The notes under the pieces are model-generated. The model made no database searches. It was not told where the DNA came from and saw nothing but the letters and a program-made list of their open reading frames with translations. A DNA stretch of 64,000 nt, from the sequence record MT446390.1; one strand, 5' to 3'. How positions within the stretch are numbered: the stretch's first letter is position 1; the number at the start of each line of letters is the position of its first letter. The DNA comes from Escherichia phage TH12. Below are positions 1 through 64,000 of this stretch, in pieces. The translations under genes and the position numbers were made by a program.

Positions 1-1385
1 AAGCATTGTCATTTGATAAACGTACAGTAGCAAATATCCATAAACGCGTTGCAGAAATCGATGCTAAATTGTTTGCTGAAGATTCTAAGAAATGGATTGA
101 TTGTAAATACCCACGTCATGTGTTCCGTGAAATTGATTCTCTTGGCTATACCGCTCGTAAATACATGGAAAAGGCCGGGTCTAATATTGAATCACTGAAA
201 TACTCTAAAGAACAACTAACTTATTCTGAGTTGTACAAACGTTTTAAAATGGGGCCTGAGTGGTGTAATCTTGGCGTCGTATACGATATCGTTGAATCCC
301 CTCGTCTTCGTCGTATTCGTGAAAGTGGTAGCTCATCATCAACCATTTCAATTAACAGCCTGATTGGCATTAACATTAAAAACGTTGAAATTGTTATTGA
401 CGACGTTAAGGGACGCGTTCCATTAATGCGAGCTCTTAATTCAATTGAAATGTCTAAAGACGAGGTTAAATTAACTGGTAAAGTTCCACGCGGTTTTGGT
501 AAAAGCGTACTATTCGTTGACCCTACAGACGAAGATGCAATGAAACTTCTGGAACGCCTTAAAGTTATCTTTGATGGCGACAACATTAACATGTACAAGA
601 CTTCAGAGCTTTTACAAATCGTTAAGCCGTGGATTGAAGTCAGGAAACGGACTAATGAGCCTCGTCCTAAATCGCCAAGTGCTCATCGATTCTTTAAGAA
701 TGAAAACGATGTTTGGGTATCAGAAGACCTCTTTATTCCGGCAAGTGAAGCAGATGAAATCCAAGGTTATGCTATAGTTCGTAATCGTTCTAATGCTGAA
801 TGTCTTGACGCAGATAAAGGTTGGTTGAACTATGACTCTAATTTCTTGACCCGTATTGCTGATTTGTCAGGTATTAAAGAGTTCACTGTAGTCCGTCCAC
901 AGATTGCTAAGAAAGTTCGTAAACTTGGTGAAGTAGAATGCTTGTTCGAAAAATCAATTAATGACTATATTACGCTAATTGATAAAGTGGATTATGATGA
1001 GTATGTATCACCAAGTCGTAGAGCACAGCCTTATTTGAATCATATTACTCGTAATGAAGAGCTTAACTTCCTTAGTAAGTATTTTAGCTCTAAAAACAAA
1101 GAAATCAGTAAAGATTTTGCAAAACTCTCAACAGTAAATAATCGTTGGGGATGGAATCGATTCGCAGGTGCTGATAACAGAGACCTTAACAGGAAGTTAG
1201 AATTGTGTGCTAAAATTTTCGATAAGCTTAAAGATAATGCTTACGATAATGATGATAAAATGGTTATTGAATTCAAAACCAATTATCATATTGTGTCAGA
1301 ATACATGGGACGACGTGGTACTCTTTCCAAAGAACAGGTCGCTCAAATCGTTAAATTCATGAAGGCTGTGGAAGCAGCCAAATAA
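1..1385 (+). CDS. rIIA: rIIA protein, C-terminal part; 5' end lies outside the window
   Basis: Long ORF running off the window start, directly upstream of and co-oriented with a recognisable rIIB; called by synteny, sequence itself not recalled. Confidence 0.55.
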   Translation, partial: ALSFDKRTVANIHKRVAEIDAKLFAEDSKKWIDCKYPRHVFREIDSLGYTARKYMEKAGSNIESLKYSKEQLTYSELYKRFKMGPEWCNLGVVYDIVESPRLRRIRESGSSSSTISINSLIGINIKNVEIVIDDVKGRVPLMRALNSIEMSKDEVKLTGKVPRGFGKSVLFVDPTDEDAMKLLERLKVIFDGDNINMYKTSELLQIVKPWIEVRKRTNEPRPKSPSAHRFFKNENDVWVSEDLFIPASEADEIQGYAIVRNRSNAECLDADKGWLNYDSNFLTRIADLSGIKEFTVVRPQIAKKVRKLGEVECLFEKSINDYITLIDKVDYDEYVSPSRRAQPYLNHITRNEELNFLSKYFSSKNKEISKDFAKLSTVNNRWGWNRFAGADNRDLNRKLELCAKIFDKLKDNAYDNDDKMVIEFKTNYHIVSEYMGRRGTLSKEQVAQIVKFMKAVEAAK

Positions 1386-1394
1386 GGAAACATT

Positions 1395-2342
1395 ATGTAC
1401 AATATCAAATGCTTGTCCCAAGAAGAACAGTTAGAAGCTTACGGCCTGGTTGAATCAGGCAAATGGACTCGTAAAGAAATTGCCGATTACTTCGACATTT
1501 CAACAGATACTCTTCGTAAGATTGTTAAGAATTTTAAAGCAGAAGGCGTTGTCCCTGAAGCAAACGATGCCTCTTATGTAATCGAAGAAGTTCCAGAAAA
1601 TGATGAACCTATTATCGGCGGACATCGTCCTGAAATCGTATGGAACGCGTCATCTAAATTTATTTCAATCATTGAAGGACGCGTAGCATACAATGCGACC
1701 CCATCAAGTCATGCAAATTTTGAAGAAATTAAAGCTAATCTGGTCGCAGGAAACCTTAGTAAAGCTGTCGAACTTATTAACATCAAGAAAGCTATTAGTA
1801 AGTTTGTTGACGGTAATGTTGTTATTGAAGGTGGTAGTTTATTTTATCAAGGTATAGAAATTCGTTCAGGACTGGTTAATCGTATTATTGATTCCATGGA
1901 AAAAGGCGAAGACTTTAAATTCTATCTGCCGTTCCTTGAAAACCTGTTAGAAAACCCAAGCGAAAAAGCTGTACAACGTTTATTCGACTTCTTGGTTGCA
2001 AATGATATTGAAATCACTGAAGATGGGCATTTCTACGCGTGGAAAGTAGTTCGTAAAGATTATTTAGATTGCTATAGCGGTACATTTGATAACTCACCAG
2101 GTAAAGTTGTTTCAATGCCTCGTACTCGAGTTAACGACGATGATACTCAAACCTGTTCTCGCGGTCTCCACGTTTGTGCTAAATCTTATATTCGCCACTT
2201 TGGTTCAAGCTCAGATAAAGTTGTTAAGGTTAAAGTTCATCCACGTGATGTTGTATCCATCCCAGTTGACTATGGTGATGCTAAGATGCGTACTTGTCGT
2301 TATGAAGTAATTTCAGACGTTACTGAATTATTTGCAGAATAA
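1395..2342 (+). CDS. rIIB: rIIB protein
   Basis: 315 aa ORF starting MYNIKCL with C-terminal region matching recalled T4 rIIB (312 aa); RBS AGGAAAC upstream. Confidence 0.85.
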   Translation: MYNIKCLSQEEQLEAYGLVESGKWTRKEIADYFDISTDTLRKIVKNFKAEGVVPEANDASYVIEEVPENDEPIIGGHRPEIVWNASSKFISIIEGRVAYNATPSSHANFEEIKANLVAGNLSKAVELINIKKAISKFVDGNVVIEGGSLFYQGIEIRSGLVNRIIDSMEKGEDFKFYLPFLENLLENPSEKAVQRLFDFLVANDIEITEDGHFYAWKVVRKDYLDCYSGTFDNSPGKVVSMPRTRVNDDDTQTCSRGLHVCAKSYIRHFGSSSDKVVKVKVHPRDVVSIPVDYGDAKMRTCRYEVISDVTELFAE

Positions 2343-2347
2343 TAATT

Positions 2348-2368
2348 GGGGACTTCGGTCCCCTTTTT
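2348..2368 (+). terminator. rho-independent terminator (GGGGAC-TTCG-GTCCCC + T5)
   Basis: 6-bp GC stem with TTCG tetraloop followed by TTTTT, immediately after rIIB stop. Confidence 0.6.
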
Positions 2369-2382
2369 CTTTAGGGGTAATT

Positions 2383-2670
2383 ATGATTCATCCATTTGAC
2401 GTATCAGAATCCAAAATTGCTAATCTTCGTGGTCATCATAAGTGTAAATCAGTTTATTGTGCTAAATTGGTAAAACATCCTGGTGATGCACACTACGGCT
2501 GGTTAGAATGCGACGAAGTTGTTATTGAAATCCCACCGGTAGATGCTAACTATCTTGAAGAAGGAGACCGCATTTATTTTGGCGAACTACACATCAGAGG
2601 TATCTATGGTAAAGACGAACTTGGGACTGTTGAGACTGAAGAATCTTCCGACATTTATCCTGTCGAATGA
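2383..2670 (+). CDS. hypothetical protein (rIIB-proximal small ORF)
   Basis: ATG at 2383 with AGGGG RBS-like purine run; 95 codons; position of T4 rIIB.1-type ORF. Confidence 0.45.
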   Translation: MIHPFDVSESKIANLRGHHKCKSVYCAKLVKHPGDAHYGWLECDEVVIEIPPVDANYLEEGDRIYFGELHIRGIYGKDELGTVETEESSDIYPVE

Positions 2671-2686
2671 GTTTTTGACTAGTGAA

Positions 2687-3163
2687 ATGAAAGTGAAGAT
2701 TGCTGACACTGCTCGGTATTCACTAAGCCAAAATCCAGACCAAAACAAAGAAGATGTAGTTCGACGTTGTAAGGTTGCAGTCTTTGCAGAGTATGTAGTA
2801 GCAAATTGGCTAGACGGATATGTTAATAAAGGTATTGAAGATGTAGAAGACCCGTACACGTATGCATGGGACGTGTTAGCCCATCCCAAATATTGTGGAA
2901 TTCGTGTAGAAGTCAAGACACATCAGATGGATTCTAAATGGATTTCTGTTACCACAGGATACAGTGGTGATTATCCGGGTGGCAACGGAATCAACATAGG
3001 GCCCTTCCTTAATCATCGAGTCGCTGACTGTATTATTATATTGAATGTCAAAGAAACCTCACCTGACGTCTTCTCTTATTCTATAAAGTTCGTTGGAGAC
3101 CATGAAGACCTAAAGAAAATCGTCCGCAAGAGCAACTACAACGGGTGGTATCTTCATCTTTAA
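2687..3163 (+). CDS. hypothetical protein at the position occupied by denB (endonuclease IV) in T4
   Basis: ATG at 2687 (MKVKIADTARY...) in frame with ORF-track 2543..3163; identity to DenB not verified. Confidence 0.5.
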   Translation: MKVKIADTARYSLSQNPDQNKEDVVRRCKVAVFAEYVVANWLDGYVNKGIEDVEDPYTYAWDVLAHPKYCGIRVEVKTHQMDSKWISVTTGYSGDYPGGNGINIGPFLNHRVADCIIILNVKETSPDVFSYSIKFVGDHEDLKKIVRKSNYNGWYLHL

Positions 3164-3175
3164 TTTCATAAAAGT

Positions 3176-3212
3176 GTTTACAACTAAGTAGGACTATGAT
3201 ATAGTAGTCCTA
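3176..3212 (+). promoter_or_regulatory. early-type promoter (GTTTAC -35, TATGATATAGT -10 region) embedded in inverted repeat TAGGACTA/TAGTCCTA
   Basis: GTTTAC at 3176-3181, AT-rich -10-like element in loop of 8-bp inverted repeat 3189-3212; ~20 nt upstream of RBS/ATG 3232. Confidence 0.4.
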
Positions 3213-3231
3213 TCTAAAAGAGGATAACATC

Positions 3232-3495
3232 ATGAAATTTAAATTTTTCTACGCAAAACATAAAGTGACTGGTGAGTTTGTTTCAATGTACAACACTGCA
3301 GATGACGAAGGGATGATTTATACTCATTTAGGTCTATCTCATTGGGACTCGGACGTGCCTTATATGTCATCTGAAGCCGAAATAACTCGTCTGGTTAACG
3401 GGCATATGAACGACCATTTTAATGTTATTCTTTCTAAAGACCTTAAAGAGGTTATCAACAAAGGATATATGGAACTCGCGGAAGTTGAGATATGA
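3232..3495 (+). CDS. hypothetical protein (87 aa)
   Basis: ORF with RBS AAGAGGA upstream, preceded by promoter cassette. Confidence 0.6.
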   Translation: MKFKFFYAKHKVTGEFVSMYNTADDEGMIYTHLGLSHWDSDVPYMSSEAEITRLVNGHMNDHFNVILSKDLKEVINKGYMELAEVEI

Positions 3496-3683
3496 GCTCT
3501 AAAATGTGGATAGGAATATGGTTGCTTAGTATCCCAATGATTTGTATAATATTTTCAATTGTGTTGAGGTACTTATGAAAAATGCACTTCTTATTGTACT
3601 AAAAACAATTTGTGATACTGGTTTTTACATTGCATGTTCGTTCACTGGAACATGGCTGGCTTTAACATATTTTAATGTAATTT

Positions 3684-3725
3684 AATTGTTTACATCACGG
3701 TAGGATTATGGTATAGTAGTCCTAC
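3684..3725 (+). promoter_or_regulatory. early-type promoter with imperfect inverted repeat GTAGGATTA/TAGTCCTAC
   Basis: GTTTAC followed ~17 nt later by TATGGTATAGT; near-copy of cassette at 3176-3212. Confidence 0.4.
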
Positions 3726-3745
3726 TGAAACATGAGGAACACAAA

Positions 3746-3946
3746 ATGGCTAAGCTTTTTAAAGATGTTGAAATTGGTGAAAAATTTGTTCTGAATAATG
3801 GACAGCAGCTTATTCGTGTAGCTTCTATAGCCGGACAAACTCATAACTGTATCGCCCCAACGTGTTGGACTCGATTCTTTATTGAAGATGACACTGAATG
3901 TTTAACTGTTGAAGAGCTTTTTGAACGTTCTGATATGACCGAATAA
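3746..3946 (+). CDS. hypothetical protein (66 aa)
   Basis: ORF with RBS GAGGAA upstream, preceded by promoter cassette. Confidence 0.6.
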   Translation: MAKLFKDVEIGEKFVLNNGQQLIRVASIAGQTHNCIAPTCWTRFFIEDDTECLTVEELFERSDMTE

Positions 3947-3948
3947 AA

Positions 3949-3984
3949 TTGTACAAACTCTTGAGAGCAGAGTATAATGCTCTC
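3949..3984 (+). promoter_or_regulatory. promoter with TATAAT inside inverted repeat GAGAGCA/TGCTCTC
   Basis: GTACAAAC -35-like, TATAAT at 3973-3978 in loop of 7-bp inverted repeat; upstream of ndd. Confidence 0.4.
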
Positions 3985-4022
3985 ATGGATTACAAAAACA
4001 TTAATCAATTGAGGAAATTAGC

Positions 4023-4469
4023 ATGTCCAAATATTTAACTCGTAAAGACCTTCTGGCAGTTGGCGGTGAAGTTGTTGCAGTAGTTCGTAATGGCGAATAC
4101 GGTTCTGAAGTTTCTAAAGAGTTTCGTTCTCGTGAAGGTTTTTACTTCTTTGTTAAAGGTTCATCTGACTGGCGACAAGTAGCAGCACGATTCTTTGTAG
4201 GACGTCAACGTTCTAAACAAGGGTTGGATGCAATTCTTTCTCACATTCGTCAAGGCCGTTCGCAACTAGCCCGTACCATGGGCACTAATAATATTGAATA
4301 TGACGTAATCTTTGTTTCAGCCAAGAACATGAAACCCCTGACTACTGGTTATGGTAAAGGTCAATTGGCTCTAGCATTCACTCGCAACCATACATCAGAA
4401 TATCAAACACTCACTGAAATGAACCGTCTTCTGGCCGATAATTTCAAATTTATTCTGCAGAGTTACTAA
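4023..4469 (+). CDS. ndd: nucleoid disruption protein Ndd
   Basis: 148 aa; motifs [58 protein letters not shown] match recalled T4 Ndd (151 aa). Confidence 0.85.
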
Positions 4470-4476
4470 TTTATAC

Positions 4477-4503
4477 AGGCCTATTAAGTTAGGCCTTTAA
4501 TTT
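4477..4503 (+). terminator. stem-loop terminator (AGGCCTA-TTAAGT-TAGGCCT) after ndd
   Basis: 7-bp inverted repeat followed by T-rich tract. Confidence 0.5.
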
Positions 4504-4521
4504 ATTTGTGAGGTAATTAAA

Positions 4522-4668
4522 ATGGTATCATGGATTATTGCATTGTTGTGTTGGTCGTTTTTATTCGTTAACACTTTAGTTACAGGCGAAACAACGGTAT
4601 TTCAACAGGCCGTATCACAAGGTACCTTAGCGGTCTTAGCTCTTCTTAACGTGTTAAAAGGCGAGTAA
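4522..4668 (+). CDS. small hydrophobic membrane peptide (48 aa); not in ORF track
   Basis: ATG with GAGG RBS; translation MVSWIIALLCWSFLFVNTLVTGETTVFQQ... is predicted single TM; region where T4 carries ac/stp-type small genes. Confidence 0.45.
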   Translation: MVSWIIALLCWSFLFVNTLVTGETTVFQQAVSQGTLAVLALLNVLKGE

Positions 4669-4808
4669 TGATTAAGAAAATCTTAGCAGGAGCCTTCGGG
4701 CTCTTGTTGTTGTTTACGATTCTGTACTACGGTGTGATGTTTGGACTAATCCAAGTAGTGCTTTTCATTTCAGATGTTATAATGGTTATTCGTTCATTAA
4801 TATGGTGA
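4668..4808 (+). CDS. small hydrophobic membrane peptide (46 aa); not in ORF track
   Basis: ATG overlaps previous stop (TAATG); translation MIKKILAGAFGLLLLFTILYYGVMFGLIQVVLF... hydrophobic. Confidence 0.4.
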   Translation: MIKKILAGAFGLLLLFTILYYGVMFGLIQVVLFISDVIMVIRSLIW

Positions 4809-4812
4809 AAAT

Positions 4813-6138
4813 ATGCAATTGAATTCTCGTAATCTAAAAAGTATTATTGATAACGAAGCCTTAGCATATGCTATGTACACCGTTGAAAACCGTGCAATCC
4901 CAAACATGATTGATGGATTTAAGCCGGTTCAACGTTTTGTGGTTCATCGTGCATTAGATTTGGCTCGTGGTAATAAAGAAAAATTTCATAAACTTGCGTC
5001 AATTGCAGGCGGTGTTGCAGATTTAGGTTATCACCATGGTGAATCTTCTGCACAAGATGCAGGTGCATTGATGGCTAACACATGGAATAACAACTATCCA
5101 CTATTAGATGGTCAAGGCAACTTTGGTTCTCGAACAGTCCAAAAAGCTGCAGCATCTCGTTATATTTTTGCTCGTGTAAGCAAAAATTTCTATAATGTCT
5201 ATAAAGATACCGAATATGCTCCAGCTCATGAAGATAAAGAACACGTTCCACCAAAATTCTATCTTCCTATTATTCCGACAGTTCTTTTGAACGGTGTCTC
5301 TGGTATTGCAACCGGTTACGCAACAAATATTCTGCCTCATAGTTTTAAATCGGTCAAAAAGGCTGTATTACAAGCTCTTCAAGGTAAAAATGTCACTAAA
5401 CCAAAAGTTGAATTCCCGGAATTCCGCGGTGAAGTGCATGAAGTTGATGGGCGTTATGAGATTCACGGAACATATAAGTTCACATCTCGCACTCAAATGC
5501 AGATAACTGAAATCCCATATAAATTCGACCGTGAAACGTATGTGAGTAAGGTTCTTGACCCGTTGGAAGACAAAGGTCTAATCTCATGGGAAGATGATTG
5601 TGGTGAACACGGTTTTGGGTTTAAGGTGAAGTTCCGTAAAGAGTACTCGCTTCCTGATGATGAAGAGCTACGTCATGAAAAAATCATGAAAGATTTTAGT
5701 CTCATCGAACGTCGTTCACAAAACATCACAGTGATTAATGAAAAGGGTAAATTAACGGTCTACGATAACGTAGTGGACTTAATCAAAGATTTTGTTGAAG
5801 TCCGTAAGACTTACGTTCAGAAACGTATTGATAACAAAATCATTGAATCTGAAAAAGCATTTAAACTGGCTTTTGCTAAGGCACACTTCATCAAAAAAGT
5901 TATCAGTGGCGAAATTGTGATTCAAGGCAAGACTCGTAAAGCTTTGACTGAAGAGCTAGCACAAATCGAAATGTATAAAGAACATATCGATAAATTGGTA
6001 GGTCTTAACATCTTCCATATCACTTCTGACGAAGCACGTAAACTAGCAGAAGAAGCTAAAGCTAAGAAAGAAGAAAATGAGTATTGGAAGTCTACTGATG
6101 TTGTGACAGAGTACACTAAAGACTTGGAGGCACTTTGA
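4813..6138 (+). CDS. 52: DNA topoisomerase II medium subunit (gp52)
   Basis: 441 aa; N-terminus MQLNSRNLKSIIDNEALAYAMYTVENRAIPNMIDGFKPVQRF is GyrA/ParC-like and matches recalled T4 gp52 (442 aa). Confidence 0.9.
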   Translation: MQLNSRNLKSIIDNEALAYAMYTVENRAIPNMIDGFKPVQRFVVHRALDLARGNKEKFHKLASIAGGVADLGYHHGESSAQDAGALMANTWNNNYPLLDGQGNFGSRTVQKAAASRYIFARVSKNFYNVYKDTEYAPAHEDKEHVPPKFYLPIIPTVLLNGVSGIATGYATNILPHSFKSVKKAVLQALQGKNVTKPKVEFPEFRGEVHEVDGRYEIHGTYKFTSRTQMQITEIPYKFDRETYVSKVLDPLEDKGLISWEDDCGEHGFGFKVKFRKEYSLPDDEELRHEKIMKDFSLIERRSQNITVINEKGKLTVYDNVVDLIKDFVEVRKTYVQKRIDNKIIESEKAFKLAFAKAHFIKKVISGEIVIQGKTRKALTEELAQIEMYKEHIDKLVGLNIFHITSDEARKLAEEAKAKKEENEYWKSTDVVTEYTKDLEAL

Positions 6139-6214
6139 GTGCCCTAGCCTTAGGATTTCTCGGTGCAATAGCTGCACTAGTGATTTGGCTGTATTGGTTG
6201 GACAAACATGATTA

Positions 6215-6234
6215 GGGAGCTTCGGCTCCCTTTT
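6215..6234 (+). terminator. rho-independent terminator (GGGAGC-TTCG-GCTCCC + T4)
   Basis: GC hairpin with TTCG loop and T tract downstream of gene 52. Confidence 0.6.
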
Positions 6235-6257
6235 GTGCATTTTTTTCTCACAAAACA

Positions 6258-6298
6258 GTTTACATGTGCTTCAAACATGATATTATAGACCTATCAAA
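6258..6298 (+). promoter_or_regulatory. early/middle promoter cassette (GTTTAC ... TGCTTCA MotA-box-like ... TATTATAGACCTATCAA)
   Basis: Near-identical copy at 6579-6619; contains TGCTTCA resembling MotA box plus -10-like TATTAT. Confidence 0.45.
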
Positions 6299-6325
6299 AC
6301 AAAACAACCAAATTGGAGAAATAAA

Positions 6326-6541
6326 ATGTCTAAAATGAAATTAACCCAAAACACAACTACTCGTTTCGGTAAAGTTAAACCTGGTATGAATGCTCTCCGT
6401 AAAGCACTTGTTGAAGAATTAAATTTCTTAGAAGTTGAAATCAATTCTTTAGTGGTTCGCGGTTCAAATGGACATCATTTAGAAAAGCTTCGTTCTAAAA
6501 AGGCAAAACTTATTAGCCTTATTAAAGAAATGAGTTTGTAA
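6326..6541 (+). CDS. hypothetical protein (71 aa)
   Basis: ORF with RBS GGAGAA; leader and first codons (MSK) duplicated from the motA leader. Confidence 0.55.
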   Translation: MSKMKLTQNTTTRFGKVKPGMNALRKALVEELNFLEVEINSLVVRGSNGHHLEKLRSKKAKLISLIKEMSL

Positions 6542-6578
6542 ATTTTACCAGGGCTTTTGAAAAAGAGCCCAAAATAAA

Positions 6579-6619
6579 GTTTACTTTTGCTTCAAACATG
6601 ATATTATAGACCTATCAAA
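6579..6619 (+). promoter_or_regulatory. early/middle promoter cassette for motA (duplicate of 6258-6298)
   Basis: Shares the 31-bp string GCTTCAAACATGATATTATAGACCTATCAAA with the upstream copy. Confidence 0.45.
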
Positions 6620-6643
6620 CAAATACTAATTTGGAGAAATAAA

Positions 6644-7276
6644 ATGTCTAAAGTTACTTACATCATCAAAGCTTCTGAAAACGCTCTGAATGAAAAAACT
6701 GCTGCAATAATGGTTTATATCATTAAGAACAACTTCACCACTGCTGCCAATGTCCGTGAAGCTCTGAAAGCGGAATACAACGCATCAGTTGTTAACTCTA
6801 ACATTGGTGTATTGATTAAGAAAGGTTTAGTCGAAAAATCCGGTGATGGACTTGTAGCAACAGGCGAAGCAATGGATATTATCCAAAAAGCTGCAGACCT
6901 CTTTGCCCAAGAAAATGCTCCAGAACTTCTTCAGAAACGTAACACTAGAAAAGCACGTGGAGTTACTCCTGAAATGCATGAATTAGCAAACTTTGTTTTT
7001 GAAAATATTAAAGATAAAGTTGAAGTTAAAGAAATTGGTGAAAACCGTAGTAACTTAGAAGTTCGATTCGCTAAACGAGTTCTAGGTATTCGTCAGATCG
7101 AAATTCGTCGAGATGGCGCTCTTAGAATCTTTGCATACAACATGTCAGAAACTGAATCAAAGCTGTTTACTTCTCTTGAAAATGATGTTAAGATTAAGAT
7201 CGGTGGTAAATATACCTACATTGACTTCCCTAATGTGTCCAAAGAAATCATTACCCTTGTAACTAACGTACTGTGA
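6644..7276 (+). CDS. motA: middle-transcription activator MotA
   Basis: 210 aa; MSKVTYIIKAS..., NSNIGVLIKKGLVEKSGDGL matches recalled T4 MotA (211 aa). Confidence 0.9.
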   Translation: MSKVTYIIKASENALNEKTAAIMVYIIKNNFTTAANVREALKAEYNASVVNSNIGVLIKKGLVEKSGDGLVATGEAMDIIQKAADLFAQENAPELLQKRNTRKARGVTPEMHELANFVFENIKDKVEVKEIGENRSNLEVRFAKRVLGIRQIEIRRDGALRIFAYNMSETESKLFTSLENDVKIKIGGKYTYIDFPNVSKEIITLVTNVL

Positions 7277-7286
7277 GGAATACATA

Positions 7287-7616
7287 ATGAATAAGCTTAA
7301 TATTATTAACGAACTTCGTAAATGTGCAGAACCTACTCAGGAAGGATGGGATATTTGGTACCACGGGGCTTATTTAGGGACAATTGTAAAGATTAAAGCA
7401 GGCCAATATACGGTTATTCGTGAAAATAATGATGCGCCATTTGGCCTTCGTAAAAACTACATGGCAGCGATCAGTTCATTTGTTGATGCAGCTTACGAAA
7501 TCTATAAAGAAGATTATAAAGAATACCACCAATCACAACCTGTTATTCGTTCGATTGGTGTAAATAAACAAGCACAAAAATCTATTTGGCAACGTATTAA
7601 GGAATGGTTTAAATGA
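7287..7616 (+). CDS. hypothetical protein (109 aa)
   Basis: ORF with RBS; stop overlaps next start (ATGA). Confidence 0.6.
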
Positions 7617-8074
7617 AATCATTTAAAGAACGTTTAGAGCTATTAGATTTGGCCTTGTCTCGTGAGACTCCTGAAAGTCTAGCAGAAAAATTCCAGTCCT
7701 ATGGTTATAATTATTCTGCTGATGATATAATGAATGAAGTTCCTGAAATCTGTTGGCAAACGTGCTATTGGAATAATGACCAAAAAGTTCAACGTGTTAT
7801 AGTATGTGCAGCTAATAGGTTTAAATTGAAGAGCGGTGGAACTCTGATTATTCCTGGAGTTCGTCATTACTCTAAAGATATGGCTGAAGTACTTGATATA
7901 GTTGGTCCTCAATTAGTCTCTCAACAAGTTTGTGGTGACGACCAAGGCTTTATCGACCAATACTCTAATTACTGGACACGTGAAGAAGCAATGGTTATTG
8001 CAACTTATGCTGGACAGGTACGTATTGAACGTGGCGGAAGTGAGAAAGAACTTTATTCAGAGGACCTTTATTAA
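7613..8074 (+). CDS. hypothetical protein (153 aa)
   Basis: ORF translationally coupled to neighbours. Confidence 0.6.
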
Positions 8075-8355
8075 TGAATATTAAACAACTCCAGAAAGAT
8101 GCTATTGAATCACGTATCCAAGATATCAAACGTCTTAATCATATGATGGAAGAAAACTATGGTATGTATGCTAATCAGCCTGGTTGGGATGCTTTAGACC
8201 ATCCTTATTTGGTTAATTTATGTAAAGGTGATACGTTAGCAATTATTCGTGATGGGTTAAAACCTTTCTTGCGTGACATGTATATTAAAATGAACGAAGA
8301 AATTATTAGCTCGTTGCAATATCAATTAAGGAAATTAGATGATGAGAATAATTGA
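8074..8355 (+). CDS. hypothetical protein (93 aa); size and position compatible with Arn (anti-restriction nuclease) but not verified
   Basis: ORF between motA and asiA; T4 Arn is 92 aa in this interval. Confidence 0.5.
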   Translation: MNIKQLQKDAIESRIQDIKRLNHMMEENYGMYANQPGWDALDHPYLVNLCKGDTLAIIRDGLKPFLRDMYIKMNEEIISSLQYQLRKLDDENN

Positions 8356-8566
8356 TTCTAAAGCAGATTATTTTAATTCTGTTAATGATAAGAATAAAGC
8401 TTTAATTCGCCACTTTATTACTGAGATGGGTTATACTGACTCTAAAGATTTGAAAGAGCACATTATCGAATGTTCTGTGGCTAAAAAGTTTTCTTTCACA
8501 GACAAATGTTTAAACGAGGTTATAAATCATTATGAACAATCTTGTAGCAAAACACGATTTCAATAA
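8339..8566 (+). CDS. hypothetical protein (75 aa)
   Basis: ORF, start overlaps previous gene. Confidence 0.45.
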   Translation: MMRIIDSKADYFNSVNDKNKALIRHFITEMGYTDSKDLKEHIIECSVAKKFSFTDKCLNEVINHYEQSCSKTRFQ

Positions 8567-8640
8567 GGCTTCTGTCCATAAGGACAAGAAGAAATCAGAA
8601 CTTCAATCTAAACGCAAACAAAAACATAAGGGTAAAGACT

Positions 8641-8940
8641 ATGTTTACTAAAATCAAAGAAAATCCTGCCACTGAACTTGTTATTCGATGTGAAGAACTT
8701 GCAGAGCTTTATCAGGTTAACCGAGAAGTGTGTCGTAGTGTTATCGTAGATATGGCAGACGAAGTATGTTCTCGTATTCCTTTTAGTGTCGATTTCAATC
8801 ATATGAAGCCTGGTGAAATCACTATCGTCTTTGGTTCTGACTATACTGAAGAACGGGCTCTTAATGTCCTAGAATATGAAATGTCATTCTTCGACATACA
8901 GGACTACATTGATAGTTATAAGGAACAATATGAGTCATAA
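8641..8940 (+). CDS. hypothetical acidic protein (99 aa)
   Basis: ORF with RBS AAGGGTAAAG. Confidence 0.55.
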   Translation: MFTKIKENPATELVIRCEELAELYQVNREVCRSVIVDMADEVCSRIPFSVDFNHMKPGEITIVFGSDYTEERALNVLEYEMSFFDIQDYIDSYKEQYES

Positions 8941-9091
8941 TCTTCAGAACGTAGTAGAGGCCGAACGTGAGCGTGAGGCTTTAATCTATATTGAACTATT
9001 GGCCTCGTTCTTAGCCTTACACTCGTACGAACAGGAAGACTACATTGATTACGTTAAAAGCGTAGAAAAAGCCGTTTACAATCAACACTGA
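8930..9091 (+). CDS. hypothetical protein (53 aa)
   Basis: Internal ATG of ORF-track 8876..9091 overlapping the previous stop; weak. Confidence 0.35.
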   Translation: MSHNLQNVVEAEREREALIYIELLASFLALHSYEQEDYIDYVKSVEKAVYNQH

Positions 9092-9137
9092 TAATGGTAC
9101 TATACTCCTAACAATTAAGTGGAATGAATAAAACGTT

Positions 9138-9410
9138 ATGAATAAAGACATTGAAATCGTACGTGAAATTATTACTATTGCTTCTATTTTGATTAAATTC
9201 TCTAGGGAAGATATTGTTGAAGACCGAGCAAATTTCATCGGATTCTTGAATGAGATTGGAATTAAAAAAGATGGTCGGCAGCTAAATCAGAATTCGTTCA
9301 GAAAACTAATTACAAATTTAACTGCCGAAGAAAAGAAAACACTGATTAGTGAATTCAATGAAGGTTTTGAAAATATTTATCGCCATTTGACGATGTATTC
9401 TAACAACTAA
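9138..9410 (+). CDS. asiA: anti-sigma70 factor AsiA
   Basis: 90 aa; MNKDIEIVREIITIASILIKFSREDIVEDRANFIGFLNEIG matches recalled T4 AsiA (90 aa). Confidence 0.9.
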   Translation: MNKDIEIVREIITIASILIKFSREDIVEDRANFIGFLNEIGIKKDGRQLNQNSFRKLITNLTAEEKKTLISEFNEGFENIYRHLTMYSNN

Positions 9411-10082
9411 TTATTTAGCCCGCCCTAATATCCTTGCTGCTTGGTTGCATATTGCAGCCAAGCGTTCTTCATTTAGCACATCCGATCCCTTATACCAATA
9501 CATAGAAACAGTTCCCGCATATATGTTATCCAAATTGAAGTAAGGACAACTATACATATACGCCAGTTCCGGAGTTTTTGATTTGGTAGGTAAGAAAGCA
9601 AAATCTGTTTTAGAAGTAAAGTGAAGTCCACTTAAATGGACCGAATATTCTGCTGTCGTTTTATCAACAGGAAATCCTCCCATAGATTTTTCAGTTACTG
9701 TGCTAGGTAACTTACCTTCATACGCAATAAGGTCGACGAAATAATTTAGATTTTTAGGTCTGAAAGAATACACCGAACTAAAATCCGCCCTTGATGTGAC
9801 GTGGACTATTTGTAGTTGTTCTAAAGCCGCAGATTCAAATCGTGTATTTCTTTCTTTTTGAATTACTTCTGTGTAAGTATCATATTTCGACCTCACGTAA
9901 TAATCCATAAAAATATTCCCTTTGTACCATATTAGTGCCATTAGGAACAAAAGAACTACAACAGCAACTCTTGAAATAAGAATATTTCCAGAGGCGTTAT
10001 CTTTGAAAATGCGGTCTAGCAACCCAAATAAAATATCACTAGGCGAAAATGATACTTTTGGTGCTGCCATATTACCTCCCAT
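9411..10082 (-). CDS. t: holin T
   Basis: 223 aa; single N-terminal TM plus large periplasmic domain; matches recalled T4 T holin. Confidence 0.9.
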   Translation of the reverse strand: MGGNMAAPKVSFSPSDILFGLLDRIFKDNASGNILISRVAVVVLLFLMALIWYKGNIFMDYYVRSKYDTYTEVIQKERNTRFESAALEQLQIVHVTSRADFSSVYSFRPKNLNYFVDLIAYEGKLPSTVTEKSMGGFPVDKTTAEYSVHLSGLHFTSKTDFAFLPTKSKTPELAYMYSCPYFNLDNIYAGTVSMYWYKGSDVLNEERLAAICNQAARILGRAK

Positions 10083-10089
10083 TTATCAA

Positions 10090-10097
10090 TATTTATA
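10090..10097 (-). promoter_or_regulatory. late promoter TATAAATA for t
   Basis: Minus-strand TATAAATA about 10 nt upstream of the RBS GGGAGG/ATG of t. Confidence 0.5.
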
Positions 10098-10115
10098 ATT
10101 GAGAGGTATTATCGT

Positions 10116-10895
10116 TTAAATCCAGGAGCCGTAGATTGTGCCTGTAGCACCCCATGACGGTGAACTTCCGAATACTGCTCTGCCAGGAGCACCGCCGCCA
10201 GATCTAGATAAGTGATTACCCCATCCATCTCCGCCCCGACCTCCAGCATCCCCGCCATTACCACCGCCGAATTGGGAAGTGTAACCGGCGCCGCCCGGGG
10301 CGTCATAACTAGCATTACCACCAGGCCAATTAACGCCGCCTCCGCCGAGGCCAAATGGTCTACCACCACCGCCACCTGCTGTAGCATTTGGCGCCCAGCT
10401 ATTCTGTAATGACACTGCACCACCTCCGCCACCGCCTGATGCAATAACGCCATAGTTCCAAATACGAAGTCTTCCGCCGATATCATTTTGGATTACATCG
10501 CCACCATTAGTGCCTGGGTTTCCGTTTACAGTACCGTTACCACCTCGTCCCCACATATGAACTCCGCCATGAATATTCAAAGTAACATATTCATTTGGCG
10601 TATCGCCATACATAAAGAATAATGGAACATCTTTACTATATGATACCAAATTTCCGGTGATATTAAACACTATAGGTGCACTACCTGCCTCAAAACATCT
10701 ATCTCGGAACCATTGACCATTGAAGTTATGGTCTGCTCCAAGTGTGTGAATTATTTCTCTTGAACGGCCCGCGAATTGGGACATCCATGAAGGGTTTCCT
10801 AAACGAAGTTCCCTTGAAGCAGCCGTCATCCATCTTTGCCCCGTTTCAGCAACGGCTGAAGTCCCAATCCAACCAGGGATTCCTACTACTGCCAT
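10116..10895 (-). CDS. 38: long tail fiber adhesin gp38, T2/T6 type with glycine-rich motifs
   Basis: 259 aa; N-terminus [11 protein letters not shown]...RWM...[43 protein letters not shown] and poly-Gly blocks (GGGGGG, GGGGG, GGGG) typical of T2-like gp38 adhesins. Confidence 0.85.
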
Positions 10896-10925
10896 ATAAA
10901 CCTCCAGGGCCCGAAGGCCCTTTTA

Positions 10926-13900
10926 TTATTTTATCAATGATTTAATTAATGCTTTCAATTCGGCAATTTCAGATTTCAATTCCTTGATTTCATCTGTATG
11001 CTCGTTTATTGCAGCTGTATTTAAACCAACAATACCGTTATAGTTCAAACGAAGCAGTCCGGTCTCTTTATCTTCAGAAACAAGTTCAGGTAATACTTCT
11101 TGAACTTCCTGAGCAATTAAACCTGCGGACGGTTTAACTTCGTCTGTAACAGAGTTTTTAAGCAGATAAGTATAACCGCCCAATAGTTTAGATTTCTCTT
11201 GAGCGTTCTTAATAAGCTTAATTTCCGACTTACAACGAATATCAGAACGAATATAAACGTCGTTAACATCAATGTTATCACGAACATACATACCTGCATT
11301 ACAGTGGAAGTTAACATCACCGAATGTCTGAGCTAAACCAGGTCTAAAACTAAACACACCTTGGCCGTTTGCATATGCGTTGAAAATACCATCGTTTTCC
11401 CAAAGCAAACCGGTATCGTTATCTCCAAGTACAATACACGGCCCGCCCCATGCAGGGTCACCACCACCAGCTGATACTCTACTGCTCTTAAGTAAGCTTG
11501 GAGCATAAAAAGTGCCGTTATGATGGAATTCATATACAGCTTGTGGGTCGTAACCGTTTTCCTGATTACCTACACGAATAATACCTTGTGCCCATGTATT
11601 AGTAATGCGTCGCATACCAAAATCTACACCAGATATGTATCCTTCATTAGTAATACCGGATTTTCCTTTAATAATAGGATAATAACTATCATTACCAACA
11701 TTACCAAAATCTACAAATACCGGTGCTTCTTGATTCCATTGATTTCCCCAACCACCTCCCTGGTGTGCGGTCCATTGTGTACCGTTTATATGGAGGCGGT
11801 CTCTATTAAAATTAAATGTTCCTTGGCCTTGAGGAGAAAGTGATATTTCTCCGTTATTTGTTATATATACACCGCCTTGTGTAACATAACTGTAAAAACC
11901 TAGACCATTGTCGGCACCGCCTTTACCAATATACCAATTATTGACCCCGGCCGTATCGGAACGAATAAATGATGAATCACTGGCCAAAGGAGGATTAAGA
12001 ACTATTCCAGCAGCATCTTTATTAATCCAAAGAGTGCCGGTCATCGTATCACCTTCTTTGGCAACACGAGTAGCTATTGCATCGCGAATATTAGTTACGT
12101 CGCCTGCAGAAGTAAACGTTTTCCAAATATCCGAGAAAATATTACCATTACGAGCAATAGCAGCTTCACCACCACCGACCAGAACATTATCAGGGAAATT
12201 AACTGTACCATCCATATTAAATCTTGATGTATGGCCTTGTGAACCATCTTCTTTCAGATGATGAATAACGAATGTACCTGATTCAATTTCGGTACCTAAA
12301 GACCAAACAGATTTACCGTTTAAAAACTTCTGTTTAACAATAGGATAATATTTGCTTACAGCATCATCATCAATTTCCTGGAAAATAGGAGCCGCTTGAG
12401 CATATTGAATGTCATAACCGCCGGCACCCGCTCCATGACCAACAAATTTAATATAACCGTTAGCAGCGAACGTATTGTAACTTGATTGTAAATCTGGAAT
12501 AGTAACTTTACCAGTATCTAAAGCCATACTAAATGGGCGAAGTGGACCAATATCGCCATCTTTGCCTTCGCCATAAGCAGTTGGAATAATATGAAGACTT
12601 CCTTCTGAACGTCTAAAAATGGCTCCATAATCTGCGTTCCAAATACGAAGAGCATTCACTGCTCCAGATGAAATTTCACCTGTTGTGTGAACTCCTCTAT
12701 CTCCAGCAGTAACACCAGATGATTCAAATGAACCATTAACGTTCATTTCTACTTCGCCAGTAGTAAGTCTTTGAATATAGCTCATCCAGCTAGTTGCATC
12801 AGAAATTTCCATAATGTTTTTACGGATACCTCCGCTTGGATCAACAAACGTATTACCCCAAACTTTAATATCCATATTATCAACCGAGCTGTATCCTGTT
12901 GTGTTGCCTCTAAACATTAGTGTAGAAGAATTATTTCTACCATCTATATTAACAGAACCGCCAATAACATCAATATTACCTGGAGTAACTAACAAACCGC
13001 CGTGAGTATTAATGTTTGTAGTACCCTTACCGCGAAAATAATGATGATAGTTACCGCCTTGATAATATCCTAAAAGAGTTTGACCGTCACCGTATGCGTT
13101 ATTATCATGGTAAGTAACAACAGTAGCCAAAGCATAGTTTTCTGTCGGTGGCGTTGTCATAAGAAGCCCATCTGGAGAATAACCCATAACCATTTTTCTA
13201 AGGCTTTGTGTTTCTGCAGGGCCGTAGATGAAAGTTCTTGTTCCATTGTTTACTGTATGGAAATATCCATCCTGGTGCCATTTTAACCCGGTGTCATTAT
13301 CGCCAATAGCAATAGAACCTTTACCTAAGGCTGAATATGTCATAGGACTTGATTCCATACCTACTGCAATTGAATGGCCTGCTTGAAGCCCACCGGAATA
13401 AGAAAATGACAACATGTAATCAGTAGGGGTTGAACCAGAATACCAACTGATGCCGTTATTTTCACAAATTTCATGGAGCATTGCGGCCGCCGGGTCGGTA
13501 CGTACGACACGTAAATTATTTTTATCTGTGTTAGAATTATTATTTGCTAATGAATAGATGTCATAATCACCGGCCTTCTTCCCGTCTGTAATGACTTTGT
13601 CAGTCAAAATCTGAGGAGTTGACATAGATTTCCGTGCCGATACTTCAGGTGAAATAAATTGTCCATTGCCTGAAAATGCATAAATGCTTTCGCTACCAGC
13701 GGCGTAGTCTTGAACCCTGATATTAAGTACTTGTGTAGTTAATCCATCATTAGCCGGGGCATAAATGATTCCACGTTCGCGGCTATTGCCATCGAAAAAA
13801 CGAACATGTGCTGTATCTGAACTTTTTGTAATAAGTTCACCGCCTTCAGTCATAATCTGCCCAGCGGCAATAATATCACGAGTTACTCGAGCAATACCAG

Positions 13901-14165
13901 TTAAATTAAAATTACCTGTCTGAGTGAAGGTGCCATTTAAAGTATAATCGCCGGTTTGGTTATAATTACCTGTATGAATAACATTCCCGTCAATACTACC
14001 GCCTTTAGCAAAACCTAGATCAATAATATTTCCTTGGTCATCTTTAGTAAAAAGTACACGGTCTTTTAAGTTTATAGCCAATTCACCTTCGGCTAATACT
14101 GAAGCGGCAGGACGTGCTCCTGCAGTTTTGCTTCTTTTAAATTGTATTTGTTTTAAAGTAGCCAT
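10926..14165 (-). CDS. 37: long tail fiber distal subunit gp37 (with C-terminal intramolecular chaperone-like domain)
   Basis: 1079 aa beta-rich fiber protein at the gene 37 position; C-terminal ~106 aa resembles the self-cleaving chaperone domain of fibers/endosialidases. Confidence 0.9.
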   Translation of the reverse strand: MATLKQIQFKRSKTAGARPAASVLAEGELAINLKDRVLFTKDDQGNIIDLGFAKGGSIDGNVIHTGNYNQTGDYTLNGTFTQTGNFNLTGIARVTRDIIAAGQIMTEGGELITKSSDTAHVRFFDGNSRERGIIYAPANDGLTTQVLNIRVQDYAAGSESIYAFSGNGQFISPEVSARKSMSTPQILTDKVITDGKKAGDYDIYSLANNNSNTDKNNLRVVRTDPAAAMLHEICENNGISWYSGSTPTDYMLSFSYSGGLQAGHSIAVGMESSPMTYSALGKGSIAIGDNDTGLKWHQDGYFHTVNNGTRTFIYGPAETQSLRKMVMGYSPDGLLMTTPPTENYALATVVTYHDNNAYGDGQTLLGYYQGGNYHHYFRGKGTTNINTHGGLLVTPGNIDVIGGSVNIDGRNNSSTLMFRGNTTGYSSVDNMDIKVWGNTFVDPSGGIRKNIMEISDATSWMSYIQRLTTGEVEMNVNGSFESSGVTAGDRGVHTTGEISSGAVNALRIWNADYGAIFRRSEGSLHIIPTAYGEGKDGDIGPLRPFSMALDTGKVTIPDLQSSYNTFAANGYIKFVGHGAGAGGYDIQYAQAAPIFQEIDDDAVSKYYPIVKQKFLNGKSVWSLGTEIESGTFVIHHLKEDGSQGHTSRFNMDGTVNFPDNVLVGGGEAAIARNGNIFSDIWKTFTSAGDVTNIRDAIATRVAKEGDTMTGTLWINKDAAGIVLNPPLASDSSFIRSDTAGVNNWYIGKGGADNGLGFYSYVTQGGVYITNNGEISLSPQGQGTFNFNRDRLHINGTQWTAHQGGGWGNQWNQEAPVFVDFGNVGNDSYYPIIKGKSGITNEGYISGVDFGMRRITNTWAQGIIRVGNQENGYDPQAVYEFHHNGTFYAPSLLKSSRVSAGGGDPAWGGPCIVLGDNDTGLLWENDGIFNAYANGQGVFSFRPGLAQTFGDVNFHCNAGMYVRDNIDVNDVYIRSDIRCKSEIKLIKNAQEKSKLLGGYTYLLKNSVTDEVKPSAGLIAQEVQEVLPELVSEDKETGLLRLNYNGIVGLNTAAINEHTDEIKELKSEIAELKALIKSLIK

Positions 14166-14173
14166 AAGTCCTC

Positions 14174-14830
14174 TTAATAATAGCCGAAATCTTGAACAGA
14201 ATCCTTAATAACAATTTGGTCAAATCGTGGAACATGCGAGGGTTGAGATGCAGGATTCTGTGAGAAAAAGTTTGGGGCGGTCAGCGCGCCGGTCATCGTA
14301 TCTCCTGAACGGAGTACACGACTGTTTGCATTAGCATTAACTGTATTTATTTGACTATCAACATAATCTTTGCGAGTAAGGTCGTAATTATTTAAAGGTG
14401 CTAACGTTGTGGCTCTGAATTGAGATGCTTCAATAACGCCTTTAGAACTTATATTACCGGTGCGAGTATCAATTACAACAGTTCTTTCACCTGTACCTTG
14501 AGATGATTTAAACCCAATACCATACCACGAAACAATATCCATGTTTGTTTGGTCGAATGTCGCGGCGTCACCACCACCAGAAAAAATACCATTCGTTTGG
14601 TCATCTGCTGTTTTGACTGCAATACCTTCGTTAAAGATTACCTTTTTGAGATATGTCCCACCATTTGCTTTAGATACGAAATCGTTATCAGCCGCTTTTG
14701 GCTTGTTATATTCGGTGTATAATTTAAATGTTTTATATAGGATGTCATCGCCAGCTGGCATTAAAGGAAAATTGCCTTGATGCCATATGACGGAACCACC
14801 AACTGTACTTCCGGCTTTTAAATCGGCCAT
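14174..14830 (-). CDS. 36: long tail fiber distal connector gp36
   Basis: 218 aa at the gene 36 position (T4 gp36 221 aa). Confidence 0.85.
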   Translation of the reverse strand: MADLKAGSTVGGSVIWHQGNFPLMPAGDDILYKTFKLYTEYNKPKAADNDFVSKANGGTYLKKVIFNEGIAVKTADDQTNGIFSGGGDAATFDQTNMDIVSWYGIGFKSSQGTGERTVVIDTRTGNISSKGVIEASQFRATTLAPLNNYDLTRKDYVDSQINTVNANANSRVLRSGDTMTGALTAPNFFSQNPASQPSHVPRFDQIVIKDSVQDFGYY

Positions 14831-14856
14831 TTCGTGTCTCCTTATTAATATTAAAG

Positions 14857-14864
14857 TATTTATA
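14857..14864 (-). promoter_or_regulatory. late promoter TATAAATA for gene 36
   Basis: Minus-strand GTATAAATAC followed by RBS AAGGAGA and the gp36 ATG. Confidence 0.5.
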
Positions 14865-14868
14865 CGCG

Positions 14869-14894
14869 AAAAGGAGACCGAAGTCTCCTTTATT
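14869..14894 (-). terminator. hairpin terminator after gene 35 (GGAGAC-TTCG-GTCTCC + T tract on minus strand)
   Basis: GC stem with tetraloop flanked by A run on plus and T run on minus strand. Confidence 0.5.
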
Positions 14895-16014
14895 CTGTGT
14901 ACTCTTTAAATTCCTGCCCAAATACCTTACCTGTGTCGTTAGATAACTGAGTAGGCAAGTCCATTATATCATTACCGGTTAACGATTCATCAATATAATT
15001 AACACGAATACCATTTATACCAAACTCAGCGGGTTTTGCTATACTTCCGTTACATGATACTTCAGTGAAAATAACATTTCTTAGTCCACCTTGACCGACT
15101 GAGGCCGTACGGTAACAATATACTGTAAAGCCATCAGCTTCAGCTGGTATTTCAACGTATTCTTCATATAGCTTCCACTCCCCGGCAGTTCCATCAAAGT
15201 TTATATCTTTAGATGATATAGGAGAGCTAGATGGAGACTTAAAGAAACGAATTGAAAGTCTTGTGGTTCCTTCCTCTAATAATTCTTCATCAGCCATTAA
15301 TTGAAATTTCAAATAAAGAAAATCTGTAGGCTTTAATCCATAGTTTGCGATAGGAGTAACAAGGGATGACGTAGGCATCCTTTTTATTTCATTGTTAGTT
15401 CCTCCAACAGGAGATAAAAACGTTTCTAGAGCTTCATATGTACGTCTAGGATAGCCGGTAGCACCTATATCAGCAATAGAGTCATATACAATATCTAATG
15501 GAGTTGCGTAATCAGAAATTGTTTTCTTATTACTGTATTTTATGTGTTCTAATGCAATAGTATTTTTACCTGAAACATAAAACGCTGAATATGAAATATC
15601 AACAAGACTAGCAACTTCAATTGACGGTATAACTGAACTCCCAGCAGCTTTAAACCATTCAATTATTTCCGGTGGCAAATTAAATTTGTTATTAGAAATA
15701 AATGCGAAAATGAAATTATCTGCGTATGTATTAACAAACGAAATAAATGCAGCTGAAGTTGCATTATTTGTAGGCGCAAAATTGTATAATTTACTATCAA
15801 CTATAGTTCCATTTTCCGGATTTATCACCCTAACATTTAGTCCAATACCAAAAGTCTGCAACCCTAAAGGCTCGTTTTGGAACAAAATATACGGATTAGT
15901 TGTTGAAAGCGGGCATGAACCCGCTATACTTAGCTTAAATCTAACTGAATTGCTTTCCGATAAAAACGGCGTTTGGACGTATCCATGTCCAAACCTTGCC
16001 ATAAATTTTTCCAT
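14890..16014 (-). CDS. 35: long tail fiber proximal connector (hinge) gp35
   Basis: 374 aa at the gene 35 position (T4 gp35 372 aa). Confidence 0.85.
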   Translation of the reverse strand: MEKFMARFGHGYVQTPFLSESNSVRFKLSIAGSCPLSTTNPYILFQNEPLGLQTFGIGLNVRVINPENGTIVDSKLYNFAPTNNATSAAFISFVNTYADNFIFAFISNNKFNLPPEIIEWFKAAGSSVIPSIEVASLVDISYSAFYVSGKNTIALEHIKYSNKKTISDYATPLDIVYDSIADIGATGYPRRTYEALETFLSPVGGTNNEIKRMPTSSLVTPIANYGLKPTDFLYLKFQLMADEELLEEGTTRLSIRFFKSPSSSPISSKDINFDGTAGEWKLYEEYVEIPAEADGFTVYCYRTASVGQGGLRNVIFTEVSCNGSIAKPAEFGINGIRVNYIDESLTGNDIMDLPTQLSNDTGKVFGQEFKEYTE

Positions 16015-16022
16015 ATAACCTC

Positions 16023-19000
16023 TTATTCAACCCATATAAATTTAACTGTTTTGTTAACCGGGTCTGGAACAATTCTCACATTTCCTAATTGTAAGAAGTC
16101 TCGAATAGTAAGGTTTCCAATAACAGCATTATCAGATGGGATAGCACCGACATCGCTAGGTGAAGGTGGGTTGCCACTATCAAATACCATTGCAAATGAA
16201 GTCCAAGCATCTTTATTTTTCTGCCAGGTACGAGTATAACGAATACTACCACCATTTGCACCTGTAGGATAACAAATCCAATCCTGATAAAGCGAATCTA
16301 AGCTATTGCCGAATTGAGTCAAAGTACCAGGATATTTAATTTCTTGGTCACGGTTACCTTTGCTATCACGCGTCCAGTATCCAGGGAATTGGCTATATAC
16401 AGCAGAATCGTTAATGTCAATAGACCAAAAACCTACAGTAGAAGCTGTTGGTTTATCGGTATAAACAGTGGCTGTTTTAACGCCGTTAGAAATAATTCTG
16501 CTATTTACAGTTAACCCACCGGTAGTTATTGTTGCACCACTCGTGATTTGAACACCATTGTCAAGACGAACTAAGCCTGTGGCGTTGTTAATCGTGATCG
16601 GGCGTAAGTTATTAAACGTCCCGGTCTGGTCACCTGAGTTAGTTAATGCAATATAAGAACTGTTACCAGCATTATAAAGCATAACACCATAGTTACCATT
16701 AATAGCTCTGAATGCAATAGGAGAACTAGAAACAATTTCGCCTGTAGCACTAATAGGCCCTGTAAAGGTAGAAACACCTGTAACATTTAATCCATTTGTA
16801 GAAACAATACCTGTTGAATAAAGTGTTCCATTAATATTAAATGATACTCTATTATCAGCAGCGCGCTGAGAATAGAAATGGTATCCGGTTTCGTCACCCG
16901 CTTCAAATACTGTATCACGGGCACCATCTGTAGCGCTATTACCCCATGCTCTAACAACGAAATTCTCTTTATTACTAAGAGATTGGGTTCCTTTAGTGAA
17001 AATTATTTCAGAACCGCTAGAATCATTAAGAGTTAATCTACGAGTAACAGATGCTTCGGAACCAAAAGAAGCAGTGCTTGTAGATACTAAAGGAGCACTC
17101 AGGTTGGTCTGTTTAGTAAGACTTAAAGAACCATTAACCGTCTGGTCGATGTCTCTACGGATGAACTGAAGAGAATCTAGACCATCTAACAAATTACTAT
17201 CAGCTGCTTTAGCTTTCAACGGTAAGTAGTTAGCAAGTACACGGTTTAATTCATATGGTGATACCGCATAGCTATTTTTCTCATATGATTCTAAAGATTG
17301 TGTTGAACCAACTGTATCATTACCAACAAATGTAATAGAACCAGATGAAGTTTTAACGAATCCACGAATTGCCGTAGTAGCAGTCCATGATGGTTCTGAT
17401 TGAACAATCCATTTTAAATTCTTAGGTGATACAGCAGTATTAGCAGAAGTTCCTGTTACAGTTTCAGCCTGAGTAGCAACCTTAATTACGCCTTCAGACG
17501 TTTCAGTGGACTTAGTCCCTAAAAGCTTTTTAGGAGTAATAAGAACATCATCTAAAGTTCCTGCATTAGATTCTGCCTGGGTCGCTACGCGAAGTGTACC
17601 GCGTTGTGTTTCATTTGCTTTAGAAATATCAAGAGTATAATGGTTCCACAAGGTTCCTTCTTCAATAAGTCCGGAATCAGAATTAACACTGGTACGGTCA
17701 GAAGAATCAAAATGAGTTTTAATTTTCAGTGGAGACGAGATACGAGTATCATCAGTTCCAGTATCAAATTCAACTTGCGTAGCAATTTCAGCTATGCCAG
17801 ATAATCCTTCCGTAGCTTTCCTATCATTTAACGTCTTAGGCGTTACTGCTCTAGTATAATCAGTTCCAGTGTTAGTTTCTGCTTGCGTAGCAATTTCAAT
17901 TAAACCAATACGTCCATCAGTAGAAGTTTTCTTATGCAGAGTTTCAGGGGTCACTACAGCATTAGGCCAACCTGCTTGTGATTCGCCAGCGATAACTTCA
18001 CTTTCAATAGCAAGAATTACTGCACCTTGCTGAGTAGGGGTAGCTTTATATTGGTCAAGGGCCTTTGGAGAAATAGTTAAATTATCTACGGCTTTGTTAT
18101 AAACGTTAGTCCCAGCATTACCACGAATAGTAGCAGCTGTAGTACCAGTCGTAGATGTGTATTTTACAATACCAGATAAAACTTCAGAACCTTGACGGGC
18201 ATCCAATTTCTTAGGAGTAATAATAGTGGTGTCATCTGTTCCAGCATTAGTTTCAGCCTGAGTTGCAACTTCAGCAACACCTCTACGGGTTTCAGTTGCT
18301 GTACGTTCGTTCAATTTCTTAGGAGAAATAATCAAGTCGTCTTGGAATGCAAAATCGGTATTCTGGTTAACTTGTGCAGTTGTTGCAATACGAGCAATAC
18401 CACGACGAGTTTCAGTTGCTGTACGATTTGCTAATGTTTCCGGAGTAATAGCCAGTTCTTTACCAGGAGCATTTTCTAAATCGACATTTGCTTGCGCTTG
18501 AGAAGCAAGAGCAATAACACCTAAACGAGCTCGAGTGGTATTGCTCGATGCATCGACTCGTTCGACGGTTACAGTGTTTTGTTGAACTACCCAATATTTT
18601 GTTTCAGATGAATAATCTTCTATATAAGCTAACTCAAGTACAGGTACATACGAAGTATCGCCATTAAATTCCAGCTCACTAACAGAAACCCATTGTGCAT
18701 CAGGTGGATACTCTGAACGTTTTGGGAACTGTAATAAAGAAATACTGGTAGCAATTGTATCGCCTTCAGCAGCTTTAATTTTTACAGTTTGCCCTTTACG
18801 CATATAATTCAACGATATTTTAACAGTATCGCCAGACAAAATATCTGTAGGCAAAGTAAGATTTACCGTCGAGATTGTATCATTATTAGTTCCAAAAACA
18901 AGAACTTCTTCATTAGGGCGTAAATCAGTATCATTACGAACTATACGTAAACGAGATTTCTGGTCACCTTCCCAAACACGCCATAAGCTATTAGCAGAAT

Positions 19001-19856
19001 CATAAACAAAGAATGCTTCTGCAGTATTACGTCCTTCTGCTACATGAACACCGGCTTCTCGTATAGAAGTTGTATCATCGTAAGTTTTGACAATTGTGTG
19101 ATATAACGGGTTTAATTTGTCTAAATCAACTAAATTAATAATATCGCCATTATTAGCATTGCGAGGCAATGTAATATTAATAGGAGCGGCTGATGTAAAA
19201 CGTCGAATGATAAAATCGTTAGGTTGCGCCTGATACGGCTTAGCAGGAGTTACTGTGACTGCATTACGTTCGTAATCAGAAACATACATTTGCCATAGGC
19301 GGTTGCTAAAAATGAAGACCATTTTAGATTTTGGGTGCGTCATTAAAACTGAACGAACCTGCTGTCCTCTAAAGTTTACAATACTTTGAGCCTCTGCAGT
19401 AATTTGAACTTTTACATAGCCTACTCTACCGCCAATATCAGACAAAATAACTGTATCGCCATCTAAAGGATTTTGAGGCAAAGTGAAATTAATATCAGTG
19501 CCAGCTGAAGTATCAACCGCAATAGAGTTACCTACTGATAATTGGAAATCTCCGCCTTGAACTGTAGTCCATTCTGCATCTGTACGAGTTGCCTTCCATT
19601 TAGCCAAAGAGAAAGGGCCTGCCGGAGCTGGAATATCGTTTAAAGCTTGATAAAAACGATTATCATAAAGAACAATAAAATCTTTTGTATACGCGCGCGT
19701 ATCGTCATAATTCTGTACGGTGTTTTCTTGCACCAAAAAGTCAACGTTCACGCCATCGGTGCCAACTGTGCGGTCAGCAAGCGCAACGTTAACTATCTTA
19801 TCACCGCCTGCGTCAAGACCATCTTCGGCCCTGAACTTACGTTTGATGTCAACCAT
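16023..19856 (-). CDS. 34: long tail fiber proximal subunit gp34
   Basis: 1277 aa (T4 gp34 1289 aa); internal fiber repeats. Confidence 0.9.
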   Translation of the reverse strand: MVDIKRKFRAEDGLDAGGDKIVNVALADRTVGTDGVNVDFLVQENTVQNYDDTRAYTKDFIVLYDNRFYQALNDIPAPAGPFSLAKWKATRTDAEWTTVQGGDFQLSVGNSIAVDTSAGTDINFTLPQNPLDGDTVILSDIGGRVGYVKVQITAEAQSIVNFRGQQVRSVLMTHPKSKMVFIFSNRLWQMYVSDYERNAVTVTPAKPYQAQPNDFIIRRFTSAAPINITLPRNANNGDIINLVDLDKLNPLYHTIVKTYDDTTSIREAGVHVAEGRNTAEAFFVYDSANSLWRVWEGDQKSRLRIVRNDTDLRPNEEVLVFGTNNDTISTVNLTLPTDILSGDTVKISLNYMRKGQTVKIKAAEGDTIATSISLLQFPKRSEYPPDAQWVSVSELEFNGDTSYVPVLELAYIEDYSSETKYWVVQQNTVTVERVDASSNTTRARLGVIALASQAQANVDLENAPGKELAITPETLANRTATETRRGIARIATTAQVNQNTDFAFQDDLIISPKKLNERTATETRRGVAEVATQAETNAGTDDTTIITPKKLDARQGSEVLSGIVKYTSTTGTTAATIRGNAGTNVYNKAVDNLTISPKALDQYKATPTQQGAVILAIESEVIAGESQAGWPNAVVTPETLHKKTSTDGRIGLIEIATQAETNTGTDYTRAVTPKTLNDRKATEGLSGIAEIATQVEFDTGTDDTRISSPLKIKTHFDSSDRTSVNSDSGLIEEGTLWNHYTLDISKANETQRGTLRVATQAESNAGTLDDVLITPKKLLGTKSTETSEGVIKVATQAETVTGTSANTAVSPKNLKWIVQSEPSWTATTAIRGFVKTSSGSITFVGNDTVGSTQSLESYEKNSYAVSPYELNRVLANYLPLKAKAADSNLLDGLDSLQFIRRDIDQTVNGSLSLTKQTNLSAPLVSTSTASFGSEASVTRRLTLNDSSGSEIIFTKGTQSLSNKENFVVRAWGNSATDGARDTVFEAGDETGYHFYSQRAADNRVSFNINGTLYSTGIVSTNGLNVTGVSTFTGPISATGEIVSSSPIAFRAINGNYGVMLYNAGNSSYIALTNSGDQTGTFNNLRPITINNATGLVRLDNGVQITSGATITTGGLTVNSRIISNGVKTATVYTDKPTASTVGFWSIDINDSAVYSQFPGYWTRDSKGNRDQEIKYPGTLTQFGNSLDSLYQDWICYPTGANGGSIRYTRTWQKNKDAWTSFAMVFDSGNPPSPSDVGAIPSDNAVIGNLTIRDFLQLGNVRIVPDPVNKTVKFIWVE

Positions 19857-19890
19857 GGTAGTCCTCTTATCATTATGTGTTCTATTTTAC

Positions 19891-19898
19891 TATTTATA
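19891..19898 (-). promoter_or_regulatory. late promoter TATAAATA for gene 34
   Basis: Minus-strand TATAAATA ~35 nt upstream of the gene 34 ATG. Confidence 0.5.
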
Positions 19899-19976
19899 AA
19901 TGAGTAAAAGACTATTTACGCTTTCGAACTAGTATGTTACTATGGTCTAAGTTGACTAACTGAACAAGAGGTTCAT

Positions 19977-20894
19977 ATGGATTTAGAAATGATGTTGGAT
20001 GAAGATTACAAAGAAGGTATTGCGCTTGCAGACTTTAGTAACATTGCATTGGCAGCTGCATTAAACAACTTTGAAGATGGTGATAAAATTACTGTTCCGA
20101 TGGTTCGTCATGTAGTCTTGAATTCAATTCGTAAAAACGTAGTGATGTTCCGTAAGCAAGGTTATACAAAATTTGTATTGTGCATGGATAACGCTACTTC
20201 TGGATATTGGCGTCGTGACTTTGCTTACTATTATAAGAAAAATCGTAAAACCGATCGTGAAGCTTCAAAGTGGGATTGGGAAGGATATTTTACTGCACTT
20301 CATCAAGTTGTTGATGAGATTAAGAAATATATGCCATACGTTGTAATGGATATTGACAAATACGAAGCGGATGACCATATCGGTGTATTAACTAAATATT
20401 TGTCATTAGCTGGTCATAAGGTGTGTATTGTTGCATCAGATGGTGACTTTACACAATTACACAAGTACCCTAACGTTAAACAGTGGTCGCCACCGCAGAA
20501 AAAATGGGTTAAAATTAAGAATGGTTCTGCTGAAATTGATTGCATGACTAAAATTCTTAAAGGCGACCGTAAAGATGGTGTTGCGTCTGTTCGAGTTCGT
20601 GGTGACTTCTGGTTTACTCGAGTTGAAGGTGAACGAACTCCAAGCATGAAAACATCAATTATTGAAGCAATTGCTAACGACCGTTCTCAAGCTGAAGTAT
20701 TATTAAGTGCTGAAGAATATAAACGGTACCAAGAAAATTTGGTTCTAATTGATTTTGATTATATCCCTGATAATATTGCTTCAACCATTATAGAGTATTA
20801 TAACTCGTATAAACAACAACCTAAAGGCAAGATTTATTCATACTTTGTAAAATCAGGTCTTTCTAAATTAACAAGTGTAATTAACGAATTCTGA
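19977..20894 (+). CDS. rnh: RNase H (5'-3' exonuclease / flap endonuclease)
   Basis: 305 aa, same as T4 RNase H; FEN-family acidic motifs; position upstream of dsbA/33/59. Confidence 0.85.
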   Translation: MDLEMMLDEDYKEGIALADFSNIALAAALNNFEDGDKITVPMVRHVVLNSIRKNVVMFRKQGYTKFVLCMDNATSGYWRRDFAYYYKKNRKTDREASKWDWEGYFTALHQVVDEIKKYMPYVVMDIDKYEADDHIGVLTKYLSLAGHKVCIVASDGDFTQLHKYPNVKQWSPPQKKWVKIKNGSAEIDCMTKILKGDRKDGVASVRVRGDFWFTRVEGERTPSMKTSIIEAIANDRSQAEVLLSAEEYKRYQENLVLIDFDYIPDNIASTIIEYYNSYKQQPKGKIYSYFVKSGLSKLTSVINEF

Positions 20895-20901
20895 GGTAAA
20901 C

Positions 20902-21171
20902 ATGGCTAAGAAAGAAGCAGTTGAATTTAATCAAGATGTGCATGGTGAAGAACTGGCTAAACTAGTCAAGGAAGCTTCCGATAACAAACTTAAAATTTCT
21001 GGTTATAATGAACTGATTAAAGACATTCGTACTCGTGCTAAAGAAGAGCTTGGTGTCGATGGAAAAATGTTTAATCGTTTGTTAGCTCTTTATCATAAAG
21101 ACGCTCGTGACCAATTTGAAGCTGAAAATGAAGAGGTAGTCGAGCTTTATGACACAGTTTTCACTAAGTGA
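20902..21171 (+). CDS. dsbA: double-stranded DNA binding protein DsbA
   Basis: 89 aa (T4 DsbA 89 aa) between rnh and gene 33. Confidence 0.7.
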   Translation: MAKKEAVEFNQDVHGEELAKLVKEASDNKLKISGYNELIKDIRTRAKEELGVDGKMFNRLLALYHKDARDQFEAENEEVVELYDTVFTK

Positions 21172-21487
21172 TATTAAACCGGTTGATGAGGCCGGTTTAT
21201 CTGAACAAGAATTAGCAGTAAAACACGATAAAGATGATATCGCTAAATTGCTTGACCGCCAAGAAAACGGATTCATTATTGAATCCATGGTTGAACAATT
21301 TGGTATGTCTTATTTAGAAGCAACAACTGCTTTCTTGGAAGAAAATTCTATTCCAGAAACACAATTTGCTAAATTTATTCCTACAGGAATTGTTGAAAAA
21401 ATTACAAGCGAAGCAATTGACGAAAACATGCTTCGCCCATCAGTTGCTCGTGGTGAAAAAACTAATACGTTAGATTTCTTATTATGA
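21149..21487 (+). CDS. 33: late transcription accessory protein gp33
   Basis: 112 aa (T4 gp33 112 aa); MTQFSL... start and C-terminal DFLL recalled from T4. Confidence 0.75.
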   Translation: MTQFSLSDIKPVDEAGLSEQELAVKHDKDDIAKLLDRQENGFIIESMVEQFGMSYLEATTAFLEENSIPETQFAKFIPTGIVEKITSEAIDENMLRPSVARGEKTNTLDFLL

Positions 21488-22167
21488 AATACGTTGTGTA
21501 TAAAACTACCAATAAAATAAATGGTAAAATTTATATAGGCGTACACAAAAAACATAAAGAGAAAGATTGGTATATTGGATCAGGCCGCGCTATATTAGCG
21601 GCCAAAGCTAAATATGGACTAAAAAATTTTTATACCGAAATTCTTTATGAATATGATAATGACAAGGACGCCTATAAAAAAGAAGCAGAATTGGTTAACG
21701 AAGATTTTGTTTTGCGAGATGATACTTATAACTTAGTTCCCGGTGGTAAAGGTGGTCCTGGTAAAAAACAAAGTGATGAAGCTAAAAGGTCTATTTCACT
21801 TTCTAAATTAGGTAAACCTAGATCTGAAGAGACTAAGGCTAAAGTATCTAAAACAAGACTAGAAAGAAAAATACCGTCACCTAATAAGGGTAAGAAACTA
21901 TCTGAAGCTCACAAATTGGCCTTGAGTAAAGTCCGAAAAGGGCGAAAAACGAATAAGCCGATGCCTGATTCAACCAAAGAAGCTCTTAGAATAGCAAATT
22001 CAAAGCCGCATTCTAAAGAAAGAACTATTAAAAAACAAAAACCTATAATTATTGATGGTATAAAATACGCCTCGTGTAAAGAAGTTTCAAATGTTTTTAA
22101 TATTTCTGCGTCTTTAGTTACATATAGACTTAAATCTTCAAAATGGTCCGGATGGAAATATGATTAA
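21484..22167 (+). CDS. free-standing GIY-YIG homing endonuclease (Seg-like)
   Basis: 227 aa; N-terminal VVYKTTNKINGKIYIGVH...YIGSG GIY-YIG module, central repeated basic motifs (NUMOD-like) and C-terminal I-TevI-like DNA-binding segment; overlaps gene 33 stop and gene 59 start. Confidence 0.8.
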   Translation: MKYVVYKTTNKINGKIYIGVHKKHKEKDWYIGSGRAILAAKAKYGLKNFYTEILYEYDNDKDAYKKEAELVNEDFVLRDDTYNLVPGGKGGPGKKQSDEAKRSISLSKLGKPRSEETKAKVSKTRLERKIPSPNKGKKLSEAHKLALSKVRKGRKTNKPMPDSTKEALRIANSKPHSKERTIKKQKPIIIDGIKYASCKEVSNVFNISASLVTYRLKSSKWSGWKYD

Positions 22168-22813
22168 AATACGCATGCCTCCTGATGGAGAACGTTATAT
22201 TAATGGAAAATCGGTATATAAACTATACTTGATGTGCAAAAACCATTTTGGTGGTCGGTATGACGTAATCAAATATAACTGGTGCATGCGTGTTTCGGAT
22301 AATGCGTATCAAAAACGCCGAGATAAATATTTCTTTGAGAAACTAGCAGAGAAATATAAGTTAAAGGAACTCACCTTGATATTCATAAGCAACTTAGTTG
22401 CTAACCAAGATGCATGGATTGGTGAGATATCAGACGCTGATGCATTAGTTTTCTATAGGGAATATATTGGACGTCTCAAACAAGCCAAGGAGACGTTTGC
22501 TGAAGATGTACGTAACATCTACTATTTCAGCAAGAAAGTGGAAGTTGGTGCGCTTCAAGAGATATTTGATTATAATAATAAAGTTCAGTCGAGCTATATA
22601 TTTAAATTGCTACAAAGCAATATAATTTCATTTGAAACCTTCTTGTTGTTGGATTCATTCTTGAATATTATAGATAAGCACGACGAACTCACCGACAATT
22701 TAGTCTGGCAAAATTATTCTACCAAATTAAAGGCATATCGAAAAATACTCCAAATTGATGGAAATGCTGCTAAGAAATTGTTCATAGAAACAATCAAATC
22801 ATGTAAGTATTAA
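22160..22813 (+). CDS. 59: helicase loader gp59
   Basis: 217 aa; MIKIRMPPDGERYINGKSVYKLYLM...YDVIKYNWCMRVSD matches recalled T4 gp59. Confidence 0.9.
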   Translation: MIKIRMPPDGERYINGKSVYKLYLMCKNHFGGRYDVIKYNWCMRVSDNAYQKRRDKYFFEKLAEKYKLKELTLIFISNLVANQDAWIGEISDADALVFYREYIGRLKQAKETFAEDVRNIYYFSKKVEVGALQEIFDYNNKVQSSYIFKLLQSNIISFETFLLLDSFLNIIDKHDELTDNLVWQNYSTKLKAYRKILQIDGNAAKKLFIETIKSCKY

Positions 22814-22842
22814 GCTTTATTTCTTGTGTGTTAAAATTACTT

Positions 22843-22850
22843 TATAAATA
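22843..22850 (+). promoter_or_regulatory. late promoter TATAAATA upstream of gene 32
   Basis: Exact TATAAATA 80 nt upstream of gene 32 ATG. Confidence 0.5.
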
Positions 22851-22854
22851 AATC

Positions 22855-22929
22855 ATACCAGCTACGAGGTATAAGTGTCGTAGCAACCAACTGTAAATAA
22901 ATTAAATAATCTAAATAAAGGTAAATATA
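22855..22929 (+). promoter_or_regulatory. gene 32 translational operator (hairpin/pseudoknot plus unstructured UAAA-repeat leader)
   Basis: Hairpin GCTACGA...TCGTAGC (22861-22884) followed by AAATAAATTAAATAATCTAAATAAAGGTAAATATA before the ATG, as in the T4 gp32 autoregulatory site. Confidence 0.6.
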
Positions 22930-23832
22930 ATGTTTAAACGTAAATCTACTGCTGACCTCGCTGCTCAAATGGCTAAACTGAACGGTAACAAAGGTTTCTC
23001 TTCAGAAGATAAAGGCGAATGGAAGCTGAAGCTAGATGCATCAGGTAATGGTCAAGCGGTAATTCGTTTCTTGCCAGCAAAAACTGATGATGCACTACCA
23101 TTTGCAATTCTTGTTAACCACGGTTTCAAGAAAAATGGTAAATGGTATATTGAAAATTGCTCTTCTACACATGGTGATTACGACTCTTGTCCTGTATGTC
23201 AGTACATTAGTAAAAATGACCTGTACAATACCAACAAAACTGAATATTCTCAACTGAAACGTAAAACTTCTTATTGGGCTAATATTCTGGTTGTTAAAGA
23301 CCCTCAAGCTCCAGATAACGAAGGTAAAGTATTTAAATATCGTTTCGGTAAAAAGATTTGGGACAAAATCAATGCAATGATTGCAGTTGATACCGAAATG
23401 GGTGAAACTCCGGTTGATGTTACTTGCCCGTTTGAAGGTGCCAACTTCGTTCTGAAAGCTAAGCAGGTTTCTGGTTTTAGCAACTATGACGAATCTAAAT
23501 TCTTGGGACAATCTGAAATTCCTCGTATTAATGACGAAGCATTCCAGAAAGAACTATATGACCAGATGGTAGACCTTACTACTTTGACGGCTAAAGACCA
23601 GTTCAAGTCCTTTGAAAAATTAAATGAATCTTTCGCTAAGGTTCTTGGTACTGCCGCTCTTGGTGGTGCAGCAGCCGCAGCAGCTTCTGTTGCAGATAAA
23701 GTTGCTTCTGACCTTGACGATTTTGATAAAGACATGGAAGCCTTTAGTTCTTCAAAAACTGAAGATGACTTCATGAGCTCTACCTCATCCTCTGATGATG
23801 GCGACCTCGATGACCTGTTAGCTGGTCTATAA
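22930..23832 (+). CDS. 32: single-stranded DNA binding protein gp32
   Basis: 300 aa; [23 protein letters not shown]..., Zn-binding region [12 protein letters not shown], acidic C-terminus; matches recalled T4 gp32. Confidence 0.95.
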
Positions 23833-23838
23833 TAAATC

Positions 23839-23860
23839 GGGAGACTTCGGTCTCCCTTTT
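23839..23860 (+). terminator. rho-independent terminator (GGGAGAC-TTCG-GTCTCCC + T4)
   Basis: 7-bp GC stem, TTCG loop, T tract after gene 32. Confidence 0.65.
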
Positions 23861-23945
23861 GAGTATCTGTAAATTACTGAAAAAGTTGTTTACTTCTTCC
23901 ATGGATGTGTTAGTATAGACCTATCAACAACATGAGGAAATCAAA

Positions 23946-24338
23946 ATGGAAATCGGAAAATCTTATATCATTAACCCTTTATTTAAAGACGACTTTGTTC
24001 AAGAAGCACCACATAATAACGCTAAGATGTTAAAATTGATTGAACTCCATGGGCCTAGTTTTGTTGTAAACGGAATGGAACCTGATTATGATAGCGATAC
24101 GCCAAACGTAGTAAGTGTAACTATGGAAGATGGTACTGTATGTTCTGCCGGTGGTGAAATTGGAACTTATTTTGAGATTTATCCTGACGAGTTCAAATAC
24201 TTTACTGAGGTAGATTTAGTAAAGCCTCAAACTACTAACGAAGGTATAACTTTAGGTGTAACAAAAATCCATTGTATCGTAGATGAAACCAACGTCGACG
24301 AAATCATCGAACTTTTGCAAAAAACTTTTAAAAAGTAG
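23946..24338 (+). CDS. hypothetical protein (130 aa), frd-proximal ORF
   Basis: ORF with RBS GAGGAAA and upstream promoter cassette. Confidence 0.6.
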   Translation: MEIGKSYIINPLFKDDFVQEAPHNNAKMLKLIELHGPSFVVNGMEPDYDSDTPNVVSVTMEDGTVCSAGGEIGTYFEIYPDEFKYFTEVDLVKPQTTNEGITLGVTKIHCIVDETNVDEIIELLQKTFKK

Positions 24339-24376
24339 TGTACAATCAGATAGGGTTATGTTATAGTAGCCCTATC
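24336..24376 (+). promoter_or_regulatory. promoter cassette with -10-like TTATGTTATAGTAG inside inverted repeat GATAGGG/CCCTATC
   Basis: GTGTACAA -35-like followed by a 7-bp inverted repeat flanking an AT-rich -10 region; upstream of ORF 24401. Confidence 0.4.
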
Positions 24377-24400
24377 AAATCAAAAGTGAAGGAGAATAAA

Positions 24401-24649
24401 ATGAGATTGCAACGTCAGAGCATCAAAGATTCTGAAGTTAGAGGTAAATGGTACTTCAACATCGTCGGTAAAGACGCTGAACTCCTTGAACAAGCTGAAG
24501 AAGCTTTACGTGAAATGGGTTGGAACGAAGAATGTGATGGATGTCCACTCTATGAAGATGGTGAAAGTGCAGGATTCTGGATTTGCCACTCTGACGTTGA
24601 AATGTTCAAAGCTGATTGGAAGGTTGTTAAGAAAAATCTGAGGAAATAA
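24401..24649 (+). CDS. hypothetical protein (82 aa)
   Basis: Internal ATG of ORF-track 24338..24649 preceded by RBS AAGGAGA. Confidence 0.55.
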   Translation: MRLQRQSIKDSEVRGKWYFNIVGKDAELLEQAEEALREMGWNEECDGCPLYEDGESAGFWICHSDVEMFKADWKVVKKNLRK

Positions 24650-24651
24650 AA

Positions 24652-25239
24652 ATGCTTAAATTAGTATTCGCATGCGCACCATCTAAAACAGTTGATGATA
24701 AACTGGAATATGCTTTTGGATTAGGTGATGGGCTGCCATGGAAGCATATCAAACAAGATATGAGTAACTTTGCTGCTCGCACTAAAAACACTGTAATGGT
24801 TATGGGTGCTAAGACTTTTGCATCATTACCTCGTCTACTCCCAGATCGTACTCATGTGGTTGTCACTGATATGGCCAGAAAACTGCCTAGGACTAAAAGC
24901 GACGAACTTGCACGGTTCTATATCACCCAAGCAGAATTTATTACCCTGGTGACTGGTAGTGAAATTAACTTGTTCGGCCCTTCAACAGACGTACCGTTTA
25001 AACTTTCTACTGAACATGTTGATGTATCTGTTATCGGCGGTCCTGCTCTATTAAAACAAGCACTGCCTTATGCCGATGAAATTGTGATGACTAAAATCAT
25101 TAAGAAATGTCGTGTTAATTCAGACGTTCAACTTGATAAAGATTTCATCCAAGATATTATGCTTCAACGTTCTATGGTAGAATCTCATTACTACAGAATC
25201 GATGAACTCACCGAAATTACTGAGAGCGTATATAAATGA
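24652..25239 (+). CDS. frd: dihydrofolate reductase
   Basis: 195 aa; FGLGDGLPW, VMGAKTF, VIGGPALL motifs; T4 Frd-like; stop overlaps td start. Confidence 0.85.
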   Translation: MLKLVFACAPSKTVDDKLEYAFGLGDGLPWKHIKQDMSNFAARTKNTVMVMGAKTFASLPRLLPDRTHVVVTDMARKLPRTKSDELARFYITQAEFITLVTGSEINLFGPSTDVPFKLSTEHVDVSVIGGPALLKQALPYADEIVMTKIIKKCRVNSDVQLDKDFIQDIMLQRSMVESHYYRIDELTEITESVYK

Positions 25240-25784
25240 AACAATACCAATACCTGATTAATGATATCCTAGAAAATGGCTACGAAACAGACGACCGTAC
25301 AGGCACAGGAACAATTGCCCTGTTCGGAACTAAATTACGTTGGGACCTGACTAAAGGATTCCCTGCAGTAACAACTAAGAAATTAGCATGGAAAGCTTGT
25401 ATTGCCGAGTTACTGTGGTTCATGTCCGGTTCTACTAATGTTAATGAATTACGTCTTCGTACTCATGGTAGTCTAATTGAAGGTAAAACTATTTGGGACG
25501 ATAATTACGAAAATCAGGCAAAAGACCTTGGTTATCATAGTGGTGAACTTGGTCCTATATATGGTAAACAATGGCGTGATTTCGGTGGTGTGGACCAATT
25601 AGTTGAAACAATCGACCGTATTAAAAAATTACCAACTGATCGTCGTCAAATTGTTTCTGCCTGGAACCCTGCCGAAATTGACCAAATGGCTCTTCCTCCT
25701 TGCCATATGTTCTATCAGTTCAATGTGCGTAATGGTCATCTTGATTTACAATGGTATCAACGCAGTGTAGATGTTTTCTTAGGT
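25236..25784 (+). CDS. td: thymidylate synthase, exon 1
   Basis: ThyA N-terminal motifs; ORF ends in ...SVDVFLG immediately followed by TAA that begins the intron. Confidence 0.9.
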
Positions 25785-26800
25785 TAATTTAGGCCTAGGT
25801 ATAAGGTGACTTATACTTGTAATCTATCTAAACGGGGGACCTCTCTAGTAGACAATCCCGTGCTAAATTGTAGGACTACCCTTTAATAAATACTTCTATA
25901 TAAAAAGAGGTGTTTATGAAAAGCGGAATTTATCAGATTAAAAACACTTTAAACGGTAAAGTGTATGTTGGAAGTTCTAAAGATTTTGAGAAAAGATGGA
26001 AGAGACATTTTAAAGACCTTGAAAACGGTGTTCACTCTTCTATAAAATTTCAAAGGTCTTTTAATAAACATGGTAATGTTTTTGAATGCTCTGTACTGGA
26101 AGAAATTCCATATGAGAAAGATTTGATTATTGAACGAGAAAATTTTTGGATTAAAGAGCTAAATTCTAAAATTAATGGATATAATATTGCTGATGCGTCT
26201 TTTGGCGATGTGCTTTCAAATCATCCATTAAAAGAAGAAATTGCTAAGAAACGAGCTGAAACTGTTAAAGCTAAGATGCTTAAGCTTGGTCCTGATGGTC
26301 GGAAAGCTCTTTATGGTAAACACGGAAGTAAAAATGGCCGATGGAATCCAGAAAACCACAAGTTTTGTAAATGCGGTGTTCGCATACCATCTTCGGCTGA
26401 TACTTGTGGAAAGTGCCGAAAACGTTCAGGTGAAAATAACCCGTTCTTTAATCACAAACATTCAGAAAAAACTAAAACTAAACTATCCGAAAAGATGAAA
26501 GGCAAAAAGCCAGCTAACATCAAAAAGATTTCATGCGATGGGATTATTTTTGAATGTGCAGCCGATGCGGCTAGACATTTTGAAATTTCATCAGGATTAG
26601 TTACTTACCGTGTAAAATCTGATAAGTGGAATTGGTTCTACATAAATGCCTAACGACTATCCCTTTAGGGAGTAGGGTCAAGTGACTCGAAACGATAGAC
26701 AACTTGCTTTAACAAGTTGGAGATATAGTCTGCTCTGCATGGTGACATGCAGCTGGATATAATTCCGGGATAAGATTAACGACCTTATCTGAACATAATG
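25785..26800 (+). mobile_element. td group I self-splicing intron (1016 nt) carrying I-TevI
   Basis: Begins TAATTTAGGCCTAGGTATAAGGTG and ends ...GGATAAGATTAACGACCTTATCTGAACATAATG, very close to recalled T4 td intron ends; splits the conserved ThyA peptide DVFLG|LPFNIASYA. Confidence 0.9.
25916..26653 (+). CDS. intron-encoded GIY-YIG homing endonuclease I-TevI
   Basis: 245 aa from ATG 25916; MKSGIYQIKNTLNGKVYVGS... and C-terminal ISCDGIIFECAADAARHFEISSGLVTYRVKSDKWNWFYINA match recalled I-TevI. Confidence 0.9.
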   Translation: MKSGIYQIKNTLNGKVYVGSSKDFEKRWKRHFKDLENGVHSSIKFQRSFNKHGNVFECSVLEEIPYEKDLIIERENFWIKELNSKINGYNIADASFGDVLSNHPLKEEIAKKRAETVKAKMLKLGPDGRKALYGKHGSKNGRWNPENHKFCKCGVRIPSSADTCGKCRKRSGENNPFFNHKHSEKTKTKLSEKMKGKKPANIKKISCDGIIFECAADAARHFEISSGLVTYRVKSDKWNWFYINA

Positions 26801-27112
26801 CTACCGTTCAACATTGCCTCGTACGCTGCCTTGACGCATATTGTAGCGAAGATGTGTAACCTTATCCCGGGTGATTTAGTGTTCTCAGGCGGCAACACGC
26901 ATATCTACAGCAATCATGTAGAACAATGCAAAGAAGTTCTTCGTCGTGAGCCTAAAGAACTGTGTGAACTTAAAATTGATTGGCCTGAAGGATTCTCTGA
27001 TTGGAGCACGACATTACAGCTTCATTGGGTAACAGAGCATATGAATCCGAGTGATTTCATTCTTAAAAATTACGAATCACATCCAGTTATCAAAGCTAAA
27101 ATGGCGGTATAA
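26801..27112 (+). CDS. td: thymidylate synthase, exon 2
   Basis: Begins LPFNIASYA (ThyA active-site region continuation); exons sum to 286 aa as in T4. Confidence 0.9.
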   Translation, partial: LPFNIASYAALTHIVAKMCNLIPGDLVFSGGNTHIYSNHVEQCKEVLRREPKELCELKIDWPEGFSDWSTTLQLHWVTEHMNPSDFILKNYESHPVIKAKMAV

Positions 27113-27114
27113 AA

Positions 27115-27368
27115 TGATTTTACGTTTTATTAATTCATATGGCACCACAATTTTTGAAATGAAAAATCCAAGTGAACTGGATATCCCTTCACCGAATAGT
27201 GAAATCACAGTTAAAGGTGAACGATTCATTTGTCATTCACACGAACGAATTTATGAATATCGTGAATTTTGTGGTGGTTACGGTATGGAAAAAGAACCGT
27301 TGGTTTATTTCAATATCACAGTCTTGACACCTAAAGAATACAAAGAAATTATTGCTAAGAATAATTAA
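27115..27368 (+). CDS. hypothetical protein (84 aa) between td and nrdA
   Basis: ATG at 27115 in frame with ORF-track 27051..27368; the earlier part overlaps td exon 2. Confidence 0.5.
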
Positions 27369-27455
27369 CGCTTCAGTTTAAAAGTGTATAATAAATTAAC
27401 GGGATAAATACTATCCCGTTTGGAGTAATGTCTATCAACCTATACTGAGGAATAT

Positions 27456-29711
27456 ATGCAAGTAACTAAGAGCAGTGGGGTATCCCAAAATTTTGATGCA
27501 CAGAAAATTATTCAAGTCTTAACTTGGCAGTGTGAAGGAACACAAATCGACCCATACGAATTGTATGAAGAAATTAAGACTCATCTGGTTGATGGGATGA
27601 GCACCAAAGATATCCAGAAGATTTGTATTAAAGTTGCAGCTAACTTGATTTCTGTCGAAGAACCTGACTATCAATATGTTGCCGCTAAAGGATTAATGTT
27701 TGCACTTCGTAAAGATGTGTATGGGCAGTTTGAACCGCCTGCTTTTATCGACCATATTTCTTATTGTGTTAATGAAGGCAAATACGACCCTGAGCTGTTG
27801 TCTCAATATTCAGCAGAAGAAATCATTTATCTCGATTCACAGATTAAACATGAACGAGACTTTGACCTGACTTATGCTGGTGCTATGCAGCTTAAAGAAA
27901 AATATCTAGTTAAAGATAAAACAACTGGGAAGATTTATGAAACTCCACAGTTTGCTATCATGGCTATTGGCATGGCCTTACATCAAGACGAAACTCATGA
28001 CCGTTTGAAACATATTATTCGTTTTTATGATGCCGTTTCTACTCATCAAGTTTCATTGCCAACCCCAATTATGGCAGGTGCTCGTACTCCAACTCGCCAG
28101 TTCTCTAGTTGTGTAGTTATTGAAGCCGGTGATTCGTTAAAATCTATTAACAAAACTTCAGCATCAATTATTGAATATATTTCTAAACGAGCTGGTATCG
28201 GTATCAACGTTGGTATGCTTCGTGCAGAAGGTTCTAAGATTGGTATGGGTGAAGTTCGACATACGGGTGTTATTCCATTCTGGAAACATTTCCAAACTGC
28301 AGTAAAATCTTGTTCTCAAGGTGGTATTCGTGGTGGTGCTGCTACAGCGTATTATCCGATGTGGCACTTAGAAGTAGAGAACCTGTTGGTTCTGAAAAAT
28401 AACAAAGGCGTGGATGAAAACCGTATTAGACATATGGACTACGGAATTCAGATTAATGACCTTATGATGGAACGCCTTGGTAAAAATGATTATATTACTT
28501 TATTTAGCCCTCACGAAATGTCAGGCGAACTATACTACTCGTTCTTTGAAGATCAAGATAAATTCCGTGAGCTTTATGAGAAAGCTGAAAAAGACCCAAC
28601 AATCAGAAAGAAAAGAATCAAAGCACTAGAACTCTTTGAATTGTTCATGACTGAACGCTCTGGTACTGCTCGAATTTATCCACAATTCGTTGATAACACG
28701 AACAACTACACTCCATTTATTCGTGAAAAAGCTCCAATTCGACAGAGTAACTTATGTTGTGAAATCGCTATTCCAACTAATGATGTGAATGGTCCTGATG
28801 CTGAAATTGGTTTATGCACATTATCTGCATTCGTGTTAGATAAATTTGATTGGCAAGACCAAGATAAAATTAATGAACTTGCTGAAGTGCAAGTACGTGC
28901 ACTTGATAACTTGTTAGACTATCAAGACTATCCGGTTCCAGAAGCTTTAAAAGCTAAAAAGCGTCGAAACCTAGGTATTGGTGTTACTAACTATGCAGCC
29001 TGGTTGGCTTCTAACTTTGCTTCATACGAAGATGCTAACGATTTGACTCATGAATTGTTTGAGAGATTACAATATGGCCTTATCAAAGCGTCAATCAAAC
29101 TCGCCAAAGAAAAAGGACCTTGTGAGTATTATTCAGACACTAAATGGTCTAGAGGCGAATTACCTATCGACTGGTACAATAAAAAGATTGACCAAATCGC
29201 AGCCCCGAACTACGTCTGTGACTGGGAAGAACTTCGAGCTGAACTCAAAGAACATGGAATTCGTAACAGCACACTTAGTGCTCTCATGCCATGCGAATCA
29301 AGCAGTCAAGTCTCAAATAGCACAAACGGTATTGAACCACCTCGTGGCCCAGTAAGTATTAAAGAATCTAAAGAAGGTAATTTCCGTCAAGTAGTTCCTA
29401 ATATTGAACACAACATGGGTCTTTATGACTATGCGTGGAAACTCGCTAAGAAAGGTAATAAGCCTTATCTGACACAAGTTGTTATCATGTTAAAATGGGT
29501 GTGCCAATCTGCTTCTGCTAATACATACTACGACCCTTCAGTCTTTGAGAAAGGCAAAGTGCCAATGTCTGTAATGCTTGATGACTTGCTTTACTTCTGG
29601 TACTTTGGTGGTAAGAACCTTTACTATCATAACACTCGAGATGGTTCTGGTACAGATGACTATGAGTTAGAAACGCCTAAAGCTGAAGATTGCTCCGCTT
29701 GTAAGCTTTAA
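27456..29711 (+). CDS. nrdA: aerobic ribonucleotide reductase large subunit
   Basis: 751 aa with class Ia RNR large subunit features (ATP cone, active-site Cys motifs, C-terminal CxxC). Confidence 0.9.
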   Translation: MQVTKSSGVSQNFDAQKIIQVLTWQCEGTQIDPYELYEEIKTHLVDGMSTKDIQKICIKVAANLISVEEPDYQYVAAKGLMFALRKDVYGQFEPPAFIDHISYCVNEGKYDPELLSQYSAEEIIYLDSQIKHERDFDLTYAGAMQLKEKYLVKDKTTGKIYETPQFAIMAIGMALHQDETHDRLKHIIRFYDAVSTHQVSLPTPIMAGARTPTRQFSSCVVIEAGDSLKSINKTSASIIEYISKRAGIGINVGMLRAEGSKIGMGEVRHTGVIPFWKHFQTAVKSCSQGGIRGGAATAYYPMWHLEVENLLVLKNNKGVDENRIRHMDYGIQINDLMMERLGKNDYITLFSPHEMSGELYYSFFEDQDKFRELYEKAEKDPTIRKKRIKALELFELFMTERSGTARIYPQFVDNTNNYTPFIREKAPIRQSNLCCEIAIPTNDVNGPDAEIGLCTLSAFVLDKFDWQDQDKINELAEVQVRALDNLLDYQDYPVPEALKAKKRRNLGIGVTNYAAWLASNFASYEDANDLTHELFERLQYGLIKASIKLAKEKGPCEYYSDTKWSRGELPIDWYNKKIDQIAAPNYVCDWEELRAELKEHGIRNSTLSALMPCESSSQVSNSTNGIEPPRGPVSIKESKEGNFRQVVPNIEHNMGLYDYAWKLAKKGNKPYLTQVVIMLKWVCQSASANTYYDPSVFEKGKVPMSVMLDDLLYFWYFGGKNLYYHNTRDGSGTDDYELETPKAEDCSACKL

Positions 29712-29761
29712 GAATTTTGTTTATAATTGACTCATGGATGAGTCACTATTGAGAGAATATA

Positions 29762-30940
29762 ATGAGTACAGTTTTTAATACCCAAAAAGTTGATGTTTTG
29801 AATGAACCAATGTTCTTTGGTTCCGGTCTTGGCCTTGCGCGTTACGATATTCAACGCCATAAAGTTTTTGAAGAGCTTATTGAAAAGCAATTGTCGTTTT
29901 TTTGGCGCCCTGAAGAGGTAAACTTGATGTTGGACTCTGCGCAGTTCAATAAGCTTCCACAGTTCCAACAGAACATCTTTACGAACAACCTTAAGTATCA
30001 ATCATTATTGGATTCTATCCAAGGCAGGGCACCATCTGCGGTACTTATGGCATTGCTTTCCGACCCTTCATTAGATACATGGGTTGCTACATGGACATTC
30101 AGTGAAACCATTCACTCTCGTTCATATACTCATATCATGCGAAATCTTTATACTGATCCATCGAAGGTATTTGATGAGATTGTATTAGATGAAGCAATTA
30201 TGAAACGTGCGGAATCAATCGGCAAATATTATGATGATGTTCTAGTTAAAACACGTGAATGGGAAAATGCTAAAGAAATTTTTAAATGTTTTTCCGAAAA
30301 TGAATATGATTTGGATGCATATTCAAATAGTCTTATGCATGTGGAAGAATGTAAACGTGCATTAATGAAGTCTCTTTATCTCTGCTTACACGTTATCAAC
30401 GCCTTAGAAGCTATTCGTTTTTACGTATCATTTGCATGTACCTTTAACTTCCATAAAAATATGGAAATTATGGAAGGCAATGCAAAGATTATGAAGTTCA
30501 TTGCTCGTGACGAACAACTCCACCTCAAGGGTACTCAGTACATTATCCGTCAACTTCAATCTGGTACTGATGGGGATGAATGGGTTCAAATTGCTAAAGA
30601 GTGTGAGCAAGAAGCAGTAGATATCTTTATGGAAGTAAATAGTCAAGAGAAGGAATGGGCTGCACACCTCTTTAAAGATGGTACATGTCCAGGTATCAAT
30701 ACGCAGAGTATGTGTGCTTTTGTTGATTACTTGACTGTGTCTCGTATTAAACAGTGCGGTTTGCCATGCCCAATCACTGATGCTCCGACCAAGCATCCAT
30801 ATCCTTGGATTCGTGAATATCTGAACTCCGATTTAGTTCAAGCAGCTCCTCAGGAAGTTGAAATCAGTTCTTATCTTGTCGCACAAATTGATAATGATGT
30901 AGACCAAAATGTAATCAATTCATACAAAAAATATTTCTAA
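29762..30940 (+). CDS. nrdB: aerobic ribonucleotide reductase small subunit (uninterrupted, no intron)
   Basis: 392 aa continuous ORF with di-iron ligand motifs; T4 nrdB carries an intron that is absent here. Confidence 0.9.
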   Translation: MSTVFNTQKVDVLNEPMFFGSGLGLARYDIQRHKVFEELIEKQLSFFWRPEEVNLMLDSAQFNKLPQFQQNIFTNNLKYQSLLDSIQGRAPSAVLMALLSDPSLDTWVATWTFSETIHSRSYTHIMRNLYTDPSKVFDEIVLDEAIMKRAESIGKYYDDVLVKTREWENAKEIFKCFSENEYDLDAYSNSLMHVEECKRALMKSLYLCLHVINALEAIRFYVSFACTFNFHKNMEIMEGNAKIMKFIARDEQLHLKGTQYIIRQLQSGTDGDEWVQIAKECEQEAVDIFMEVNSQEKEWAAHLFKDGTCPGINTQSMCAFVDYLTVSRIKQCGLPCPITDAPTKHPYPWIREYLNSDLVQAAPQEVEISSYLVAQIDNDVDQNVINSYKKYF

Positions 30941-30944
30941 GGAC

Positions 30945-30966
30945 GGGACTTCGGTCCCACTTTATT
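30945..30966 (+). terminator. rho-independent terminator (GGGAC-TTCG-GTCCC) after nrdB
   Basis: GC hairpin with TTCG loop followed by TTTATT. Confidence 0.6.
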
Positions 30967-31377
30967 ATGAAAGATATTGCCGCCGAATATTCCTTTATTA
31001 AATATACAGAATTGGAGCTATTAGAAGATGCAACAATTAAAACAGTTGATGTCCCTAATAAGAAAAATGTCATATACGCTATTGCTATAGATGACGAACT
31101 TGTGTATATTGGTAAAACCAAGAATTTAAAGAAACGCATTAACTATTATCGAACAGCCATAAATCGAAAAGACCAGACTTCAGATTCAAGAAAATCACTT
31201 ATGATTTTGGATGCCTTAATGCAAGGCAAAAAGGTTGAATTCTGGGCCCGCCAATGTTTTGACCTTTCAGTCACCAACGAACTTGGTTCAATGACCATCG
31301 CAACAATGGACCTTGAAGAACCGCTTTTTATCAAAAAGTTCAACCCGCCTTGGAATATCCAACATAAGAAAAAGTAG
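30967..31377 (+). CDS. denA: endonuclease II (GIY-YIG family)
   Basis: 136 aa (same as T4 DenA); VIYAIAIDDELVYIGKT GIY-YIG-like motif; position between nrdB and rnlA. Confidence 0.8.
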   Translation: MKDIAAEYSFIKYTELELLEDATIKTVDVPNKKNVIYAIAIDDELVYIGKTKNLKKRINYYRTAINRKDQTSDSRKSLMILDALMQGKKVEFWARQCFDLSVTNELGSMTIATMDLEEPLFIKKFNPPWNIQHKKK

Positions 31378-31425
31378 TTTACACACCACAAGGATTGTGG
31401 TACAATTTAAAAAAAAACTAACTGA

Positions 31426-32559
<1,134 letters not shown>

Positions 32560-32621
32560 TGGTTTACAAACACCAAGGATGGTGTTACTATGGGTTTTAT
32601 CAACAACACGAGGAGAAAATT

Positions 32622-33122
32622 ATGAATATGCAATTGATTACTAACGATATGGTTGTGGCAGCATTTGGTGATTCTACAGATGGAATCCGGGTCTTTAAGA
32701 AAGGCCGTCCAGTTGGTTATCTTACGGACCTTCGTACTACTCTAGCGAAAAATGCTAAAAAGAAGTTAAAGCAAAAGGAATATTCCACCCGATACGCTGA
32801 AGAGAAACGTGAAGCAATGCCGGAAGCAGTTAATGCTATGGTAGAATTTCTTCAAAACAATTTGACTAAATATGACGCTAATGTGTTCATTAATATTAGT
32901 CAACCAAACGTACATATCGCAGGTATAAAATTCTACATTATTTGCGACCCTCTTACCGACAAATTCAACCGTCTCGGAATCTCAAGTCCATATCATACAG
33001 CAGAAGAGTTGTGTGTATTGTTTGAATCGTACAAAATCCAGTGTGATGGTTTGAAAACCGTTCTTATCAATGGATTATCCCGAGATGAAATCATTGAGAT
33101 TATTAAAACATGCTTAAAGTAA
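32622..33122 (+). CDS. alc: Alc (unfolding/termination on cytosine DNA)
   Basis: ATG at 32622 with RBS GAGGAG; 166 aa (T4 Alc 167 aa); position after rnlA. Confidence 0.7.
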   Translation: MNMQLITNDMVVAAFGDSTDGIRVFKKGRPVGYLTDLRTTLAKNAKKKLKQKEYSTRYAEEKREAMPEAVNAMVEFLQNNLTKYDANVFINISQPNVHIAGIKFYIICDPLTDKFNRLGISSPYHTAEELCVLFESYKIQCDGLKTVLINGLSRDEIIEIIKTCLK

Positions 33123-33466
33123 ATCCGATTTACGCTATAGTAGCAGCTTTTGCTCTAGTTTCTACGGTAACAATAGTTGTCTTAAACAACAAAGTTGATT
33201 CGTTGAATACTGAATTAGCTTCTGTTAAAGAGGCTGCTAAAAACAATGCTAAAGTATTAGACGACTTCAAAGTTCAATATCAGTCAATCGAAGAAATGAC
33301 TTATAAGAACCGTGTTTTAGTTGACCAACTTAAGGCCGAAAATGAAAAGCTCCGTAAGGATTCGAAGAAGAAGAACGTGGTGGCAAGTAAACCAGGATTG
33401 GTCGAAAAACAAATCAACAGGTCCTTCGATTCCTTTGCAGAAGACCTCAGGAAGCTCTCAGAATGA
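33110..33466 (+). CDS. i-spanin (Rz-like; T4 pseT.3 equivalent)
   Basis: 118 aa, N-terminal TM, coiled-coil periplasmic region; overlaps and precedes a lipoprotein gene. Confidence 0.7.
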   Translation: MLKVNPIYAIVAAFALVSTVTIVVLNNKVDSLNTELASVKEAAKNNAKVLDDFKVQYQSIEEMTYKNRVLVDQLKAENEKLRKDSKKKNVVASKPGLVEKQINRSFDSFAEDLRKLSE

Positions 33467-33753
33467 TTAAATTAATCGCAGTTGTATTATCTATTGGCAT
33501 TTTGGCTGGATGTGCCCAGGATGTGCCCTTAAGCCCTAAAGAAACTTTACATCCGCCATGGCCTGAATCTATTGTTGAATATAACCAGAAATGGCAAGTA
33601 AAGGTTATTGATGGTAATCCGTGGGTTGGAATGCCATTTGAAGACTCTCAAGAATTTCGTATCTGGTTAAACGACGTAAAAAGATATGTACATGACCAGA
33701 AGACTATGATATGTTATTATCGTAGTGGTTTAAAAGAGGAAAAATGCCAATGA
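33463..33753 (+). CDS. o-spanin outer-membrane lipoprotein (Rz1-like; T4 pseT.2 equivalent)
   Basis: 96 aa with signal peptide and lipobox ILAGC. Confidence 0.75.
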   Translation: MIKLIAVVLSIGILAGCAQDVPLSPKETLHPPWPESIVEYNQKWQVKVIDGNPWVGMPFEDSQEFRIWLNDVKRYVHDQKTMICYYRSGLKEEKCQ

Positions 33754-33968
33754 CTAAAGAACAGCATGAATACATTAAAGGGCTTATCTATGAATCTGAA
33801 ATGGCGGCTATGATTTATGGGCGCCAGATTCAACGATTAGAATCTTTGCCTCCGACTAATGACCGATTGTTAGTTCAGTCTCGTGCTAATCTGAAAAATG
33901 AATATCAGAATAAGTGGGCAGTAGCGACTAAAGCTCTTCATGAGTATATCGAATCTTTAGTAAAATAG
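33744..33968 (+). CDS. hypothetical protein (74 aa)
   Basis: ORF overlapping previous stop. Confidence 0.5.
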   Translation: MPMTKEQHEYIKGLIYESEMAAMIYGRQIQRLESLPPTNDRLLVQSRANLKNEYQNKWAVATKALHEYIESLVK

Positions 33969-34003
33969 TTTACAAACTCTCGGGAGCAGAGTATAATGCT
34001 CCT
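33969..34003 (+). promoter_or_regulatory. early promoter with TATAAT inside inverted repeat GGAGCA/TGCTCC
   Basis: GTTTAC at 33969-33974, TATAAT at 33992-33997 flanked by 6-bp inverted repeat. Confidence 0.45.
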
Positions 34004-34025
34004 ATGGATAATTGAGGAAATCTAA

Positions 34026-34324
34026 ATGAAAACATTACTAGAGAATTACATCAAACGGTCTGATGAGTATATTGATATCTGTCGTGGAATGTCACTTGGC
34101 AATTATGACAAAGATGCAGCAAAGGCACTAGATGAAGCAGGTAAAGCTCTTCGTAAAGCTGCTAAAGAAAAAGGGTTGGATTTGCAACAACTCAAAAGTC
34201 ATATGATTAAATTTATTTCTTCAAACGTTAGAAGTACGTCAATTAATAAAAACGTTGCTGAAATTAATAAAGACCGGCGCGAGCATAACATTCGTATTCT
34301 TGAAATTTTCTTAGGAATAAAATA

Positions 34325-34325
<1 letters not shown>
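34026..34325 (+). CDS. hypothetical protein (99 aa)
   Basis: ORF with RBS GAGGAAA. Confidence 0.55.
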
Positions 34326-35411
<1,086 letters not shown>

Positions 35412-35412
<1 letters not shown>

Positions 35413-35603
35413 TGAAACGATTATATGAAGTGATTGAGGCCATCGAACAGCATAAAGAATATTTGTTTGTAGCCTGGCCTTTAGTAAATGGACAGTTCGG
35501 TATTGATGTGCTGGACTATGAGCATGAAGAACGTTTGGACGGTGGTATATTTGATAACGTCGACCAGGCAATTGAATGGTTAAATGAAAACTATGTACGA
35601 TAA
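35412..35603 (+). CDS. hypothetical protein (63 aa)
   Basis: Coupled small ORF (cd-proximal). Confidence 0.5.
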
Positions 35604-35808
35604 ACATCATGAAATCGAAGATGAAGCATACAAAATGCTTCGTAAACTAGTGGGACTTAATATGAGTCCTACATTAATCAACAAACTCGCAGGAATTCGT
35701 AATGATCTGAATACTCGTTACAAAGGCGAATATCATGTAGAGTTTGTTCCTGTAGGTGAACCGACCGAGCGATTTGTTGTTCGAGTTAAAGTAAATACTG
35801 TACACTGA
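35584..35808 (+). CDS. hypothetical protein (74 aa)
   Basis: Coupled small ORF. Confidence 0.5.
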   Translation: MKTMYDKHHEIEDEAYKMLRKLVGLNMSPTLINKLAGIRNDLNTRYKGEYHVEFVPVGEPTERFVVRVKVNTVH

Positions 35809-35815
35809 GGTAATT

Positions 35816-36091
35816 ATGTTCCCAACTTATTCTGAAATTGTAAAGGTAGTCTTCAGTCAGATTATTGCTAATAATATGTTTGAAGTGCTTGATAATGCAG
35901 CCGAACTCAGAGTTCATGCTCAACTAACTCATGTACTCAATGCTTTGCTCCCAGACCAAGTAGATTCTATTGCTATTACTCTTCTCCCTGGGTCTGCACA
36001 CGTCATAGTGGTATTTGGTCTTGACGGCGATTTAGTTATCCAATGTGATATCAATTTCGGTACACAAAAAATTGAATGCAAAGCAATTTAA
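35816..36091 (+). CDS. hypothetical protein (91 aa)
   Basis: ORF, weak RBS. Confidence 0.45.
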   Translation: MFPTYSEIVKVVFSQIIANNMFEVLDNAAELRVHAQLTHVLNALLPDQVDSIAITLLPGSAHVIVVFGLDGDLVIQCDINFGTQKIECKAI

Positions 36092-36151
36092 TGGTTTACA
36101 ACATGGTGGAGTTGTGATACTATAACTCTACCAACAAATGAGGAAATAGAA

Positions 36152-36388
36152 ATGCTAAGTGAAAACCCAATCACAGTACACGAATTTCAGATTAAAGTAA
36201 AAGAATTTGCTCAAGCACTCATCAATAAAGTGTCTGAACGTTTCCAAGATGCAACATTACGAGTTATTCAAGAATCTCCACGTTCTTTTCTCATAATCGT
36301 TAATCCTAAAGATGGTGACCAAATTACTAATCTTAAATTAGGCAGTGACGGTCTTGTTGAAGCAACTCGAGTGTATGGAACACTATAA
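36152..36388 (+). CDS. hypothetical protein (78 aa)
   Basis: ORF with RBS GAGGAAA and promoter cassette upstream. Confidence 0.55.
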   Translation: MLSENPITVHEFQIKVKEFAQALINKVSERFQDATLRVIQESPRSFLIIVNPKDGDQITNLKLGSDGLVEATRVYGTL

Positions 36389-36508
36389 TGAGAGTTATCT
36401 CATTACTATCGAGAATGGTCATAAATCTGAGCACTACCAACTTAGCCTGTCTAATCCGGTTAAAGGTATTGTTGAATCAGAATCTGTTTATATCTCCTAA
36501 GGATTGTT

Positions 36509-37501
36509 ATGTTACCTGTCGTCGGAAAACTTATTTCTCCAAAAGAACTGGCTGAGATTATTCCTTTGTCGGAAGCTTACGCATCACAAGTGGCTTCTCA
36601 TCGCGAACAAGTTAATTCGATTATGAACGGTGAAGACCCACGCAAACTTATTGTTGTAGGTCCTTGTTCAATTCATGACCCTATTGCTGCTGTTGAATAC
36701 GGCAAACGTCTGGCTGAACTTCAAACTCGTCTTCCTAATGTTCTGTTAGTGATGCGCGTTTATTTTGAAAAGCCTCGAACTACCGTAGGTTGGAAAGGTC
36801 TTGTAAATGATCCATATCTTGACGGAAGTTTTGATATGAACCACGGTCTTATAGTTGCACGAACATTGTGTCGTAAACTTCTACGTATGGGACTTCCATT
36901 AGCAACTGAAGTATTAGACCCATTCACGATTAAGTATCTTTCTGGTATTTTCTCATGGGTTGCTATTGGCGCACGTACGACTGAAAGTCAGACACATCGT
37001 GAAATTGCTTCAGGTCTACCGATGTGCGTAGGCTTCAAGAACGCAACCAATGGTTCTATTAAAGTAGCTACAGACGCGATGTATAGTGCCGCCTGGCCTC
37101 ATCGGTATATGGGTATGGACGTCGATGGTACTGTAGGCATTGTTGAAGCTGAAGGTAATCAGAATACGCATATCGTATTGCGTGGCGGGACCAACGGCCC
37201 GAACTATCATTCTTCTGATATTCAAGAAGCTTCTAACAAAGCAAGGGCAGTAGGTCTGAATCATTATGTAATGGTTGACTGTAGCCATGCAAACGCTGAT
37301 GGGCATTATAGCAATCAAATTGATATTGGTAAAAATTTAGCAGCTAATGATTTGGTCAAAGGAATTATGATAGAATCGTTCCTACATGAAGGAAATCAAA
37401 AAATTTCTGATAATATGTCCTATGGCGTTTCCGTTACCGATGCGTGCATCAGTTGGGAACAAACTAAAGAGCTGTTAACTTATATTAATAAGGTTCAATA
37501 A
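36509..37501 (+). CDS. 3-deoxy-D-arabino-heptulosonate 7-phosphate (DAHP) synthase, class I (AroG/AroF/AroH-like)
   Basis: 330 aa; LIVVGPCSIHDP, MRVYFEKPRTTVGWKGL, IGARTTESQTHRE, GFKNATNGS, ILRGG and MIESFLHEGNQ segments align with recalled E. coli AroG. Confidence 0.85.
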   Translation: MLPVVGKLISPKELAEIIPLSEAYASQVASHREQVNSIMNGEDPRKLIVVGPCSIHDPIAAVEYGKRLAELQTRLPNVLLVMRVYFEKPRTTVGWKGLVNDPYLDGSFDMNHGLIVARTLCRKLLRMGLPLATEVLDPFTIKYLSGIFSWVAIGARTTESQTHREIASGLPMCVGFKNATNGSIKVATDAMYSAAWPHRYMGMDVDGTVGIVEAEGNQNTHIVLRGGTNGPNYHSSDIQEASNKARAVGLNHYVMVDCSHANADGHYSNQIDIGKNLAANDLVKGIMIESFLHEGNQKISDNMSYGVSVTDACISWEQTKELLTYINKVQ

Positions 37502-38082
37502 TGAAAGCTAGCACATACCTTCAGATTGCATATCTGATTTCTCAAGAATCAAAATGTTGTTCATGGAAAGTTGGTGCCGTCATTGAAAAAGATGGACGCA
37601 TTATTTCTACAGGTTATAATGGCTCTCCTTCAGGTGGTGTTAACTGTTGTGAACATGCATCCGAAAACGGTTGGTTGAAGAATAAACCAAGCCCGGTCAT
37701 CGTTGCTGGGCATAAAGAAGGCACTACAGCATTTGGACGGGTGGATAATTTTGTTTTGGCTAAAGAACATCGGGCTGCTCATAGTGCATGGTCCGCTAAT
37801 AACGAAATCCATGCGGAACTGAATGCAATTTTGTTTGCAGCTCGTAAAGGTAATTCTATTGAAGGTGCTACGTTATATACTACGCTTTCTCCGTGTCCTG
37901 ATTGCACTAAAGCTATTACACAGTCAGGTATTAAAAAGGTTGTATATGCAGAATTATATGACCGATCTCCTGAAAATTGGGCAGACATTCTTAAACAAGC
38001 CGGTATTGAAGTAATTCAGTACTCTCGTAATAATCTTCGTTCTCTGAATTGGGAACAAATCCGAAACTTTTGTGGTGAATAA
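37501..38082 (+). CDS. cd: dCMP deaminase
   Basis: 193 aa; cytidine/dCMP deaminase zinc motifs (HAELNAI, PCPDC). Confidence 0.9.
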   Translation: MKASTYLQIAYLISQESKCCSWKVGAVIEKDGRIISTGYNGSPSGGVNCCEHASENGWLKNKPSPVIVAGHKEGTTAFGRVDNFVLAKEHRAAHSAWSANNEIHAELNAILFAARKGNSIEGATLYTTLSPCPDCTKAITQSGIKKVVYAELYDRSPENWADILKQAGIEVIQYSRNNLRSLNWEQIRNFCGE

Positions 38083-38083
38083 T

Positions 38084-38380
38084 ATGATTTTAACTGAACA
38101 AGAAACTATGGTTCTTCGTGAACGTATTAAAACTATTCTGTCTGTAGGCGTTCATTGTGTTGTATTTGAAAAGGCTAACGGCGATGTTCGTACGATGTTT
38201 GCCTCCCGTGATGAACTTGAAGTCAAATACGAAAATAACAATCCGGCAACAGAAGTTCGTTCTGAACCTCGTGAATCAGTTCGAGCATTCGATACCAAGT
38301 TAGGTCAGTGGCGTTCTTTCCGCCTTGATAAAGTAATTTCGGTTGATGGTACTCCGGTAGAACGTTTGCTTCTTATGTAA
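38084..38380 (+). CDS. hypothetical protein (98 aa) between cd and gene 31
   Basis: ATG at 38084 (ORF track begins at an upstream GTG). Confidence 0.55.
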   Translation: MILTEQETMVLRERIKTILSVGVHCVVFEKANGDVRTMFASRDELEVKYENNNPATEVRSEPRESVRAFDTKLGQWRSFRLDKVISVDGTPVERLLLM

Positions 38381-38437
38381 TATGCTTTACGAATAGTATG
38401 GTATTATTAATCTATCGTCAAACAATAAGGAAATAAG

Positions 38438-38770
38438 ATGTCTGAAGTACAACTCCCAATTCGTGCTGTTGGTGAATATGTCATTCTGGTTTCTGAACCC
38501 GCTCAAGCAGGTGATGAAGAAGTTACCGAATCAGGACTTGTGATTGGTAAACGTATTCAAGGTGAAGTTCCTGAACTATGTGTAGTTCATTCTGTAGGTC
38601 CTGATGTTCCTAAAGGTTTTGTTGAAGTCGGTGATTTGACTCCACTACCAGTTGGACAAATTCGAAATGTTCCACATCCATTTGTGGCTTTGGGACTTAA
38701 ACAACCTAAAGAAATTAAACAGAAATTCGTAACATGCCACTATAAAGCTATTCCGTGTCTTTATAAGTGA
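38438..38770 (+). CDS. 31: co-chaperonin gp31 (GroES-like)
   Basis: 110 aa; [39 protein letters not shown] matches recalled T4 gp31. Confidence 0.9.
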
Positions 38771-38894
38771 TATAAATAACTATATGAAGAGAACACTCTT
38801 CTAAGCGGTAGCCTACAACTGAGAGACTTGTCGAAAGAAGGTGAAATTCAGACGAACGTGGCTACTAAATATTATCTCGAATTGAGAATTTAAA

Positions 38895-39143
38895 ATGATT
38901 AAACAATTACAACACGCTCTTGAACTGCAACGCAACGCATGGAATAACGGTCACGAAAACTACGGCGCGTCAATTGATGTTGAAGCCGAAGCACTGGAAA
39001 TCCTGCGTTATTTCAAACACCTGAATCCTGCTCAGGCTACTCTGGCTTCTGAACTGGAAGCTAAAGATGAATTGAAATATGCTAAGCCTCTGGCTTCTGC
39101 AGCACGCAAAGCAGTTCGTCATTTTGTTATTACTTTGAAATAA
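38895..39143 (+). CDS. rIII: lysis inhibition accessory protein rIII
   Basis: 82 aa; MIKQLQHALELQRNAWNNGHENYGASIDVEAEALEILRYF matches recalled T4 rIII. Confidence 0.85.
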   Translation: MIKQLQHALELQRNAWNNGHENYGASIDVEAEALEILRYFKHLNPAQATLASELEAKDELKYAKPLASAARKAVRHFVITLK

Positions 39144-39306
39144 TTGCTATCATGCGTCAGCAAAAGGTTAGCTGTGTAAGTCATGGTAGGTATGATGACG
39201 GGTTTATGGTTATCCTGTCGTTAAATACCCAAAACCTATGTTCCCCTTGAGGGCTTGCGCAGGCAATGTCAATAAGTCCTGCATTTTCATTTAAAGAGAA
39301 TTTATA

Positions 39307-39486
39307 ATGGCAAAACAAGCTAAAGCAAAGAAAGCAGTTGAAAAGAAAGTTGATGGTACCTCTAAACGCGCTGGATACAAGCGTGGGTCGAACTCTCGTA
39401 TTAATCAAACAGTTGAGAAGATCATGCGCAGAGCACGTGCAGTTCTTCGAGATGATGCTTCTCGTTTTGGAAAGGTTGTTGCATAA
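39307..39486 (+). CDS. small lysine/arginine-rich protein (59 aa); not in ORF track
   Basis: ATG-initiated ORF MAKQAKAKKAVEKKVDGTSKRAGYKRGSNSRINQTVEKIMRRARAVLRDDASRFGKVVA, followed 5 nt later by a strong terminator hairpin. Confidence 0.45.
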   Translation: MAKQAKAKKAVEKKVDGTSKRAGYKRGSNSRINQTVEKIMRRARAVLRDDASRFGKVVA

Positions 39487-39490
39487 TTTT

Positions 39491-39514
39491 AGGGAGACTT
39501 CGGTCTCCCTTTTG
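39491..39514 (+). terminator. rho-independent terminator (AGGGAGAC-TTCG-GTCTCCCT + T tract)
   Basis: 8-bp stem, TTCG loop, TTTGTG. Confidence 0.65.
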
Positions 39515-39616
39515 TGCGTTTAGGGCAGAAAAAGTTTAAAAAAGATGTTTACTCTCCTGTAGGATGTGTTACTATAGACTTGTACCACCTAATCAATAAA
39601 ACAACCGGAGAATAAA

Positions 39617-39985
39617 ATGAAAATCAATCTGAACTCATACATCAAATGTAAAGACCACGATGGTTATAAAGCTATCGAAATTAAAGAATTCCAGTGGATG
39701 TTATACAAAGAGCAATTTGAGTTCGTAGGTTGTATGACCCCTGAAGGTCCTTCTGATGATTTCTCTTGGAAAATTGTGTTAGCAAACTTTTTCACAGGTG
39801 ACACGTACGAATTAAAAACTATTATTACCGGTAAAATTCGTTCAGAAACATATGTTGACGAAGAAACTGGTTACTCTGAAGATGTTACATGGTATCAAAA
39901 TGGACGCATTACAGCAGATAACCTGATCGAAAAAATGAAAGCCAAAGGTGTTTTAAATTTAGACAATTGGATTAAAGTTGCATAA
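39617..39985 (+). CDS. hypothetical protein (122 aa)
   Basis: ORF with RBS GGAGAA and upstream promoter cassette. Confidence 0.6.
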   Translation: MKINLNSYIKCKDHDGYKAIEIKEFQWMLYKEQFEFVGCMTPEGPSDDFSWKIVLANFFTGDTYELKTIITGKIRSETYVDEETGYSEDVTWYQNGRITADNLIEKMKAKGVLNLDNWIKVA

Positions 39986-39989
39986 AACA

Positions 39990-40029
39990 GTTTACTTTGG
40001 TACAGGTTATGTTATTATAGACCTGTACC
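39990..40029 (+). promoter_or_regulatory. early promoter with -10 region inside 9-bp inverted repeat GGTACAGGT/ACCTGTACC
   Basis: GTTTAC at 39990-39995; loop TATGTTATTATAG; upstream of ORF 40060. Confidence 0.45.
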
Positions 40030-40059
40030 AATAAACAACTTAAACATCTGGAGAATAAA

Positions 40060-40425
40060 ATGAACTACATCAACTTCGAACGCAAATATGTTTCTAACGG
40101 TATTGCTGGTTCTTCTGAAGTTATTTGCTTATGGAAACACGAAAACGGTACAGTTTGTGAAATCGAACAGTGCATGACTCCTAATTACGTTTATATGCGA
40201 TTTGAAAATGGTATCACGGTTTCAATCACGATGGAAGGTTCAAATTTTAAAATTGCATTAGATGATGATTTCCGTCAGCGTGATTTAGGTACTCATCCTT
40301 GCTGGAATGGTGTTAATCGTAAACTTCTGGTTAAAACTTGGATTCGTCATATCCTGAGTAACCGAGCTAAACCTGAACATCTCGAAGCAATCTTTGATGT
40401 AGTTCTTAACGAATTTGATATCTAA
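40060..40425 (+). CDS. hypothetical protein (121 aa)
   Basis: ORF with RBS GGAGAA. Confidence 0.6.
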   Translation: MNYINFERKYVSNGIAGSSEVICLWKHENGTVCEIEQCMTPNYVYMRFENGITVSITMEGSNFKIALDDDFRQRDLGTHPCWNGVNRKLLVKTWIRHILSNRAKPEHLEAIFDVVLNEFDI

Positions 40426-40461
40426 ATTAATTGGGAGCCGAAGCTCCCTATTGAGGAAATT

Positions 40462-41076
40462 ATGTTTAAAGTTAATACTTTTTATAAAATGAATTTTAAA
40501 AACGGGGATATTACTCCACGCCTTAAAAACATGTTCTCATATGACCTTATCGAGCCTTTTGAAGTTTTAGAAGTTACTGATGCTGGCTCGGTTTGTGAAA
40601 TTAGAACTTCTGAAGGTAAAATTTATCAGGCAGGTATTGGTAAATTCAGTAATTGTTTTACTTTAATATTCTCGACTGATTTAGATGAGCATTTTATTGA
40701 ATGTCCTAACCATAAGGTCTACGAAGTTCCATGGAAAGAAACTAAGAAAAATGGACCGCATGAATACACGAAGGTTGAAACTCCTCACGGCGATATGTGG
40801 CGGCATAACTCTCCTTTCGGAAGTAAAGGAACATTTGCTCAACTGCCTAAACCTTATGACGATGAAAAATACATCGTCGCCTTTTTATCTGAACAGGGTA
40901 CTCAAGACCGTGGATGTCAACGAAGTGGTTTACTAAGTGAACTTGAAGCTCATAACCAAGCACGTGAATTCGTTGAGAAAAATCCTGGCTCTGAAGCTCT
41001 AGTCATGAAAGCAATTACTCAATATATCACTGCTCAACCTGTTGTTCATCCGGTAGAAATTAATTTCATTAAGTAG
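40462..41076 (+). CDS. hypothetical protein (204 aa)
   Basis: ORF with RBS GAGGAAA. Confidence 0.6.
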   Translation: MFKVNTFYKMNFKNGDITPRLKNMFSYDLIEPFEVLEVTDAGSVCEIRTSEGKIYQAGIGKFSNCFTLIFSTDLDEHFIECPNHKVYEVPWKETKKNGPHEYTKVETPHGDMWRHNSPFGSKGTFAQLPKPYDDEKYIVAFLSEQGTQDRGCQRSGLLSELEAHNQAREFVEKNPGSEALVMKAITQYITAQPVVHPVEINFIK

Positions 41077-41130
41077 TTTACATCCAAGGACGGATTAGAG
41101 TATAATGATTTCTTTAGTAAGTGGAAAAAT

Positions 41131-41328
41131 ATGAAATTTTTAATAGCACAAACAGTCCAATTAAAAGGTGTTGGAATTCCTGGGGTGATTTTTAAAGTTC
41201 TCCCTGAATTTAAAACCGCCGCTGGAATTATCAATGAAGCGTATGCTGTTCAATGGGTTGATTGGACTTCTGACATACGTATGGGTAAAGAGTTATCTCC
41301 TATTAAAGGGTTGAAACATGTTGAATAA
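41131..41328 (+). CDS. hypothetical protein (65 aa)
   Basis: Small ORF, coupled to next. Confidence 0.45.
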   Translation: MKFLIAQTVQLKGVGIPGVIFKVLPEFKTAAGIINEAYAVQWVDWTSDIRMGKELSPIKGLKHVE

Positions 41329-41530
41329 ATTAATCCAGAAATTGTTAGGTACAGAAATGGTTGAAGTTACGTATCGTGTGACTGATGTAAGCCCATGGGC
41401 CCGAAAAGTTGAACCATATACTAAAACAATTAAAATGCTGAAATATGACGGTGGATTATCTATCAAAGACCGTCTACCGGCTTATGGTCATTGGGCTGAT
41501 GTTGAAATTATAAGTGTTAAAGATGTCTGA
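41318..41530 (+). CDS. hypothetical protein (70 aa)
   Basis: Small ORF. Confidence 0.45.
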   Translation: MLNKLIQKLLGTEMVEVTYRVTDVSPWARKVEPYTKTIKMLKYDGGLSIKDRLPAYGHWADVEIISVKDV

Positions 41531-41981
41531 GTTAGAGATTAGAAGCAATTTTAGATGGCCGTCATGTGCATTAAGTAATTTTGCCCAGTGGCCTTTCGTT
41601 ATGGATGGTATTCAATTCGGAGGTCTTGAAGGATTTCTCCAAGGATGTAAGGTGAAAAATGTTGAACAACAAAGACGTATATTTGGGCTGTCAGGACTGG
41701 CCGCACAGCAAGCTGGAAGGTCTTATGCAAGAGCTCAGGACCATGGGACTCTCTTCTGGTTAGGAGTTCCATTTTCAAGATACTCTGAAGCATGGAAAGA
41801 ATTATATACAAATGCATATTTTGAAGCAGCGATCCAAAACAAGGGGTTTCGCGATGCCTTACAAGCCTCTAAAGGAAAAATTTTGAAGCACAGCATGGCC
41901 AGCCACCTAACAAAAGATGATACAATATTAACTGAAGCTGAATTTATTGATGTGTTAAACCTATTAAGAGACTCTTTATGA
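41523..41981 (+). CDS. hypothetical protein, tentatively NADAR/DUF1768-like (YbiA-like)
   Basis: Segment LSNFAQWPFVMDG...FGGLEGFLQ resembles the FSNF..WP...DG motif of NADAR-family proteins; tentative. Confidence 0.55.
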   Translation: MSELEIRSNFRWPSCALSNFAQWPFVMDGIQFGGLEGFLQGCKVKNVEQQRRIFGLSGLAAQQAGRSYARAQDHGTLFWLGVPFSRYSEAWKELYTNAYFEAAIQNKGFRDALQASKGKILKHSMASHLTKDDTILTEAEFIDVLNLLRDSL

Positions 41982-42802
41982 AGCCTACTATTTTGACTGA
42001 TATTGATGGTGTATGTTTAAGCTGGCAATCTGGACTTCCTTATTTTGCCCAAAAATATAATCTTCCATTAGAACATATTTTAAAAATGATTCAGGACGAA
42101 AAATTTATTTCTCCTGGTAAACTATTCAATACCGATGATAACCTCGGTAAACAATTAATAGAAAAATATAATCGCTCTGATTTTATTCGTTACTTAGCGC
42201 CTTATTCGGATGCTCTTCGAGTTATCAATAAACTAAAAGAAGACTATAATTTTGTAGCCGTGACGGCGCTAGGTGATTCAATTGATGCTCGATTGAATAG
42301 ACAATTTAATTTGAATGCTTTGTTCCCAGGCGCTTTCTCTGAAGTAATGATGTGTGGTCATGATTCTTCAAAGGAACAATTATTCGAACTAGCTAAAACA
42401 AAATACAACGTGATTTGTTACGTTGACGATTTAGCTCATCACTGTGACCATGCGGCAGAAATTCTTAATGTACCGATTTATTGGTTGGCTCGTGGTGAAC
42501 GTGATGATATTCCTCGCACTGCACAACGTGTACACACATGGGATGATATTGAATCTCGTTTGGTTCTGCCTAAGAATAATTCAGATTCAGATCGTGAAGA
42601 CCTTTTAAAACGATTGGCGGATTTGCTTAAAGAATCTGGTGCAACAAGTCCAGGTGCATGGCCTAATCAAATTGGTGGCCCCTCGACAACACGTACTCCA
42701 TATACCTGGCGAACCCCAGGACCAACTGATATGCAGCCGTGGTGGACGATTCAAAACTTTCCTTTAGATTCGTCCAAATGGACTTGGTCTATAAATTGTT
42801 AA
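41978..42802 (+). CDS. hypothetical protein with HAD-like N-terminal motif (ILTDIDGV)
   Basis: 274 aa; DxDGV-type motif at residues ~7-11 suggests a HAD-superfamily phosphatase fold; unverified. Confidence 0.6.
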   Translation: MKPTILTDIDGVCLSWQSGLPYFAQKYNLPLEHILKMIQDEKFISPGKLFNTDDNLGKQLIEKYNRSDFIRYLAPYSDALRVINKLKEDYNFVAVTALGDSIDARLNRQFNLNALFPGAFSEVMMCGHDSSKEQLFELAKTKYNVICYVDDLAHHCDHAAEILNVPIYWLARGERDDIPRTAQRVHTWDDIESRLVLPKNNSDSDREDLLKRLADLLKESGATSPGAWPNQIGGPSTTRTPYTWRTPGPTDMQPWWTIQNFPLDSSKWTWSINC

Positions 42803-42811
42803 GGGCTAATT

Positions 42812-43081
42812 ATGTTTGTAGTTCATGATATTACAGATGGCAAAAACACCACACGTGACTACGGTCATGTTAACATGTTCTTTCGAGACTGGCCGGTGTT
42901 TCGTTCAGTAAAAGACGCAGAAATATTTAAAGAGTGTGTTGAACAAGGGTTCATCTACATTTCAGAATATTATGTTGAAGGACTCGGTAAATGGATTACC
43001 ACTTATCAGAAAACGCTGAAATCGCTTCTAGATGAAGTGGCTTATAATAGAACCGTAACCAAAATCGAGGACATCAAATGA
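42812..43081 (+). CDS. hypothetical protein (89 aa)
   Basis: ORF immediately upstream of the ligase gene, overlapping start. Confidence 0.55.
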   Translation: MFVVHDITDGKNTTRDYGHVNMFFRDWPVFRSVKDAEIFKECVEQGFIYISEYYVEGLGKWITTYQKTLKSLLDEVAYNRTVTKIEDIK

Positions 43082-44571
43082 TTTTAGATATTTTAAACCA
43101 AATAGCTGCGATCGGTTCTACTAAAACAAAACAAGAAATCCTTAAGAAAAATAAGGACAACAAATTACTTGAACGTGTGTATCGTTTAACATATGCACGT
43201 GGTATCCAGTATTATATTAAGAAATGGCCAGGACCAGGTGAAAGGTCTCAAGCGTATGGTCTTCTTGAATTAGATGATATGTTGGATTTTATTGAGTTCA
43301 CATTAGCCACTCGTAAACTCACTGGTAATGCTGCAATTAAAGAGCTCATGGGTTATATCGCTGACGGTAAACCTGATGATGTAGAAGTCCTTCGTCGTGT
43401 AATGATGCGAGACCTTGAAGTAGGTGCTTCAGTGTCTATCGCGAATAAGGTGTGGCCTGGACTTATTCAATTGCAGCCACAGATGTTAGCATCTGCATAT
43501 GATGAGAAATTGATTACTAAAAATATTAAATGGCCTGCATTTGCCCAATTAAAGGCAGATGGTGCTCGTTGTTTCGCTGAAGTTCGCGATGATGGCGTTC
43601 AATTCTTTTCTCGTGCCGGTAACGAATACCATGGTCTTACTCTATTAGCAGATGAACTAATGGAAATGACTAAAGAAGCTCGTGAAAGACACCCTAATGG
43701 GGTTTTAATCGACGGTGAATTAGTTTATCATTCATTTGATATTAAAAAGGCTGTGAGCTCAGGAAATGACCTGTCGTTCTTATTTGGCGATAATGAAGAA
43801 TCCGAAGAAGTACAAGTTGCAGACCGTAGCACTTCAAATGGTTTAGCAAATAAATCTCTTCAAGGGACTATTTCTCCTAAAGAAGCGGAAGGTATGGTTC
43901 TTCAAGCCTGGGACTATGTTCCTTTAGATGAAGTCTACTCTGATGGCAAAATTAAAGGTCAGAAATACGATGTTCGTTTTGCTGCTCTTGAAAATATGGC
44001 TGAAGGCTTTAAGCGAATTGAGCCAATTGAAAATCAGTTAGTTCGTAATCTTGACGAAGCTAAAGTGGTTTATAAAAAATATGTTGACCAAGGTCTTGAA
44101 GGTATTATCCTTAAAAACCGTGATTCATATTGGGAAAACAAACGCTCTAAGAACCTAATTAAATTTAAAGAAGTTATTGATATCGCTTTAGAAGTTGTAG
44201 GATACTACGAACACTCTAAAGACCCTAACAAATTAGGTGGTGTCGAACTCGTATCACGTTGTCGTCGTATTACAACCGATTGTGGTTCAGGGTTTAAAGA
44301 CACAACTCATAAAACAGTTGATGGTGTAAAGGTTCTTATTCCTTTAGATGAGCGTCATGATTTAGACCGTGAACGATTAATGGCTGAAGCTCGTGAAGGT
44401 AAATTGATTGGACGTATTGCTGATTGCGAATGTAATGGTTGGGTTCATTCTAAAGGACGTGAAGGCACTGTAGGTATTTTCCTTCCAATTATTAAAGGGT
44501 TCCGTTTTGATAAAACAGAAGCGGATTCATTTGAAGACGTATTTGGACCGTGGTCCCAGACAGGTTTATAA
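43078..44571 (+). CDS. 30: ATP-dependent DNA ligase (gp30)
   Basis: 497 aa; MILDILNQIAAIGSTKTKQEILKKNKDNKLLERVYRLTY and KADGARCFAEVR (adenylation lysine motif) match recalled T4 ligase. Confidence 0.9.
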   Translation: MILDILNQIAAIGSTKTKQEILKKNKDNKLLERVYRLTYARGIQYYIKKWPGPGERSQAYGLLELDDMLDFIEFTLATRKLTGNAAIKELMGYIADGKPDDVEVLRRVMMRDLEVGASVSIANKVWPGLIQLQPQMLASAYDEKLITKNIKWPAFAQLKADGARCFAEVRDDGVQFFSRAGNEYHGLTLLADELMEMTKEARERHPNGVLIDGELVYHSFDIKKAVSSGNDLSFLFGDNEESEEVQVADRSTSNGLANKSLQGTISPKEAEGMVLQAWDYVPLDEVYSDGKIKGQKYDVRFAALENMAEGFKRIEPIENQLVRNLDEAKVVYKKYVDQGLEGIILKNRDSYWENKRSKNLIKFKEVIDIALEVVGYYEHSKDPNKLGGVELVSRCRRITTDCGSGFKDTTHKTVDGVKVLIPLDERHDLDRERLMAEAREGKLIGRIADCECNGWVHSKGREGTVGIFLPIIKGFRFDKTEADSFEDVFGPWSQTGL

Positions 44572-44759
44572 TGAAAGCTTATTTAGAAACAGTTATTGTA
44601 GCTAAGAAGGATGGTGGAGATGTTTCCACCTCTTGTTCCCAAATTGTATTAGATTTTCCTAATAACGATTCCTATCATATTTTTATGGATAATTTTGATA
44701 AGTACGAAAAAGGCCCTAATTTTGAAGTTTATCGTACTTTGCTTCCGATTGTGGATTAA
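44571..44759 (+). CDS. hypothetical protein (62 aa)
   Basis: ATG overlapping ligase stop (TAATG); followed by terminator. Confidence 0.5.
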   Translation: MKAYLETVIVAKKDGGDVSTSCSQIVLDFPNNDSYHIFMDNFDKYEKGPNFEVYRTLLPIVD

Positions 44760-44780
44760 GAGCCTTCGGGCTCTTTTTGG
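44760..44780 (+). terminator. rho-independent terminator (GAGCC-TTCG-GGCTC + T5)
   Basis: Hairpin plus TTTTT. Confidence 0.6.
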
Positions 44781-44814
44781 CATAAATATAAATTATTACT
44801 AAAAGGAAAACACT

Positions 44815-46902
44815 ATGTCTGAACAATTAAATGAAGTGTTTGAATCTGAAGGCAGTCTTCCTGTCGTCAATTTGAACCCTAAAGCTAAAGTTCCACAAGT
44901 CTGGAAAATTGGTGATATCGATACAAACATCGTAGTTCGTTTATTCTCTTACCTTTCCGAAGGCGACGCTGTAAAACAAGTTAAACTTGGCGACAAATAC
45001 GCTCATGTTGTTATTATGAGTCTGTCTGAAAAGGGTAATCTCGCTGAATTGAAAAATGGCCTTGGTCCTGCTCCTATTGATGCAATCAACACCATTTTCA
45101 ATACAGTGTATGAACAGGTTAAAGCTCTTCGTATGGATGCAGTTCTGTTCCGATTCCCTACCAAGAAATTGAAAGGACGTGGACAACAACTTCAAACTCT
45201 TCTTGCTCGTCTAGTTTCTACTAAAACCGGTGGTCGTTTTAAAGTATTGTCTGCAATGTATCAATTCACAGGTAAACACACCTATGTGATGATGGTTCGT
45301 AAAAATGCCAACATTGAAGATATTAAAGGCATCCCTAACATTAACACAGAGTTGTACACGAAAGTAGATTCTGATGTTGGCGAAGTTTATGTGAGTAAAA
45401 AGACCGGCGAAAAAGTCACCAAAGAAACGGCTATCGCTGGTTCTATTGCTGCTGTAGAAGAAAAACGTAAAGATAAGCCTGTTATTGCTCGTACTAAAAT
45501 TTCTCGTCGTGCTATTGCAGCAAGTCAATCTTTAGAAGCTGACCGCCAAGAAGGTGAGTTATTCCAGAAATACGAAAATTCTGCTAAAGAAGTTAGTGGC
45601 CCGGCTACAGCTGAATTACTTCCTGAAGCATATGAAATCGTACTAGCCCAAGCATCGTCTACAGCAAAAGGCACTTTAGTTGCTGATATCGAAAATAAGA
45701 TTTATAATCGTATTGATGAATCATTTAAATTTGCTGATGAAGTTTCTTATGGTAGCGTTATTAAGCCGACTTTAGAAAAGTTTGCTAAGAAAATTAAAAC
45801 TGAAAAAACAACATCTGTTAAAGCATTAGCTGCTTTTGTTGAAGCTGCAAACGAAATTGCAGACTCTATTAGAGACGAATGGTTTGAAGATTTTAGACGA
45901 GATAATTTCCAACTGGCTGACGACGTTTTAGCTGAAGTATCTGAAAAAACTTGGAAACAACGTAAATCGGCGTTCTTGTCTAATGTGATGTATACTTATG
46001 CACGAGAATCGGCTAGAGGCACCTTTAATATAACAATGAATCGGGACCCTAAACAATACTCTGTTGCTGAAAAACGAGCTATTCGTGAATATGCCTCTTC
46101 TGCGTATACCGATATCAATAATATGTTGTTAGGTCGTTATAAACCGGATTTTTATGATGTTGCAGATGAAGATGAAGTTAAACGCGCTATTGATGGTCTT
46201 GATTCGGCGTTTTTAAATGGAGACCGTTTACCTGAAGGACTAACGTTATATAGAGCTCAGTCTATCAGAATGCCTATTTATGAAGCAATGGTTAAAAATA
46301 AGGTATTCTACTTCAGAAACTATGTTTCCACTTCACTAGCTCCTATTATTTTTGGCGGGTTTAAAGAGAACGTTGCCCTTGGACTTGCTCCTGAAGAAGT
46401 TCGTAAAGAGCTTAACATTGACAATAATGACGAAGGTGTTACTATTTCTCCTAGTCAAGTAAGAACAGCTATGCACGCACCAGAACAAATCCGTGTTAAC
46501 GTTGGATGGGCTATTGATGGCGCCCATAAAGTTAACGTGATTTATCCAGGACAGTTGAGTAATCACCCTAATGAGCAAGAAATTATTTTGCCTAGAGGCA
46601 TTCTCTTGCAGATAAATAAAATTACAGATGCGTCATCTGACACTGGTGCAGGTTTAGAATCCAACCTTAAATTTATTCAAGCTGAAGTCATGTCCTCAGA
46701 CCAGTTGGATGAAGCGGTCATTTACGATGGTGATGTTCTCATGGAAACAGGCGAGGTGGTTGCTATGACGGGTGAAATCGAATCAGATGAGCCGGTATCA
46801 TTCTCCTCATTTGTAGAAAAAACTAGTGCTCCTAAAGGATTGAAACTGTTAGCATCTTTAATGGATTTGGAATCGGTTCCGTTTAAATTTGTTCAAGGAT
46901 AG
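44815..46902 (+). CDS. alt: ADP-ribosyltransferase Alt (packaged internal protein)
   Basis: 695 aa (T4 Alt 682 aa) at the alt position; candidate ART motifs: Arg-containing LYRAQ, STS (YVSTSLAP) and E-x-E-like EQEIILPRG. Confidence 0.8.
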   Translation: MSEQLNEVFESEGSLPVVNLNPKAKVPQVWKIGDIDTNIVVRLFSYLSEGDAVKQVKLGDKYAHVVIMSLSEKGNLAELKNGLGPAPIDAINTIFNTVYEQVKALRMDAVLFRFPTKKLKGRGQQLQTLLARLVSTKTGGRFKVLSAMYQFTGKHTYVMMVRKNANIEDIKGIPNINTELYTKVDSDVGEVYVSKKTGEKVTKETAIAGSIAAVEEKRKDKPVIARTKISRRAIAASQSLEADRQEGELFQKYENSAKEVSGPATAELLPEAYEIVLAQASSTAKGTLVADIENKIYNRIDESFKFADEVSYGSVIKPTLEKFAKKIKTEKTTSVKALAAFVEAANEIADSIRDEWFEDFRRDNFQLADDVLAEVSEKTWKQRKSAFLSNVMYTYARESARGTFNITMNRDPKQYSVAEKRAIREYASSAYTDINNMLLGRYKPDFYDVADEDEVKRAIDGLDSAFLNGDRLPEGLTLYRAQSIRMPIYEAMVKNKVFYFRNYVSTSLAPIIFGGFKENVALGLAPEEVRKELNIDNNDEGVTISPSQVRTAMHAPEQIRVNVGWAIDGAHKVNVIYPGQLSNHPNEQEIILPRGILLQINKITDASSDTGAGLESNLKFIQAEVMSSDQLDEAVIYDGDVLMETGEVVAMTGEIESDEPVSFSSFVEKTSAPKGLKLLASLMDLESVPFKFVQG

Positions 46903-46960
46903 TTTACAAACACATGGATGTGTGATACTATCATCCCATCAACAACATGAGGAAAACGTT

Positions 46961-47254
46961 ATGAAATCTATGCTTCGCTTTAATGGTCAAGAACTAGTAG
47001 TTGAAGATGCCATCCCAGCGGATGATGTTTTTAACGAAGCTGTGATTGACGAATTGAATCGAGTATTCCCAGGTGCATTCCATATTGCTATGGAACCTCT
47101 TAAAAACTTTCGTGACCCTGAACACACTGACCAAATTTTTATCGGTGTAGTGACAGGTCATTTAGAAACAGAGGTACCAATGGTCGTATTAGTTAAATAC
47201 TCTAAAGATGATACTCCATTCCGAGCACCAGCATTCCTTTCATTCCGTAAATAA
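46961..47254 (+). CDS. hypothetical protein (97 aa)
   Basis: ATG at 46961 with RBS GAGGAAA (ORF track starts further upstream). Confidence 0.55.
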   Translation: MKSMLRFNGQELVVEDAIPADDVFNEAVIDELNRVFPGAFHIAMEPLKNFRDPEHTDQIFIGVVTGHLETEVPMVVLVKYSKDDTPFRAPAFLSFRK

Positions 47255-47260
47255 ACCCCT

Positions 47261-47286
47261 AAAGGGAGACGTTGTCTCCCTTTTTT
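47261..47286. terminator. bidirectional terminator between convergent ORF 46961 and gene 54
   Basis: GGGAGAC-GTTG-TCTCCC flanked by A run upstream and T6 downstream. Confidence 0.6.
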
Positions 47287-47287
47287 C

Positions 47288-48250
47288 TTATAGTCCTAAA
47301 ACTCTTGACGCAGAATTCACCACACCTGTCAATGTGTTTATATTAGACACACCTCCAGCAGTCCCACCTAATCTAGAAAGTCTTGATACTGCACTTCCTA
47401 GACCAGAATCATTCTGATTATTTCCAAACATTCCTGAAACACTACTAATAAGTCCTGATTCCAGCCATTCTAAAGCAGCCTGTCTATTTACAGCACCTGA
47501 TTGCATAACGCGATAAGCAAATGTTACATCAAAAACTGTTATCTGATTATCACCATCATACGTTAACTCAGGAGAAGAGACGCTAACAGGAATACATCCA
47601 GTGAACATGACAGCGGTATGTGGTAAACCATTTCGCGCATGTAAATTAACCTGAATATCTGCTTCGACGTCTTGTGGTAAAGCGCGAAGTCCTGTTACAG
47701 GGTCTTGGACCGAGTTTACCCAGTCTTGCATTGCTCTAAAGTTAGATGCTTCGGAATCCATTCTAAAGCTTATTACTAATGGGTCCATTTCTCTGCCGGT
47801 AATTCGGATGTTCGGGGAGTTATAGTTGAAATCCGTTTCATAAGATAATCGGTTCTCAGGCATTTTTACAGAATAAATCATTAAACCTGTATTATTATAT
47901 GCCATATTGAAGAAGTCTATCAGATAAGATCCTACCGTGAACTCACCTAACAAGCTTTGTACCGTACGTTGGCTCATTGCTCCAATCAGATATTTACTTA
48001 TACCTGATTTTCGAATTAATTTCTGTGTTCCTGCTGTAATCAGGGTTGTTACGCCCTGATTGATATCACCTTGAGTTAATCCTAACCAATCAGAATCCAA
48101 CCCTAAGTTATTATAAGCAAAACTACCAATTGACGAAATTAGTGAAGATGATTTGGTCGATGGCGTAGTAGCAAATACACAACTAAACATATTGTTTCGT
48201 TGGAAATCTGCATTTATAGCTTGGTTATTAAATTCTTCTAAAGAGTACAT
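47288..48250 (-). CDS. 54: baseplate tail-tube initiator gp54
   Basis: 320 aa (T4 gp54 320 aa), synteny 54-48-29-28-27-51. Confidence 0.85.
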   Translation of the reverse strand: MYSLEEFNNQAINADFQRNNMFSCVFATTPSTKSSSLISSIGSFAYNNLGLDSDWLGLTQGDINQGVTTLITAGTQKLIRKSGISKYLIGAMSQRTVQSLLGEFTVGSYLIDFFNMAYNNTGLMIYSVKMPENRLSYETDFNYNSPNIRITGREMDPLVISFRMDSEASNFRAMQDWVNSVQDPVTGLRALPQDVEADIQVNLHARNGLPHTAVMFTGCIPVSVSSPELTYDGDNQITVFDVTFAYRVMQSGAVNRQAALEWLESGLISSVSGMFGNNQNDSGLGSAVSRLSRLGGTAGGVSNINTLTGVVNSASRVLGL

Positions 48251-49359
48251 TAGAAAGTCCCCGCATAAAGTGAAGAACGGTTTAATGTAATAATTTCTCG
48301 CATTGTTATCTCTAACGTAAATGTTGACGGTAAGTTAGGAGCAACAGCGAGACCATTAAATTGTCCATTTGGAGTTTTATCAAAACGTACGCTTTGAATT
48401 TGGCATGGACCAAATACGTCAGTTAATCCATCAAATTTAGACGTATACCCAAAGTTTTTAACCATCCAAATTGTAGGGTTGCTTACAACTAATACATTTG
48501 TTAATGACGCAGTAATCTTTTCAAACAATGTCTTATTTTTTACTGCATCATCTGGCGTCATAGGCTCAATAAACGTTGAACGGTACCATTCGTCTAAATA
48601 ACTTTTAATCTCTTGGGCGTACTGTGATTTACCGGTCTCACCATATGAGAAATAGTTAAAATACTGGTAAATGTTTATAATAGCCATAAGGTCTTCAGTT
48701 GAACGTGGAGTTAAATCCCATGTAAAGACTTTAGTACGGTTCTCAGCACCGCCATACATACTACGAGAAGTCGTATAAATCTGCTCGTTATTATCAGCCA
48801 TAAGCCCTTGAGTAATAGAATCTAATGCACCAAAAACTGCAGTAGAAGCAATGTTACTTAAAACACCTGTAGCAGTACCTCCACCTTTAGTAATAAGGCT
48901 ATCACCGATATCATTAAAACGATGTGAAGTTGTATCAACGTCAGATTTGGAACGTGGCAAAAGTATATTAGCAACAGGAGTTTTATTTATAGTAGACTTA
49001 TTAGCTCCGGCAGGAAGCAATCCATTTGAGAATTTAGTCACCGCATCTTTCACATTATCAGTTAAATCTGATATGATACCATTAGATGAAGTCCCGGCAT
49101 ACGCCGGACGTAAATTCCTGAGGGATCCTGAATCGCGTGCAGACATATTGTACGCGGTAAATAATAATCCATTCTTATAAAGGTCTGTTACCTGGAAGTC
49201 TCCTGTGGAGTCATTTCCGGCTGCTCTTCCTGTAGGAAATTGAGCAACATAAGTTTTAGTAGTTGTTTCGGTTTTAGTGCTTTGCCCAGCACTTTCTGAG
49301 ACTGGGATTGCTTTATTTAAATCCTTTGCATCTACTACTATTTCTTTTACACTAATCAT
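48250..49359 (-). CDS. 48: baseplate/tail tube junction protein gp48
   Basis: 369 aa at the gene 48 position. Confidence 0.85.
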   Translation of the reverse strand: MISVKEIVVDAKDLNKAIPVSESAGQSTKTETTTKTYVAQFPTGRAAGNDSTGDFQVTDLYKNGLLFTAYNMSARDSGSLRNLRPAYAGTSSNGIISDLTDNVKDAVTKFSNGLLPAGANKSTINKTPVANILLPRSKSDVDTTSHRFNDIGDSLITKGGGTATGVLSNIASTAVFGALDSITQGLMADNNEQIYTTSRSMYGGAENRTKVFTWDLTPRSTEDLMAIINIYQYFNYFSYGETGKSQYAQEIKSYLDEWYRSTFIEPMTPDDAVKNKTLFEKITASLTNVLVVSNPTIWMVKNFGYTSKFDGLTDVFGPCQIQSVRFDKTPNGQFNGLAVAPNLPSTFTLEITMREIITLNRSSLYAGTF

Positions 49360-49367
49360 AATAATCC

Positions 49368-51140
49368 TTAATTAACACCGGTGGCATGGAAAATTCCAGG
49401 AGCCGTTGTACTTGTTACAGGGGTCATATTCTGGACTACGGTATTCTTTTTGACGACATTATTTGTGTTACTAATCGCCGCTACCGGTTGCTGTTGTTTA
49501 GATTCAGAAGCACGTCCTTTCTCTATTGACTGAACTTGTTTTGCTTCCGGAGATTTAGTCGAAGATTCAGGCTTAACTGTTGTCTGAGCCTTTTTGGCTT
49601 CAGCCATTTTATTATTTAGCTTTTCAAATCTAGCATCTATTTCCTTTTTAACAACAGGAGTTTTATTAAGTTCAGGGTCTTTAATAAGTTTACTTAAATC
49701 AGCATAAGACTTCTCGACGTTTTTAGCATTTTCCGGATTAGTCATATCGATTTTATCGATATAATCCTCAAATCTAACCAGTGCAGCACGAGTTTCATTC
49801 GCTTTTATATACGCCTCTTTACGTTCCTCTTCAGGTAACTCTTTTAATTTTGCTGATTCCGCAGCGCGCTCATCACTTGTACTAAACTCTTCTTTATTGT
49901 CGTTACCACGAACCCAGTTAGTAACGAATGTTTTGCCGCGTTGTAACATATCAAGACCTTTAGAAACGGTTCCTAATTCCCCGTCGTCACGCTTCATTTG
50001 ATATTTAGCGACTTTCTCTTGGTCTTCTTTCTTTAATTTGTTCCCAGTAGTTTCTTGGAATCCTTCTAAAGCACGTCCTTCTATTTCGTCTGCGGTATCA
50101 CCAAAACCTATAGCACGCAATATAGACGCGGAGAGTTTAGCCATTCCTAATTGAATTAGTTCACCTAAGTTCATTAATGCTGTTCCTACACCTTTGACAA
50201 TAGCAACGGTTAAACCACCCCAGTCTCCGGCTTCCCACAATTGTTTTATCGAGTCAATAGAAGTGAATATATCACTTAAGAATTTACCCCACTCTTTAGC
50301 TTCATCGGAGAATTTAGTAAAGTTTTCATCAAATAAATCCCAGGCAGAAGTGAACTTGTCTGTCCAATATTTGAAATGGACTATCAATAAATCAATACCG
50401 ATAACAATACCAAGAATAAGTGCGGCCATTTTTGCTGCTTCAATAGCAGCCGTTATAGTGTATTTGAAAAGCATTCCAGCAATTCTGTCTGAAATTGATA
50501 TTGATTTATTAAACCCGGTTTGAACTGTTTTAGTGAGCATTGCAATTTTATCGCTCAATTTAAAGCTAATACCGCCTTTAGAATCGGAAGTAGAATTAGC
50601 ACTTTCTTGAACCGGTGCTGGGAAGAAATCTTCGTCTGGCTTATTATCAATCTTTTCAGGTGTAGGTAATGCTTTAAACAACTCATCAGAAGTTTCGTTC
50701 TCAACCACTTTAACAGGTATTGCGTTCTCAATTACTTCAAGAGAGGTGCCTCCTGTATTTTGAATAGCGGTAGATGTTTGTAATTTTTGCTCTAATAATG
50801 TAGCTAATCGGTCTAACTTAGAGCTTATTGCACTAGAAACTTCATTTATACTTTTAGTGACTTCAGTTTGTTTTTCAATAACTTCTGCGATAAGCTCTGT
50901 GCCTTCAGCAGTATTATCTGTCGAATTCTTTAAGTCTCCAATTGATTCAATAATTCCATTGCCTTTATCTTCTACACTTTGTGATGTGAGTTCAGACGCG
51001 GCTTGGACATCGTCTAGTTTTGATGAAATGTCATTCAATGCTTCTAACGAATCGGTAGCTGCTGTTGCAGCTACTTTTTGTGGTTTATTATCGGCAATGA
51101 CCTTATTTCTACGCATGGATTTCATTTCTTCAGGTTTCAT
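49368..51140 (-). CDS. 29: tail length tape measure / baseplate hub protein gp29
   Basis: 590 aa (T4 gp29 590 aa); extended alpha-helical, low-complexity segments. Confidence 0.85.
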   Translation of the reverse strand: MKPEEMKSMRRNKVIADNKPQKVAATAATDSLEALNDISSKLDDVQAASELTSQSVEDKGNGIIESIGDLKNSTDNTAEGTELIAEVIEKQTEVTKSINEVSSAISSKLDRLATLLEQKLQTSTAIQNTGGTSLEVIENAIPVKVVENETSDELFKALPTPEKIDNKPDEDFFPAPVQESANSTSDSKGGISFKLSDKIAMLTKTVQTGFNKSISISDRIAGMLFKYTITAAIEAAKMAALILGIVIGIDLLIVHFKYWTDKFTSAWDLFDENFTKFSDEAKEWGKFLSDIFTSIDSIKQLWEAGDWGGLTVAIVKGVGTALMNLGELIQLGMAKLSASILRAIGFGDTADEIEGRALEGFQETTGNKLKKEDQEKVAKYQMKRDDGELGTVSKGLDMLQRGKTFVTNWVRGNDNKEEFSTSDERAAESAKLKELPEEERKEAYIKANETRAALVRFEDYIDKIDMTNPENAKNVEKSYADLSKLIKDPELNKTPVVKKEIDARFEKLNNKMAEAKKAQTTVKPESSTKSPEAKQVQSIEKGRASESKQQQPVAAISNTNNVVKKNTVVQNMTPVTSTTAPGIFHATGVN

Positions 51141-51670
51141 TCAAGCAATCCAATAATTTCTGCTATACCCTTAATAGGGCCATTAGGGCCTGGAATAGCA
51201 ATGGTTGTCGAAAGGTCTTCTGCCCATTTGATTACAAAAGCAGGCATCTCAAGGAAAGAAATTTCTTTCTCTTCGTCATTAACTTTTATTAAGCAATTTG
51301 ATAGCATTTCACTGATTGTAGCGAATTGTTCAAATTTGCCTGGGGGTCTAAAATAAAAAGTATTACCTTGAAATTGGAATTCTGTTCGTTGGCATACATA
51401 GACGTCATCTAGTTTATAAGTGAATCCATCTTTTTCAACTTCAGACTTAAGTTTGTTATTAAATTCCAATATGTGTAGACATGCAAAATCAAAATCTGCC
51501 GGACTCATATTTTTACAAATAGAATCAGCTAAGATTTTCATGTTTTCGTCAGGACCTTTAACGTCCTTTAAAAGATTATAATGTTTGAGCCCTAATTTGG
51601 GAATCATTACCTTTTTATTAGACTGTGGTAGAATTATTTTCTTTAGAGGTAGAATCAGATTTAAGTTCAT
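51137..51670 (-). CDS. 28: baseplate distal hub subunit gp28
   Basis: 177 aa (T4 gp28 177 aa); 5' region overlaps gene 27 by 53 nt. Confidence 0.8.
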
Positions 51671-52790
51671 TTTTAACCTTAACTGGGTTAACAGGTTCTA
51701 ACACCATTGAGTTGGTAAACATGTACAGATGAGTTTGTGAGTTGTTATTTGATAACTCATGAATAACTTCATCCACGTAAAATTCGGATTTGAATTGGTT
51801 CTTTTGGTCAACAAATATAATTTTAGTAGCAGGCGTTATGTTAAAATTGCCTGTAGTAGTGCATTTAGCATAACCGTCGTATTGAGCCATTGTCTGAAGA
51901 CGACTTGCTTCTTCAAATCCATTACGATAGGTCATTTCAGAATATCCACCAGATCTTGACACAAGAATAGCATTATCACCATCACCTGTAACAATAACCG
52001 GAATAGATGTATCTAAAAATGAATGGGCGAATATTGTGGCGTTTTTAATAGGGTCTCTTGTAAATTGGTTGGCTTTAGTCATCCAGGTAAAATCCCATAC
52101 TAATGGATACTCAAGCTCTTGAATATACTGACCTACGGTATTTGGCTCACCTACAATCATCTTAATGCCTTCCTGACCAATAAGAGTATCATAGTCAATC
52201 ATGTTTACGCCTAAAATATCTTGCCATACGAATACGAACTTATCACTCGCTGTAGCAAGTCCTAATTCTCTGACATATGCCAAATAATCATCAAATGTGC
52301 TTGTCCAAGGAATATCAGGAACATAAGCATTAATAGTGTTTATTGGCGGAGTAATTAACGTACGGTCTTTGTATATGACACCTAGCATTTCACGTATAGA
52401 TTCGCCTGCGTCTGGGAAGAATGGTCGCCCAAATTTAAGGTTCTCTATAGAATGTATTGTTCCAAGCTCAATTGCAATAATATTGTCACCTTTTGAGTCC
52501 ACAGACACAGAATAATGTCTACATCCGTAAATTCGAGTTCTAACTTGGAGAGGTGTGTTTGAATTTGAAACAGAGATTTGGACTATCTGTCTACCATCCA
52601 TTTTAGTGTGGATGTTTTTAGTGTCATAAAATTGAAGAATCCCTTCATTTCTTCCATATAGTGAATCTCGCATGGTTAAAGTTGTTATTGTTGCCGCGAG
52701 TTCAACGTATCTATTTTCTTGCCAAGCCGAATAATCTTGATATAATTTAACGCTTAAGTTAGGATATCCTGGACGTTGGAATACTGTCAT
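51618..52790 (-). CDS. 27: baseplate hub subunit gp27
   Basis: 390 aa (T4 gp27 391 aa). Confidence 0.85.
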
Positions 52791-53539
52791 TTTTTATGGT
52801 CCTTTTCTACTAATGTTAAAGCAATACCACGTTCAACAGGAATCATTTGCATAATAGAATCCAATGTGTATTGACTCTTTACTAGTGAATGGTTTATCTG
52901 ATAGAATGTAAAAATCTCATCAGGGTTAACTAACAATTTAAAAACCTCTAAGATATCAGTATATGTTTTAACATGACGTTCACAACAACCTAATCTAAGG
53001 GTCAAATTAATAGGATTCATAGAAGCAATAACCTTCTCGAGCGAGTCAATGTCTATTGCTTCTATTACTTGGATTTGGTTCTCTTCAGTCAAATCATTCC
53101 ATGGGTACCATTCATCATTATAATATATTTCTTTTATGTTTTCACTTATCATTAATGCCTTGTTGTCATAAAACTTTTCAGGGAAAGAAAAACGTATTTT
53201 TATACCAGCAACATCGAGTTCAGGTTCGACTAGTTCTTTTTGATATATCTCAAATGGTGCAGTTTTTTCTTTAGAGCATTTAGGGCAAGTGAAAATAACG
53301 GGAATTTTTGTTTTGCCTATAGAGCCTGCAAAAACTTGCAGGAATATAAATGGTTGCCATGTTTTAGGGTACTCGCCAAAATAATCATCAATCAGATCGG
53401 CAATTATTTCTTTTTGTTCTTGCGGCGAACGATGTTCGATATCATTTCTAACTAGTAAAAAGTCTCTATAATCCGCCACAGTGAACGGCTTAAAACGATG
53501 AACACCATCCGGTAATTTACAACGAATTATATTAGCCAT
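52787..53539 (-). CDS. 51: baseplate hub assembly catalyst gp51
   Basis: 250 aa (T4 gp51 249 aa). Confidence 0.8.
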
Positions 53540-53555
53540 AATTACTCCTTTTCTA

Positions 53556-53567
53556 TTATTTATAAAT
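53556..53567. promoter_or_regulatory. palindromic divergent late promoter TATTTATAAATA (TATAAATA on both strands) for genes 51 and 26
   Basis: The 12-mer is its own reverse complement and sits between divergent late genes, ~20 nt from each RBS. Confidence 0.5.
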
Positions 53568-53586
53568 ACACAATAAAGGAGTTAAC

Positions 53587-54213
53587 ATGTACAAATATAC
53601 GTTTACCGTACGTTTAGGCGATAAAGAAGTGAATTGTAGAGCCTTTACTTTAAAAGAATATTTAGGGCTCATAGGTGCTCGGGCTACTGGTACTATTGAA
53701 TCAGCAGTGAACAATATTATCACTAATTGCTCTAATGCTAAAAACTTGACTAAACAAGAAGCCGAGCTATTGTTGGTAAATCTGTGGGCACATTCATTAG
53801 GTGAAGTGAATCAAGAACACACCTGGAATTGTTCCTGTGGGCATTCATTTCAAGTCTATATGAATTTATTGCACACTCAATTAGATGAACAGGCCGATCC
53901 CTGGTATTCGTTCAGCGGTATTAAAATTAAGTTCCGTCAACCTAAATTATTTGATGATAAAAATATCGCATTAATGATTGCTTCATGTATTGAGGCCGTT
54001 TTTGTCAATGGTGAGTCCATCCCTGTTGAAGATTTAACTGAAGCAGAAATAAACGACCTTTACGGCCTTATAACAGAAGATGACATGATCAATATTAAAA
54101 ATCTTTTGGTATCGCCATCAATTTATCTGGCAACCCCTATTAAATGTCCCAAATGTGGGGCGTCACACGTTCACACAATACGAGGCCTCAAAGAATTCTT
54201 TGAGTTACTATAA
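53587..54213 (+). CDS. 26: baseplate hub subunit gp26
   Basis: 208 aa (T4 gp26 208 aa). Confidence 0.8.
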   Translation: MYKYTFTVRLGDKEVNCRAFTLKEYLGLIGARATGTIESAVNNIITNCSNAKNLTKQEAELLLVNLWAHSLGEVNQEHTWNCSCGHSFQVYMNLLHTQLDEQADPWYSFSGIKIKFRQPKLFDDKNIALMIASCIEAVFVNGESIPVEDLTEAEINDLYGLITEDDMINIKNLLVSPSIYLATPIKCPKCGASHVHTIRGLKEFFELL

Positions 54214-54611
54214 TGTCTAATATCAATAAACTTTATTCAGATATCGACCCAGAAATGCGTATGGATTGGAACAAGGACGTTGCTCGTTCTGTAGGACTTC
54301 GTTCTATTAAAAATAGTCTTCTCGGCATAGTGACAACTAGAAAAGGCTCACGCCCCTTCGACCCTGAATTTGGATGCGATTTGGTTGATGAACTTTTCGA
54401 GAATATGACACCACTTACAGCCGATACGATTGAGCGTAATATCCAGGCAGCTGTTCGTAACTATGAGCCACGCATCGACAAACTTTCTGTAAGTGTAACG
54501 CCAGTATATGACGACTATACGGTTATAGTAGAGATTAGATTTTCGGTCGTAGACAACCCTGACGATATTGAACAAATTAAACTTCAGTTAGCGTCAAGCA
54601 ATAGAGTGTAA
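54213..54611 (+). CDS. 25: baseplate wedge subunit gp25
   Basis: 132 aa (T4 gp25 132 aa); GPW/gp25-family pattern. Confidence 0.85.
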   Translation: MSNINKLYSDIDPEMRMDWNKDVARSVGLRSIKNSLLGIVTTRKGSRPFDPEFGCDLVDELFENMTPLTADTIERNIQAAVRNYEPRIDKLSVSVTPVYDDYTVIVEIRFSVVDNPDDIEQIKLQLASSNRV

Positions 54612-54691
54612 TGCTTCAAGGCAACCTATGTATAATGGTTTTAGGTCCTTCCGATACAGCCGGGAGATTATTAGTTAAAAGAGAGAACATT

Positions 54692-55105
54692 ATGAAGCTG
54701 GAAGATTTACAGGAAGAGTTAGACGCAGACTTAGCTATTGATACGACAAAGTTGCAATATGAGACGGCGAATAATGTTAAGTTATACAGCAAATGGCTAC
54801 GTAAGCACTCATTTATTCGTAAAGAAATGTTGCGTATAGAGACTCAGAAGAAAACTGCTCTAAAAGCAAGATTAGACTACTACTCGGGACGAGGTGACGG
54901 TGATGAATTCAGTATGGACCGATACGAGAAATCTGAAATGAAAACTGTCTTGGCTGCAGATAAAGACGTGCTTAAAATAGAGACTACTTTACAATACTGG
55001 GGAATTTTACTTGAGTTCTGTAGTGGTGCACTTGACGCAGTTAAGTCTCGTAGTTTTGCACTTAAACATATCCAGGATATGCGAGAATTTGAAGCGGGGC
55101 AATAA
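54692..55105 (+). CDS. uvsY: recombination mediator UvsY
   Basis: 137 aa from ATG 54692 with RBS AAAGAGAG (ORF track starts at an upstream in-frame ATG); T4 UvsY is 137 aa. Confidence 0.85.
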   Translation: MKLEDLQEELDADLAIDTTKLQYETANNVKLYSKWLRKHSFIRKEMLRIETQKKTALKARLDYYSGRGDGDEFSMDRYEKSEMKTVLAADKDVLKIETTLQYWGILLEFCSGALDAVKSRSFALKHIQDMREFEAGQ

Positions 55106-55329
55106 TGCGTTATTCAATTGAAGATGCCTTTAATAATGATGAAGAATTTGAAACAGAAATTAAATTCTTAATGGAAAAGTATCGTCTACGACGTCAGGAT
55201 ATTCGTATCCTGGCAGACCACCCTTGTGGTGAAGACGTCCTTTATATTAAAGGGAAGTTTGCTGGGTATATCGACGAGTATTTTTATACAAAAGATATGG
55301 GTATCGATATGTGCATGCGAGTGGTATAA
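55105..55329 (+). CDS. hypothetical protein (74 aa), uvsY.-1 position
   Basis: Coupled ORF after uvsY. Confidence 0.55.
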   Translation: MRYSIEDAFNNDEEFETEIKFLMEKYRLRRQDIRILADHPCGEDVLYIKGKFAGYIDEYFYTKDMGIDMCMRVV

Positions 55330-55361
55330 ATAGATATGTAATTTCAACTTAGGAGGCAATC

Positions 55362-55529
55362 ATGTCAGATAAGATTTGTGTTGTCTGTAAAACTCCAATC
55401 GATTCTGCATTGGTTGTTGAAACAGACAAAGGTCCAGCACATCCTGGTCCTTGTTATAATTATGTCCAACAATTGCCGGTTTCAGAAAGTTCAGAAGAGC
55501 AATTGAACGAAACCCAACTTTTACTATAG
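55362..55529 (+). CDS. small Cys-containing protein (55 aa), uvsY.-2 position; not in ORF track
   Basis: Strong RBS AGGAGG 6 nt upstream of ATG; MSDKICVVCKTPIDS...; preferred over antisense ORF 55360..55566. Confidence 0.5.
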   Translation: MSDKICVVCKTPIDSALVVETDKGPAHPGPCYNYVQQLPVSESSEEQLNETQLLL

Positions 55530-55550
55530 TGTTACCTTTTTTGCCTATGG

Positions 55551-55585
55551 TTTTTGGCCCTTCCAAAAAGGTCGGGCCTTTTTTT
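55551..55585. terminator. bidirectional terminator between convergent uvsY.-2 and uvsW.1
   Basis: GGCCC...GGGCC hairpin flanked by T5 upstream and T7 downstream. Confidence 0.5.
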
Positions 55586-55587
55586 AA

Positions 55588-55821
55588 TTAGAAGTCTTCT
55601 TCCTCATCCTCATCATCGTCGCCTTCAAGTTCGGCGCGCTTACCTGCTAAGGCATCCCTGACAGAAATATCATCTGTATCTTTTAATTCCGTTTCTTTTA
55701 TACGTTTCTTATAATAAGCTTCCAATTCTTCAAGCCCTTCTAAGGTATGACAACTAGCAATTTTACCCATGAATTCGTCAATAGATGCTTCGTATAAAAA
55801 TTGTTTAAATTCAAGTACCAT
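55588..55821 (-). CDS. uvsW.1: UvsW.1 (small acidic partner of UvsW helicase)
   Basis: 77 aa acidic protein immediately downstream of uvsW on the minus strand. Confidence 0.7.
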   Translation of the reverse strand: MVLEFKQFLYEASIDEFMGKIASCHTLEGLEELEAYYKKRIKETELKDTDDISVRDALAGKRAELEGDDDEDEEEDF

Positions 55822-55846
55822 TTTTATCTCCTAAGGGCCGAAGCCC

Positions 55847-57361
55847 TTATAAATTAATTGTTTTCATTACATAGTTAAATTTCTCATCAGCGTAACGCTG
55901 GATACGATCAATACCGTGTTTTAACAAGTAATTAAGATGAGTATACTTCTTTTTAGTATTTAATGATTTAGGTTTTACACCTGCGTCATCGATGAGATCC
56001 CAAACTGTAGCAACGGCTTTAGAACCATGCTTACGAAGCACACGACCTACTGTTTGAAGTACGATAATTTTTGATTTAACACCATGGGCAAAAATAACAT
56101 GATGAAGATTCTTGACTGAAATACCGGTAGAGAATACTCCATATGATGCGACAATAATAATGCCTTTACCATTTTCTGCCATGACTTTAAGCGCGTTACG
56201 TGTTTCAGTATCAACTTCACCTGATACGTAATAAACTTTTTCGTATCTAAGCTCTTTAATAGCTTCAAATATTTCTTTACCATGTGTAACATGTTTAAAC
56301 ATTACAAAGGCGTTCTCGTCTTTCTTAGCCAATTTGACCGAAAGTTGAGCAATCCACTTTGTACGACGTTTTAGTCCAGTAATAATTTTAACTTCTTCTT
56401 GGTATGTTTTACCTTTTAATTTAACGGTGAATTCGTCCGGATAACGAAGGAAAATACTATTAATCTTAAGCTCAGTTACTTGACCGTCTTCCATTAATTT
56501 AGACGTGCTAACAGGACGGAAGATTTCACCGAACATTCCTACGTACTGCATTACATTGGCTTTTCCGTCTCTTAATGAGCCGGATAAACCGAATTTAAAC
56601 ATGCAATTATTTAATCCTGAGATGATTGAAGAAATACTTTTACCTGTTGCTAAGTGGCATTCATCGTTCATCATCATACCGAACTGAGAGAACCATTCTT
56701 TAGGCTGCTTAACTACCGTTTGCCATGTGCCAACAATAATTGGAGCGTCGTTTTTAGATTTGTCTGCTTTATCAGCACCACCGCCAATTTTCTTAATCAT
56801 CGAATGACTAAACAAGCGATAATCAACAAAATCATTAGCCATCTGGGTTGTCAATGCTGTTGTAGGGACGATAATGAGAATTTTACCTTCATAGTTCTCT
56901 AGATAATATCGAGCTAAAAGTGCTTGGATTAGTGATTTACCTGCTGATGTCGGAAGGTTTAAAATTCGACGACGATTAACTAGTCCTTCATATACTGCAT
57001 CTTTTTGATACCAATGTGGTTCGATTTTGGTGTTGCCCGAATAAATTTCTTGTTTAGAAAGCCATGCGTCAAAATCTTCCCTGGTAAGGTCTTCAGTCTC
57101 AAAGATTTTAGGGTCAATCCATACAGAATAACTCATATTGTTACAGAACTTTTTTATTTGACCTACAAGTCCATATGGTAACAAACGATTGTAATCTAAA
57201 AGTCTAATTCTACCATCCCATTGCCCATAGCGATATTTTGGGTTAAATTTATACCCGTCAGCTTCAAAGCTAAAAAAGTCACGAAGTTCGTAAAACGTAC
57301 TTTCGTCGCATTCAATGCGAACGTGACTAAAATCATGAAAATGTACTTTAATGTCAGTCAT
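55847..57361 (-). CDS. uvsW: UvsW RNA-DNA / DNA helicase (SF2)
   Basis: 504 aa; helicase motifs incl. Walker A (PTSAGKS) and DECH box. Confidence 0.9.
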   Translation of the reverse strand: MTDIKVHFHDFSHVRIECDESTFYELRDFFSFEADGYKFNPKYRYGQWDGRIRLLDYNRLLPYGLVGQIKKFCNNMSYSVWIDPKIFETEDLTREDFDAWLSKQEIYSGNTKIEPHWYQKDAVYEGLVNRRRILNLPTSAGKSLIQALLARYYLENYEGKILIIVPTTALTTQMANDFVDYRLFSHSMIKKIGGGADKADKSKNDAPIIVGTWQTVVKQPKEWFSQFGMMMNDECHLATGKSISSIISGLNNCMFKFGLSGSLRDGKANVMQYVGMFGEIFRPVSTSKLMEDGQVTELKINSIFLRYPDEFTVKLKGKTYQEEVKIITGLKRRTKWIAQLSVKLAKKDENAFVMFKHVTHGKEIFEAIKELRYEKVYYVSGEVDTETRNALKVMAENGKGIIIVASYGVFSTGISVKNLHHVIFAHGVKSKIIVLQTVGRVLRKHGSKAVATVWDLIDDAGVKPKSLNTKKKYTHLNYLLKHGIDRIQRYADEKFNYVMKTINL

Positions 57362-57390
57362 GTCAAATTACCATGTAATAAATATAGTTA

Positions 57391-57398
57391 TATTTATA
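57391..57398 (-). promoter_or_regulatory. late promoter TATAAATA upstream of uvsW
   Basis: Minus-strand TATAAATA 30 nt upstream of the uvsW ATG. Confidence 0.4.
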
Positions 57399-57411
57399 AT
57401 GAGGAAATACT

Positions 57412-58080
57412 ATGATCGATAAAGACTATATTGAAGAGTTACGTGCTCTTTCTGATAAAAAGGAAGCCAAAGCTAAACTGTTTGAATATGCGGAACAATT
57501 TGGCATTAGTGTTAAGAAAACAAAATCATTCGATAATATTGTTATTGATATCGAAGAAGCTCTTAACGCACTGGCTGATGAACCGTTACCTGAAACTGAT
57601 GGATTATCTATCACCGATTTAATTACTGCCGCAGATGATGTGGACGGTGTTAATTTCACCAACGAAGAGGTTAAAGAAGAAGCTATTCTGTTGTTTGATT
57701 CTCCAACAGAACAAGTTGAAGTATTAGAAGTTGTCGAACAAGAAAAAGAATTCGATCATGATAAATTCGAAGAAGCAATTACTCAGGTTGTTGAATCTGA
57801 AAAAGAGCCTGAGTCAGAGGTAAATAAAGAAGTAAAATTTGTTCTGCCTGAAAATTTTAGTCCTACACTCATTAAATTAGGCAAAGGCCCAGGGTATGTT
57901 ACTGTTCCTTGGTGGATTTATCAATGGATAGCCGAAACCCCAGATTGGAAATCTCGCCCAACTAGTTTTGTACATGCTTCTGCTCACCAAACATTATTTA
58001 GCTTAATTTATTATATTAATCGCGAGGGATCAGTTCTAATTCGTGAAACTCGTAATTCTTCTTTCATAACATTAAAATAA
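57412..58080 (+). CDS. hypothetical acidic protein at the position of T4 inh
   Basis: 222 aa, highly acidic, between uvsW and hoc; identity to Inh not verified. Confidence 0.55.
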   Translation: MIDKDYIEELRALSDKKEAKAKLFEYAEQFGISVKKTKSFDNIVIDIEEALNALADEPLPETDGLSITDLITAADDVDGVNFTNEEVKEEAILLFDSPTEQVEVLEVVEQEKEFDHDKFEEAITQVVESEKEPESEVNKEVKFVLPENFSPTLIKLGKGPGYVTVPWWIYQWIAETPDWKSRPTSFVHASAHQTLFSLIYYINREGSVLIRETRNSSFITLK

Positions 58081-58089
58081 GGATAACTT

Positions 58090-59220
58090 ATGGCTTTTAC
58101 AGTTAATATAACTCCTAAAACACCTACTGGAGTTATAGGACAGACTCAGCAGTTTACTGCCACACCTAGTGGTCAGGCTGAAGGTGGAACTATTACATAT
58201 GCTTGGACTGTGGATGGTGTTCCACAAGATGGAGCTGAAGCAACTTTTAGTTATGTACTAAAAGGACCTGCCGGTCAAAAGACTATTAAAGTAGTTGCAA
58301 CAAATACAGTTCCAGAAGCTGAAGTTGAAACAGCAGAAACTACTGCAACTATCACAGTTAAAAATAAAACTCAGACAACTACTCTGGCTATAACTCCTGA
58401 TAGCCCTGCTGCTGGAGTAATCGGAACAGCTGTTAAATTTACTGCGGCTTTAGCTTCTCAACCGTCAGGCGCATCTGCTACGTATCAATGGCACGTTGAC
58501 GGTTCTCCTGTGAGCGAAGCAACTTCTGCTACATTCAATTACACTCCTACCACAAGCGGAGTTAAAACAATTAAGTGTGTGGCTCAAGTATCCGCGACAG
58601 ATTATGATGCAAAGGAAGTTACTTCTAATGAAGTATCATTAACGGTTAATAAGAAGACAATGAATCCACAGGTTACATTGACTCCTCCTTCTATTAACGT
58701 TCAGCAAGATGCTTCAGCTACATTTACCGCTAATGTCACTGATGCTCCAGAAGAAGCGCAAATTGAATATTCATGGAAGAAAGATTCTTCTCCTGTAGAA
58801 GGGTCAACTAATGTATATACCGTTGATACTTCATCTGTTGGAAGTCAAACTATTGAAGTGACTGCCATCGTTACTGCAGATGACTATGATAGCAAAACTA
58901 TTACAGCAGAAGGTCAAGTTCAAGTGACTGATAAAGTTGCTCCGGAACCAGAAGGTGAATTACCTTATGTTCATCCTCTTCCACATCGTACTTCAGCTTA
59001 CATCTGGTGCGGTTGGTGGGTTATGGATGAAATCCAAAAAATGACTGAAGAAGGTAAAGATTGGAAAACTGAAGATCCAGATAGTAAATACTACCTGCAT
59101 CGTTACACTCTTCAGAAGATGATGGAAGACTATCCAGAAGTTGATGTTCAAGAATCACGTAATGGATACGTCATCCATAAAACTGCTTTGGAAACTGGTA
59201 TCATCTATACATATCCATAA
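58090..59220 (+). CDS. hoc: Hoc, highly immunogenic outer capsid protein (tandem Ig-like domains)
   Basis: 376 aa (T4 Hoc 376 aa); internally repeated Ig-like segments TPTGVIGQTQQFTATPSG / SPAAGVIGTAVKFTAAL / PPSINVQQDASATFTANV. Confidence 0.8.
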   Translation: MAFTVNITPKTPTGVIGQTQQFTATPSGQAEGGTITYAWTVDGVPQDGAEATFSYVLKGPAGQKTIKVVATNTVPEAEVETAETTATITVKNKTQTTTLAITPDSPAAGVIGTAVKFTAALASQPSGASATYQWHVDGSPVSEATSATFNYTPTTSGVKTIKCVAQVSATDYDAKEVTSNEVSLTVNKKTMNPQVTLTPPSINVQQDASATFTANVTDAPEEAQIEYSWKKDSSPVEGSTNVYTVDTSSVGSQTIEVTAIVTADDYDSKTITAEGQVQVTDKVAPEPEGELPYVHPLPHRTSAYIWCGWWVMDEIQKMTEEGKDWKTEDPDSKYYLHRYTLQKMMEDYPEVDVQESRNGYVIHKTALETGIIYTYP

Positions 59221-59224
59221 TCGT

Positions 59225-59246
59225 AAGGGGCCTAAGCCCCTTTCTT
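59225..59246 (+). terminator. rho-independent terminator (GGGGC-CTAA-GCCCC + T-rich) after hoc
   Basis: GC hairpin followed by TTTCTT. Confidence 0.55.
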
Positions 59247-59315
59247 CGTTTTTAAAGCATACAAAACACAACTTGAGATTGATGTATATAATGGCACAAA
59301 CCAAATAATACGGGA

Positions 59316-59516
59316 TTGATTATGAGAGCTGAAGTTGAAGTTTATACATTACATGAGGCGGGATTTTCATTCGTAGAAATTGCTCAAAAAATTGGTTTAC
59401 AACCTAAAGAAGTTGGATTACTATGGACTAAAGCCGAGACAGCTCGGTCAAAGTTTAAAGCAAAAGAAAAAGTTGTATACCGTAAACGTTTGATTAACAA
59501 AAAGGTGAAGAAATGA
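59316..59516 (+). CDS. hypothetical protein (66 aa)
   Basis: Small ORF. Confidence 0.5.
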   Translation: MIMRAEVEVYTLHEAGFSFVEIAQKIGLQPKEVGLLWTKAETARSKFKAKEKVVYRKRLINKKVKK

Positions 59517-59764
59517 GTTTTGCACAGGAATTAAGAGAAAGGGCACTGGCCACTAAAGCTAATTTGTTGAGTGATTTTATTACTAACTTCTCTGTGATGG
59601 CAGAGAAAGCCGCTGATAAAGGCCAGACACAATTCACGTACTACCCGTCAAAGAACGATTTAACTATAACTGAACAAGTCGGTCAATGGCTTCGTGATAA
59701 CGGCTTTCAGTATAAAATTAATCACGACCAACGTGATGGGCACTGGATAGAAATCAAGTTCTAA
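59513..59764 (+). CDS. hypothetical protein (83 aa)
   Basis: Coupled ORF. Confidence 0.55.
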   Translation: MSFAQELRERALATKANLLSDFITNFSVMAEKAADKGQTQFTYYPSKNDLTITEQVGQWLRDNGFQYKINHDQRDGHWIEIKF

Positions 59765-59883
59765 TATGCTTTACATTTTTTGATGGTATAATGAATCTAG
59801 GTTCTATCCATTCAAATTAAACATCCGGCCAGAGACAGAGTCTCTGCTAATTATTTTGATATTATTATTTATAATGGTGATTT

Positions 59884-60891
59884 ATGTTTAAGAAATACAG
59901 CAGTCTTGAAAACCACTACAACTCTAAGTTTATTGAAAAACTCTACACTAATGGTTTGACTACTGGTGTTTGGGTAGCACGTGAGAAAATCCATGGGACT
60001 AACTTCTCGTTAATAATTGAAAGTGACAACGTCACATGCGCCAAGCGCACAGGCCCTATTCTTCCAGCAGAAGATTTTTATGGTTATGAAATCGTACTCA
60101 AGAAGTATGATAAAGCTATTAAAGCCGTTCAAGAAGTCATGGACAGTATTTCAACTTCAGTGCCGGTGTCATATCAAGTCTTTGGTGAATTCGCTGGTGG
60201 TGGAATCCAGAAAGGTGTTGACTATGGTGAAAAAGATTTCTATGTATTCGATATCATCATAAACACAGAAAGTGCTGATACTTATTACATGAGTGATTAC
60301 GAAATGCAAGATTTCTGTAATGAATTCGGTTTTAAAATGGCACCAATGCTTGGTCGTGGAACATTTGATTCTCTTATCATGATTCCAAATGACCTTGATT
60401 CCGTCTTAGCCGCTTATAACACTACGGCATCGGAAGACCTTGTCGAAGCAAATAATTGTGTATTTGATGCTAATGTTATTGGTGATAATACTGCAGAAGG
60501 TTATGTTCTGAAGCCTTGTTTCCCTAAATGGCTGCCAAACGGTACTCGTGTAGCGATTAAGTGCAAGAACTCTAAATTCAGTGAAAAGAAAAAGTCTGAT
60601 AAGCCTATTAAAACTCAGGTTCCATTAACCGAAATTGACAAAAACTTGCTTGATGTTCTAGCTTGTTATGTTACATTAAATCGTGTTAACAATGTGATTT
60701 CTAAGATTGGGGCTGTAACGCCAAAAGATTTTGGCAAAGTGATGGGACTAACTGTTCAAGATATTTTGGAAGAAACTTCTCGTGAAGGTATTGTATTAAC
60801 ATCATCTGATAATCCGAATCTTGTTAAGAAAGAATTAGTCCGAATGGTGCAAGATGTTCTGCGTCCTGCATGGATTGAATTAATATCATAA
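59884..60891 (+). CDS. rnlB: RNA ligase 2
   Basis: 335 aa; [21 protein letters not shown]...[16 protein letters not shown] (adenylation lysine motif KIHG) matches recalled T4 Rnl2. Confidence 0.9.
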
Positions 60892-60893
60892 CG

Positions 60894-60919
60894 AAAAAGG
60901 GACCTTACGGTCCCTTTTT
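60894..60919. terminator. bidirectional terminator between convergent rnlB and gene 24
   Basis: A5-GGGACC-TTAC-GGTCCC-T5. Confidence 0.65.
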
Positions 60920-60922
60920 CGT

Positions 60923-62206
60923 TTATTCATCTATAATAATTTTAGGCAATTTAACACCGAGTAAAACAGACAAGTCTGAACGTCCTGCCATTTTATCCAT
61001 GTCCCCGCCATCAATTATTCTCGCTTCTTTTTCGTCTTTTGCTACTGTGTAAGGATTTGCTGATAAAGCGTATCTAACTAATAAACCGATAGACGGTTGC
61101 AAGCTTTCCGGGTCAACTACAACTTTAAATGCACCAACATGTTCCGGGTCATCTAAGTCGAGACCTTCTGTATACGGAGCATAGAAAATTGATCCAACAA
61201 TTTCTTTTTCACCGATATTTTCTACTACGCCAACGATCACATAATCTAATGGACTGTTAGTATCGCAGTAAAGAGGTAATCCATTTGCCAAGAATCCATA
61301 AGCATTTTGTGAAAGATACTTATCATCTTCTGGTTTATGTTTTAACCAACCTGAAGCAGCAAGAATAGCAGCTGCACGAGCTGAAGCTACGCAAAACGTT
61401 GCAGTATAAGTTGACTCTTTTTGAATGTGTGATACCATTTCACACACCATTCGATATAACGAACGACCTGCTTCTGGAGCGGAAGCATAGCTCAAGTCAA
61501 TAAATCCAGTGTCAGTAATTCCAGTAACTTTATAACGTTTCGATACAGTAATTAAAGACTGAAGAATATCTTTATTAATTTCATCAGCCATTTCAGTAGC
61601 AAGCAAATCTTCTAAGAAGTTAGGGGCATCAAATCCATTCGCTTCTAAATCTTGCGCTAATTCAACCGTGAGGCCGGTTTTAAGTTTACGAGATTTGACT
61701 GAAGTTTGCCATTTATTAATCTGGAATCTTGCATCAGAAATTTCGCTACCGGAGCTTTCAAATTTGCTTGTCACCGCTGCATCTGAAAATAACCGTACCT
61801 TTAAATGAACGACCGCAATCTGAAGAGCTAATTCTAGATCACTTTCTTGAATATCTGCAAATGGTGTATCTTCTAGCACTTTATAGACGATATTATTATA
61901 TTTGAAAAAATCGCCTTTATTTAGTGTGACTTTTGATTCTTCTGTGAGCTCGGTAATTTTTTCTCGGTCTACATATCCAGCTTCACCTGCATAAGTAGCA
62001 CCAGTTTTAAACGTTAATTCGTTGTCTGGGTTAAGATATTTGATACCATAAAAAGCAGCAACAGGTTGATTAGTTCTTTGTGTTGCTACAATGTCAGAAT
62101 ATATTAATTTAGTCGTAGCGCGAGTCAAAGCAACGAGATTTGGGCGACCAATTGAGTTGCTAGTAGACGTTGTAGATTCACGCAATAATTTTTGGATTTT
62201 ACTCAT
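60923..62206 (-). CDS. 24: head vertex protein gp24
   Basis: 427 aa (T4 gp24 427 aa); paralogous to gp23 encoded next. Confidence 0.85.
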   Translation of the reverse strand: MSKIQKLLRESTTSTSNSIGRPNLVALTRATTKLIYSDIVATQRTNQPVAAFYGIKYLNPDNELTFKTGATYAGEAGYVDREKITELTEESKVTLNKGDFFKYNNIVYKVLEDTPFADIQESDLELALQIAVVHLKVRLFSDAAVTSKFESSGSEISDARFQINKWQTSVKSRKLKTGLTVELAQDLEANGFDAPNFLEDLLATEMADEINKDILQSLITVSKRYKVTGITDTGFIDLSYASAPEAGRSLYRMVCEMVSHIQKESTYTATFCVASARAAAILAASGWLKHKPEDDKYLSQNAYGFLANGLPLYCDTNSPLDYVIVGVVENIGEKEIVGSIFYAPYTEGLDLDDPEHVGAFKVVVDPESLQPSIGLLVRYALSANPYTVAKDEKEARIIDGGDMDKMAGRSDLSVLLGVKLPKIIIDE

Positions 62207-62232
62207 TGCATTTTTCCTTATGTGATATAGAT

Positions 62233-62240
62233 TATTTATA
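62233..62240 (-). promoter_or_regulatory. late promoter TATAAATA for gene 24
   Basis: Minus-strand TATAAATA ~27 nt upstream of the gene 24 ATG. Confidence 0.5.
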
Positions 62241-62306
62241 AAGATTGTTTACAACGTATTTGGTATGTGATACTATAGACTTATCAACTACAGAGGAGTA
62301 AACAAA

Positions 62307-62576
62307 ATGACTAAAGCACGTTTCTTACGAGATACTTTAAAAGTTCTGGAAGCTGAAGCAGTTAAGTTAGTAGAAAAATATGGTGCAAAAGTTAATGGTA
62401 ATGCCTTCAACAAAGTATGGATGAAAGTTGATTCTGAAGCTCGAGCTAAAGGTTATTGGGCTACTGATAAACTTGCATCATTCAAAAACAAAGACGGTTC
62501 TCCAGCATATGTCCAAGAAGGTATGCCTAATTGGCAAAATATTTTGAAAACTTACATCGAAATTGCACAGAAATAA
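62307..62576 (+). CDS. hypothetical protein (89 aa) between genes 24 and 23
   Basis: ORF with RBS GAGGAG and early-type promoter upstream; sits where T4 has segD. Confidence 0.55.
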   Translation: MTKARFLRDTLKVLEAEAVKLVEKYGAKVNGNAFNKVWMKVDSEARAKGYWATDKLASFKNKDGSPAYVQEGMPNWQNILKTYIEIAQK

Positions 62577-62577
62577 A

Positions 62578-62606
62578 ACCAAAAATGGGAGACCGAAGTC
62601 TCCCAA
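62578..62606 (-). terminator. hairpin terminator after gene 23 (also closes plus-strand ORF 62307)
   Basis: GGGAGAC-CGAA-GTCTCCC with T tract on the minus strand. Confidence 0.5.
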
Positions 62607-62628
62607 AATAAGATTTAATCAATTAAGA

Positions 62629-64000
62629 TTAGATGCCTTTTACATATACACGGCGGAAGTAAGCGTTCTTACCAAGGCTGTTCAGGATAGACGGCATACC
62701 GGACTGGATGCGAGCACCTGGAGCCTGCAGGGAACTTTCAGCAAACGGGTTAACACCGATACCGTAACGAGTTTTAAAGCCCATTACCGGCTGGAAGTTC
62801 TTAGGATCGGAACCACGCAGTGGGGTAAGTGCAACGTAAGGAGCATAGTAGATACCTGCATCCATTTCGTTAGCGCCTTTGTAACCAACGGTGAAGTAAT
62901 CCTGTTTAGCATACTGGTCGATGTATACGCGGTATTTACCACCAAGTACACCGGCAAATACAGACTTAGTAGTGTCGGTATTAAAACCAGAAGCCAGACC
63001 CTGTGCAGCGTAAGAAATACCAGTATCAACTGAAGCCAGTACGTTAACTACGTTACGGGAAGCGATAATGAAGTTACCTTCACCACGACCGGTTTGACGA
63101 GCAATTTCAACTGCTTCTTTATCAATCTGGAACAACAGAGATTTAAAGCTTTCACCAGCCCAACGAGCACCACGGATATCAATCGGGTCCTGGAAGTCAA
63201 ATACACCAGCTTTAGAACCAGGAGTCAGGGTCATACCAGATTTACCGACCTGTGCTGAGTAGTTAATCCAATCAACAACTTCACGGTTGATTTCTAGCAT
63301 AATTTCTGTAGCCAGAATACCGCTCAGTTCAGCATCAGCATCCATACCGTGTACTGCACGGAGGTCTTGTGCTAATTCGATAGAGTAAGCAGCTTTCAGC
63401 TGGCGAGATTTAGCTTCGATAACTTGTTTATCGATACGGAAGCCCATTTCATTCCATGGGTTATCGGTAGAACCGTTGAAACCTTCCTGGAGTTCAGCGA
63501 TAGAAGTAGCCATACCTTCAGCGATTTCTACCAGGGCACCAGCTTCCATTTGTTTCTTAACTTCTGCATCTAATTTAGCTGCATCAGTTGCACCAGAATC
63601 AAGTGTTACGATAGCAGAAGCTTGCAGATATACAGTACCAGTTTCTTGGAAGAAGTGAGTATAGATATCACCTACAACGGTGGTAGTGTCAGCAGCCAGA
63701 GCTGGGAATTTCTTAGCAGCACCCTGACCAGAGAACATCGCGTCTGGGGCATACATCGGATGGAAAGCTTCTTTAGCGCCAGCAGCGATAGGGTCTTTAC
63801 CATATACTGCACGGAGAGCAAATACCTGACCGGTCGGGCTGTTCATAGGCTGAACACCACAAATATCAAAAGCGATCAGATTAGGAATAGCACGACGAAC
63901 CATACCCATAACTGCCGGCCCAATTTGGGTTACTGCACCAGAGGTTTGACCTGCTGCAATATTCTGAGCATTATAACCGTGGTCACCACCAATTTCAGCT
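62629..64000 (-). CDS. 23: major capsid protein gp23, C-terminal ~457 codons; 5' end beyond window
   Basis: Translation matches recalled T4 gp23 (e.g. ...GKNAYFRRVYVKGI C-terminus); reading frame stays open to the window edge. Confidence 0.85.
   Translation of the reverse strand, partial: AEIGGDHGYNAQNIAAGQTSGAVTQIGPAVMGMVRRAIPNLIAFDICGVQPMNSPTGQVFALRAVYGKDPIAAGAKEAFHPMYAPDAMFSGQGAAKKFPALAADTTTVVGDIYTHFFQETGTVYLQASAIVTLDSGATDAAKLDAEVKKQMEAGALVEIAEGMATSIAELQEGFNGSTDNPWNEMGFRIDKQVIEAKSRQLKAAYSIELAQDLRAVHGMDADAELSGILATEIMLEINREVVDWINYSAQVGKSGMTLTPGSKAGVFDFQDPIDIRGARWAGESFKSLLFQIDKEAVEIARQTGRGEGNFIIASRNVVNVLASVDTGISYAAQGLASGFNTDTTKSVFAGVLGGKYRVYIDQYAKQDYFTVGYKGANEMDAGIYYAPYVALTPLRGSDPKNFQPVMGFKTRYGIGVNPFAESSLQAPGARIQSGMPSILNSLGKNAYFRRVYVKGI

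Follow-up and report, generated by a model that had tools for sequence, protein, structure and literature searches.

The analyzed window, a stretch of 64,000 nt from Escherichia phage TH12 (record MT446390.1), harbors a Tequatrovirus long-tail-fiber locus on its minus strand and the early genes asiA and motA on its plus strand. Gene 37, which encodes the precursor of the long tail fiber distal subunit, occupies positions 10926..14165 of the minus strand and specifies a protein of 1079 aa followed by a stop codon, with a predicted mass of 116.4 kDa. It is succeeded on the same strand by gene 38 (10116..10895), which starts 30 nt past the gp37 stop codon and encodes a glycine-rich adhesin of the T2/S16 type with 259 aa, and by the holin gene t (9411-10082). 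The gene order 36-37-38-t in the window agrees with that in phages AugustSocin and T2. At the DNA level, the gp37-gp38 region is matched by 735 phage records, and it is 93.7% identical to the corresponding region of Shigella phage Shf125875, where it is annotated as long tail fiber distal subunit. The upstream part of gp37 makes up the shaft of the long tail fiber: it contains a Gp34_trimer domain, and T4 gp34 is among its matches in the PDB. Our analysis focuses on positions 10926-11246 of the minus strand, which correspond to gp37 residues 974-1079 (106 aa) together with the TAA stop codon (10926-10928). Coding on the opposite strand was rejected as a candidate; the only plus-strand ORF that reaches into the region, and then just at its end, comprises 67 aa (10742-10945), and support for the gp37 frame is strong. 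Two small out-of-frame ORFs are present on the minus strand within gp37.

The minus-strand spacer of 30 nt between the two fiber genes (10896..10925) has features of its own. A hairpin with a C(UUCG)G tetraloop (10906-10921) is located directly before the gp38 Shine-Dalgarno sequence GGAGG (10901-10905) and is kept in ten related loci, in which changes in the stem preserve pairing. Read on the plus strand, the same hairpin precedes a run rich in T and is scored as resembling a terminator.

Residues 974-1079 of gp37 (10929..11246, minus strand) belong to the Peptidase_S74 family and constitute a C-terminal intramolecular chaperone domain. Several lines of evidence identify this domain: (i) The isolated region matches PF13884 (Peptidase_S74, "chaperone of endosialidase") with an E-value of 1.3e-13 and 51.5 bits, compared with a curated cut-off of 22 bits, and the match covers profile positions 1-57 of 58; when the whole of gp37 is used as the query, the match is to residues 974-1029 with an E-value of 9.9e-12. 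(ii) In a phmmer search, the domain finds PDB entry 6f45_A, i.e. gp37 of Salmonella phage S16, with an E-value of 9.9e-25, and the alignment extends to the final residue. (iii) A profile built from database homologs (alignment A1, 21 sequences) finds the autocleavage (ICA) domain of MyRF (7dc3, E=3e-15), the phage tail fiber 8jov (E=1.5e-12) and the neck-appendage chaperone of phage GA-1 (3gud), and the start of the latter chain, SDERHK, aligns with SDIRCK in gp37. These E-values rule out a chance match. PF13884 is also present in all 24 members of the homolog set, which consists of short proteins. Thus, the profile search bears out the proposal made in the first-pass annotation that gp37 carries a C-terminal domain resembling self-cleaving chaperones.

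The position of the domain at the extreme C-terminus of a fiber protein (residues 974-1079 of 1079) is shared by many phages. Using tblastn, we detected the domain in 1593 phage records, where it lies at the end of genes for fibers or spikes, among them the L-shaped fibers of T5-like phages. Copies that are at least 90% identical to the gp37 domain are found in 43 of these 1593 records (1, 39 and 3 by identity band).

Structure prediction agrees with the family assignment. An AlphaFold2 model computed for a 134-aa query with alignment A1 has a mean pLDDT of 85 and consists of a small β core, with strands at query positions 53-95, and a terminal helix of 37 residues at positions 97-133. In a Foldseek search against the PDB, the sole significant matches of this model are the ICA domain of MyRF (7dc3; E=3e-6, TM 0.67) and the chaperone domain of an endosialidase (3gw6; probability 1.00, TM 0.58 on the query, identity about 12%). 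The model is of a monomer, and the active site of the trimer is beyond its reach. The long helix, with a pLDDT above 90, corresponds to gp37 residues 1042-1078 (10932..11042, minus strand) and, in the best heptad register, has L, I, V or M at 8 of its 13 a/d positions. The homologous helices of MyRF form a trimerizing coiled coil (PMC8326128). Taken together, the prediction matches the terminal coiled coil expected from the first-pass annotation and suggests that the terminal helix of gp37 probably forms a trimeric coiled coil.

The residues that carry out self-cleavage in characterized members of this family have counterparts in gp37. In MyRF, the bond between P586 and S587 is cut, and the substitutions S587A and K592A each abolish cleavage; moreover, Y615 and Y617 line the site, and a Y615A/Y617A double mutant loses correct cleavage (PMC8326128). 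The authors of that study equated S587 and K592 with S911 and K916 of the endosialidase endoNF (PMC8326128). In our alignments, gp37 residues Ser974, Lys979, Tyr998 and Tyr1000 align with MyRF position 587 (Ala in the S587A chain of 7dc3), K592, Y615 and Y617, respectively. Ser974 (11244..11246, minus strand), the predicted nucleophile, and its neighbor Asp975 are each at least 90% conserved in A1. Lys979 (11229..11231, minus strand), the predicted general base of a Ser-Lys dyad, lies in the invariant column K34 of A1 and fits the Lys partner that had been proposed for the serine. Tyr998-Thr999-Tyr1000 (11166..11174, minus strand) align with MyRF Y615-R616-Y617, and the two tyrosines would be the aromatics lining the predicted cleavage site. 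The GxIAQEV motif noted earlier is present as GLIAQEV at residues 1015-1021 (11103..11123, minus strand); G1015, A1018 and Q1019 (columns G70, A73 and Q74) are invariant in A1, and the valine in column V76 is nearly so. An IAQEV motif is common to MyRF (GVIAQEV) and S16 (GLIAQEV).

The spacing of serine and lysine was examined more broadly in 82 loci, comprising 80 IMG/VR contigs and two phage records. By a regular expression anchored on the alignment position, SDxxxK is present at the aligned position in 81 of them; in the 82nd (L025), the displayed sequence breaks off at SDRKL, short of the position of the lysine. Across these loci, the predicted released part has 90-119 residues with a median of 101, and it has 106 residues in gp37 of TH12.

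We infer that gp37 of TH12 self-cleaves between Arg973 and Ser974 (11244..11249, minus strand). S16 gp37 loses its last 113 residues by autocleavage at DLNVS^SDRRIKK, which bares the surface on which gp38 docks (PMC7917993), and this site aligns with DVYIR^SDIRCKS in gp37. The same bond aligns with P586^S587 of MyRF and places Ser974 opposite the first residue of 3gud. By homology, Ser974 would thus be the P1' residue and the nucleophile itself, with the lysine five residues further on. Of the earlier proposal that a conserved serine lies shortly past the cleavage point, the conserved serine is retained and the distance is not, as the serine is by homology the first residue after the bond. Since the P1 residue is evidently not conserved (Arg in gp37, Ser in S16 and Pro in MyRF), the exact bond is assigned from the alignment alone. 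The predicted mature fiber part would comprise residues 1-973 (11247..14165, minus strand), with a predicted mass of 104.7 kDa and the C-terminus ...NIDVNDVYIR, and the released fragment would have a predicted mass of 11.7 kDa. This agrees with the previously suggested end of the mature fiber tip near ...DVYIR.

Three groups of phages provide the closest precedents for this junction. S16 gp37 (PDB 6f45; Dunne et al. 2018) also has the domain as its C-terminal part, and this domain aligns with that of TH12 from end to end, sharing SD.R.K, GGYTYL, GLIAQEV, LNYNGI and the terminal helix; the next gene likewise codes for a glycine-rich gp38 with three N-terminal tryptophans. The two differ at the junction, DLNVS/SDRRIK in S16 and DVYIR/SDIRCK in TH12, and the domain of S16 is interrupted by two short insertions. 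Phage T2 belongs to the same genus as TH12 and has the same gene order and a near-identical junction, NVYIR/SDIRLK, which is followed by 99 aa. However, beyond its first ~20 residues the 99-aa domain of T2 is divergent, and the whole of T2 gp37 has 1341 aa compared with 1079 aa in TH12. Gp37 of T2 and T6 is reported to be C-terminally processed and then capped at the processed end by the gp38 adhesin (PMC3157838, citing Drexler et al. 1986). In the fPS phages of Yersinia, cleavage after an identical DVYIR, likewise followed by SD.R.K, was predicted in 2021 together with docking of gp38 on that end (PMC7917993). The residues following the bond differ between these phages (SDGRLKI) and TH12 (SDIRCKS), and cleavage is a prediction in the fPS phages as well.

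More distant relatives place the same domain in other contexts. EndoNF of phage K1F (PDB 3gw6), the founding member of Peptidase_S74, shares with gp37 the Pfam family, the fold and an equivalently placed Ser-Lys dyad (S911/K916), whereas its chaperone is part of a tailspike enzyme rather than of a fiber. Catalysis in endoNF also involves an Arg of the upstream β-helix, R897 (PMC8326128). The ICA domain of MyRF is the best structural match to the gp37 model, with aligned catalytic residues and a trimeric coiled coil; unlike gp37, MyRF is a eukaryotic membrane-bound transcription factor, and its cleavage serves to free a DNA-binding domain and not to mature a fiber.

Two alternatives to self-cleavage accept that the domain belongs to the S74 type. 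In the first, a genuine chaperone domain stays uncleaved on the fiber, where it would serve as a structural knob with gp38 bound to it or next to it. Sequence analysis gives no direct measure of processing, which leaves some room for this idea; however, the full catalytic set S974, K979, Y998 and Y1000 is intact, the junction is nearly identical to that in T2 gp37, a protein reported as processed, and S16 gp37 provides a precedent of cleavage (PMC7917993). Accordingly, we regard a retained knob as very improbable. Alternatively, a separate protease of host or phage origin could trim the C-terminus of gp37, with the S74-like domain acting as a folding aid only. In favor of this idea, the original T2 work by Drexler from 1986 is reported to have established processing but not the protease. 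Against it, gp37 retains, at the aligned positions, the Ser-Lys dyad that MyRF requires for self-cleavage, and the S16 chaperone is described as autocleaved (PMC7917993). Trimming by a separate protease seems to us even less probable than retention of the domain.

Gp38 of TH12 contains the domains GP38 (PF05268, E=2.5e-83) and Gp38_N (PF21721, E=8e-21), and its best matches in the PDB are gp38 of PP01 (9v85, E=1e-73) and gp38 of S16 (6f45_D, E=2e-48), both of which are receptor-binding tips. In S16 gp38, three conserved tryptophans of the attachment domain act as prongs that insert into pockets on the end of gp37 (PMC6851490). Residues W9, W22 and W37 of TH12 gp38 align with tryptophans in the N-terminus of S16 gp38 (6f45_D). 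The presence of both domains and the conservation of W9, W22 and W37 are in line with the suggestion in the first-pass annotation that gp38 docks on the processed gp37 end, and we infer that gp38 caps the processed tip of gp37. Considered by itself, the gp37 tip (residues 880-973) has a marginal match to 6f45_A (E=0.0034) over 33 residues (905-937), confined to the motif GDNDTGL.W..DG, and the last tip strand (DVYIR in gp37, DLNVS in S16) is aligned solely within the longer S16 match. Because the tip is only marginally similar to that of S16, the surface and geometry of gp38 docking are an extrapolation from a distant template.

These properties of gp38 also bear on a third alternative, in which the proteins would function as in T4. 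T4 shares with TH12 a homologous fiber shaft and the same gene order; however, in T4 the receptor is bound by the tip of gp37 itself, and gp38 is an unrelated protein that serves as an assembly chaperone and does not occur in virions (PMC6851490, PMC3157838). Applied to TH12, gp38 would be a folding chaperone for gp37 that is missing from the virion and the C-terminal domain of gp37 would be a redundant relic. Several database records name the gp38 homolog "long tail fiber assembly chaperone" or "assembly catalyst", and these labels look like a legacy of T4 naming. Gp38 in TH12 is of the glycine-rich adhesin type, and no T4 gp37 chain is found among the PDB matches of full-length gp37, whereas chains of S16 gp37 and T4 gp34 are; the T4-type arrangement, with a chaperone gp38 and an adhesin at the gp37 tip, is rejected on these two grounds, and the relic idea is the least probable of the three alternatives.

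Combining the family assignment, the aligned catalytic residues and the properties of gp38 with what is described for endoNF, MyRF and S16 gp37, from which the mechanism is drawn, we suggest that residues 974-1079 of gp37 constitute an S74 chaperone that nucleates trimerization and is self-cleaved at Arg973-Ser974, after which gp38 docks on the exposed end. We assign this reading a probability of roughly 0.9. In this model, three copies of the domain, each still attached to its gp37 chain, would associate by means of their C-terminal helices and a β "donut", and this association would nucleate the trimerization and folding of the upstream β-helical fiber tip. After formation of the trimer, the Arg973-Ser974 bond would be attacked by Ser974, for which Lys979 would serve as the activator, within a pocket that Tyr998 and Tyr1000 line. 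Cleavage would free the 11.7-kDa fragment and leave a mature gp37 of 104.7 kDa ending in ...DVYIR. Subsequently, a single gp38 molecule would dock on the newly exposed end of the trimer via its N-terminal three-helix domain containing W9, W22 and W37.

A speculative extension of this model, which we consider unlikely to hold, concerns the interval between cleavage and docking. Possibly, the released trimer of the 106-residue domain fills the hydrophobic pockets on the gp37 end before monomeric gp38 does so with its three helices tipped by tryptophans, and the N-terminal bundle of gp38, by mimicking the chaperone with pseudo-threefold symmetry, takes its place in a hand-over step. If so, the subtype of the chaperone, the tip strand and the subtype of the gp38 N-terminus would be exchanged together as one cassette, and the TH12 subtype, with an unusual Cys978 between the two residues of the dyad, would represent one such cassette.

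A self-cleaving chaperone on gp37 is an arrangement that is already known, having been established or predicted for T2, S16 and the fPS phages, and the identification of the domain in TH12 has consequences for how this fiber is annotated and engineered. For annotation, mature gp37 should be taken as residues 1-973 (~105 kDa). Recombinant fiber tips and chimeras in which gp38 is swapped for retargeting of host range would have to retain the domain, including Ser974 and Lys979, in order to fold, and engineered fibers would need a gp38 whose N-terminus is compatible with the gp37 end.

In the SD.R.K motif of gp37, which lies at 11229-11246 on the minus strand just after the predicted DVYIR|SDIRCK cleavage junction of the C-terminal chaperone domain, Cys978 is placed between the conserved Arg and Lys. 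Among the compared loci, Cys at this position is restricted to the subgroup with the DVYIR junction; in the remaining loci the residue is L, V, A, F, H, Y or M. The domain occurs in 1593 phage records, of which only 43 carry a copy at least 90% identical to the TH12 chaperone subtype; this subtype is therefore the minority one among coliphages.

Upstream of the chaperone domain, gp37 contains the motif GDNDTGL.W..DG twice, as IAIGDNDTGLKWHQDGYF near residue 290 (residues ~285-305; ~13290-13350, minus strand) and as IVLGDNDTGLLWENDGIF near residue 910 (residues ~905-925; ~11380-11450, minus strand). The gp37 tip of Salmonella phage S16 also carries this motif, which seems to be a building block that recurs in fibres. 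Moreover, the Gp34_trimer domain, which belongs to the proximal fibre subunit, has a match at gp37 residues 449-546, and this match indicates that the proximal and distal half-fibres have modules in common.

The 30-nt spacer between gp37 and gp38 (10896-10925, minus strand) contains a UUCG tetraloop hairpin, GGGCC-UUCG-GGCCC (10906-10921), and, directly 3' of it, the gp38 Shine-Dalgarno sequence (10901-10905). The hairpin is kept in 10 related loci (T2, AugustSocin, ECO4 and IMG/VR contigs), in which the stem varies, for example GGGGC/GCCCC and GAGGGC/GCCCTC, with pairing retained. Stable hairpins of a similar kind, C(UUCG)G, reportedly occur in T4 intercistronic regions. On the plus strand, where TTTATTATTT comes after the hairpin, the site has a score like that of an intrinsic terminator; given this score, it could in addition stop antisense early transcription from asiA/motA.

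The glycine-rich stretch of gp38 (10116-10895, minus strand) gives rise to long spurious open reading frames in other frames, e.g. one of 125 aa at 10109-10486 (minus strand). The attachment domain at the N terminus of gp38 is of the type that pairs with a gp37 ending in DVYIR. In five T4-like IMG/VR contigs (L007-L011), with the gp37 junction [ND]VEIR|SDRR.K, the gene after the chaperone domain matches nothing of gp38 beyond the first ~45 gp38 residues; these correspond to the attachment domain, and the rest of the protein is unrelated. This arrangement recalls the RB43-type modular adhesins (PMC3157838). From residue 39 onward, TH12 gp38 is nearest to the OmpC-binding gp38 of phage PP01 (PDB 9v85, E=1.4e-73), and this proximity suggests an OmpC-type receptor specificity for TH12.

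Follow-up and report, generated by a model that had tools for sequence, protein, structure and literature searches.

The gene between genes 33 and 59

We analysed a window of 64,000 nucleotides (the whole stretch of DNA under study) from an RB69-like phage (Mosigvirus). As shown in Table 1, an open reading frame (ORF), here called HEG for the predicted homing endonuclease gene, lies between the gene for the late-transcription co-activator and that for the helicase loader, and the initial annotation was right that it overlaps both. The 5′ junction reads ...TTCTTATT-ATGA-AATAC..., in which ATGA is common to the ATG of the HEG and the stop codon of gene 33 (21485-21487). The 3′ junction reads ...GGAAAT-ATGATTAA, with the ATG of gene 59 at 22160 and the HEG TAA at 22165-22167. 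The GC content of the insert (0.31-0.35) is the same as that of its flanks, so base composition carries no signal of foreign DNA.

Table 1. Coordinates of the features at the 33/59 locus
Feature	Coordinates	Strand	Evidence or remark
Gene 33 (late-transcription co-activator), upstream host gene	21149..21487	+	Pfam Trans_coact 3.5e-26
Left TATGA, gene 33 stop overlapping HEG start	21483..21487	+	sequence, alignment
Predicted Seg-type GIY-YIG homing endonuclease ORF	21484..22167	+	227 aa, ATG start; ORF list
Insertion of 676 bp relative to HEG-free Mosigviruses	21488..22163	+	alignment to LF82-1 empty site; boundaries ambiguous by the 5-bp repeat
GIY-YIG catalytic domain, N-terminal, aa 1-90	21484..21753	+	invariant residues; Foldseek vs I-TevI
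Basic helical linker, four NUMOD3-like repeats, no zinc finger, aa 93-176	21760..22011	+	profile; AlphaFold model
C-terminal helix-turn-helix DNA-binding domain, I-TevI type, aa 183-226	22030..22161	+	PF20987; PDB 1i3j
Right TATGA, gene 59 start within the final HEG codons; direct repeat of the left junction	22159..22163	+	sequence, alignment
Gene 59 (helicase loader), downstream host gene and predicted target gene	22160..22813	+	Pfam T4_Gp59_N 6.8e-50, T4_Gp59_C 3.4e-44
Predicted target/immunity patch, gene 59 +26 to +91	22186..22251	+	HEG-associated sites; core 22219-22251, codons 20-31

The initial annotation had also compared the locus with T4, and this comparison holds. In T4, as in RB69, gene 33 shares ATGA with gene 59, an overlap of 4 nt in T4, and segG lies between genes 59 and 32. 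Here the 59-32 spacer is only 116 bp (22814-22929) and holds no ORF of at least 40 aa on the + strand, which agrees with the claim that no endonuclease lies there. When T4 SegA-G were used as tblastn queries against the whole window, the only matches were the 33|59 ORF and an I-TevI-like ORF at 25910-26653; no segD-, segE- or segG-like remnants were found, and the proposed absence of segD-like and segE-like genes was thereby borne out.

Domains and relatives of the encoded protein

A GIY-YIG module, NUMOD-like motifs and an I-TevI-like DNA-binding tail had been picked out by eye, and profile searches supported these to different degrees. The I-TevI_DNA-bd model (PF20987) passed its Pfam threshold at aa 183-226 (5.8e-12; 45.7 bits vs a cut-off of 27), whereas GIY-YIG (PF01541, 14.2 vs 22.6 bits), SegE_GIY-YIG (PF19835, 22.4 vs 25 bits) and NUMOD3 (PF07460, 18 vs 20.4 bits) were recovered below their gathering thresholds. 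In the protein database, precomputed PF01541/PF19835 matches are listed for several close homologues, and PF07460 for many homologues. NCBIfam TIGR01453 (grpIintron_endo) scored 74.7 bits against a cut-off of 56.05 and aligned aa 4-226 with profile positions 3-212 of 215, and PHROG 314, 'homing endonuclease', matched at 1e-55.

A sequence search of the PDB returned the I-TevI DNA-binding domain (1i3j, 4.4e-4); the I-TevI catalytic domain was not recovered in this way and needed the predicted structure. The AlphaFold model has a mean pLDDT of 90.3 over the whole protein and of 87-97 over aa 1-90. Foldseek matched it to 1i3j with a probability of 1.00 and to the I-TevI catalytic domain (1mk0/1ln0) with a target TM-score of 0.64-0.66 and a probability of 0.99-1.00; I-HmuI (1u3e) was also matched, and these were the only confident fold matches in the PDB, with the two I-TevI domains ranking first. 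As the model is an extended multi-domain chain, its Foldseek E-values were weak: 3e-3 to 5e-2 overall, and 5e-3 to 5e-2 for the I-TevI catalytic domain. The N-terminal part follows the beta-beta-alpha-beta-alpha order of the GIY-YIG fold (E2-10, E16-23, H35-44, E49-57, H60-70), and the four basic helices of the linker (98-108, 115-127, 141-152 and 162-173) repeat an S-x-E-x-K-x-x-x-S pattern. The proposed I-TevI-like tail is thus correct for the C-terminal helix-turn-helix but not for the zinc finger: I-TevI Cys151/153/164/167 face a gap, the sole cysteine of the protein is C198, and the NUMOD3-like helical repeats stand in the place of the finger.

Among 52 homologues, Y6, K15, Y17, G19, H21, Y30, G32, E67, Y82 and N83 are invariant, and D28, S33, G34, K43, Y44 and G45 are conserved in at least 90%. 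In the motif VVY6...Y17-I-G19, Y6, Y17 and G19 are aligned with the residues of the same numbers in I-TevI, E67 (52/52) lies one residue off I-TevI E75 in the MAFFT alignment, and N83 is aligned to I-TevI N90. The initial annotation had named Tyr, Arg, Glu and Asn as the catalytic residues; Tyr, Tyr, Glu and Asn are found, but the canonical Arg has no alignable counterpart, since the helix that bears I-TevI R27 faces a gap in the HEG product and in T4 SegA-E alike. R35 is the N-terminus of model helix 35-44, and K or R stands at that position in just 31/52 homologues.

Among T4 proteins, SegD is the nearest (39.5% identity over 200 aa, E 4e-37), followed by SegC (4e-26), SegB (2e-24), SegE (2e-21) and SegA (1e-15). 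SegD shares the motif block Y..YIG.H...D.Y.GSG...KYG...E...YN..GG, the NUMOD3-like linker repeats and the C-terminal helix-turn-helix, but it lies at 23/24 and not at 33/59, and it is antisense to its neighbours with no identified promoter (PMC2988022), whereas the 33|59 gene is co-oriented with its neighbours and would be translationally coupled. Since the mobility of SegD was given as 'ND' and its target as 'unknown' in a 2010 review (PMC2988022), SegD offers no mechanistic precedent for the target of the HEG. In the catalytic domain, identity is 39-48% to SegA/B/C/E, with 48% to SegB and 43% to SegC; SegB is an experimentally shown homing enzyme and has the closest characterised catalytic domain (PMC2330249). 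SegA/B/C/E, like the HEG product, have no alignable R27, and they share its free-standing lifestyle, being present or absent among relatives, with cuts near, but not at, the insertion site and co-converted flanks (PMC2988022, PMC2330249). However, their C-terminal DNA-binding parts can be aligned only as far as the NUMOD3 repeats, and their sites or targets are others (the tRNA cluster, 5.1/5.3, uvsW and uvsX).

I-TevI, the td intron endonuclease, has the same plan of a GIY-YIG domain, a long linker and a C-terminal helix-turn-helix (27% full-length identity), but it is intron-borne and carries a zinc finger, and its first helix (R27/H31) is missing in the HEG product, which has the Seg loop H21...D28-x-Y30-x-G-S-G instead. 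SegG is comparable in lifestyle: it is free-standing in the adjoining slot of the same gene cluster and makes a distant cut in the essential replication gene next to it, with co-conversion (PMC2988022). In contrast, it lies on the other side of gene 59, its target is gene 32 instead of 59, and no pairwise similarity to the HEG was detected either in the comparison of the T4 Seg proteins or by tblastn of the window. The proposal of a seg-type element at a different insertion point therefore stands, with SegD and not SegG as the nearest T4 relative. Taken together, these results support the assignment of the ORF to the Seg-type (SegA-E) free-standing GIY-YIG homing endonuclease genes and not to those borne by introns. 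About 25 GenBank records already label it 'homing endonuclease'; we found no paper on a HEG between genes 33 and 59 in the literature searched, which lay mostly outside subscription journals, and the gene is apparently uncharacterised so far, though annotated in GenBank.

Insertion, spread and linked changes in gene 59

Compared with HEG-free relatives, the insertion is exact: it falls where genes 33 and 59 overlap (ATGA), and TATGA stands at each side. The HEG is present in 28/167 matching phage records. Of about 150 Mosigvirus records, 28 have it, and genes 33 and 59 abut without it in ~120/149 Mosigvirus records and in 21/22 T4-like loci from IMG/VR. Annotated empty sites with overlapping genes 33 and 59 are found in eight further genomes (RB69 and 7 other Mosigviruses). 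There is accordingly no gene that relatives carry uniformly at 33/59, in line with the insertion that had been proposed. The HEG is present or absent among Mosigviruses that are otherwise about 97% identical, and the phages that carry it span the ICTV species mar005p1, JS09 and shsm521. In Dhakavirus, 3 genomes have it and about 45 do not. Homologues with 46-57% identity occupy the same 33|59 site in Dhakavirus, in a Serratia phage and in three metagenomic T4-like contigs; the six inspected (IME540, the identical L019 and P0010 [Serratia phage LC53], P0004, P0008 and P0012) all have the order 33|HEG|59 with the same overlaps.

All nine aligned HEG copies (9/9) are intact at 684 nt, and their variable codons comprise 32 with synonymous changes only and 16 with amino-acid changes. 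Judged by this codon pattern, these results show that the HEG is kept intact and under purifying selection. Between genera, the HEG diverges by 52-66% and gp33 by 53-66%; the divergence of the HEG thus tracks that of gp33 and gives no sign of recent movement across genera.

The population analysis used GenBank phage records (22 Mosigvirus and 4 Dhakavirus sequences) because IMG/VR had only one Mosigvirus-like contig. Among 180 variable sites in the 2 kb flanks, the 9 most strongly associated with the HEG all lie at gene 59 +26 to +91 and none lies in gene 33, the 3′ end of which does not vary in the sample. The allele of the window is the derived one, AAC(N28)...GGT(G31), and the ancestral allele is the one common to T4. 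Across 149 Mosigvirus records, the derived N28/G31 allele is present in 28/28 records with the HEG, and the HEG is present in 0/96 records with the ancestral allele (Fisher p = 6e-16, with no correction for phylogeny). Two distinct HEG-linked haplotypes share precisely the changes at +59, +81, +83, +90 and +91. Further downstream, the haplotypes at +179 to +251 are common to genomes with and without the HEG, which suggests that the HEG and the patch form a block on differing backgrounds, as would fit biased inheritance with co-conversion in mixed infections. In Dhakavirus (2 genomes with and 2 without the HEG), 11/12 fixed differences in the 1.2 kb flanks fall at gene 59 +14 to +77, including M25Q, and 9 changes are packed into 22 bp of this same region. 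The derived patch is also found in about 11 HEG-free lineages, among them KAW3E185, G2285, AV111, F27 and LF82, so that the 'immune' allele could merely predate the insertion. The clustering of the linked changes in two genera suggests that the HEG product cuts the DNA of HEG-free phages at the start of gene 59, and the gene 59 patch is probably both its target and its immunity patch.

Proposed homing cycle and alternative readings

Given the intact copies, the family assignment and the constant site, we consider it probable that the HEG is a functional free-standing homing endonuclease gene of the Seg type (SegA-E) and, jointly with this, that its lineage has kept to the junction between genes 33 and 59 in T4-like phages. 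No convincing T4 late promoters (TATAAATA) or sigma-70-like sites were found within the ORF or immediately before it; the late-promoter match closest to it is at 22843, upstream of gene 32, and no Shine-Dalgarno sequence was found upstream of the HEG start at the left TATGA. With no promoter of its own found, its expression may be very low. Without its own promoter or ribosome-binding site, the HEG would depend on the dsbA-33-59 transcript, and its low-level translation would come from termination-reinitiation where gene 33 stops (ATGA); the 3′ end of the HEG would in turn recreate an ATGA-type start for gene 59. When a HEG-free relative infects the same cell, the enzyme would bind as a monomer through its C-terminal domain and cut the ancestral gene 59 allele (...AAA CAA CAT TTT AAT GG..., K-Q-H-F-N-G) at a site ~50-90 bp downstream from where the HEG is inserted. 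Recombination from the HEG-carrying genome would then repair the break and copy in the HEG and the first ~90 bp of its gene 59. The donor would be protected because its own gene 59 carries the patch substitutions (the synonymous T at +59, Q28N and N31G). Since the cut would sit apart from the insertion point, some repair tracts may transfer the immune patch alone, and 'empty but immune' genomes could arise from such tracts or from precise deletion between the TATGA repeats. Such a cycle would resemble that of T4 free-standing HEGs, which cut a conserved neighbour gene at a distance and co-convert the flanks, and 5/12 of which overlap the upstream ORF (PMC2988022).

The enzyme may instead be active on another target, either the ATGA junction of genes 33 and 59, which the insertion destroys, or gene 33, with the patch reduced to hitch-hiking markers or co-converted donor sequence; we regard this as unlikely. 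Insertion by itself would break the junction and give immunity without any substitutions, as with intron HEGs, and both the derived patch in about 11 HEG-free lineages and the disregard of phylogeny in the association tests would suit this reading. The invariant 3′ end of gene 33 fits as well, since a target there would be traceless. However, if the enzyme cut at the junction, empty genomes that carry the derived patch (KAW3E185 and the other four named above) would be cleavable and re-invasion would be expected, and SegF, SegG, SegE and MobE are known to cut within the neighbour gene, away from the insertion point (PMC2988022). As for mere markers, two of the linked changes are non-synonymous in a highly conserved stretch of gp59, which would be unexpected if they were neutral, and the identical five changes of the two Mosigvirus haplotypes, as well as the separate Dhakavirus cluster at the same place, also argue against them.

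It is likewise improbable that the HEG is Seg-type by descent only and has lost homing, to persist as an inert or domesticated passenger. Such a passenger could be kept for the translation start context that its 3′ end gives to gene 59, which is essential, or for a DNA-binding or regulatory role like that of I-TevI as an autorepressor. The missing expression signals suit this reading, as does the canonical Arg that cannot be aligned, and embedded expression signals are known to favour the retention of T4 HEGs (PMC2988022). In addition, the HEG is found in a minority of the genomes of each genus, and its divergence between genera equals that of the flanking gp33, as vertical descent predicts. 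Against this, every sampled copy is intact, variable codons with synonymous changes only exceed the others 2:1, and the catalytic Tyr, Tyr, Glu and Asn are invariant over the 52 homologues. The pattern without R27 is common to the SegA-E subfamily, several members of which have been shown to cleave DNA (PMC2988022, PMC2330249). Genomes with the plain ATGA and no HEG are viable and common, which indicates that gene 59 does not need the insert, and the clustered HEG-linked substitutions in gene 59 of two genera are hard to account for without pressure from a nuclease.

An intron-encoded enzyme, as the label 'group I intron endonuclease' in two GenBank records (H24 and H28) and the name of the best NCBIfam model (grpIintron_endo) would have it, is highly improbable and was rejected on the anatomy of the 33|HEG|59 locus, because the ORF overlaps each of the two separate genes that it lies between, these genes overlap by 4 nt at the empty site and form no continuous exon, and the 676-bp insert is nearly all ORF; the lack of an Rfam intron in 20000-28000 is a weak negative, as the same scan missed the td intron.

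As a probable homing gene, the HEG is one more Seg-type selfish gene of a T4-like phage, and the comparative data lead to a concrete prediction, namely that gene 59 contains a target of ~35 bp and that resistance would come from two or three substitutions. According to a published report (PMC2993671), RB69, the classical Mosigvirus, lacks HEGs altogether, as do the Dhakaviruses JS98 and JS10, so RB69-like phages would be clean natural recipients for tests of the enzyme. With some 150 phages sequenced, the coexistence of alleles that are susceptible, invaded or empty but immune would form a good natural data set on the homing cycle, and it also bears on marker exclusion between therapeutic T-even-like phages in cocktails. 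A broader reading, which we put forward tentatively and hold to be rather doubtful, is that the 33|59 Seg lineage is an old, site-faithful element that has driven amino-acid change in the core replication protein gp59, with immune alleles circulating free of the HEG. If so, immunity would have been gained in two genera by amino-acid replacements in the N-terminal DNA-binding domain of gp59, which is conserved (Q28N/N31G in Mosigvirus and M25Q in Dhakavirus), and Mosigvirus populations would be a natural three-state system of susceptible, HEG-carrying and empty-but-immune phages, in which the homing cycle and the HEG-driven evolution of an essential protein would be directly measurable. Translation of the nuclease would moreover be coupled to that of gp33, the late-transcription co-activator. 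Gene 59 of Dhakavirus IME540 has the 33|59 homologue on one side and a SegG homologue (58% identity) on the other, which shows that the two can coexist.

Insertion of a Seg-type gene between genes 33 and 59

The 227-aa ORF between genes 33 and 59 of phage TH12 is a new Seg-type GIY-YIG homing endonuclease gene (hereafter HEG), which is apparently uncharacterised. The annotation "homing endonuclease" is already given in about 25 GenBank records, and our literature search found no description of a HEG at 33/59. Added here are the insertion anatomy, a multi-genus lineage faithful to this site, a predicted target patch in gene 59 and alleles that are empty (HEG-free) but immune; these findings would not surprise a specialist, yet they are directly testable.

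The upstream neighbour encodes the late-transcription co-activator gp33 (Pfam, 3.5e-26), which is preceded by dsbA (Pfam), and the downstream neighbour encodes the helicase loader gp59 (Pfam N and C domains, 6.8e-50 and 3.4e-44). As the initial annotation had claimed, the ORF overlaps both genes in the window sequence. The left junction reads ...TTCTTATT-ATGA-AATACG..., where ATGA is common to the ORF start and the gene 33 TGA stop, and the right junction reads ...GGATGGAAAT-ATGATTAA-AATACG..., where the gene 59 ATG lies within the final ORF codons. The annotated T4 genome agrees with the arrangement described in the initial annotation, in which genes 33 and 59 abut (4-nt overlap) and segG is placed between 59 and 32 (also PMC535899). 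The 59-32 spacer in the window is 116 bp. Since a tblastn search of the whole window with T4 SegA-G, I-TevI and I-TevII matched only the HEG and the I-TevI-like ORF in td, the claimed absence of segD-, segE- and segG-like genes holds. In T4, segD occupies the interval between genes 24 and 23; in the window, a 422-bp gap separates the two ORFs taken as these genes in the first reading of the sequence, and none of the T4 Seg proteins matched it.

The window region shares 96-99% identity with Mosigvirus (RB69-like) phages, with Escherichia phage 55 as the best match (99.1%). The whole query was covered in 28 of 167 matching records and the ORF was missing from the remainder, so relatives do not uniformly carry a conserved gene here. 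Alignment with the empty site of phage LF82-1 revealed an exact 676-bp insertion in the 33/59 ATGA overlap, with TATGA at either end and no loss of host sequence. RB69 and seven more sampled Mosigviruses have the empty arrangement, and these junction comparisons establish the suspected insertion relative to HEG-free relatives. Seven more HEG-carrying phages sampled represent several ICTV species (mar005p1, JS09, shsm521) and different continents, and genes 33 and 59 abut in 21 of 22 T4-like IMG/VR loci. Two public annotations are odd. The RB69 record gives gene 59 an internal start (175 aa), the start in all other records being ATGA-overlapping. Phage PaulHMueller (MZ501098) is filed as Tequatrovirus, although its 33/59 locus is 96% identical to Mosigvirus. 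Some GenBank records label the ORF a "group I intron endonuclease"; we rejected this reading because the ORF is intergenic and overlaps both neighbours, the empty site is where two genes overlap, and an Rfam search of 20000-28000 found no intron.

Coordinates of the features in the window and in comparison loci
Sequence	Feature	Position	Strand	Remark
Window	HEG ORF	21484-22167	+	227 aa, ATG start
Window	gene 59 ATG	22160		
Window	td ORF, upstream	25236-25787		
Window	td intron-like insert	25788-26797		
Window	I-TevI homologue ORF	25910-26653	+	in td insert
Window	td ORF, downstream	26798-27112		
Window	ORF taken as gene 24 or 23	60923-62206	-	
Window	gap	62207-62628		422 bp
Window	ORF taken as gene 24 or 23	62629-63909	-	
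L003 (Dhakavirus IME540)	33/59 homologue	2498-3184		start shared with gene 59 start
L003 (Dhakavirus IME540)	SegG homologue	3845-4462		between 59 and 32
L049, L051, L052, L053	HEG start	3001		shared with gene 59 start
L035 (RB69, AY303349)	gene 59	1110-1637		as annotated

Protein family, catalytic residues and expression

The Seg-type GIY-YIG identity proposed initially was confirmed by alignment with SegA-E, by a match to PHROG 314 "homing endonuclease" (1e-55) and by a full-length match to NCBIfam TIGR01453 (74.7 bits, cut-off 56). Pfam GIY-YIG, SegE_GIY-YIG and NUMOD3 were detected with scores below threshold. The best T4 protein match was SegD (39.5% over 200 aa, E 4e-37), followed by SegC, SegB, SegE and SegA (39-48% in the catalytic domain); SegF matched only weakly, and no match to SegG was found in this T4 comparison. 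I-TevI aligned over the full length with 27% identity. The proposed I-TevI-like tail stands as far as the Pfam I-TevI_DNA-bd domain (above threshold, aa 183-226) is concerned, but the I-TevI zinc finger is absent. The AlphaFold model (52 homologues, mean pLDDT 90.3) has an N-terminal domain of beta-beta-alpha-beta-alpha fold, then four basic helices (the NUMOD3-like repeats), and a C-terminal beta-hairpin plus helix-turn-helix. Its only confident PDB fold matches were 1i3j (I-TevI DNA-binding domain), 1mk0/1ln0 (I-TevI catalytic domain, target TM-score 0.64-0.66) and I-HmuI.

Residues Y6, Y17, G19, E67 and N83 are invariant among the 52 homologues and align with I-TevI Y6, Y17, G19, E75 (one-residue offset) and N90. 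Thus the expected catalytic Tyr, Tyr, Glu and Asn are in place, whereas the helix bearing R27 in I-TevI has no counterpart; it is replaced by a Seg-specific loop (H21...D28-x-Y30-x-G32-S-G), which is also found in T4 SegA-E. Since SegA, SegB, SegC and SegE share this pattern and yet are endonucleases shown to be mobile (PMC2988022; SegB in detail in PMC2330249), the lack of a linear Arg points to a subfamily trait rather than decay. R35, K15 or K43 are candidate substitutes. The HEGs of comparison loci L049, L051 and L053 are shorter than that of the window (197-204 versus 227 aa) and miss ~30 aa of linker, about one NUMOD3-like repeat (window aa ~150-183); if the linker is a ruler as in I-TevI, the distance from cut to binding site may differ among genera.

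All nine aligned HEG copies are intact (684 nt). They vary at 48 codons, with synonymous changes only at 32 and an amino acid change at 16, and the invariant catalytic positions are spared, a pattern that we take as evidence of a living gene. Neither a T4 late promoter nor a convincing sigma-70-like site was found within the ORF or immediately ahead of it, and there is no Shine-Dalgarno sequence before its ATG. The ORF would most likely be translated by ribosomes that reinitiate at the stop codon of gene 33; overlap with the upstream ORF occurs in 5 of 12 T4 free-standing HEGs (PMC2988022). The conserved final HEG codons (TGG AAA TAT ...) place a GGA-rich stretch ahead of the gene 59 ATG and restore its ATGA-type start.

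Homologues at the same site in other genera

Dhakavirus IME540 carries a 57%-identical homologue between 33 and 59 with the same overlaps; this homologue is present in three Dhakavirus genomes and missing from ~45. Four database homologues (P0004, P0008, P0012 and P0010; 46-57% identity) were traced to contigs, and all show the order rnh-dsbA-33-HEG-59-32 with the ATGA overlap with gene 33. P0010 is from Serratia phage vB_SspM_LC53, identical in sequence to IMG/VR locus L019. In most traced homologues, the first 8-11 nt are the same as the local gene 59 start (ATGATTAAR, or ATGATTCGTC, the variant seen in L053), and thus the insertion is bounded by a direct repeat of that start. In the window the repeat is shortened to TATGA, and the HEG lacks the Ile codon of other genera (MKY... 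versus MIKY...). The repeat may have been left by the original illegitimate insertion, or it may reflect selection for continued coupling of both starts. Between genera, identity is 52-66% for the HEG, 53-66% for gp33 and 72-81% for gp59; in this comparison there was no sign of recent cross-genus HEG transfer, and the association with the locus looks old. A SegG homologue (58% identical to T4 SegG, E 9e-86) is also present in IME540, between genes 59 and 32. Gene 59 of this phage is thus flanked by two unrelated Seg genes; the 33/59 homologue presumably targets gene 59, and the SegG homologue gene 32.

A predicted target and immunity patch in gene 59

We aligned 2 kb of flanks from nine HEG-carrying and ten HEG-free Mosigviruses (180 variable sites). 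The nine most HEG-associated sites were all at gene 59 +26 to +91, and none was in gene 33. All HEG-carrying genomes have T at +59, AAC (Asn28) and GGT (Gly31), whereas most HEG-free genomes have C, CAA (Gln28) and AAT (Asn31). Since T4 also has CAA and AAT, the latter allele is ancestral. A 66-nt probe over 149 Mosigvirus records found the derived allele in 53, including 28/28 HEG-carrying records, and the ancestral allele in 96, none with the HEG (Fisher p = 6e-16, uncorrected for phylogeny). The two HEG-linked haplotypes have exactly five changes in common (T at +59, Asn28/Gly31), and one has four further synonymous changes at +26 to +86. From +179 on, haplotypes are common to HEG-carrying and HEG-free phages, so the HEG and ~90 bp of gene 59 behave like a single unit found on different backgrounds. 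Dhakavirus is an independent replicate of this clustering: between two HEG-carrying and two HEG-free genomes, 11 of 12 fixed differences, M25Q among them, lie at gene 59 +14 to +77, nine within 22 bp (+56 to +77). The patch stretch is among the most conserved parts of gp59 in T4-like phages, and a conserved stretch is typical of HEG targets. The ~35 bp span fits the DNA footprint expected of an extended, monomeric GIY-YIG enzyme; the sites of I-TevI and SegB are 38 bp (PMC2988022) and 27 bp (PMC2330249). Taken together, these results suggest that the gene 59 patch is probably both the cut region and the immunity patch.

The derived patch also occurs in ~11 HEG-free Mosigvirus lineages (LF82 series, G2285, F2, AV111, PNJ-9, sutha, JQD51, Mizar, KAW3E185, F27 and JM10), five of which were inspected. 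In KAW3E185 the second HEG-linked haplotype even reaches down to +26; G2285, AV111 and F27 have the derived patch at +59 to +91, and LF82 has it at +81 to +91 only. These alleles could stem from repair tracts that ended before reaching the HEG, as expected with a cut 50-90 bp away from the insertion, or from precise HEG loss between the TATGA repeats; both readings fit the classical homing cycle. RB69, JS98 and JS10 are reported to lack any HEGs (PMC2993671) and are ready-made recipients.

The td gene of the window is split by an intron-like insert whose ORF is 88% identical to T4 I-TevI over 245 aa; Rfam at the gathering threshold found no group I intron at this insert. RB69 was reported HEG-free and cross-cluster spread was doubted (PMC2993671). 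Since the insert is closer to T4 DNA (83-95% identity) than the td exons (70-81%) and frd (~60%), the comparison suggests td intron movement between T-even and RB69-like phages.

Follow-up and report, generated by a model that had tools for sequence, protein, structure and literature searches.

An I-TevI-encoding td group I intron of the TuIa type at the canonical td site of a Mosigvirus phage

In a stretch of 64,000 nucleotides from Escherichia phage TH12 (sequence record MT446390.1; hereafter the window), the reading frame of thymidylate synthase breaks off and is taken up again about one kilobase further on. The locus raises the question of what interrupts the td gene, whether the insert is still capable of splicing and moving, and how it reached this phage. 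With a probability of roughly 0.93, we regard it as a mobile T-even td group I intron of the TuIa type, located at the canonical td site of a Mosigvirus and derived by homing.

The initial annotation had the td frame breaking after SVDVFLG and resuming at LPFNIASYA 1016 nt later, and this is what we found. The two exons and the insert are located as follows:

25236-25784, + strand: td exon 1 (thymidylate synthase), 183 codons, ending in ...SVDVFLG; Pfam Thymidylat_synt 1-175, E 1.3e-63
25785-26800, + strand: td group I intron, 1016 nt, subgroup IA type with P7.1/P7.2, TuIa-type variant
26801-27112, + strand: td exon 2, 103 codons and a stop, starting with LPFNIASYA; Pfam Thymidylat_synt 176-266, E 4.7e-26

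The exons are in the same frame, exactly 1016 nt apart, and the first three bases of the intron (25785-25787) form a TAA in frame with exon 1. As the exons match adjacent halves of the Thymidylat_synt profile, the break is a clean insertion between codons and not a frameshift. In an alignment with the T4 td locus, the identity between the window and T4 was 78.7% and 68.9% for the two exons and 87.8% at the nucleotide level for the I-TevI ORF, and the intron as a whole was about 90% identical to the T4 td intron. The ends of the insert had been said to be almost those of the T4 intron, and they are indeed very similar, with identities of 93.9% over the 131 nt at the 5′ side and 98.6% over the 147 nt at the 3′ side. 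td is best annotated as a single spliced gene that carries a homing endonuclease in its intron, and not as two fragments plus a stray ORF.

Further assignment of the insert to the td group I introns comes from its secondary structure and from matches of both its halves to the Rfam Intron_gpI model. All helices from P1 to P9.2 were found, together with the internal guide sequence GCCUAG and a terminal G. The elements of the core are listed below.

25779-25784 / 25793-25798, + strand: P1, exon UUAGGU paired with the internal guide GCCUAG; the U25784-G25793 wobble is the 5′ splice site
25799-25873, + strand: 5′ core, holding P2, the 5′ strand of P3, P4, P5 and the 5′ strands of P6 and P6a; Rfam model positions 1-115
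25799-25805 / 25810-25816, + strand: P2
25823-25828 (5′) / 26694-26699 (3′), + strand: P3, pseudoknotted with P7
25832-25837 / 25856-25861, + strand: P4
25842-25844 / 25850-25852, + strand: P5, 3 bp
25862-25863 (5′) / 26648-26649 (3′), + strand: P6
25869-25873 (5′) / 26638-26642 (3′), + strand: P6a, UGUAG/CUACA, its strands flanking the I-TevI ORF
26638-26789, + strand: 3′ core, from the 3′ strands of P6a and P6 to P9.2; Rfam model positions 125-253
26655-26659 / 26726-26730, + strand: P7, GACUA/UAGUC, the guanosine-binding helix, pseudoknotted with P3
26660-26663 / 26668-26671, + strand: P7.1
26675-26679 / 26684-26688, + strand: P7.2, with three two-sided changes in PspYZU05
26700-26706 / 26713-26719, + strand: P8, with two-sided changes
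26735-26741 / 26746-26752, + strand: P9
26753-26757 / 26764-26768, + strand: P9.1
26769-26774 / 26784-26789, + strand: P9.2, with two-sided changes
26800, + strand: terminal (omega) G, the 3′ splice site, directly before the in-frame CTA of exon 2 and positioned as in T4

All 74 pairs of the 14 helices, the P3/P7 pseudoknot included, are standard in the window. The extra helices P7.1 and P7.2 are present between P7 and the 3′ strand of P3. Extra helices of this type define subgroup IA, the type of the T-even phages, and the definition of the group I subgroups reportedly goes back to Michel and Westhof in 1990.

We evaluated the helix model on an alignment of seven td intron cores (window, T4, U5, Elenatom, 236Ecol005PP, Klebsiella phage HMGUkp2 and Pseudomonas phage PspYZU05). 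Across the alignment 98.8% of the cells pair, with 100% in P1, P3, P4, P5, P6, P7, P7.1 and P7.2 and 95.9% in P8, and the observed pairing values were reached by none of 500 shuffles. Controls with the partners slid by 1-3 columns gave 30-43% pairing and 0-4 two-sided pairs, although this comparison covers seven sequences and is biased in favour of the model, which was taken from the window itself. The independent part of the helix evidence is the two-sided changes, which affect eight pairs in P6a, P7.2, P8 and P9.2. The minimum free energy (MFE) fold of the ORF-deleted core recovered every nested helix (-78.4 kcal/mol, z -2.6), and pairing is preserved by all substitutions relative to T4 that fall inside helices. 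P1 is paired in 7/7 of the introns, and three of its pairs vary, on one side only. We rejected the P1 differences from T4 as compensatory evidence, because they are one-sided and wobble-tolerant and show kept pairing only. Another candidate, an A/G difference at 26667 taken for a pair-preserving change in P7.1, was discarded as well, as the position sits in the tetraloop. The 5-bp P5 and the P6a register of Rfam do not fit this intron; the 3-bp P5 and the UGUAG/CUACA P6a are backed by both the MFE fold and the alignment.

Searching the whole window with Rfam at the gathering threshold returned no match. In E-value mode, Intron_gpI (RF00028) matched 26522-26752 with 36.2 bits (E 2.6e-7), the gathering score being 50 bits. 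The two sides of the core were also recognised separately, 25774-25880 at model positions 1-115 (15.2 bits, E 0.047) and 26636-26752 at model positions 125-253 (27.3 bits, E 1.7e-5), and the Rfam consensus aligned with AACGACUA and AGAUAUAGUC of the window core. The score stays below the threshold because about 760 nt holding the ORF split the core halves and the covariance model cannot span them. The ORF-less td intron of Elenatom, which is 97.5% identical to the window over the common stretches, reached 70.3 bits.

Regarding the host, a 25-kb comparison of the backbone of the window gave 96-97% identity to phage 55, AV110, SA79RD and others with Mosigvirus taxonomy, and the phage, as judged from its sequence, is a Mosigvirus (RB69-like). 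The td gene is intronless, with 861 nt, in RB69 (the type species), phage 55, SA79RD, ST0 and LF82-1, and the intron is carried by about 18 of about 143 Mosigvirus-level records (about 12%). Copies at least 99% identical to that of the window were present in 21 phage records from two genera. More broadly, about 200 phage records contain the td intron over at least 80% of its length, and 118 contain the T4 nrdB intron to the same extent. A Pseudomonas phage holds a copy of the td intron with 72% identity, and ORF-less td introns occur naturally in Elenatom and 236Ecol005PP. Several GenBank records already annotate a split td with a homing endonuclease.

The exon sequences around the insertion site carry a signature of transfer, composed of the following elements:

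25757-25784, + strand: upstream part of the donor-type, putatively co-converted exon tract, -28 to -1
25758-25762, + strand: I-TevI cleavage motif CAACG (CNNNG) in exon 1, -27 to -23 from the insertion site
26801-26860, + strand: downstream part of the donor-type, putatively co-converted exon tract, +1 to about +60

The intron of VEc20, a Tequatrovirus, is 99.7% identical to that of the window (3 differences in 1016 nt), while exon 1 and exon 2 are only 78.7% and 72.2% identical. Next to the intron, the exons of the two phages agree much more closely, with one difference (at -4) in the last 33 nt of exon 1 and none in the first 47 nt of exon 2. The closest intronless td allele, that of phage 55, differs from the window at 23 of 861 nt, and 15 of these differences lie within the 88 nt between -28 and +60. 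A cluster of this kind has a binomial probability of 3e-10, and in 200,000 random placements no 88-nt stretch ever collected 15 differences. Within this tract, the TH12 sequence equals TuIa save at two positions. Finally, intron-plus LF82-4 and intronless LF82-1 differ at 12 of 861 nt, all of them between -28 and +69. These two phages have a common host and isolation site.

The first informative marker of the tract, at -28, adjoins the CAACG motif; the upstream end is bounded only between -28 and about -111, as informative sites are lacking there. The review literature locates the I-TevI cuts 23 and 25 nt on the upstream side of the intron insertion point, names CXXXG as critical and reports that homing of the T4 intron co-converts flanking exon markers. 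Our best reading of the alignments is that the intron has recently moved between Tequatrovirus and Mosigvirus by I-TevI homing, in either direction and in one or more events, and the td gene of the window looks like a converted allele of the phage 55/LF82-1 type. TuIa was rejected as a proof of sharing across the genera, since its exons are SA79RD-like (Mosigvirus-like) despite its Tequatrovirus label, and VEc20 was used instead. The synonymous divergence between the window and T4 was 0.50 for I-TevI and 1.65 for td exon 1; with a value about a third of that of the td exons in I-TevI, the intron lineages are younger than those of the hosts.

The CNNNG target is present at -27 to -23 also in intronless alleles, as CAACG in ST0, SA79RD and RB69, while phage 55 and LF82-1 have CAGAG there. 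The idea that the allele with the phage 55-type site resists I-TevI turned out to be unsupported, as CNNNG is kept and both the window and LF82-4 look converted from that allele.

Around a genuine intron, the flanking tract could also have arisen by ordinary homologous recombination within td, or because the intronless allele of the phage 55/LF82-1 type diverged, instead of by I-TevI co-conversion. Across Mosigvirus, td as a whole is a mosaic: the variable block of exon 2 comes in at least three haplotypes, a second patch in exon 1 of the window (25667-25682) matches RB69, SA79RD and TuIa and not phage 55, and intronless ST0 and SA79RD already hold most of the donor tract, where they differ from the window only at -4, -1 and +3. 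Moreover, the phage 55-type site is synonymously recoded (CAACGC to CAGAGA; GGT/CTACCG to GGC/TTGCCA, where the slash marks the intron position), and it is this form that might be derived. However, three independent comparisons all have the insertion site at the centre of the tract, the differences between LF82-4 and LF82-1 fall inside it without exception (12/12), and in VEc20 a near-identical intron with near-identical flanks is embedded in exons of 72-79% identity. An A at -4 goes with a TuIa-type intron of at least 99% identity in the four Mosigvirus-type alleles read (window, AV116, SQ17 and TuIa), whereas every intronless td allele read has G; VEc20 has G at this position despite its 99.7% identical intron. 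On balance, we find recombination or divergence of the ordinary kind quite improbable as the origin of the tract.

Homing with co-conversion remains the preferred reading. What the case adds, modestly, is a clean trace of intron homing as it happens in nature, with the LF82-4/LF82-1 and window/VEc20 pairs as handy material for natural co-conversion tract lengths. It is conceivable, but in our view unlikely, that the TuIa-type I-TevI is a natural specificity variant tuned to td sites of the Mosigvirus type and spreading through the genus. If this were true, alleles of the phage 55/LF82-1 type, with synonymously recoded cleavage and insertion sites, would have been converted recently to give those of the window and LF82-4, and these would document a live, datable crossing of a genus boundary by a homing endonuclease.

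The mobility of the intron depends on its endonuclease gene:

25916-26653, + strand: I-TevI gene, 245 codons and a stop, in the P6a loop; its last codons are the 3′ strands of P6a and P6

The initial annotation described this 245-codon ORF as intact, and we can confirm that it is free of frameshifts and encodes four Pfam domains scoring above the cut-offs, namely GIY-YIG (E 8.3e-17), I-TevI_ZnF (1.8e-17), NUMOD3 (2.3e-5) and I-TevI_DNA-bd (1.9e-31). Structure matches were obtained to PDB 1mk0/1ln0 (catalytic, E ~1e-56) and to 1i3j/1t2t (DNA-binding, 1i3j E 5e-66). The protein shares 216/245 residues (88%) with T4 I-TevI, leaving 29 changed. Many of these changed residues fall in the linker and the DNA-binding region. 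The catalytic residues Y6, Y17, R27, E75 and N90 and the four zinc-finger cysteines, all of them important for function, are unchanged relative to T4 I-TevI. The roles of the catalytic Arg, Glu and Asn in the GIY-YIG domain are described in the review literature. I-TevI is under purifying selection: its dN/dS is 0.13 relative to the T4 protein and 0.16 relative to the homologue of PspYZU05. Position 21 is S in the window and A in both TuIa and T4.

A decaying, immobile intron, still splicing with an inactive I-TevI in the manner of I-TevIII of the T4 nrdB intron, would fit the 29 amino-acid differences from T4 and the S21 that departs even from TuIa, and the ORF-less introns of Elenatom and 236Ecol005PP show that loss of the ORF happens. 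Such decay is nevertheless difficult to reconcile with a full-length ORF whose four domains exceed the Pfam thresholds, with the unchanged catalytic residues and zinc-finger cysteines, with both dN/dS values and with the at least 99% identical copies in 21 records of two genera, and we judge it very improbable.

That the insert no longer splices and td is a disrupted pseudogene deserves hardly any credence: splicing is read across from T4 and the gathering search of Rfam gave no match in the window, but every core helix pairs, the helix substitutions relative to T4 keep their pairs, the exon frames are intact and conserved, and many viable phage isolates retain this variant.

Two further elements, located around the start of the ORF, could regulate I-TevI inside the intron:

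25869-25893, + strand: putative operator-like I-TevI site, recognised by its likeness to the homing site and overlapping the late-promoter-like AATAAATA
25886-25917, + strand: predicted RNA hairpin of 12 bp, sequestering the I-TevI Shine-Dalgarno GAGG along with the beginning of the start codon

Compared in register with the homing site of the phage itself (-5 to +15), the operator-like site, here taken as 25869-25890, agrees at 14/20 positions. We take AATAAATA to be late-promoter-like on the basis of the T4 late consensus, TATAAATA. The hairpin has a predicted energy of -11.6 kcal/mol (z -5.8), identical to that of the T4 hairpin, from which it differs in one U-A pair that became U-G; T4 is predicted to form the same fold over the ribosome binding site. 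In T4, I-TevI binds an operator overlapping its late promoter, which leads to autorepression, and according to the review literature the operator is left uncut because no CXXXG lies at the proper distance. Regulation of I-TevI by the hairpin is also reviewed there, with a mention of the TuIa/U5 variants.

For splicing, cleavage and regulation in the window phage we rely on the experiments done with T4, by analogy with which the following course can be proposed. Base pairing in P1, between the internal guide and the last bases of exon 1, would put the U25784-G25793 wobble at the 5′ splice site. This site would be attacked by a free guanosine held in P7, and exon 1 would then attack after G26800. 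The ligated td message would encode a thymidylate synthase of 286 residues, and translation of unspliced RNA would stop at the first codon of the intron, TAA. As in T4, the expression of I-TevI would probably be confined to late infection by a late promoter internal to the intron, I-TevI itself may bind the operator-like site within the intron, and the 12-bp hairpin would hide the ribosome binding site in read-through transcripts. During a mixed infection, I-TevI could bind the insertion site of an intronless td and cut 23 and 25 nt upstream, at CNNNG; repair of the break would use the donor as template for the intron and for short pieces of exon on either side. The tract between about -28 and +60 would then be the scar of homing into the Mosigvirus lineage.

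The second part of the original observation concerned nrdB:

29762-30940, + strand: nrdB, continuous 392-codon frame; Pfam Ribonuc_red_sm

This gene had been reported as intronless, and it is. The 598-nt intron of T4 nrdB appears as the only long gap in the alignment with T4 nrdB, and the vacant site lies exactly between 30437 and 30438. Presumably nrdB either never gained the T4 nrdB intron or lost it. By T4 gene order, the third intron host of T4, nrdD, presumably lies outside the window.

The initial annotation further held that a mosaic intron complement, with td occupied and nrdB vacant, helps to place the phage among its T-even relatives. This suggestion did not survive the comparison with other genomes. 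The intron varies within Mosigvirus and is also found outside this genus: the closest relatives, phage 55 and SA79RD, as well as the type species RB69, have an intronless td, and the same intron is found at 99.7% identity in the Tequatrovirus VEc20, with exons only 72-79% identical. Nor is the combination distinctive, as td-plus/nrdB-minus is common (about 200 against 118 records) and occurs also in T6. The intron tracks horizontal transfer and not descent, and it is therefore unfit as a taxonomic marker. Quirk and colleagues in 1989 and Sandegren and Sjoberg in 2004 are said to have described the T-even introns as patchily distributed and more conserved than the host genes. Our literature search found no work on the I-TevI intron in Mosigvirus. 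A 2010 review tabulated RB69 without homing endonuclease genes and placed the three introns inside the T-even cluster. Unlike the empty RB69 entry of that table, many Mosigvirus genomes are now found to contain the td intron.

Among known systems, the nrdA-nrdB region of the window has the same arrangement as that of RB69. The T4 nrdB intron with its defective I-TevIII is not present, and mobE and nrdB.1 of T4 are absent as well, with nrdA ending at 29711 and nrdB starting at 29762. The T4 td intron (NC_000866 143235-145112) occupies the same position of the same gene, between the Gly codon of VFLG and LPFN, and has a length of 1017 nt (NC_000866.4) compared with 1016 nt in the window. It shares the same P1-P9.2 helices, the ORF in the P6a loop, the hairpin at the ribosome binding site and the operator-like site, and the cores are 94-99% identical. 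The internal guide is GCCUAG in the window and GCCUGA in T4, and exon position -4 is A in the window and G in T4, with all P1 pairs kept. The exons of the window are only 69-79% identical to those of T4 because the host is a Mosigvirus. The td intron with I-TevI is an already known element, of which near-identical copies exist in GenBank; the window adds one more carrier, and the finding matters little beyond correct annotation. The TuIa intron (GenBank AY262157), the first of its type to be deposited, is 99.6% identical to that of the window, with identical cores and four differences, which are confined to the I-TevI ORF and in three cases synonymous. Other carriers of the TuIa type are VEc20, BEU50 and NRG-P0074 (99.6-99.7% over 1016 nt), the AV109-AV118 series and others, and the exon background varies between these phages.

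The exons of td in Mosigvirus are mosaic. Exon 2 contains a hypervariable block at about 26950-27070 (spliced about 700-830, counted on the joined 861-nt td), which encodes a part of thymidylate synthase close to the C-terminus. This block occurs in at least three strongly divergent haplotypes, and the rest of those Mosigvirus td alleles is 95-100% identical. This variability is recombination mosaicism, independent of the intron site.

Haplotypes of the td exon 2 block at about 26950-27070
First haplotype: window, phage 55 and LF82-1
Second haplotype: AV116, SA79RD, ST0 and TuIa
Third haplotype: SQ17

A second, small patch lies in td exon 1 (25667-25682, spliced 432-447), where the window differs from phage 55, the intronless relative with the closest td allele. 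The window is identical to RB69, SA79RD and TuIa at 25679-25682 (spliced 444-447) and matches these three phages only in part at spliced positions 432 and 435. Between the patch and the insertion-site tract, the donor-type exon stretch around the td intron (about -28 to +60), the sequence is phage 55-like for about 75 nt. The patch could represent a discontinuous conversion tract or else an unrelated exchange.

Regarding the td intron of T4, its length depends on the record used. Between identical boundaries, it is 1017 nt in the reference record NC_000866.4, which has an additional T in GGACTTGCCC. The original td entry for T4, M12742, gives 1016 nt, as do most of the remaining T4 records.

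Td introns of other phages include two natural forms without an ORF and a copy in a Pseudomonas phage:

L004 (phage Elenatom) 1201-1520, natural ORF-less td intron, 320 nt
L009 (phage 236Ecol005PP) 101-354, natural ORF-less td intron, 254 nt
L005 (Pseudomonas phage PspYZU05, Jiangsuvirus) 1001-2020, td intron with an I-TevI homologue

The Elenatom record has the ribozyme core overlaid by three small CDSs annotated as 'hypothetical protein', and in the intron of 236Ecol005PP a short GUUC/GAAC hairpin takes the place of the P6a arm. The intron of PspYZU05 shares 72% identity with that of the window, occupies an identical td insertion site and shows compensatory changes in P7.2, P8 and P9.2. This copy extends the range of the td intron element beyond the enterobacterial T-even cluster, an occurrence which a 2010 review regarded as unproven.

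Two further genes of the window were characterised by Pfam matches and by the annotation of relatives, respectively:

21484-22167, plus strand, gene for a free-standing seg-like homing endonuclease of 227 aa
36509-37501, plus strand, 330-codon ORF, counterpart of the phospho-2-dehydro-3-deoxyheptonate aldolase (DAHP synthase) gene

The seg-like ORF is flanked by homologues of gene 33 and gene 59. Its product matched I-TevI_DNA-bd (E 5.8e-12), and the SegE_GIY-YIG and NUMOD3 matches were both under the Pfam cut-offs. An equal ORF is present in phage 55, annotated there as a putative homing endonuclease; RB69 is entered with zero homing endonuclease genes in the table of the 2010 review. With the pseT region on one side and the dCMP deaminase gene on the other, the predicted DAHP synthase ORF represents a metabolic gene of host-like type.

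Aligned with T4 nrdB, the window gene contains 12 extra nt (4 codons) at about 30291-30302, away from the T4 intron site, and totals 392 codons. In T4, the nrdA-nrdB interval holds mobE and nrdB.1, the genes by which the T4 nrdB intron is mobilised in trans. Both genes are missing from the 50-nt nrdA-nrdB gap of the window (29712-29761), an arrangement that is the same in RB69.

Follow-up and report, generated by a model that had tools for sequence, protein, structure and literature searches.

A multiply substituted inhibitor pocket and a shortened N-terminus suggest a feedback-insensitive class Iα DAHP synthase in T4-like phages

The window analysed here is a 64,000-nucleotide stretch of Escherichia phage TH12 (MT446390.1), a Mosigvirus whose closest genome is that of Escherichia phage 55 (99.4% over 6 kb). 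On its plus strand, an ORF of 330 aa opens with an ATG at 36509 and closes with a TAA at 37499-37501, so that the coordinates (36509..37501, +) and the length given in the initial annotation are exactly right, and the ORF, its profile and structure matches and its alignment identify it as a gene for a class Iα, AroF-like DAHP synthase. The gene is placed between a cd.2 homologue (DUF7320; 36152..36388, +) and the dCMP deaminase gene cd (193 aa; 37501..38082, +). As originally proposed, it directly adjoins the latter: its stop codon overlaps the cd start, with the ATG at 37501 sharing one base with the TAA (TAATG). Read from the sequence, a Shine-Dalgarno-like AAGGA (36499..36503, +) precedes the start codon of the DAHP synthase gene by 5 nt. 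The genes frd (24652), td (25236), nrdA (27456) and nrdB (29762), also on the plus strand, precede the DAHP synthase gene by 6-12 kb, in keeping with the proximity noted earlier. T4 itself was correctly said to lack the gene, its cd.2–cd slot being filled by the 112-aa cd.1.

Between cd.2 and the DAHP synthase gene lies a 41-aa ORF (phrog_15876; 36375..36500, +), a relic in which only C-terminal-half sequence of another cd.2 homologue is left. This relic is nearer to the cd.2 of Kanagawavirus and Klebsiella phages than to the window's own cd.2, and looks like a scar of the recombination that brought the cassette in. The cassette, comprising the relic ORF and the DAHP synthase gene (~1.1 kb, unstranded, 36389..37500), is absent from RB69, and a copy of the stop/start overlap motif ATAATGA marks each of its edges (36385-36391 and 37498-37504). 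The cd.2–cd slot is a variable, hyperplastic region in which other T4-like phages carry unrelated small ORFs. Upstream, in the cd.3–cd.2 gap, a pattern match to a sigma-70/T4-early-like promoter (TTTACA-17-TACTAT with an upstream TG; 36095..36123, +) corresponds in position to an annotated early promoter of T4 and is likely the start of a cd.2–DAHPS–cd transcript. This assignment is made because of the correspondence with T4 and not because of the pattern scan, which returned 18 promoter and terminator patterns in the region against 15.9 expected from shuffles, indicating no enrichment. On the strand of the gene, no terminator-like site was found from pseT to gene 31.

The initial annotation had recognised a class-I DAHP synthase from AroG/AroF/AroH motifs, all of which are seen in the ORF (VVGPCSIHDP, KPRTTVGWKGL, IGARTTESQ, GFKN, (V)LRGG and ESFLHEGNQ), and this identity, specifically class Iα, held in every sequence and fold test run. 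The protein matches Pfam DAHP_synth_1 (PF00793) with E=1.8e-75 (253.8 bits, cut-off 25.5) and passes both the aroFGH model TIGR00034 (429.9 bits, cut-off 173.2) and NF009395, the AroF-like subfamily model, which is its best subfamily model (456.2 bits, cut-off 343). Scores for the AroG model NF006723 (365, cut-off 568) and the AroH model NF009396 (388, cut-off 463) fell below threshold, so that among isozyme-level models the broader AroF-like one alone is passed. The best relative among solved structures is E. coli AroF (6agm, E=1e-104), and identity to the E. coli enzymes is 51% for AroF, 48% for AroG and 44% for AroH.

The active-site residues checked are all preserved. The metal ligands C61, H268, E302 and D326 (AroG numbering) correspond to C53, H260, E289 and D311 in the window and are invariant in an alignment of the window protein with seven other phage copies, while the PEP/E4P-binding residues R92, K97, P98, R99, T100 (KPRT), A164, R165, K186 and R234 are identical in the window and the phage clade. 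Thus the match to DAHP synthases is highly significant and the catalytic Cys, His, Glu and Asp are all kept, in disagreement with the decayed or unrelated gene that had been considered at the outset. An AF2 model (pTM 0.85) forms a (β/α)8 barrel with TM scores of 0.84-0.86 to the N. meningitidis and E. coli DAH7PS structures, and it places the two strands of the β6a/β6b hairpin, specific to class Iα, at residues 198-203 and 209-214. When the model was examined for the allosteric site, pLDDT was below 50 over residues 141-176, and it was therefore taken for the overall fold alone. We infer that the product of the ORF is a class Iα DAHP synthase competent for catalysis, which would condense PEP and erythrose-4-phosphate to DAHP.

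The presence of this gene is not a discovery, because it is already catalogued, and the novelty attached to it in the initial annotation was overestimated. It is a known phage auxiliary metabolic gene, usually annotated as phospho-2-dehydro-3-deoxyheptonate aldolase or aroF/DAHP synthase in many Mosigvirus records, and is mentioned in genome papers (PMC8022965, PMC11845039). The window protein matches phrog_5045 end to end and shares 99.7% identity with the products of genes annotated in CEV1, Shf125875, the O157 typing phages, p000v and other phages. A literature search for functional work on a phage DAHP synthase (assay, expression or knock-out) gave annotation-level mentions only.

The gene was found in 212 phage records, and the ORF is intact (at least 80% coverage) in every one. 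The gene is present in several T4-like groups and absent from T4, RB69 and some other Mosigvirus; within Mosigvirus, the site is empty in 11 records. It occupies the pseT–cd slot in at least five phage groups (Mosigvirus, Kanagawavirus, Winklervirus, Bragavirus and Klebsiella phages) and in a metagenomic T4-like contig, and the T4-like copies form one old clade (support 184/200 and 100/100 NJ bootstraps). The dN/dS ratio is 0.10-0.22 for eight pairs across several genera, and the gene is maintained by purifying selection. Acquisition from E. coli in recent times was rejected, given the identity of 51%, 48% and 44% to AroF, AroG and AroH, the nearest bacterial matches, which are taxonomically scattered and share 50-55% identity, and a phage-core-like GC3 of 0.30, compared to 0.50-0.57 for E. 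coli aroF/aroG. The gene belongs to an old phage-borne lineage derived from the Tyr-type (AroF-like) branch. Since RB69 and a few relatives lack the cassette, it is dispensable, and since RB69 and about five other Mosigvirus isolates are without the gene yet grow well, any benefit must be conditional.

Comparison of the T4-like phage clade with its 99 nearest bacterial homologues identified 7 of 329 aligned positions that are fixed differently (in AroG numbering, P150I, Q151K, D155G, L156I, S180P, F209Y and T223A, corresponding to I141, K142, G146, I147, P171, Y200 and A214 of the window protein), and all seven lie within or adjoining the Phe/Tyr inhibitor pocket. Four of them are among the 10 literature-defined feedback residues (D146, M/P147, P150, Q151, L175, L179, S180, A202, F209 and V221 of AroG; Fisher p=1.5e-5), and the other three flank those four. 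P150I, Q151K, S180P and F209Y occur throughout the 32 phage-clade sequences, with one or two exceptions, while the canonical residues predominate in the bacterial homologues (P150 in 93/99, Q151 in 98/99, S180 in 97/99 and F209 in 97/99). The phage protein accordingly does not match the conserved inhibitor-pocket set of the AroF, AroG and AroH isozymes. Changes that make AroG feedback resistant include P150L, S180F and F209A/S, and Q151/Q152 and S180/S181 touch the bound inhibitor (PMC9529685). Moreover, K142 of the window aligns with Q166 of yeast Aro4, so that the phage Q151K is the same Q-to-K change as ARO4 Q166K, a classic feedback-resistant allele (PMC7513737).

The N-terminus also differs. 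The initial annotation had described it as about 8 residues shorter than that of AroG, and indeed 52 residues precede the catalytic Cys, compared to 60 in AroG, 61 in AroF and 59 in AroH. In AroG, the full N-terminal arm supplies D6, D7, I10 and I13 to the inhibitor site of the neighbouring subunit. The phage protein retains an N-terminal extension that is 8-9 residues shorter; residues aligned with AroG 1-9, including D6/D7, are absent, and hydrophobic residues at the positions of I10 and I13 remain (L2 and V5 in the window). AroF N8K is an N-terminal mutant, for which a literature search returned no match. The earlier suggestion that the enzyme may escape host allosteric control, which was drawn from the short N-terminus, is strengthened by the four replaced inhibitor-site residues.

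These pocket changes have a wider context. Aeromonas phage HJ05, from a separate phage lineage, carries changes at the same positions (P150A, Q151H, D155P, S180P and F209V), a likeness that could be inherited instead of convergent. At these positions, a diverse set of family representatives taken at 50% identity often has non-canonical residues (S180P in 23/153, non-Q151 in ~40%), so the changes are not unique to phages and an argument from convergence is weakened. A search of such representatives for a bacterial donor with the phage pocket signature found 0 among the top 150. Within the phage clade the altered pocket is 95-100% conserved, i.e., it is not drifting, which is equally compatible with continued constraint, possibly from another ligand or from dimer packing, and with a simple loss of regulation.

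Based on these data, the reading that we favor, with moderate confidence, is that the gene encodes an early-expressed, feedback-insensitive DAHP synthase that would hold chorismate flux open after host shut-off. As part of the early cd.2–cd transcription unit, the enzyme would probably be made early, together with enzymes of nucleotide metabolism. In the phage lineage, the Phe/Tyr inhibitor pocket at the tight-dimer interface has been rebuilt, and the arm that closes this pocket from the neighbouring subunit has been shortened by 8-9 residues. Tyr, Phe and Trp would therefore most likely fail to inhibit the enzyme, which would probably escape the brake that normally acts on the host pathway. 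The later steps of the pathway would be left to pre-existing host enzymes; no other shikimate-pathway gene was found in the loci inspected, and the effect therefore depends on host enzymes outlasting shut-off. The outcome would be a supply of chorismate, to be used for aromatic amino acids and/or for folate and quinone precursors.

It is unlikely, although conceivable, that the protein is instead an ordinary Tyr-regulated AroF-like isozyme with which the phage adds more enzyme, the pocket changes being neutral or compensatory. Gly at position 211 is the marker of Tyr-type enzymes, the phage protein still has D146, P(147), L179 and V221 as well as the hydrophobic residues at I10 and I13, and the AroF-like model is the best subfamily match; however, both polar residues reported to hold the inhibitor main chain (Q151 and S180) are replaced, AroG can be turned resistant by changes at P150 and F209 (PMC9529685), the Q-to-K change reproduces a known resistant yeast allele, and the substitutions cluster in the pocket far beyond chance. 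Quite unlikely, in our estimate, is a pocket re-specified for another regulator, be it a protein of the phage or the host or a different small molecule (a nucleotide, for example, or some other metabolite relevant to the phage). Within the phage clade, no part of the protein is better conserved (95-100%) than the rebuilt segment (AroG 145-189), the seven diagnostic residues stay the same between genera that are up to ~43% different elsewhere, and the gene has a translational link to cd, which encodes an allosteric enzyme, all of which would favor such a site; but this segment also holds the catalytic A164 and R165 and dimer contacts and is 80-96% conserved in bacteria, and the sequence suggests no candidate ligand for a pocket whose AF2 model is unreliable. 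We would also give only a small chance to the broader proposition that the conserved, rebuilt pocket is a new allosteric site tuned to a phage-specific signal, or that the enzyme mainly redirects central carbon (E4P, PEP); if true, enterobacterial phages would have a means of taking over host metabolism of a kind that has gone unrecognised.

The enzyme might also act as a sink and not as a source, with unregulated activity draining E4P and PEP and so pulling transketolase/transaldolase toward pentose phosphates for nucleotides, or lowering PEP-dependent host functions. Cyanophage auxiliary genes redirect pentose-phosphate flux and provide a parallel for this very unlikely scenario, which is in line with the position of the gene among those of nucleotide metabolism (frd, td, nrdA and nrdB before it, cd after it) and with the lack of an accompanying shikimate gene in any locus inspected. 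Such a route would nevertheless cost one PEP per E4P, and because the cd.2–cd slot is variable, with unrelated small ORFs in other T4-like phages, the position of the gene may lack functional meaning. A changed reaction, in which PEP would be joined to another sugar phosphate in the manner of KDO8P synthase, e.g., to make an unusual sugar for DNA or surface modification, is highly improbable: neither the E4P-specific KPRT motif nor any of the substrate-binding residues checked has changed, and the DAHP synthase equivalog model TIGR00034 is passed. Mosigvirus DNA carries arabinosyl-hmC, which would lend this idea some appeal, but RB69, the prototype Mosigvirus, is without the gene and several other genera have it, and a link to this DNA modification was rejected on these grounds. 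In PMC8022965, the domain is loosely tied to lipopolysaccharide synthesis, another point in favor of such a reaction. It is hardly credible that the gene is a passenger, decaying or selfish, that does nothing for the phage, as the polymorphic site, empty in those 11 Mosigvirus records, and its hyperplastic setting might imply, given an ORF intact in 212/212 records (at least 80% coverage), dN/dS of 0.1-0.2, invariant catalytic residues and retention across deep phage divergence.

A feedback-insensitive DAHP synthase, as we favor, can be set against several known systems. The window gene is the same gene as the other phage DAHP synthases of phrog_5045 (Mosigvirus, Kanagawavirus, Winklervirus, Bragavirus and Klebsiella phages). 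With the Tyr-sensitive class Iα enzyme AroF of E. coli (PDB 6AGL/6AGM), it has the metal ligands, the substrate residues and the Gly at 211 in common; unlike AroF, the phage protein is 9 residues shorter N-terminally, has shorter loops in its C-terminal third and replaces the residues aligned with AroG P150, Q151, D155, S180 and F209 (AroF number = +1), and its gene has a phage-like base composition and was not captured recently from the host. Engineered or selected resistant enzymes (AroG P150L, S180F and F209A/S; ARO4 Q166K) each carry one change, and their kinetics have been measured. The phage enzyme is naturally substituted at the same four positions and combines several changes with an N-terminal truncation, all fixed over long evolution. 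PhzC, a type II DAHP synthase that adjoins chorismate-using enzymes, differs from the phage enzyme in that the latter is of class Iα and its gene stands alone, yet PhzC-type enzymes of secondary-metabolite clusters such as that for phenazine seem to follow the same logic of an extra, unregulated entry enzyme for chorismate supply. Pathway-dedicated DAHP synthases of bacteria secure chorismate independently of aromatic amino-acid levels (PMC8772962).

With several substitutions maintained over a long time, the phage lineage therefore seems to represent a naturally feedback-resistant DAHP synthase which, if confirmed, would offer metabolic engineers a ready-made, compact, deregulated class Iα enzyme. 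Because Mosigvirus isolates with and without the 1.1-kb cassette exist, they provide a clean natural experiment on the worth of an auxiliary metabolic gene. Confirmation would also mean that, once the host has been shut down, lytic phages of enterobacteria override the step at which aromatic biosynthesis is mainly controlled.

The DAHP synthase gene lies at 36509-37501 on the + strand of the window, as an ATG-initiated ORF of 330 aa with an AAGGA ribosome-binding site 5 nt 5' of it. Its TAA stop overlaps by one base (TAATG) with the ATG of the following gene, which encodes a 193-aa dCMP deaminase (cd; Pfam dCMP_cyt_deam_1), bearing out the position and neighbor reported in the initial annotation. 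The enzyme assignment made there was also upheld, with highly significant matches to Pfam DAHP_synth_1 (E=1.8e-75), to the NCBIfam equivalog TIGR00034 (aroFGH; 430 bits, cut-off 173) and to the AroF-like subfamily model NF009395 (456 bits, cut-off 343); the protein fell below the cut-offs of both the AroG-specific and AroH-specific models. The closest solved structure is the E. coli Tyr-sensitive AroF (6agm, E=1e-104; query 8-327, AroF 17-344), and an AlphaFold2 model (pTM 0.85) gave TM scores of 0.84-0.86 against DAH7PS structures from N. meningitidis and E. coli. Alignment with AroG, AroF, and AroH of E. coli MG1655 indicated that the metal ligands C61, H268, E302, and D326 (AroG numbering; C53, H260, E289, and D311 in the window protein) are all identical, as are R92, K97, P98, R99, T100, A164, R165, K186, and R234, and all of these residues are unchanged in seven further phage copies. 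Neither of the findings that had been named as grounds for rejecting the assignment, lack of a significant match or loss of the Cys/His/Glu/Asp ligands, was seen. At the level of sequence the phage protein has all that a DAHP synthase requires, and it is very probably an active enzyme.

Of the 50,697 phage records searched by tblastn, 212 contain the gene; these comprise Mosigvirus at ≥95% identity (139 records), phages of Klebsiella, Enterobacter, Edwardsiella, Erwinia, and Serratia at 60-80% (47 records), and Proteus phages plus a few unrelated contigs below 60% (26 records). An aroF-like gene, 45-48% identical, is present on each of two contigs of the metagenome-derived 'Acinetobacter phage MD-2021a' (CAKLQH020000056.1 and CAKLQH020000043.1), which may be bacterial sequences that were assigned to a phage in binning. 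Many records already carry the label aroF, AroG, or phospho-2-dehydro-3-deoxyheptonate aldolase, and the protein matches phrog_5045 (category 'moron, auxiliary metabolic gene and host takeover') end to end. Annotation-level mentions exist for ORF 64 of Mosigvirus phiC120 (PMC8022965) and for the copy in a Klebsiella-infecting Kanagawavirus, for which a role as an auxiliary metabolic gene for amino acids has been proposed (PMC11845039). Because the gene is annotated in more than 100 genomes and has its own PHROG, its novelty as an entity is nil; our literature search for enzymology, expression, or genetics of any phage DAHP synthase found none.

To compare the inhibitor pocket with that of bacterial relatives, 21 non-redundant phage-clade sequences were set against their 99 nearest bacterial homologues, and positions at least 90% fixed within each group, with a different residue in each, were considered diagnostic. 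Only seven of 329 aligned positions qualified: P150I, Q151K, D155G, L156I, S180P, F209Y, and T223A (bacterial residue, AroG number, phage residue). Four of the seven are among the ten residues given as AroG feedback-inhibition determinants (PMC9529685; Fisher p=1.5e-5), and L156 and T223 directly adjoin residues on that list. In the same work, Q151 (AroF Q152) and S180 (AroF S181) contact bound Phe or Tyr, D155 stabilizes the AroG inhibitor site, and P150L, S180F, and F209A/S yield feedback-resistant AroG (PMC9529685). The phage residue K142, corresponding to Q151, aligns with Q166 of yeast Aro4 (1hfb 160-251 against AroG 145-236), and the phage substitution is the same Q-to-K change as ARO4 Q166K, the classic tyrosine-insensitive allele (PMC7513737). 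The N-terminus is also shorter, as originally noted: 48-52 residues precede the catalytic Cys in every clade member, compared to at least 58 in nearly all bacterial relatives, and the shortening removes the stretch aligned with AroG D6/D7. In the AroG–Phe structure of Shumilin et al. from 2002, this segment reportedly helps close the inhibitor site of the neighboring subunit. The escape from host allosteric control proposed in the initial annotation is supported in this comparison, which places it on far firmer comparative grounds than before.

The T4-like copies (319-343 aa, 56-100% identical to the window protein) formed a single clade in neighbor-joining trees, in 184 of 200 bootstraps with one data set and 100 of 100 with another. 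Their closest bacterial proteins are just 50-55% identical and scattered among phyla, and identity to E. coli AroF, AroG, and AroH is 51%, 48%, and 44%, respectively. GC3 of the phage gene (0.30) falls within the range of the window's phage core genes (0.25-0.35), compared to 0.50 for E. coli aroF and 0.57 for aroG, and pairwise dN/dS within and between genera is 0.10-0.22. The slot between pseT/cd.2 and cd is kept in Mosigvirus, a Klebsiella phage, Bragavirus, Winklervirus, Kanagawavirus, and a metagenomic T4-like contig; in T4 the same slot is taken by cd.1, and in other Tequatrovirus phages by cd.1 or small ORFs, in agreement with the earlier statement that T4 has no such gene beside cd. 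Clade, bacterial identity, composition, selection, and fixed slot together rule out recent capture from a host and show that the gene has long resided, under selection, in T4-like phages of Enterobacterales.

Within Mosigvirus, the gene is polymorphic. In RB69, cd.2 abuts cd with no DAHP synthase gene between them, and the difference from the window is a 1,113-bp cassette with an ATAATGA stop/start motif at both ends. This empty site was found in 11 Mosigvirus records representing about six phages (RB69, vB_Eco_mar005P1, JK42, JK36, moha, and ECO111 5-P), compared to about 139 records with the gene. At 169 aa, the RB69 cd product (NC_004928, 5743-6252) is shorter than the 193-aa product of the window, its frame shifting after ...ADILK to give a shorter, different C-terminal tail. 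The 120 bp that separate cd.2 from the DAHP synthase gene encode a 41-aa ORF (36375-36500, +; phrog_15876), unannotated in PhAPEC2. It is the remnant of a second cd.2 homologue, of which the C-terminal half is left, and its local scores are 60-71 with Kanagawavirus and Klebsiella-phage cd.2, compared to 30 with the window's own cd.2. The closest enzyme outside Mosigvirus is that of Kanagawavirus (77% identity). Most simply, recombination with a Kanagawavirus/Klebsiella-type phage would have brought the cassette into the Mosigvirus lineage, and genomes of the RB69 type would have lost it precisely or never acquired it.

A separate DAHP synthase clade consists of Aeromonas phage HJ05 and three metagenomic relatives, and it joined the T4-like clade in just 17 of 100 bootstraps. 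This lineage carries P150A, Q151H/S, D155P, S180P, and F209V with catalytic residues intact. The pocket changes look like convergence, but given that the lineage is at most 46% identical to anything else, they may instead have been inherited from an unusual bacterial ancestor. The HJ05 protein, from an unrelated phage of 79 kb, is a very divergent 387-aa DAHP synthase, altered in the pocket and extended at the N-terminus by a long segment; within 4899-6546 its gene is followed at once by one for an Acb2/Tad1 hairpin-domain protein (anti-CBASS/anti-Thoeris sponge family), and a methyltransferase gene (1287-2024) lies farther upstream, with two ORFs between.

The window itself belongs to Mosigvirus (closest record Escherichia phage 55, 99.4% over 6 kb). 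Upstream of the DAHP synthase gene are homologues of T4 pseT (34513-35412), cd.4, cd.3, and cd.2 (36152-36388); still farther upstream, the same strand carries gp32, frd, td (split, and with a GIY-YIG homing-endonuclease ORF), nrdA, nrdB, rnlA, and alc, confirming that frd, td, and nrd genes lie nearby. The apparently split thymidylate synthase gene (25236-26653, +), in which one ORF covers profile positions 1-175 of 266 and is followed by the I-TevI-like ORF (25910-26653), resembles the T4 td group I intron arrangement. A promoter pattern (TTTACA-17-TACTAT, with an upstream TG) matches at 36095-36123 in the cd.3–cd.2 gap, where the T4 record also annotates an early promoter, and MotA-box-like middle-promoter patterns occur on the + strand inside pseT (35105-35129) and at 38383-38407. 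The whole window has 12 occurrences of the MotA-box-like pattern TGCTTYA-N10-14-TANNNT where 3.35 are expected, 11 of the 12 on the + strand; one lies directly upstream of gene 31. No terminator-like site was found on the gene's strand from pseT to gene 31. Together with the overlap with cd, these patterns suggest that the gene and cd are expressed together as early or middle genes.

Flux through the shikimate pathway is controlled at the DAHP synthase step, and the host isozymes are subject to feedback inhibition, are repressed at the transcriptional level in the presence of aromatic amino acids, and are not re-inducible after T4-type host shut-off. In the most likely reading, the phage enzyme is made early, catalyzes the normal reaction, and is unresponsive to Tyr, Phe, and Trp; chorismate synthesis would therefore continue whatever the medium, supplying aromatic amino acids for the surge in virion proteins, or p-aminobenzoate/folate and quinones. 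We consider insensitivity to aromatic amino acids fairly likely, and are less sure of any particular downstream beneficiary.

Five rivals can be ranked against this reading. The foremost is that the enzyme is still Tyr-regulated. The Tyr-type marker Gly211 is retained, and the lineage therefore probably began from a Tyr-regulated enzyme; the diagnostic substitutions point away from continued regulation. As a caveat on deregulation, the pocket varies far more among 150 diverse 50%-identity representatives than in the nearest relatives, with Q151 in 86, S180 in 100, and S180P in 23 of 153 domain hits, and non-canonical pockets are thus common in the wider family. The top match among these representatives was a 799-aa tandem double DAHP synthase, unrelated to the phage clade, with both pockets canonical. 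Ranked second is a pocket re-specified for a new effector. The AroG 145-189 segment is 95-100% conserved within the phage clade and is not drifting, which would fit a segment constrained by catalysis and dimer packing and equally a pocket that now binds something else. The clade's most conserved stretch, residues 141-176 (36929-37036), which includes altered pocket residues, has AlphaFold2 pLDDT below 50, making the model unreliable at precisely this place, and this may reflect the shallow alignment (43 sequences) or a real difference. Third is a role as a sink, drawing off E4P and PEP and so altering the flow of central carbon. A changed substrate, to be set beside the intact active site, and a functionless passenger, beside the low dN/dS, rank fourth and fifth and are poorly supported.

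Based on these comparisons, phage DAHP synthases would represent natural feedback-site variants, a specific and testable claim, and the presence or absence of the cassette among Mosigvirus genomes makes the question of its fitness value directly testable.
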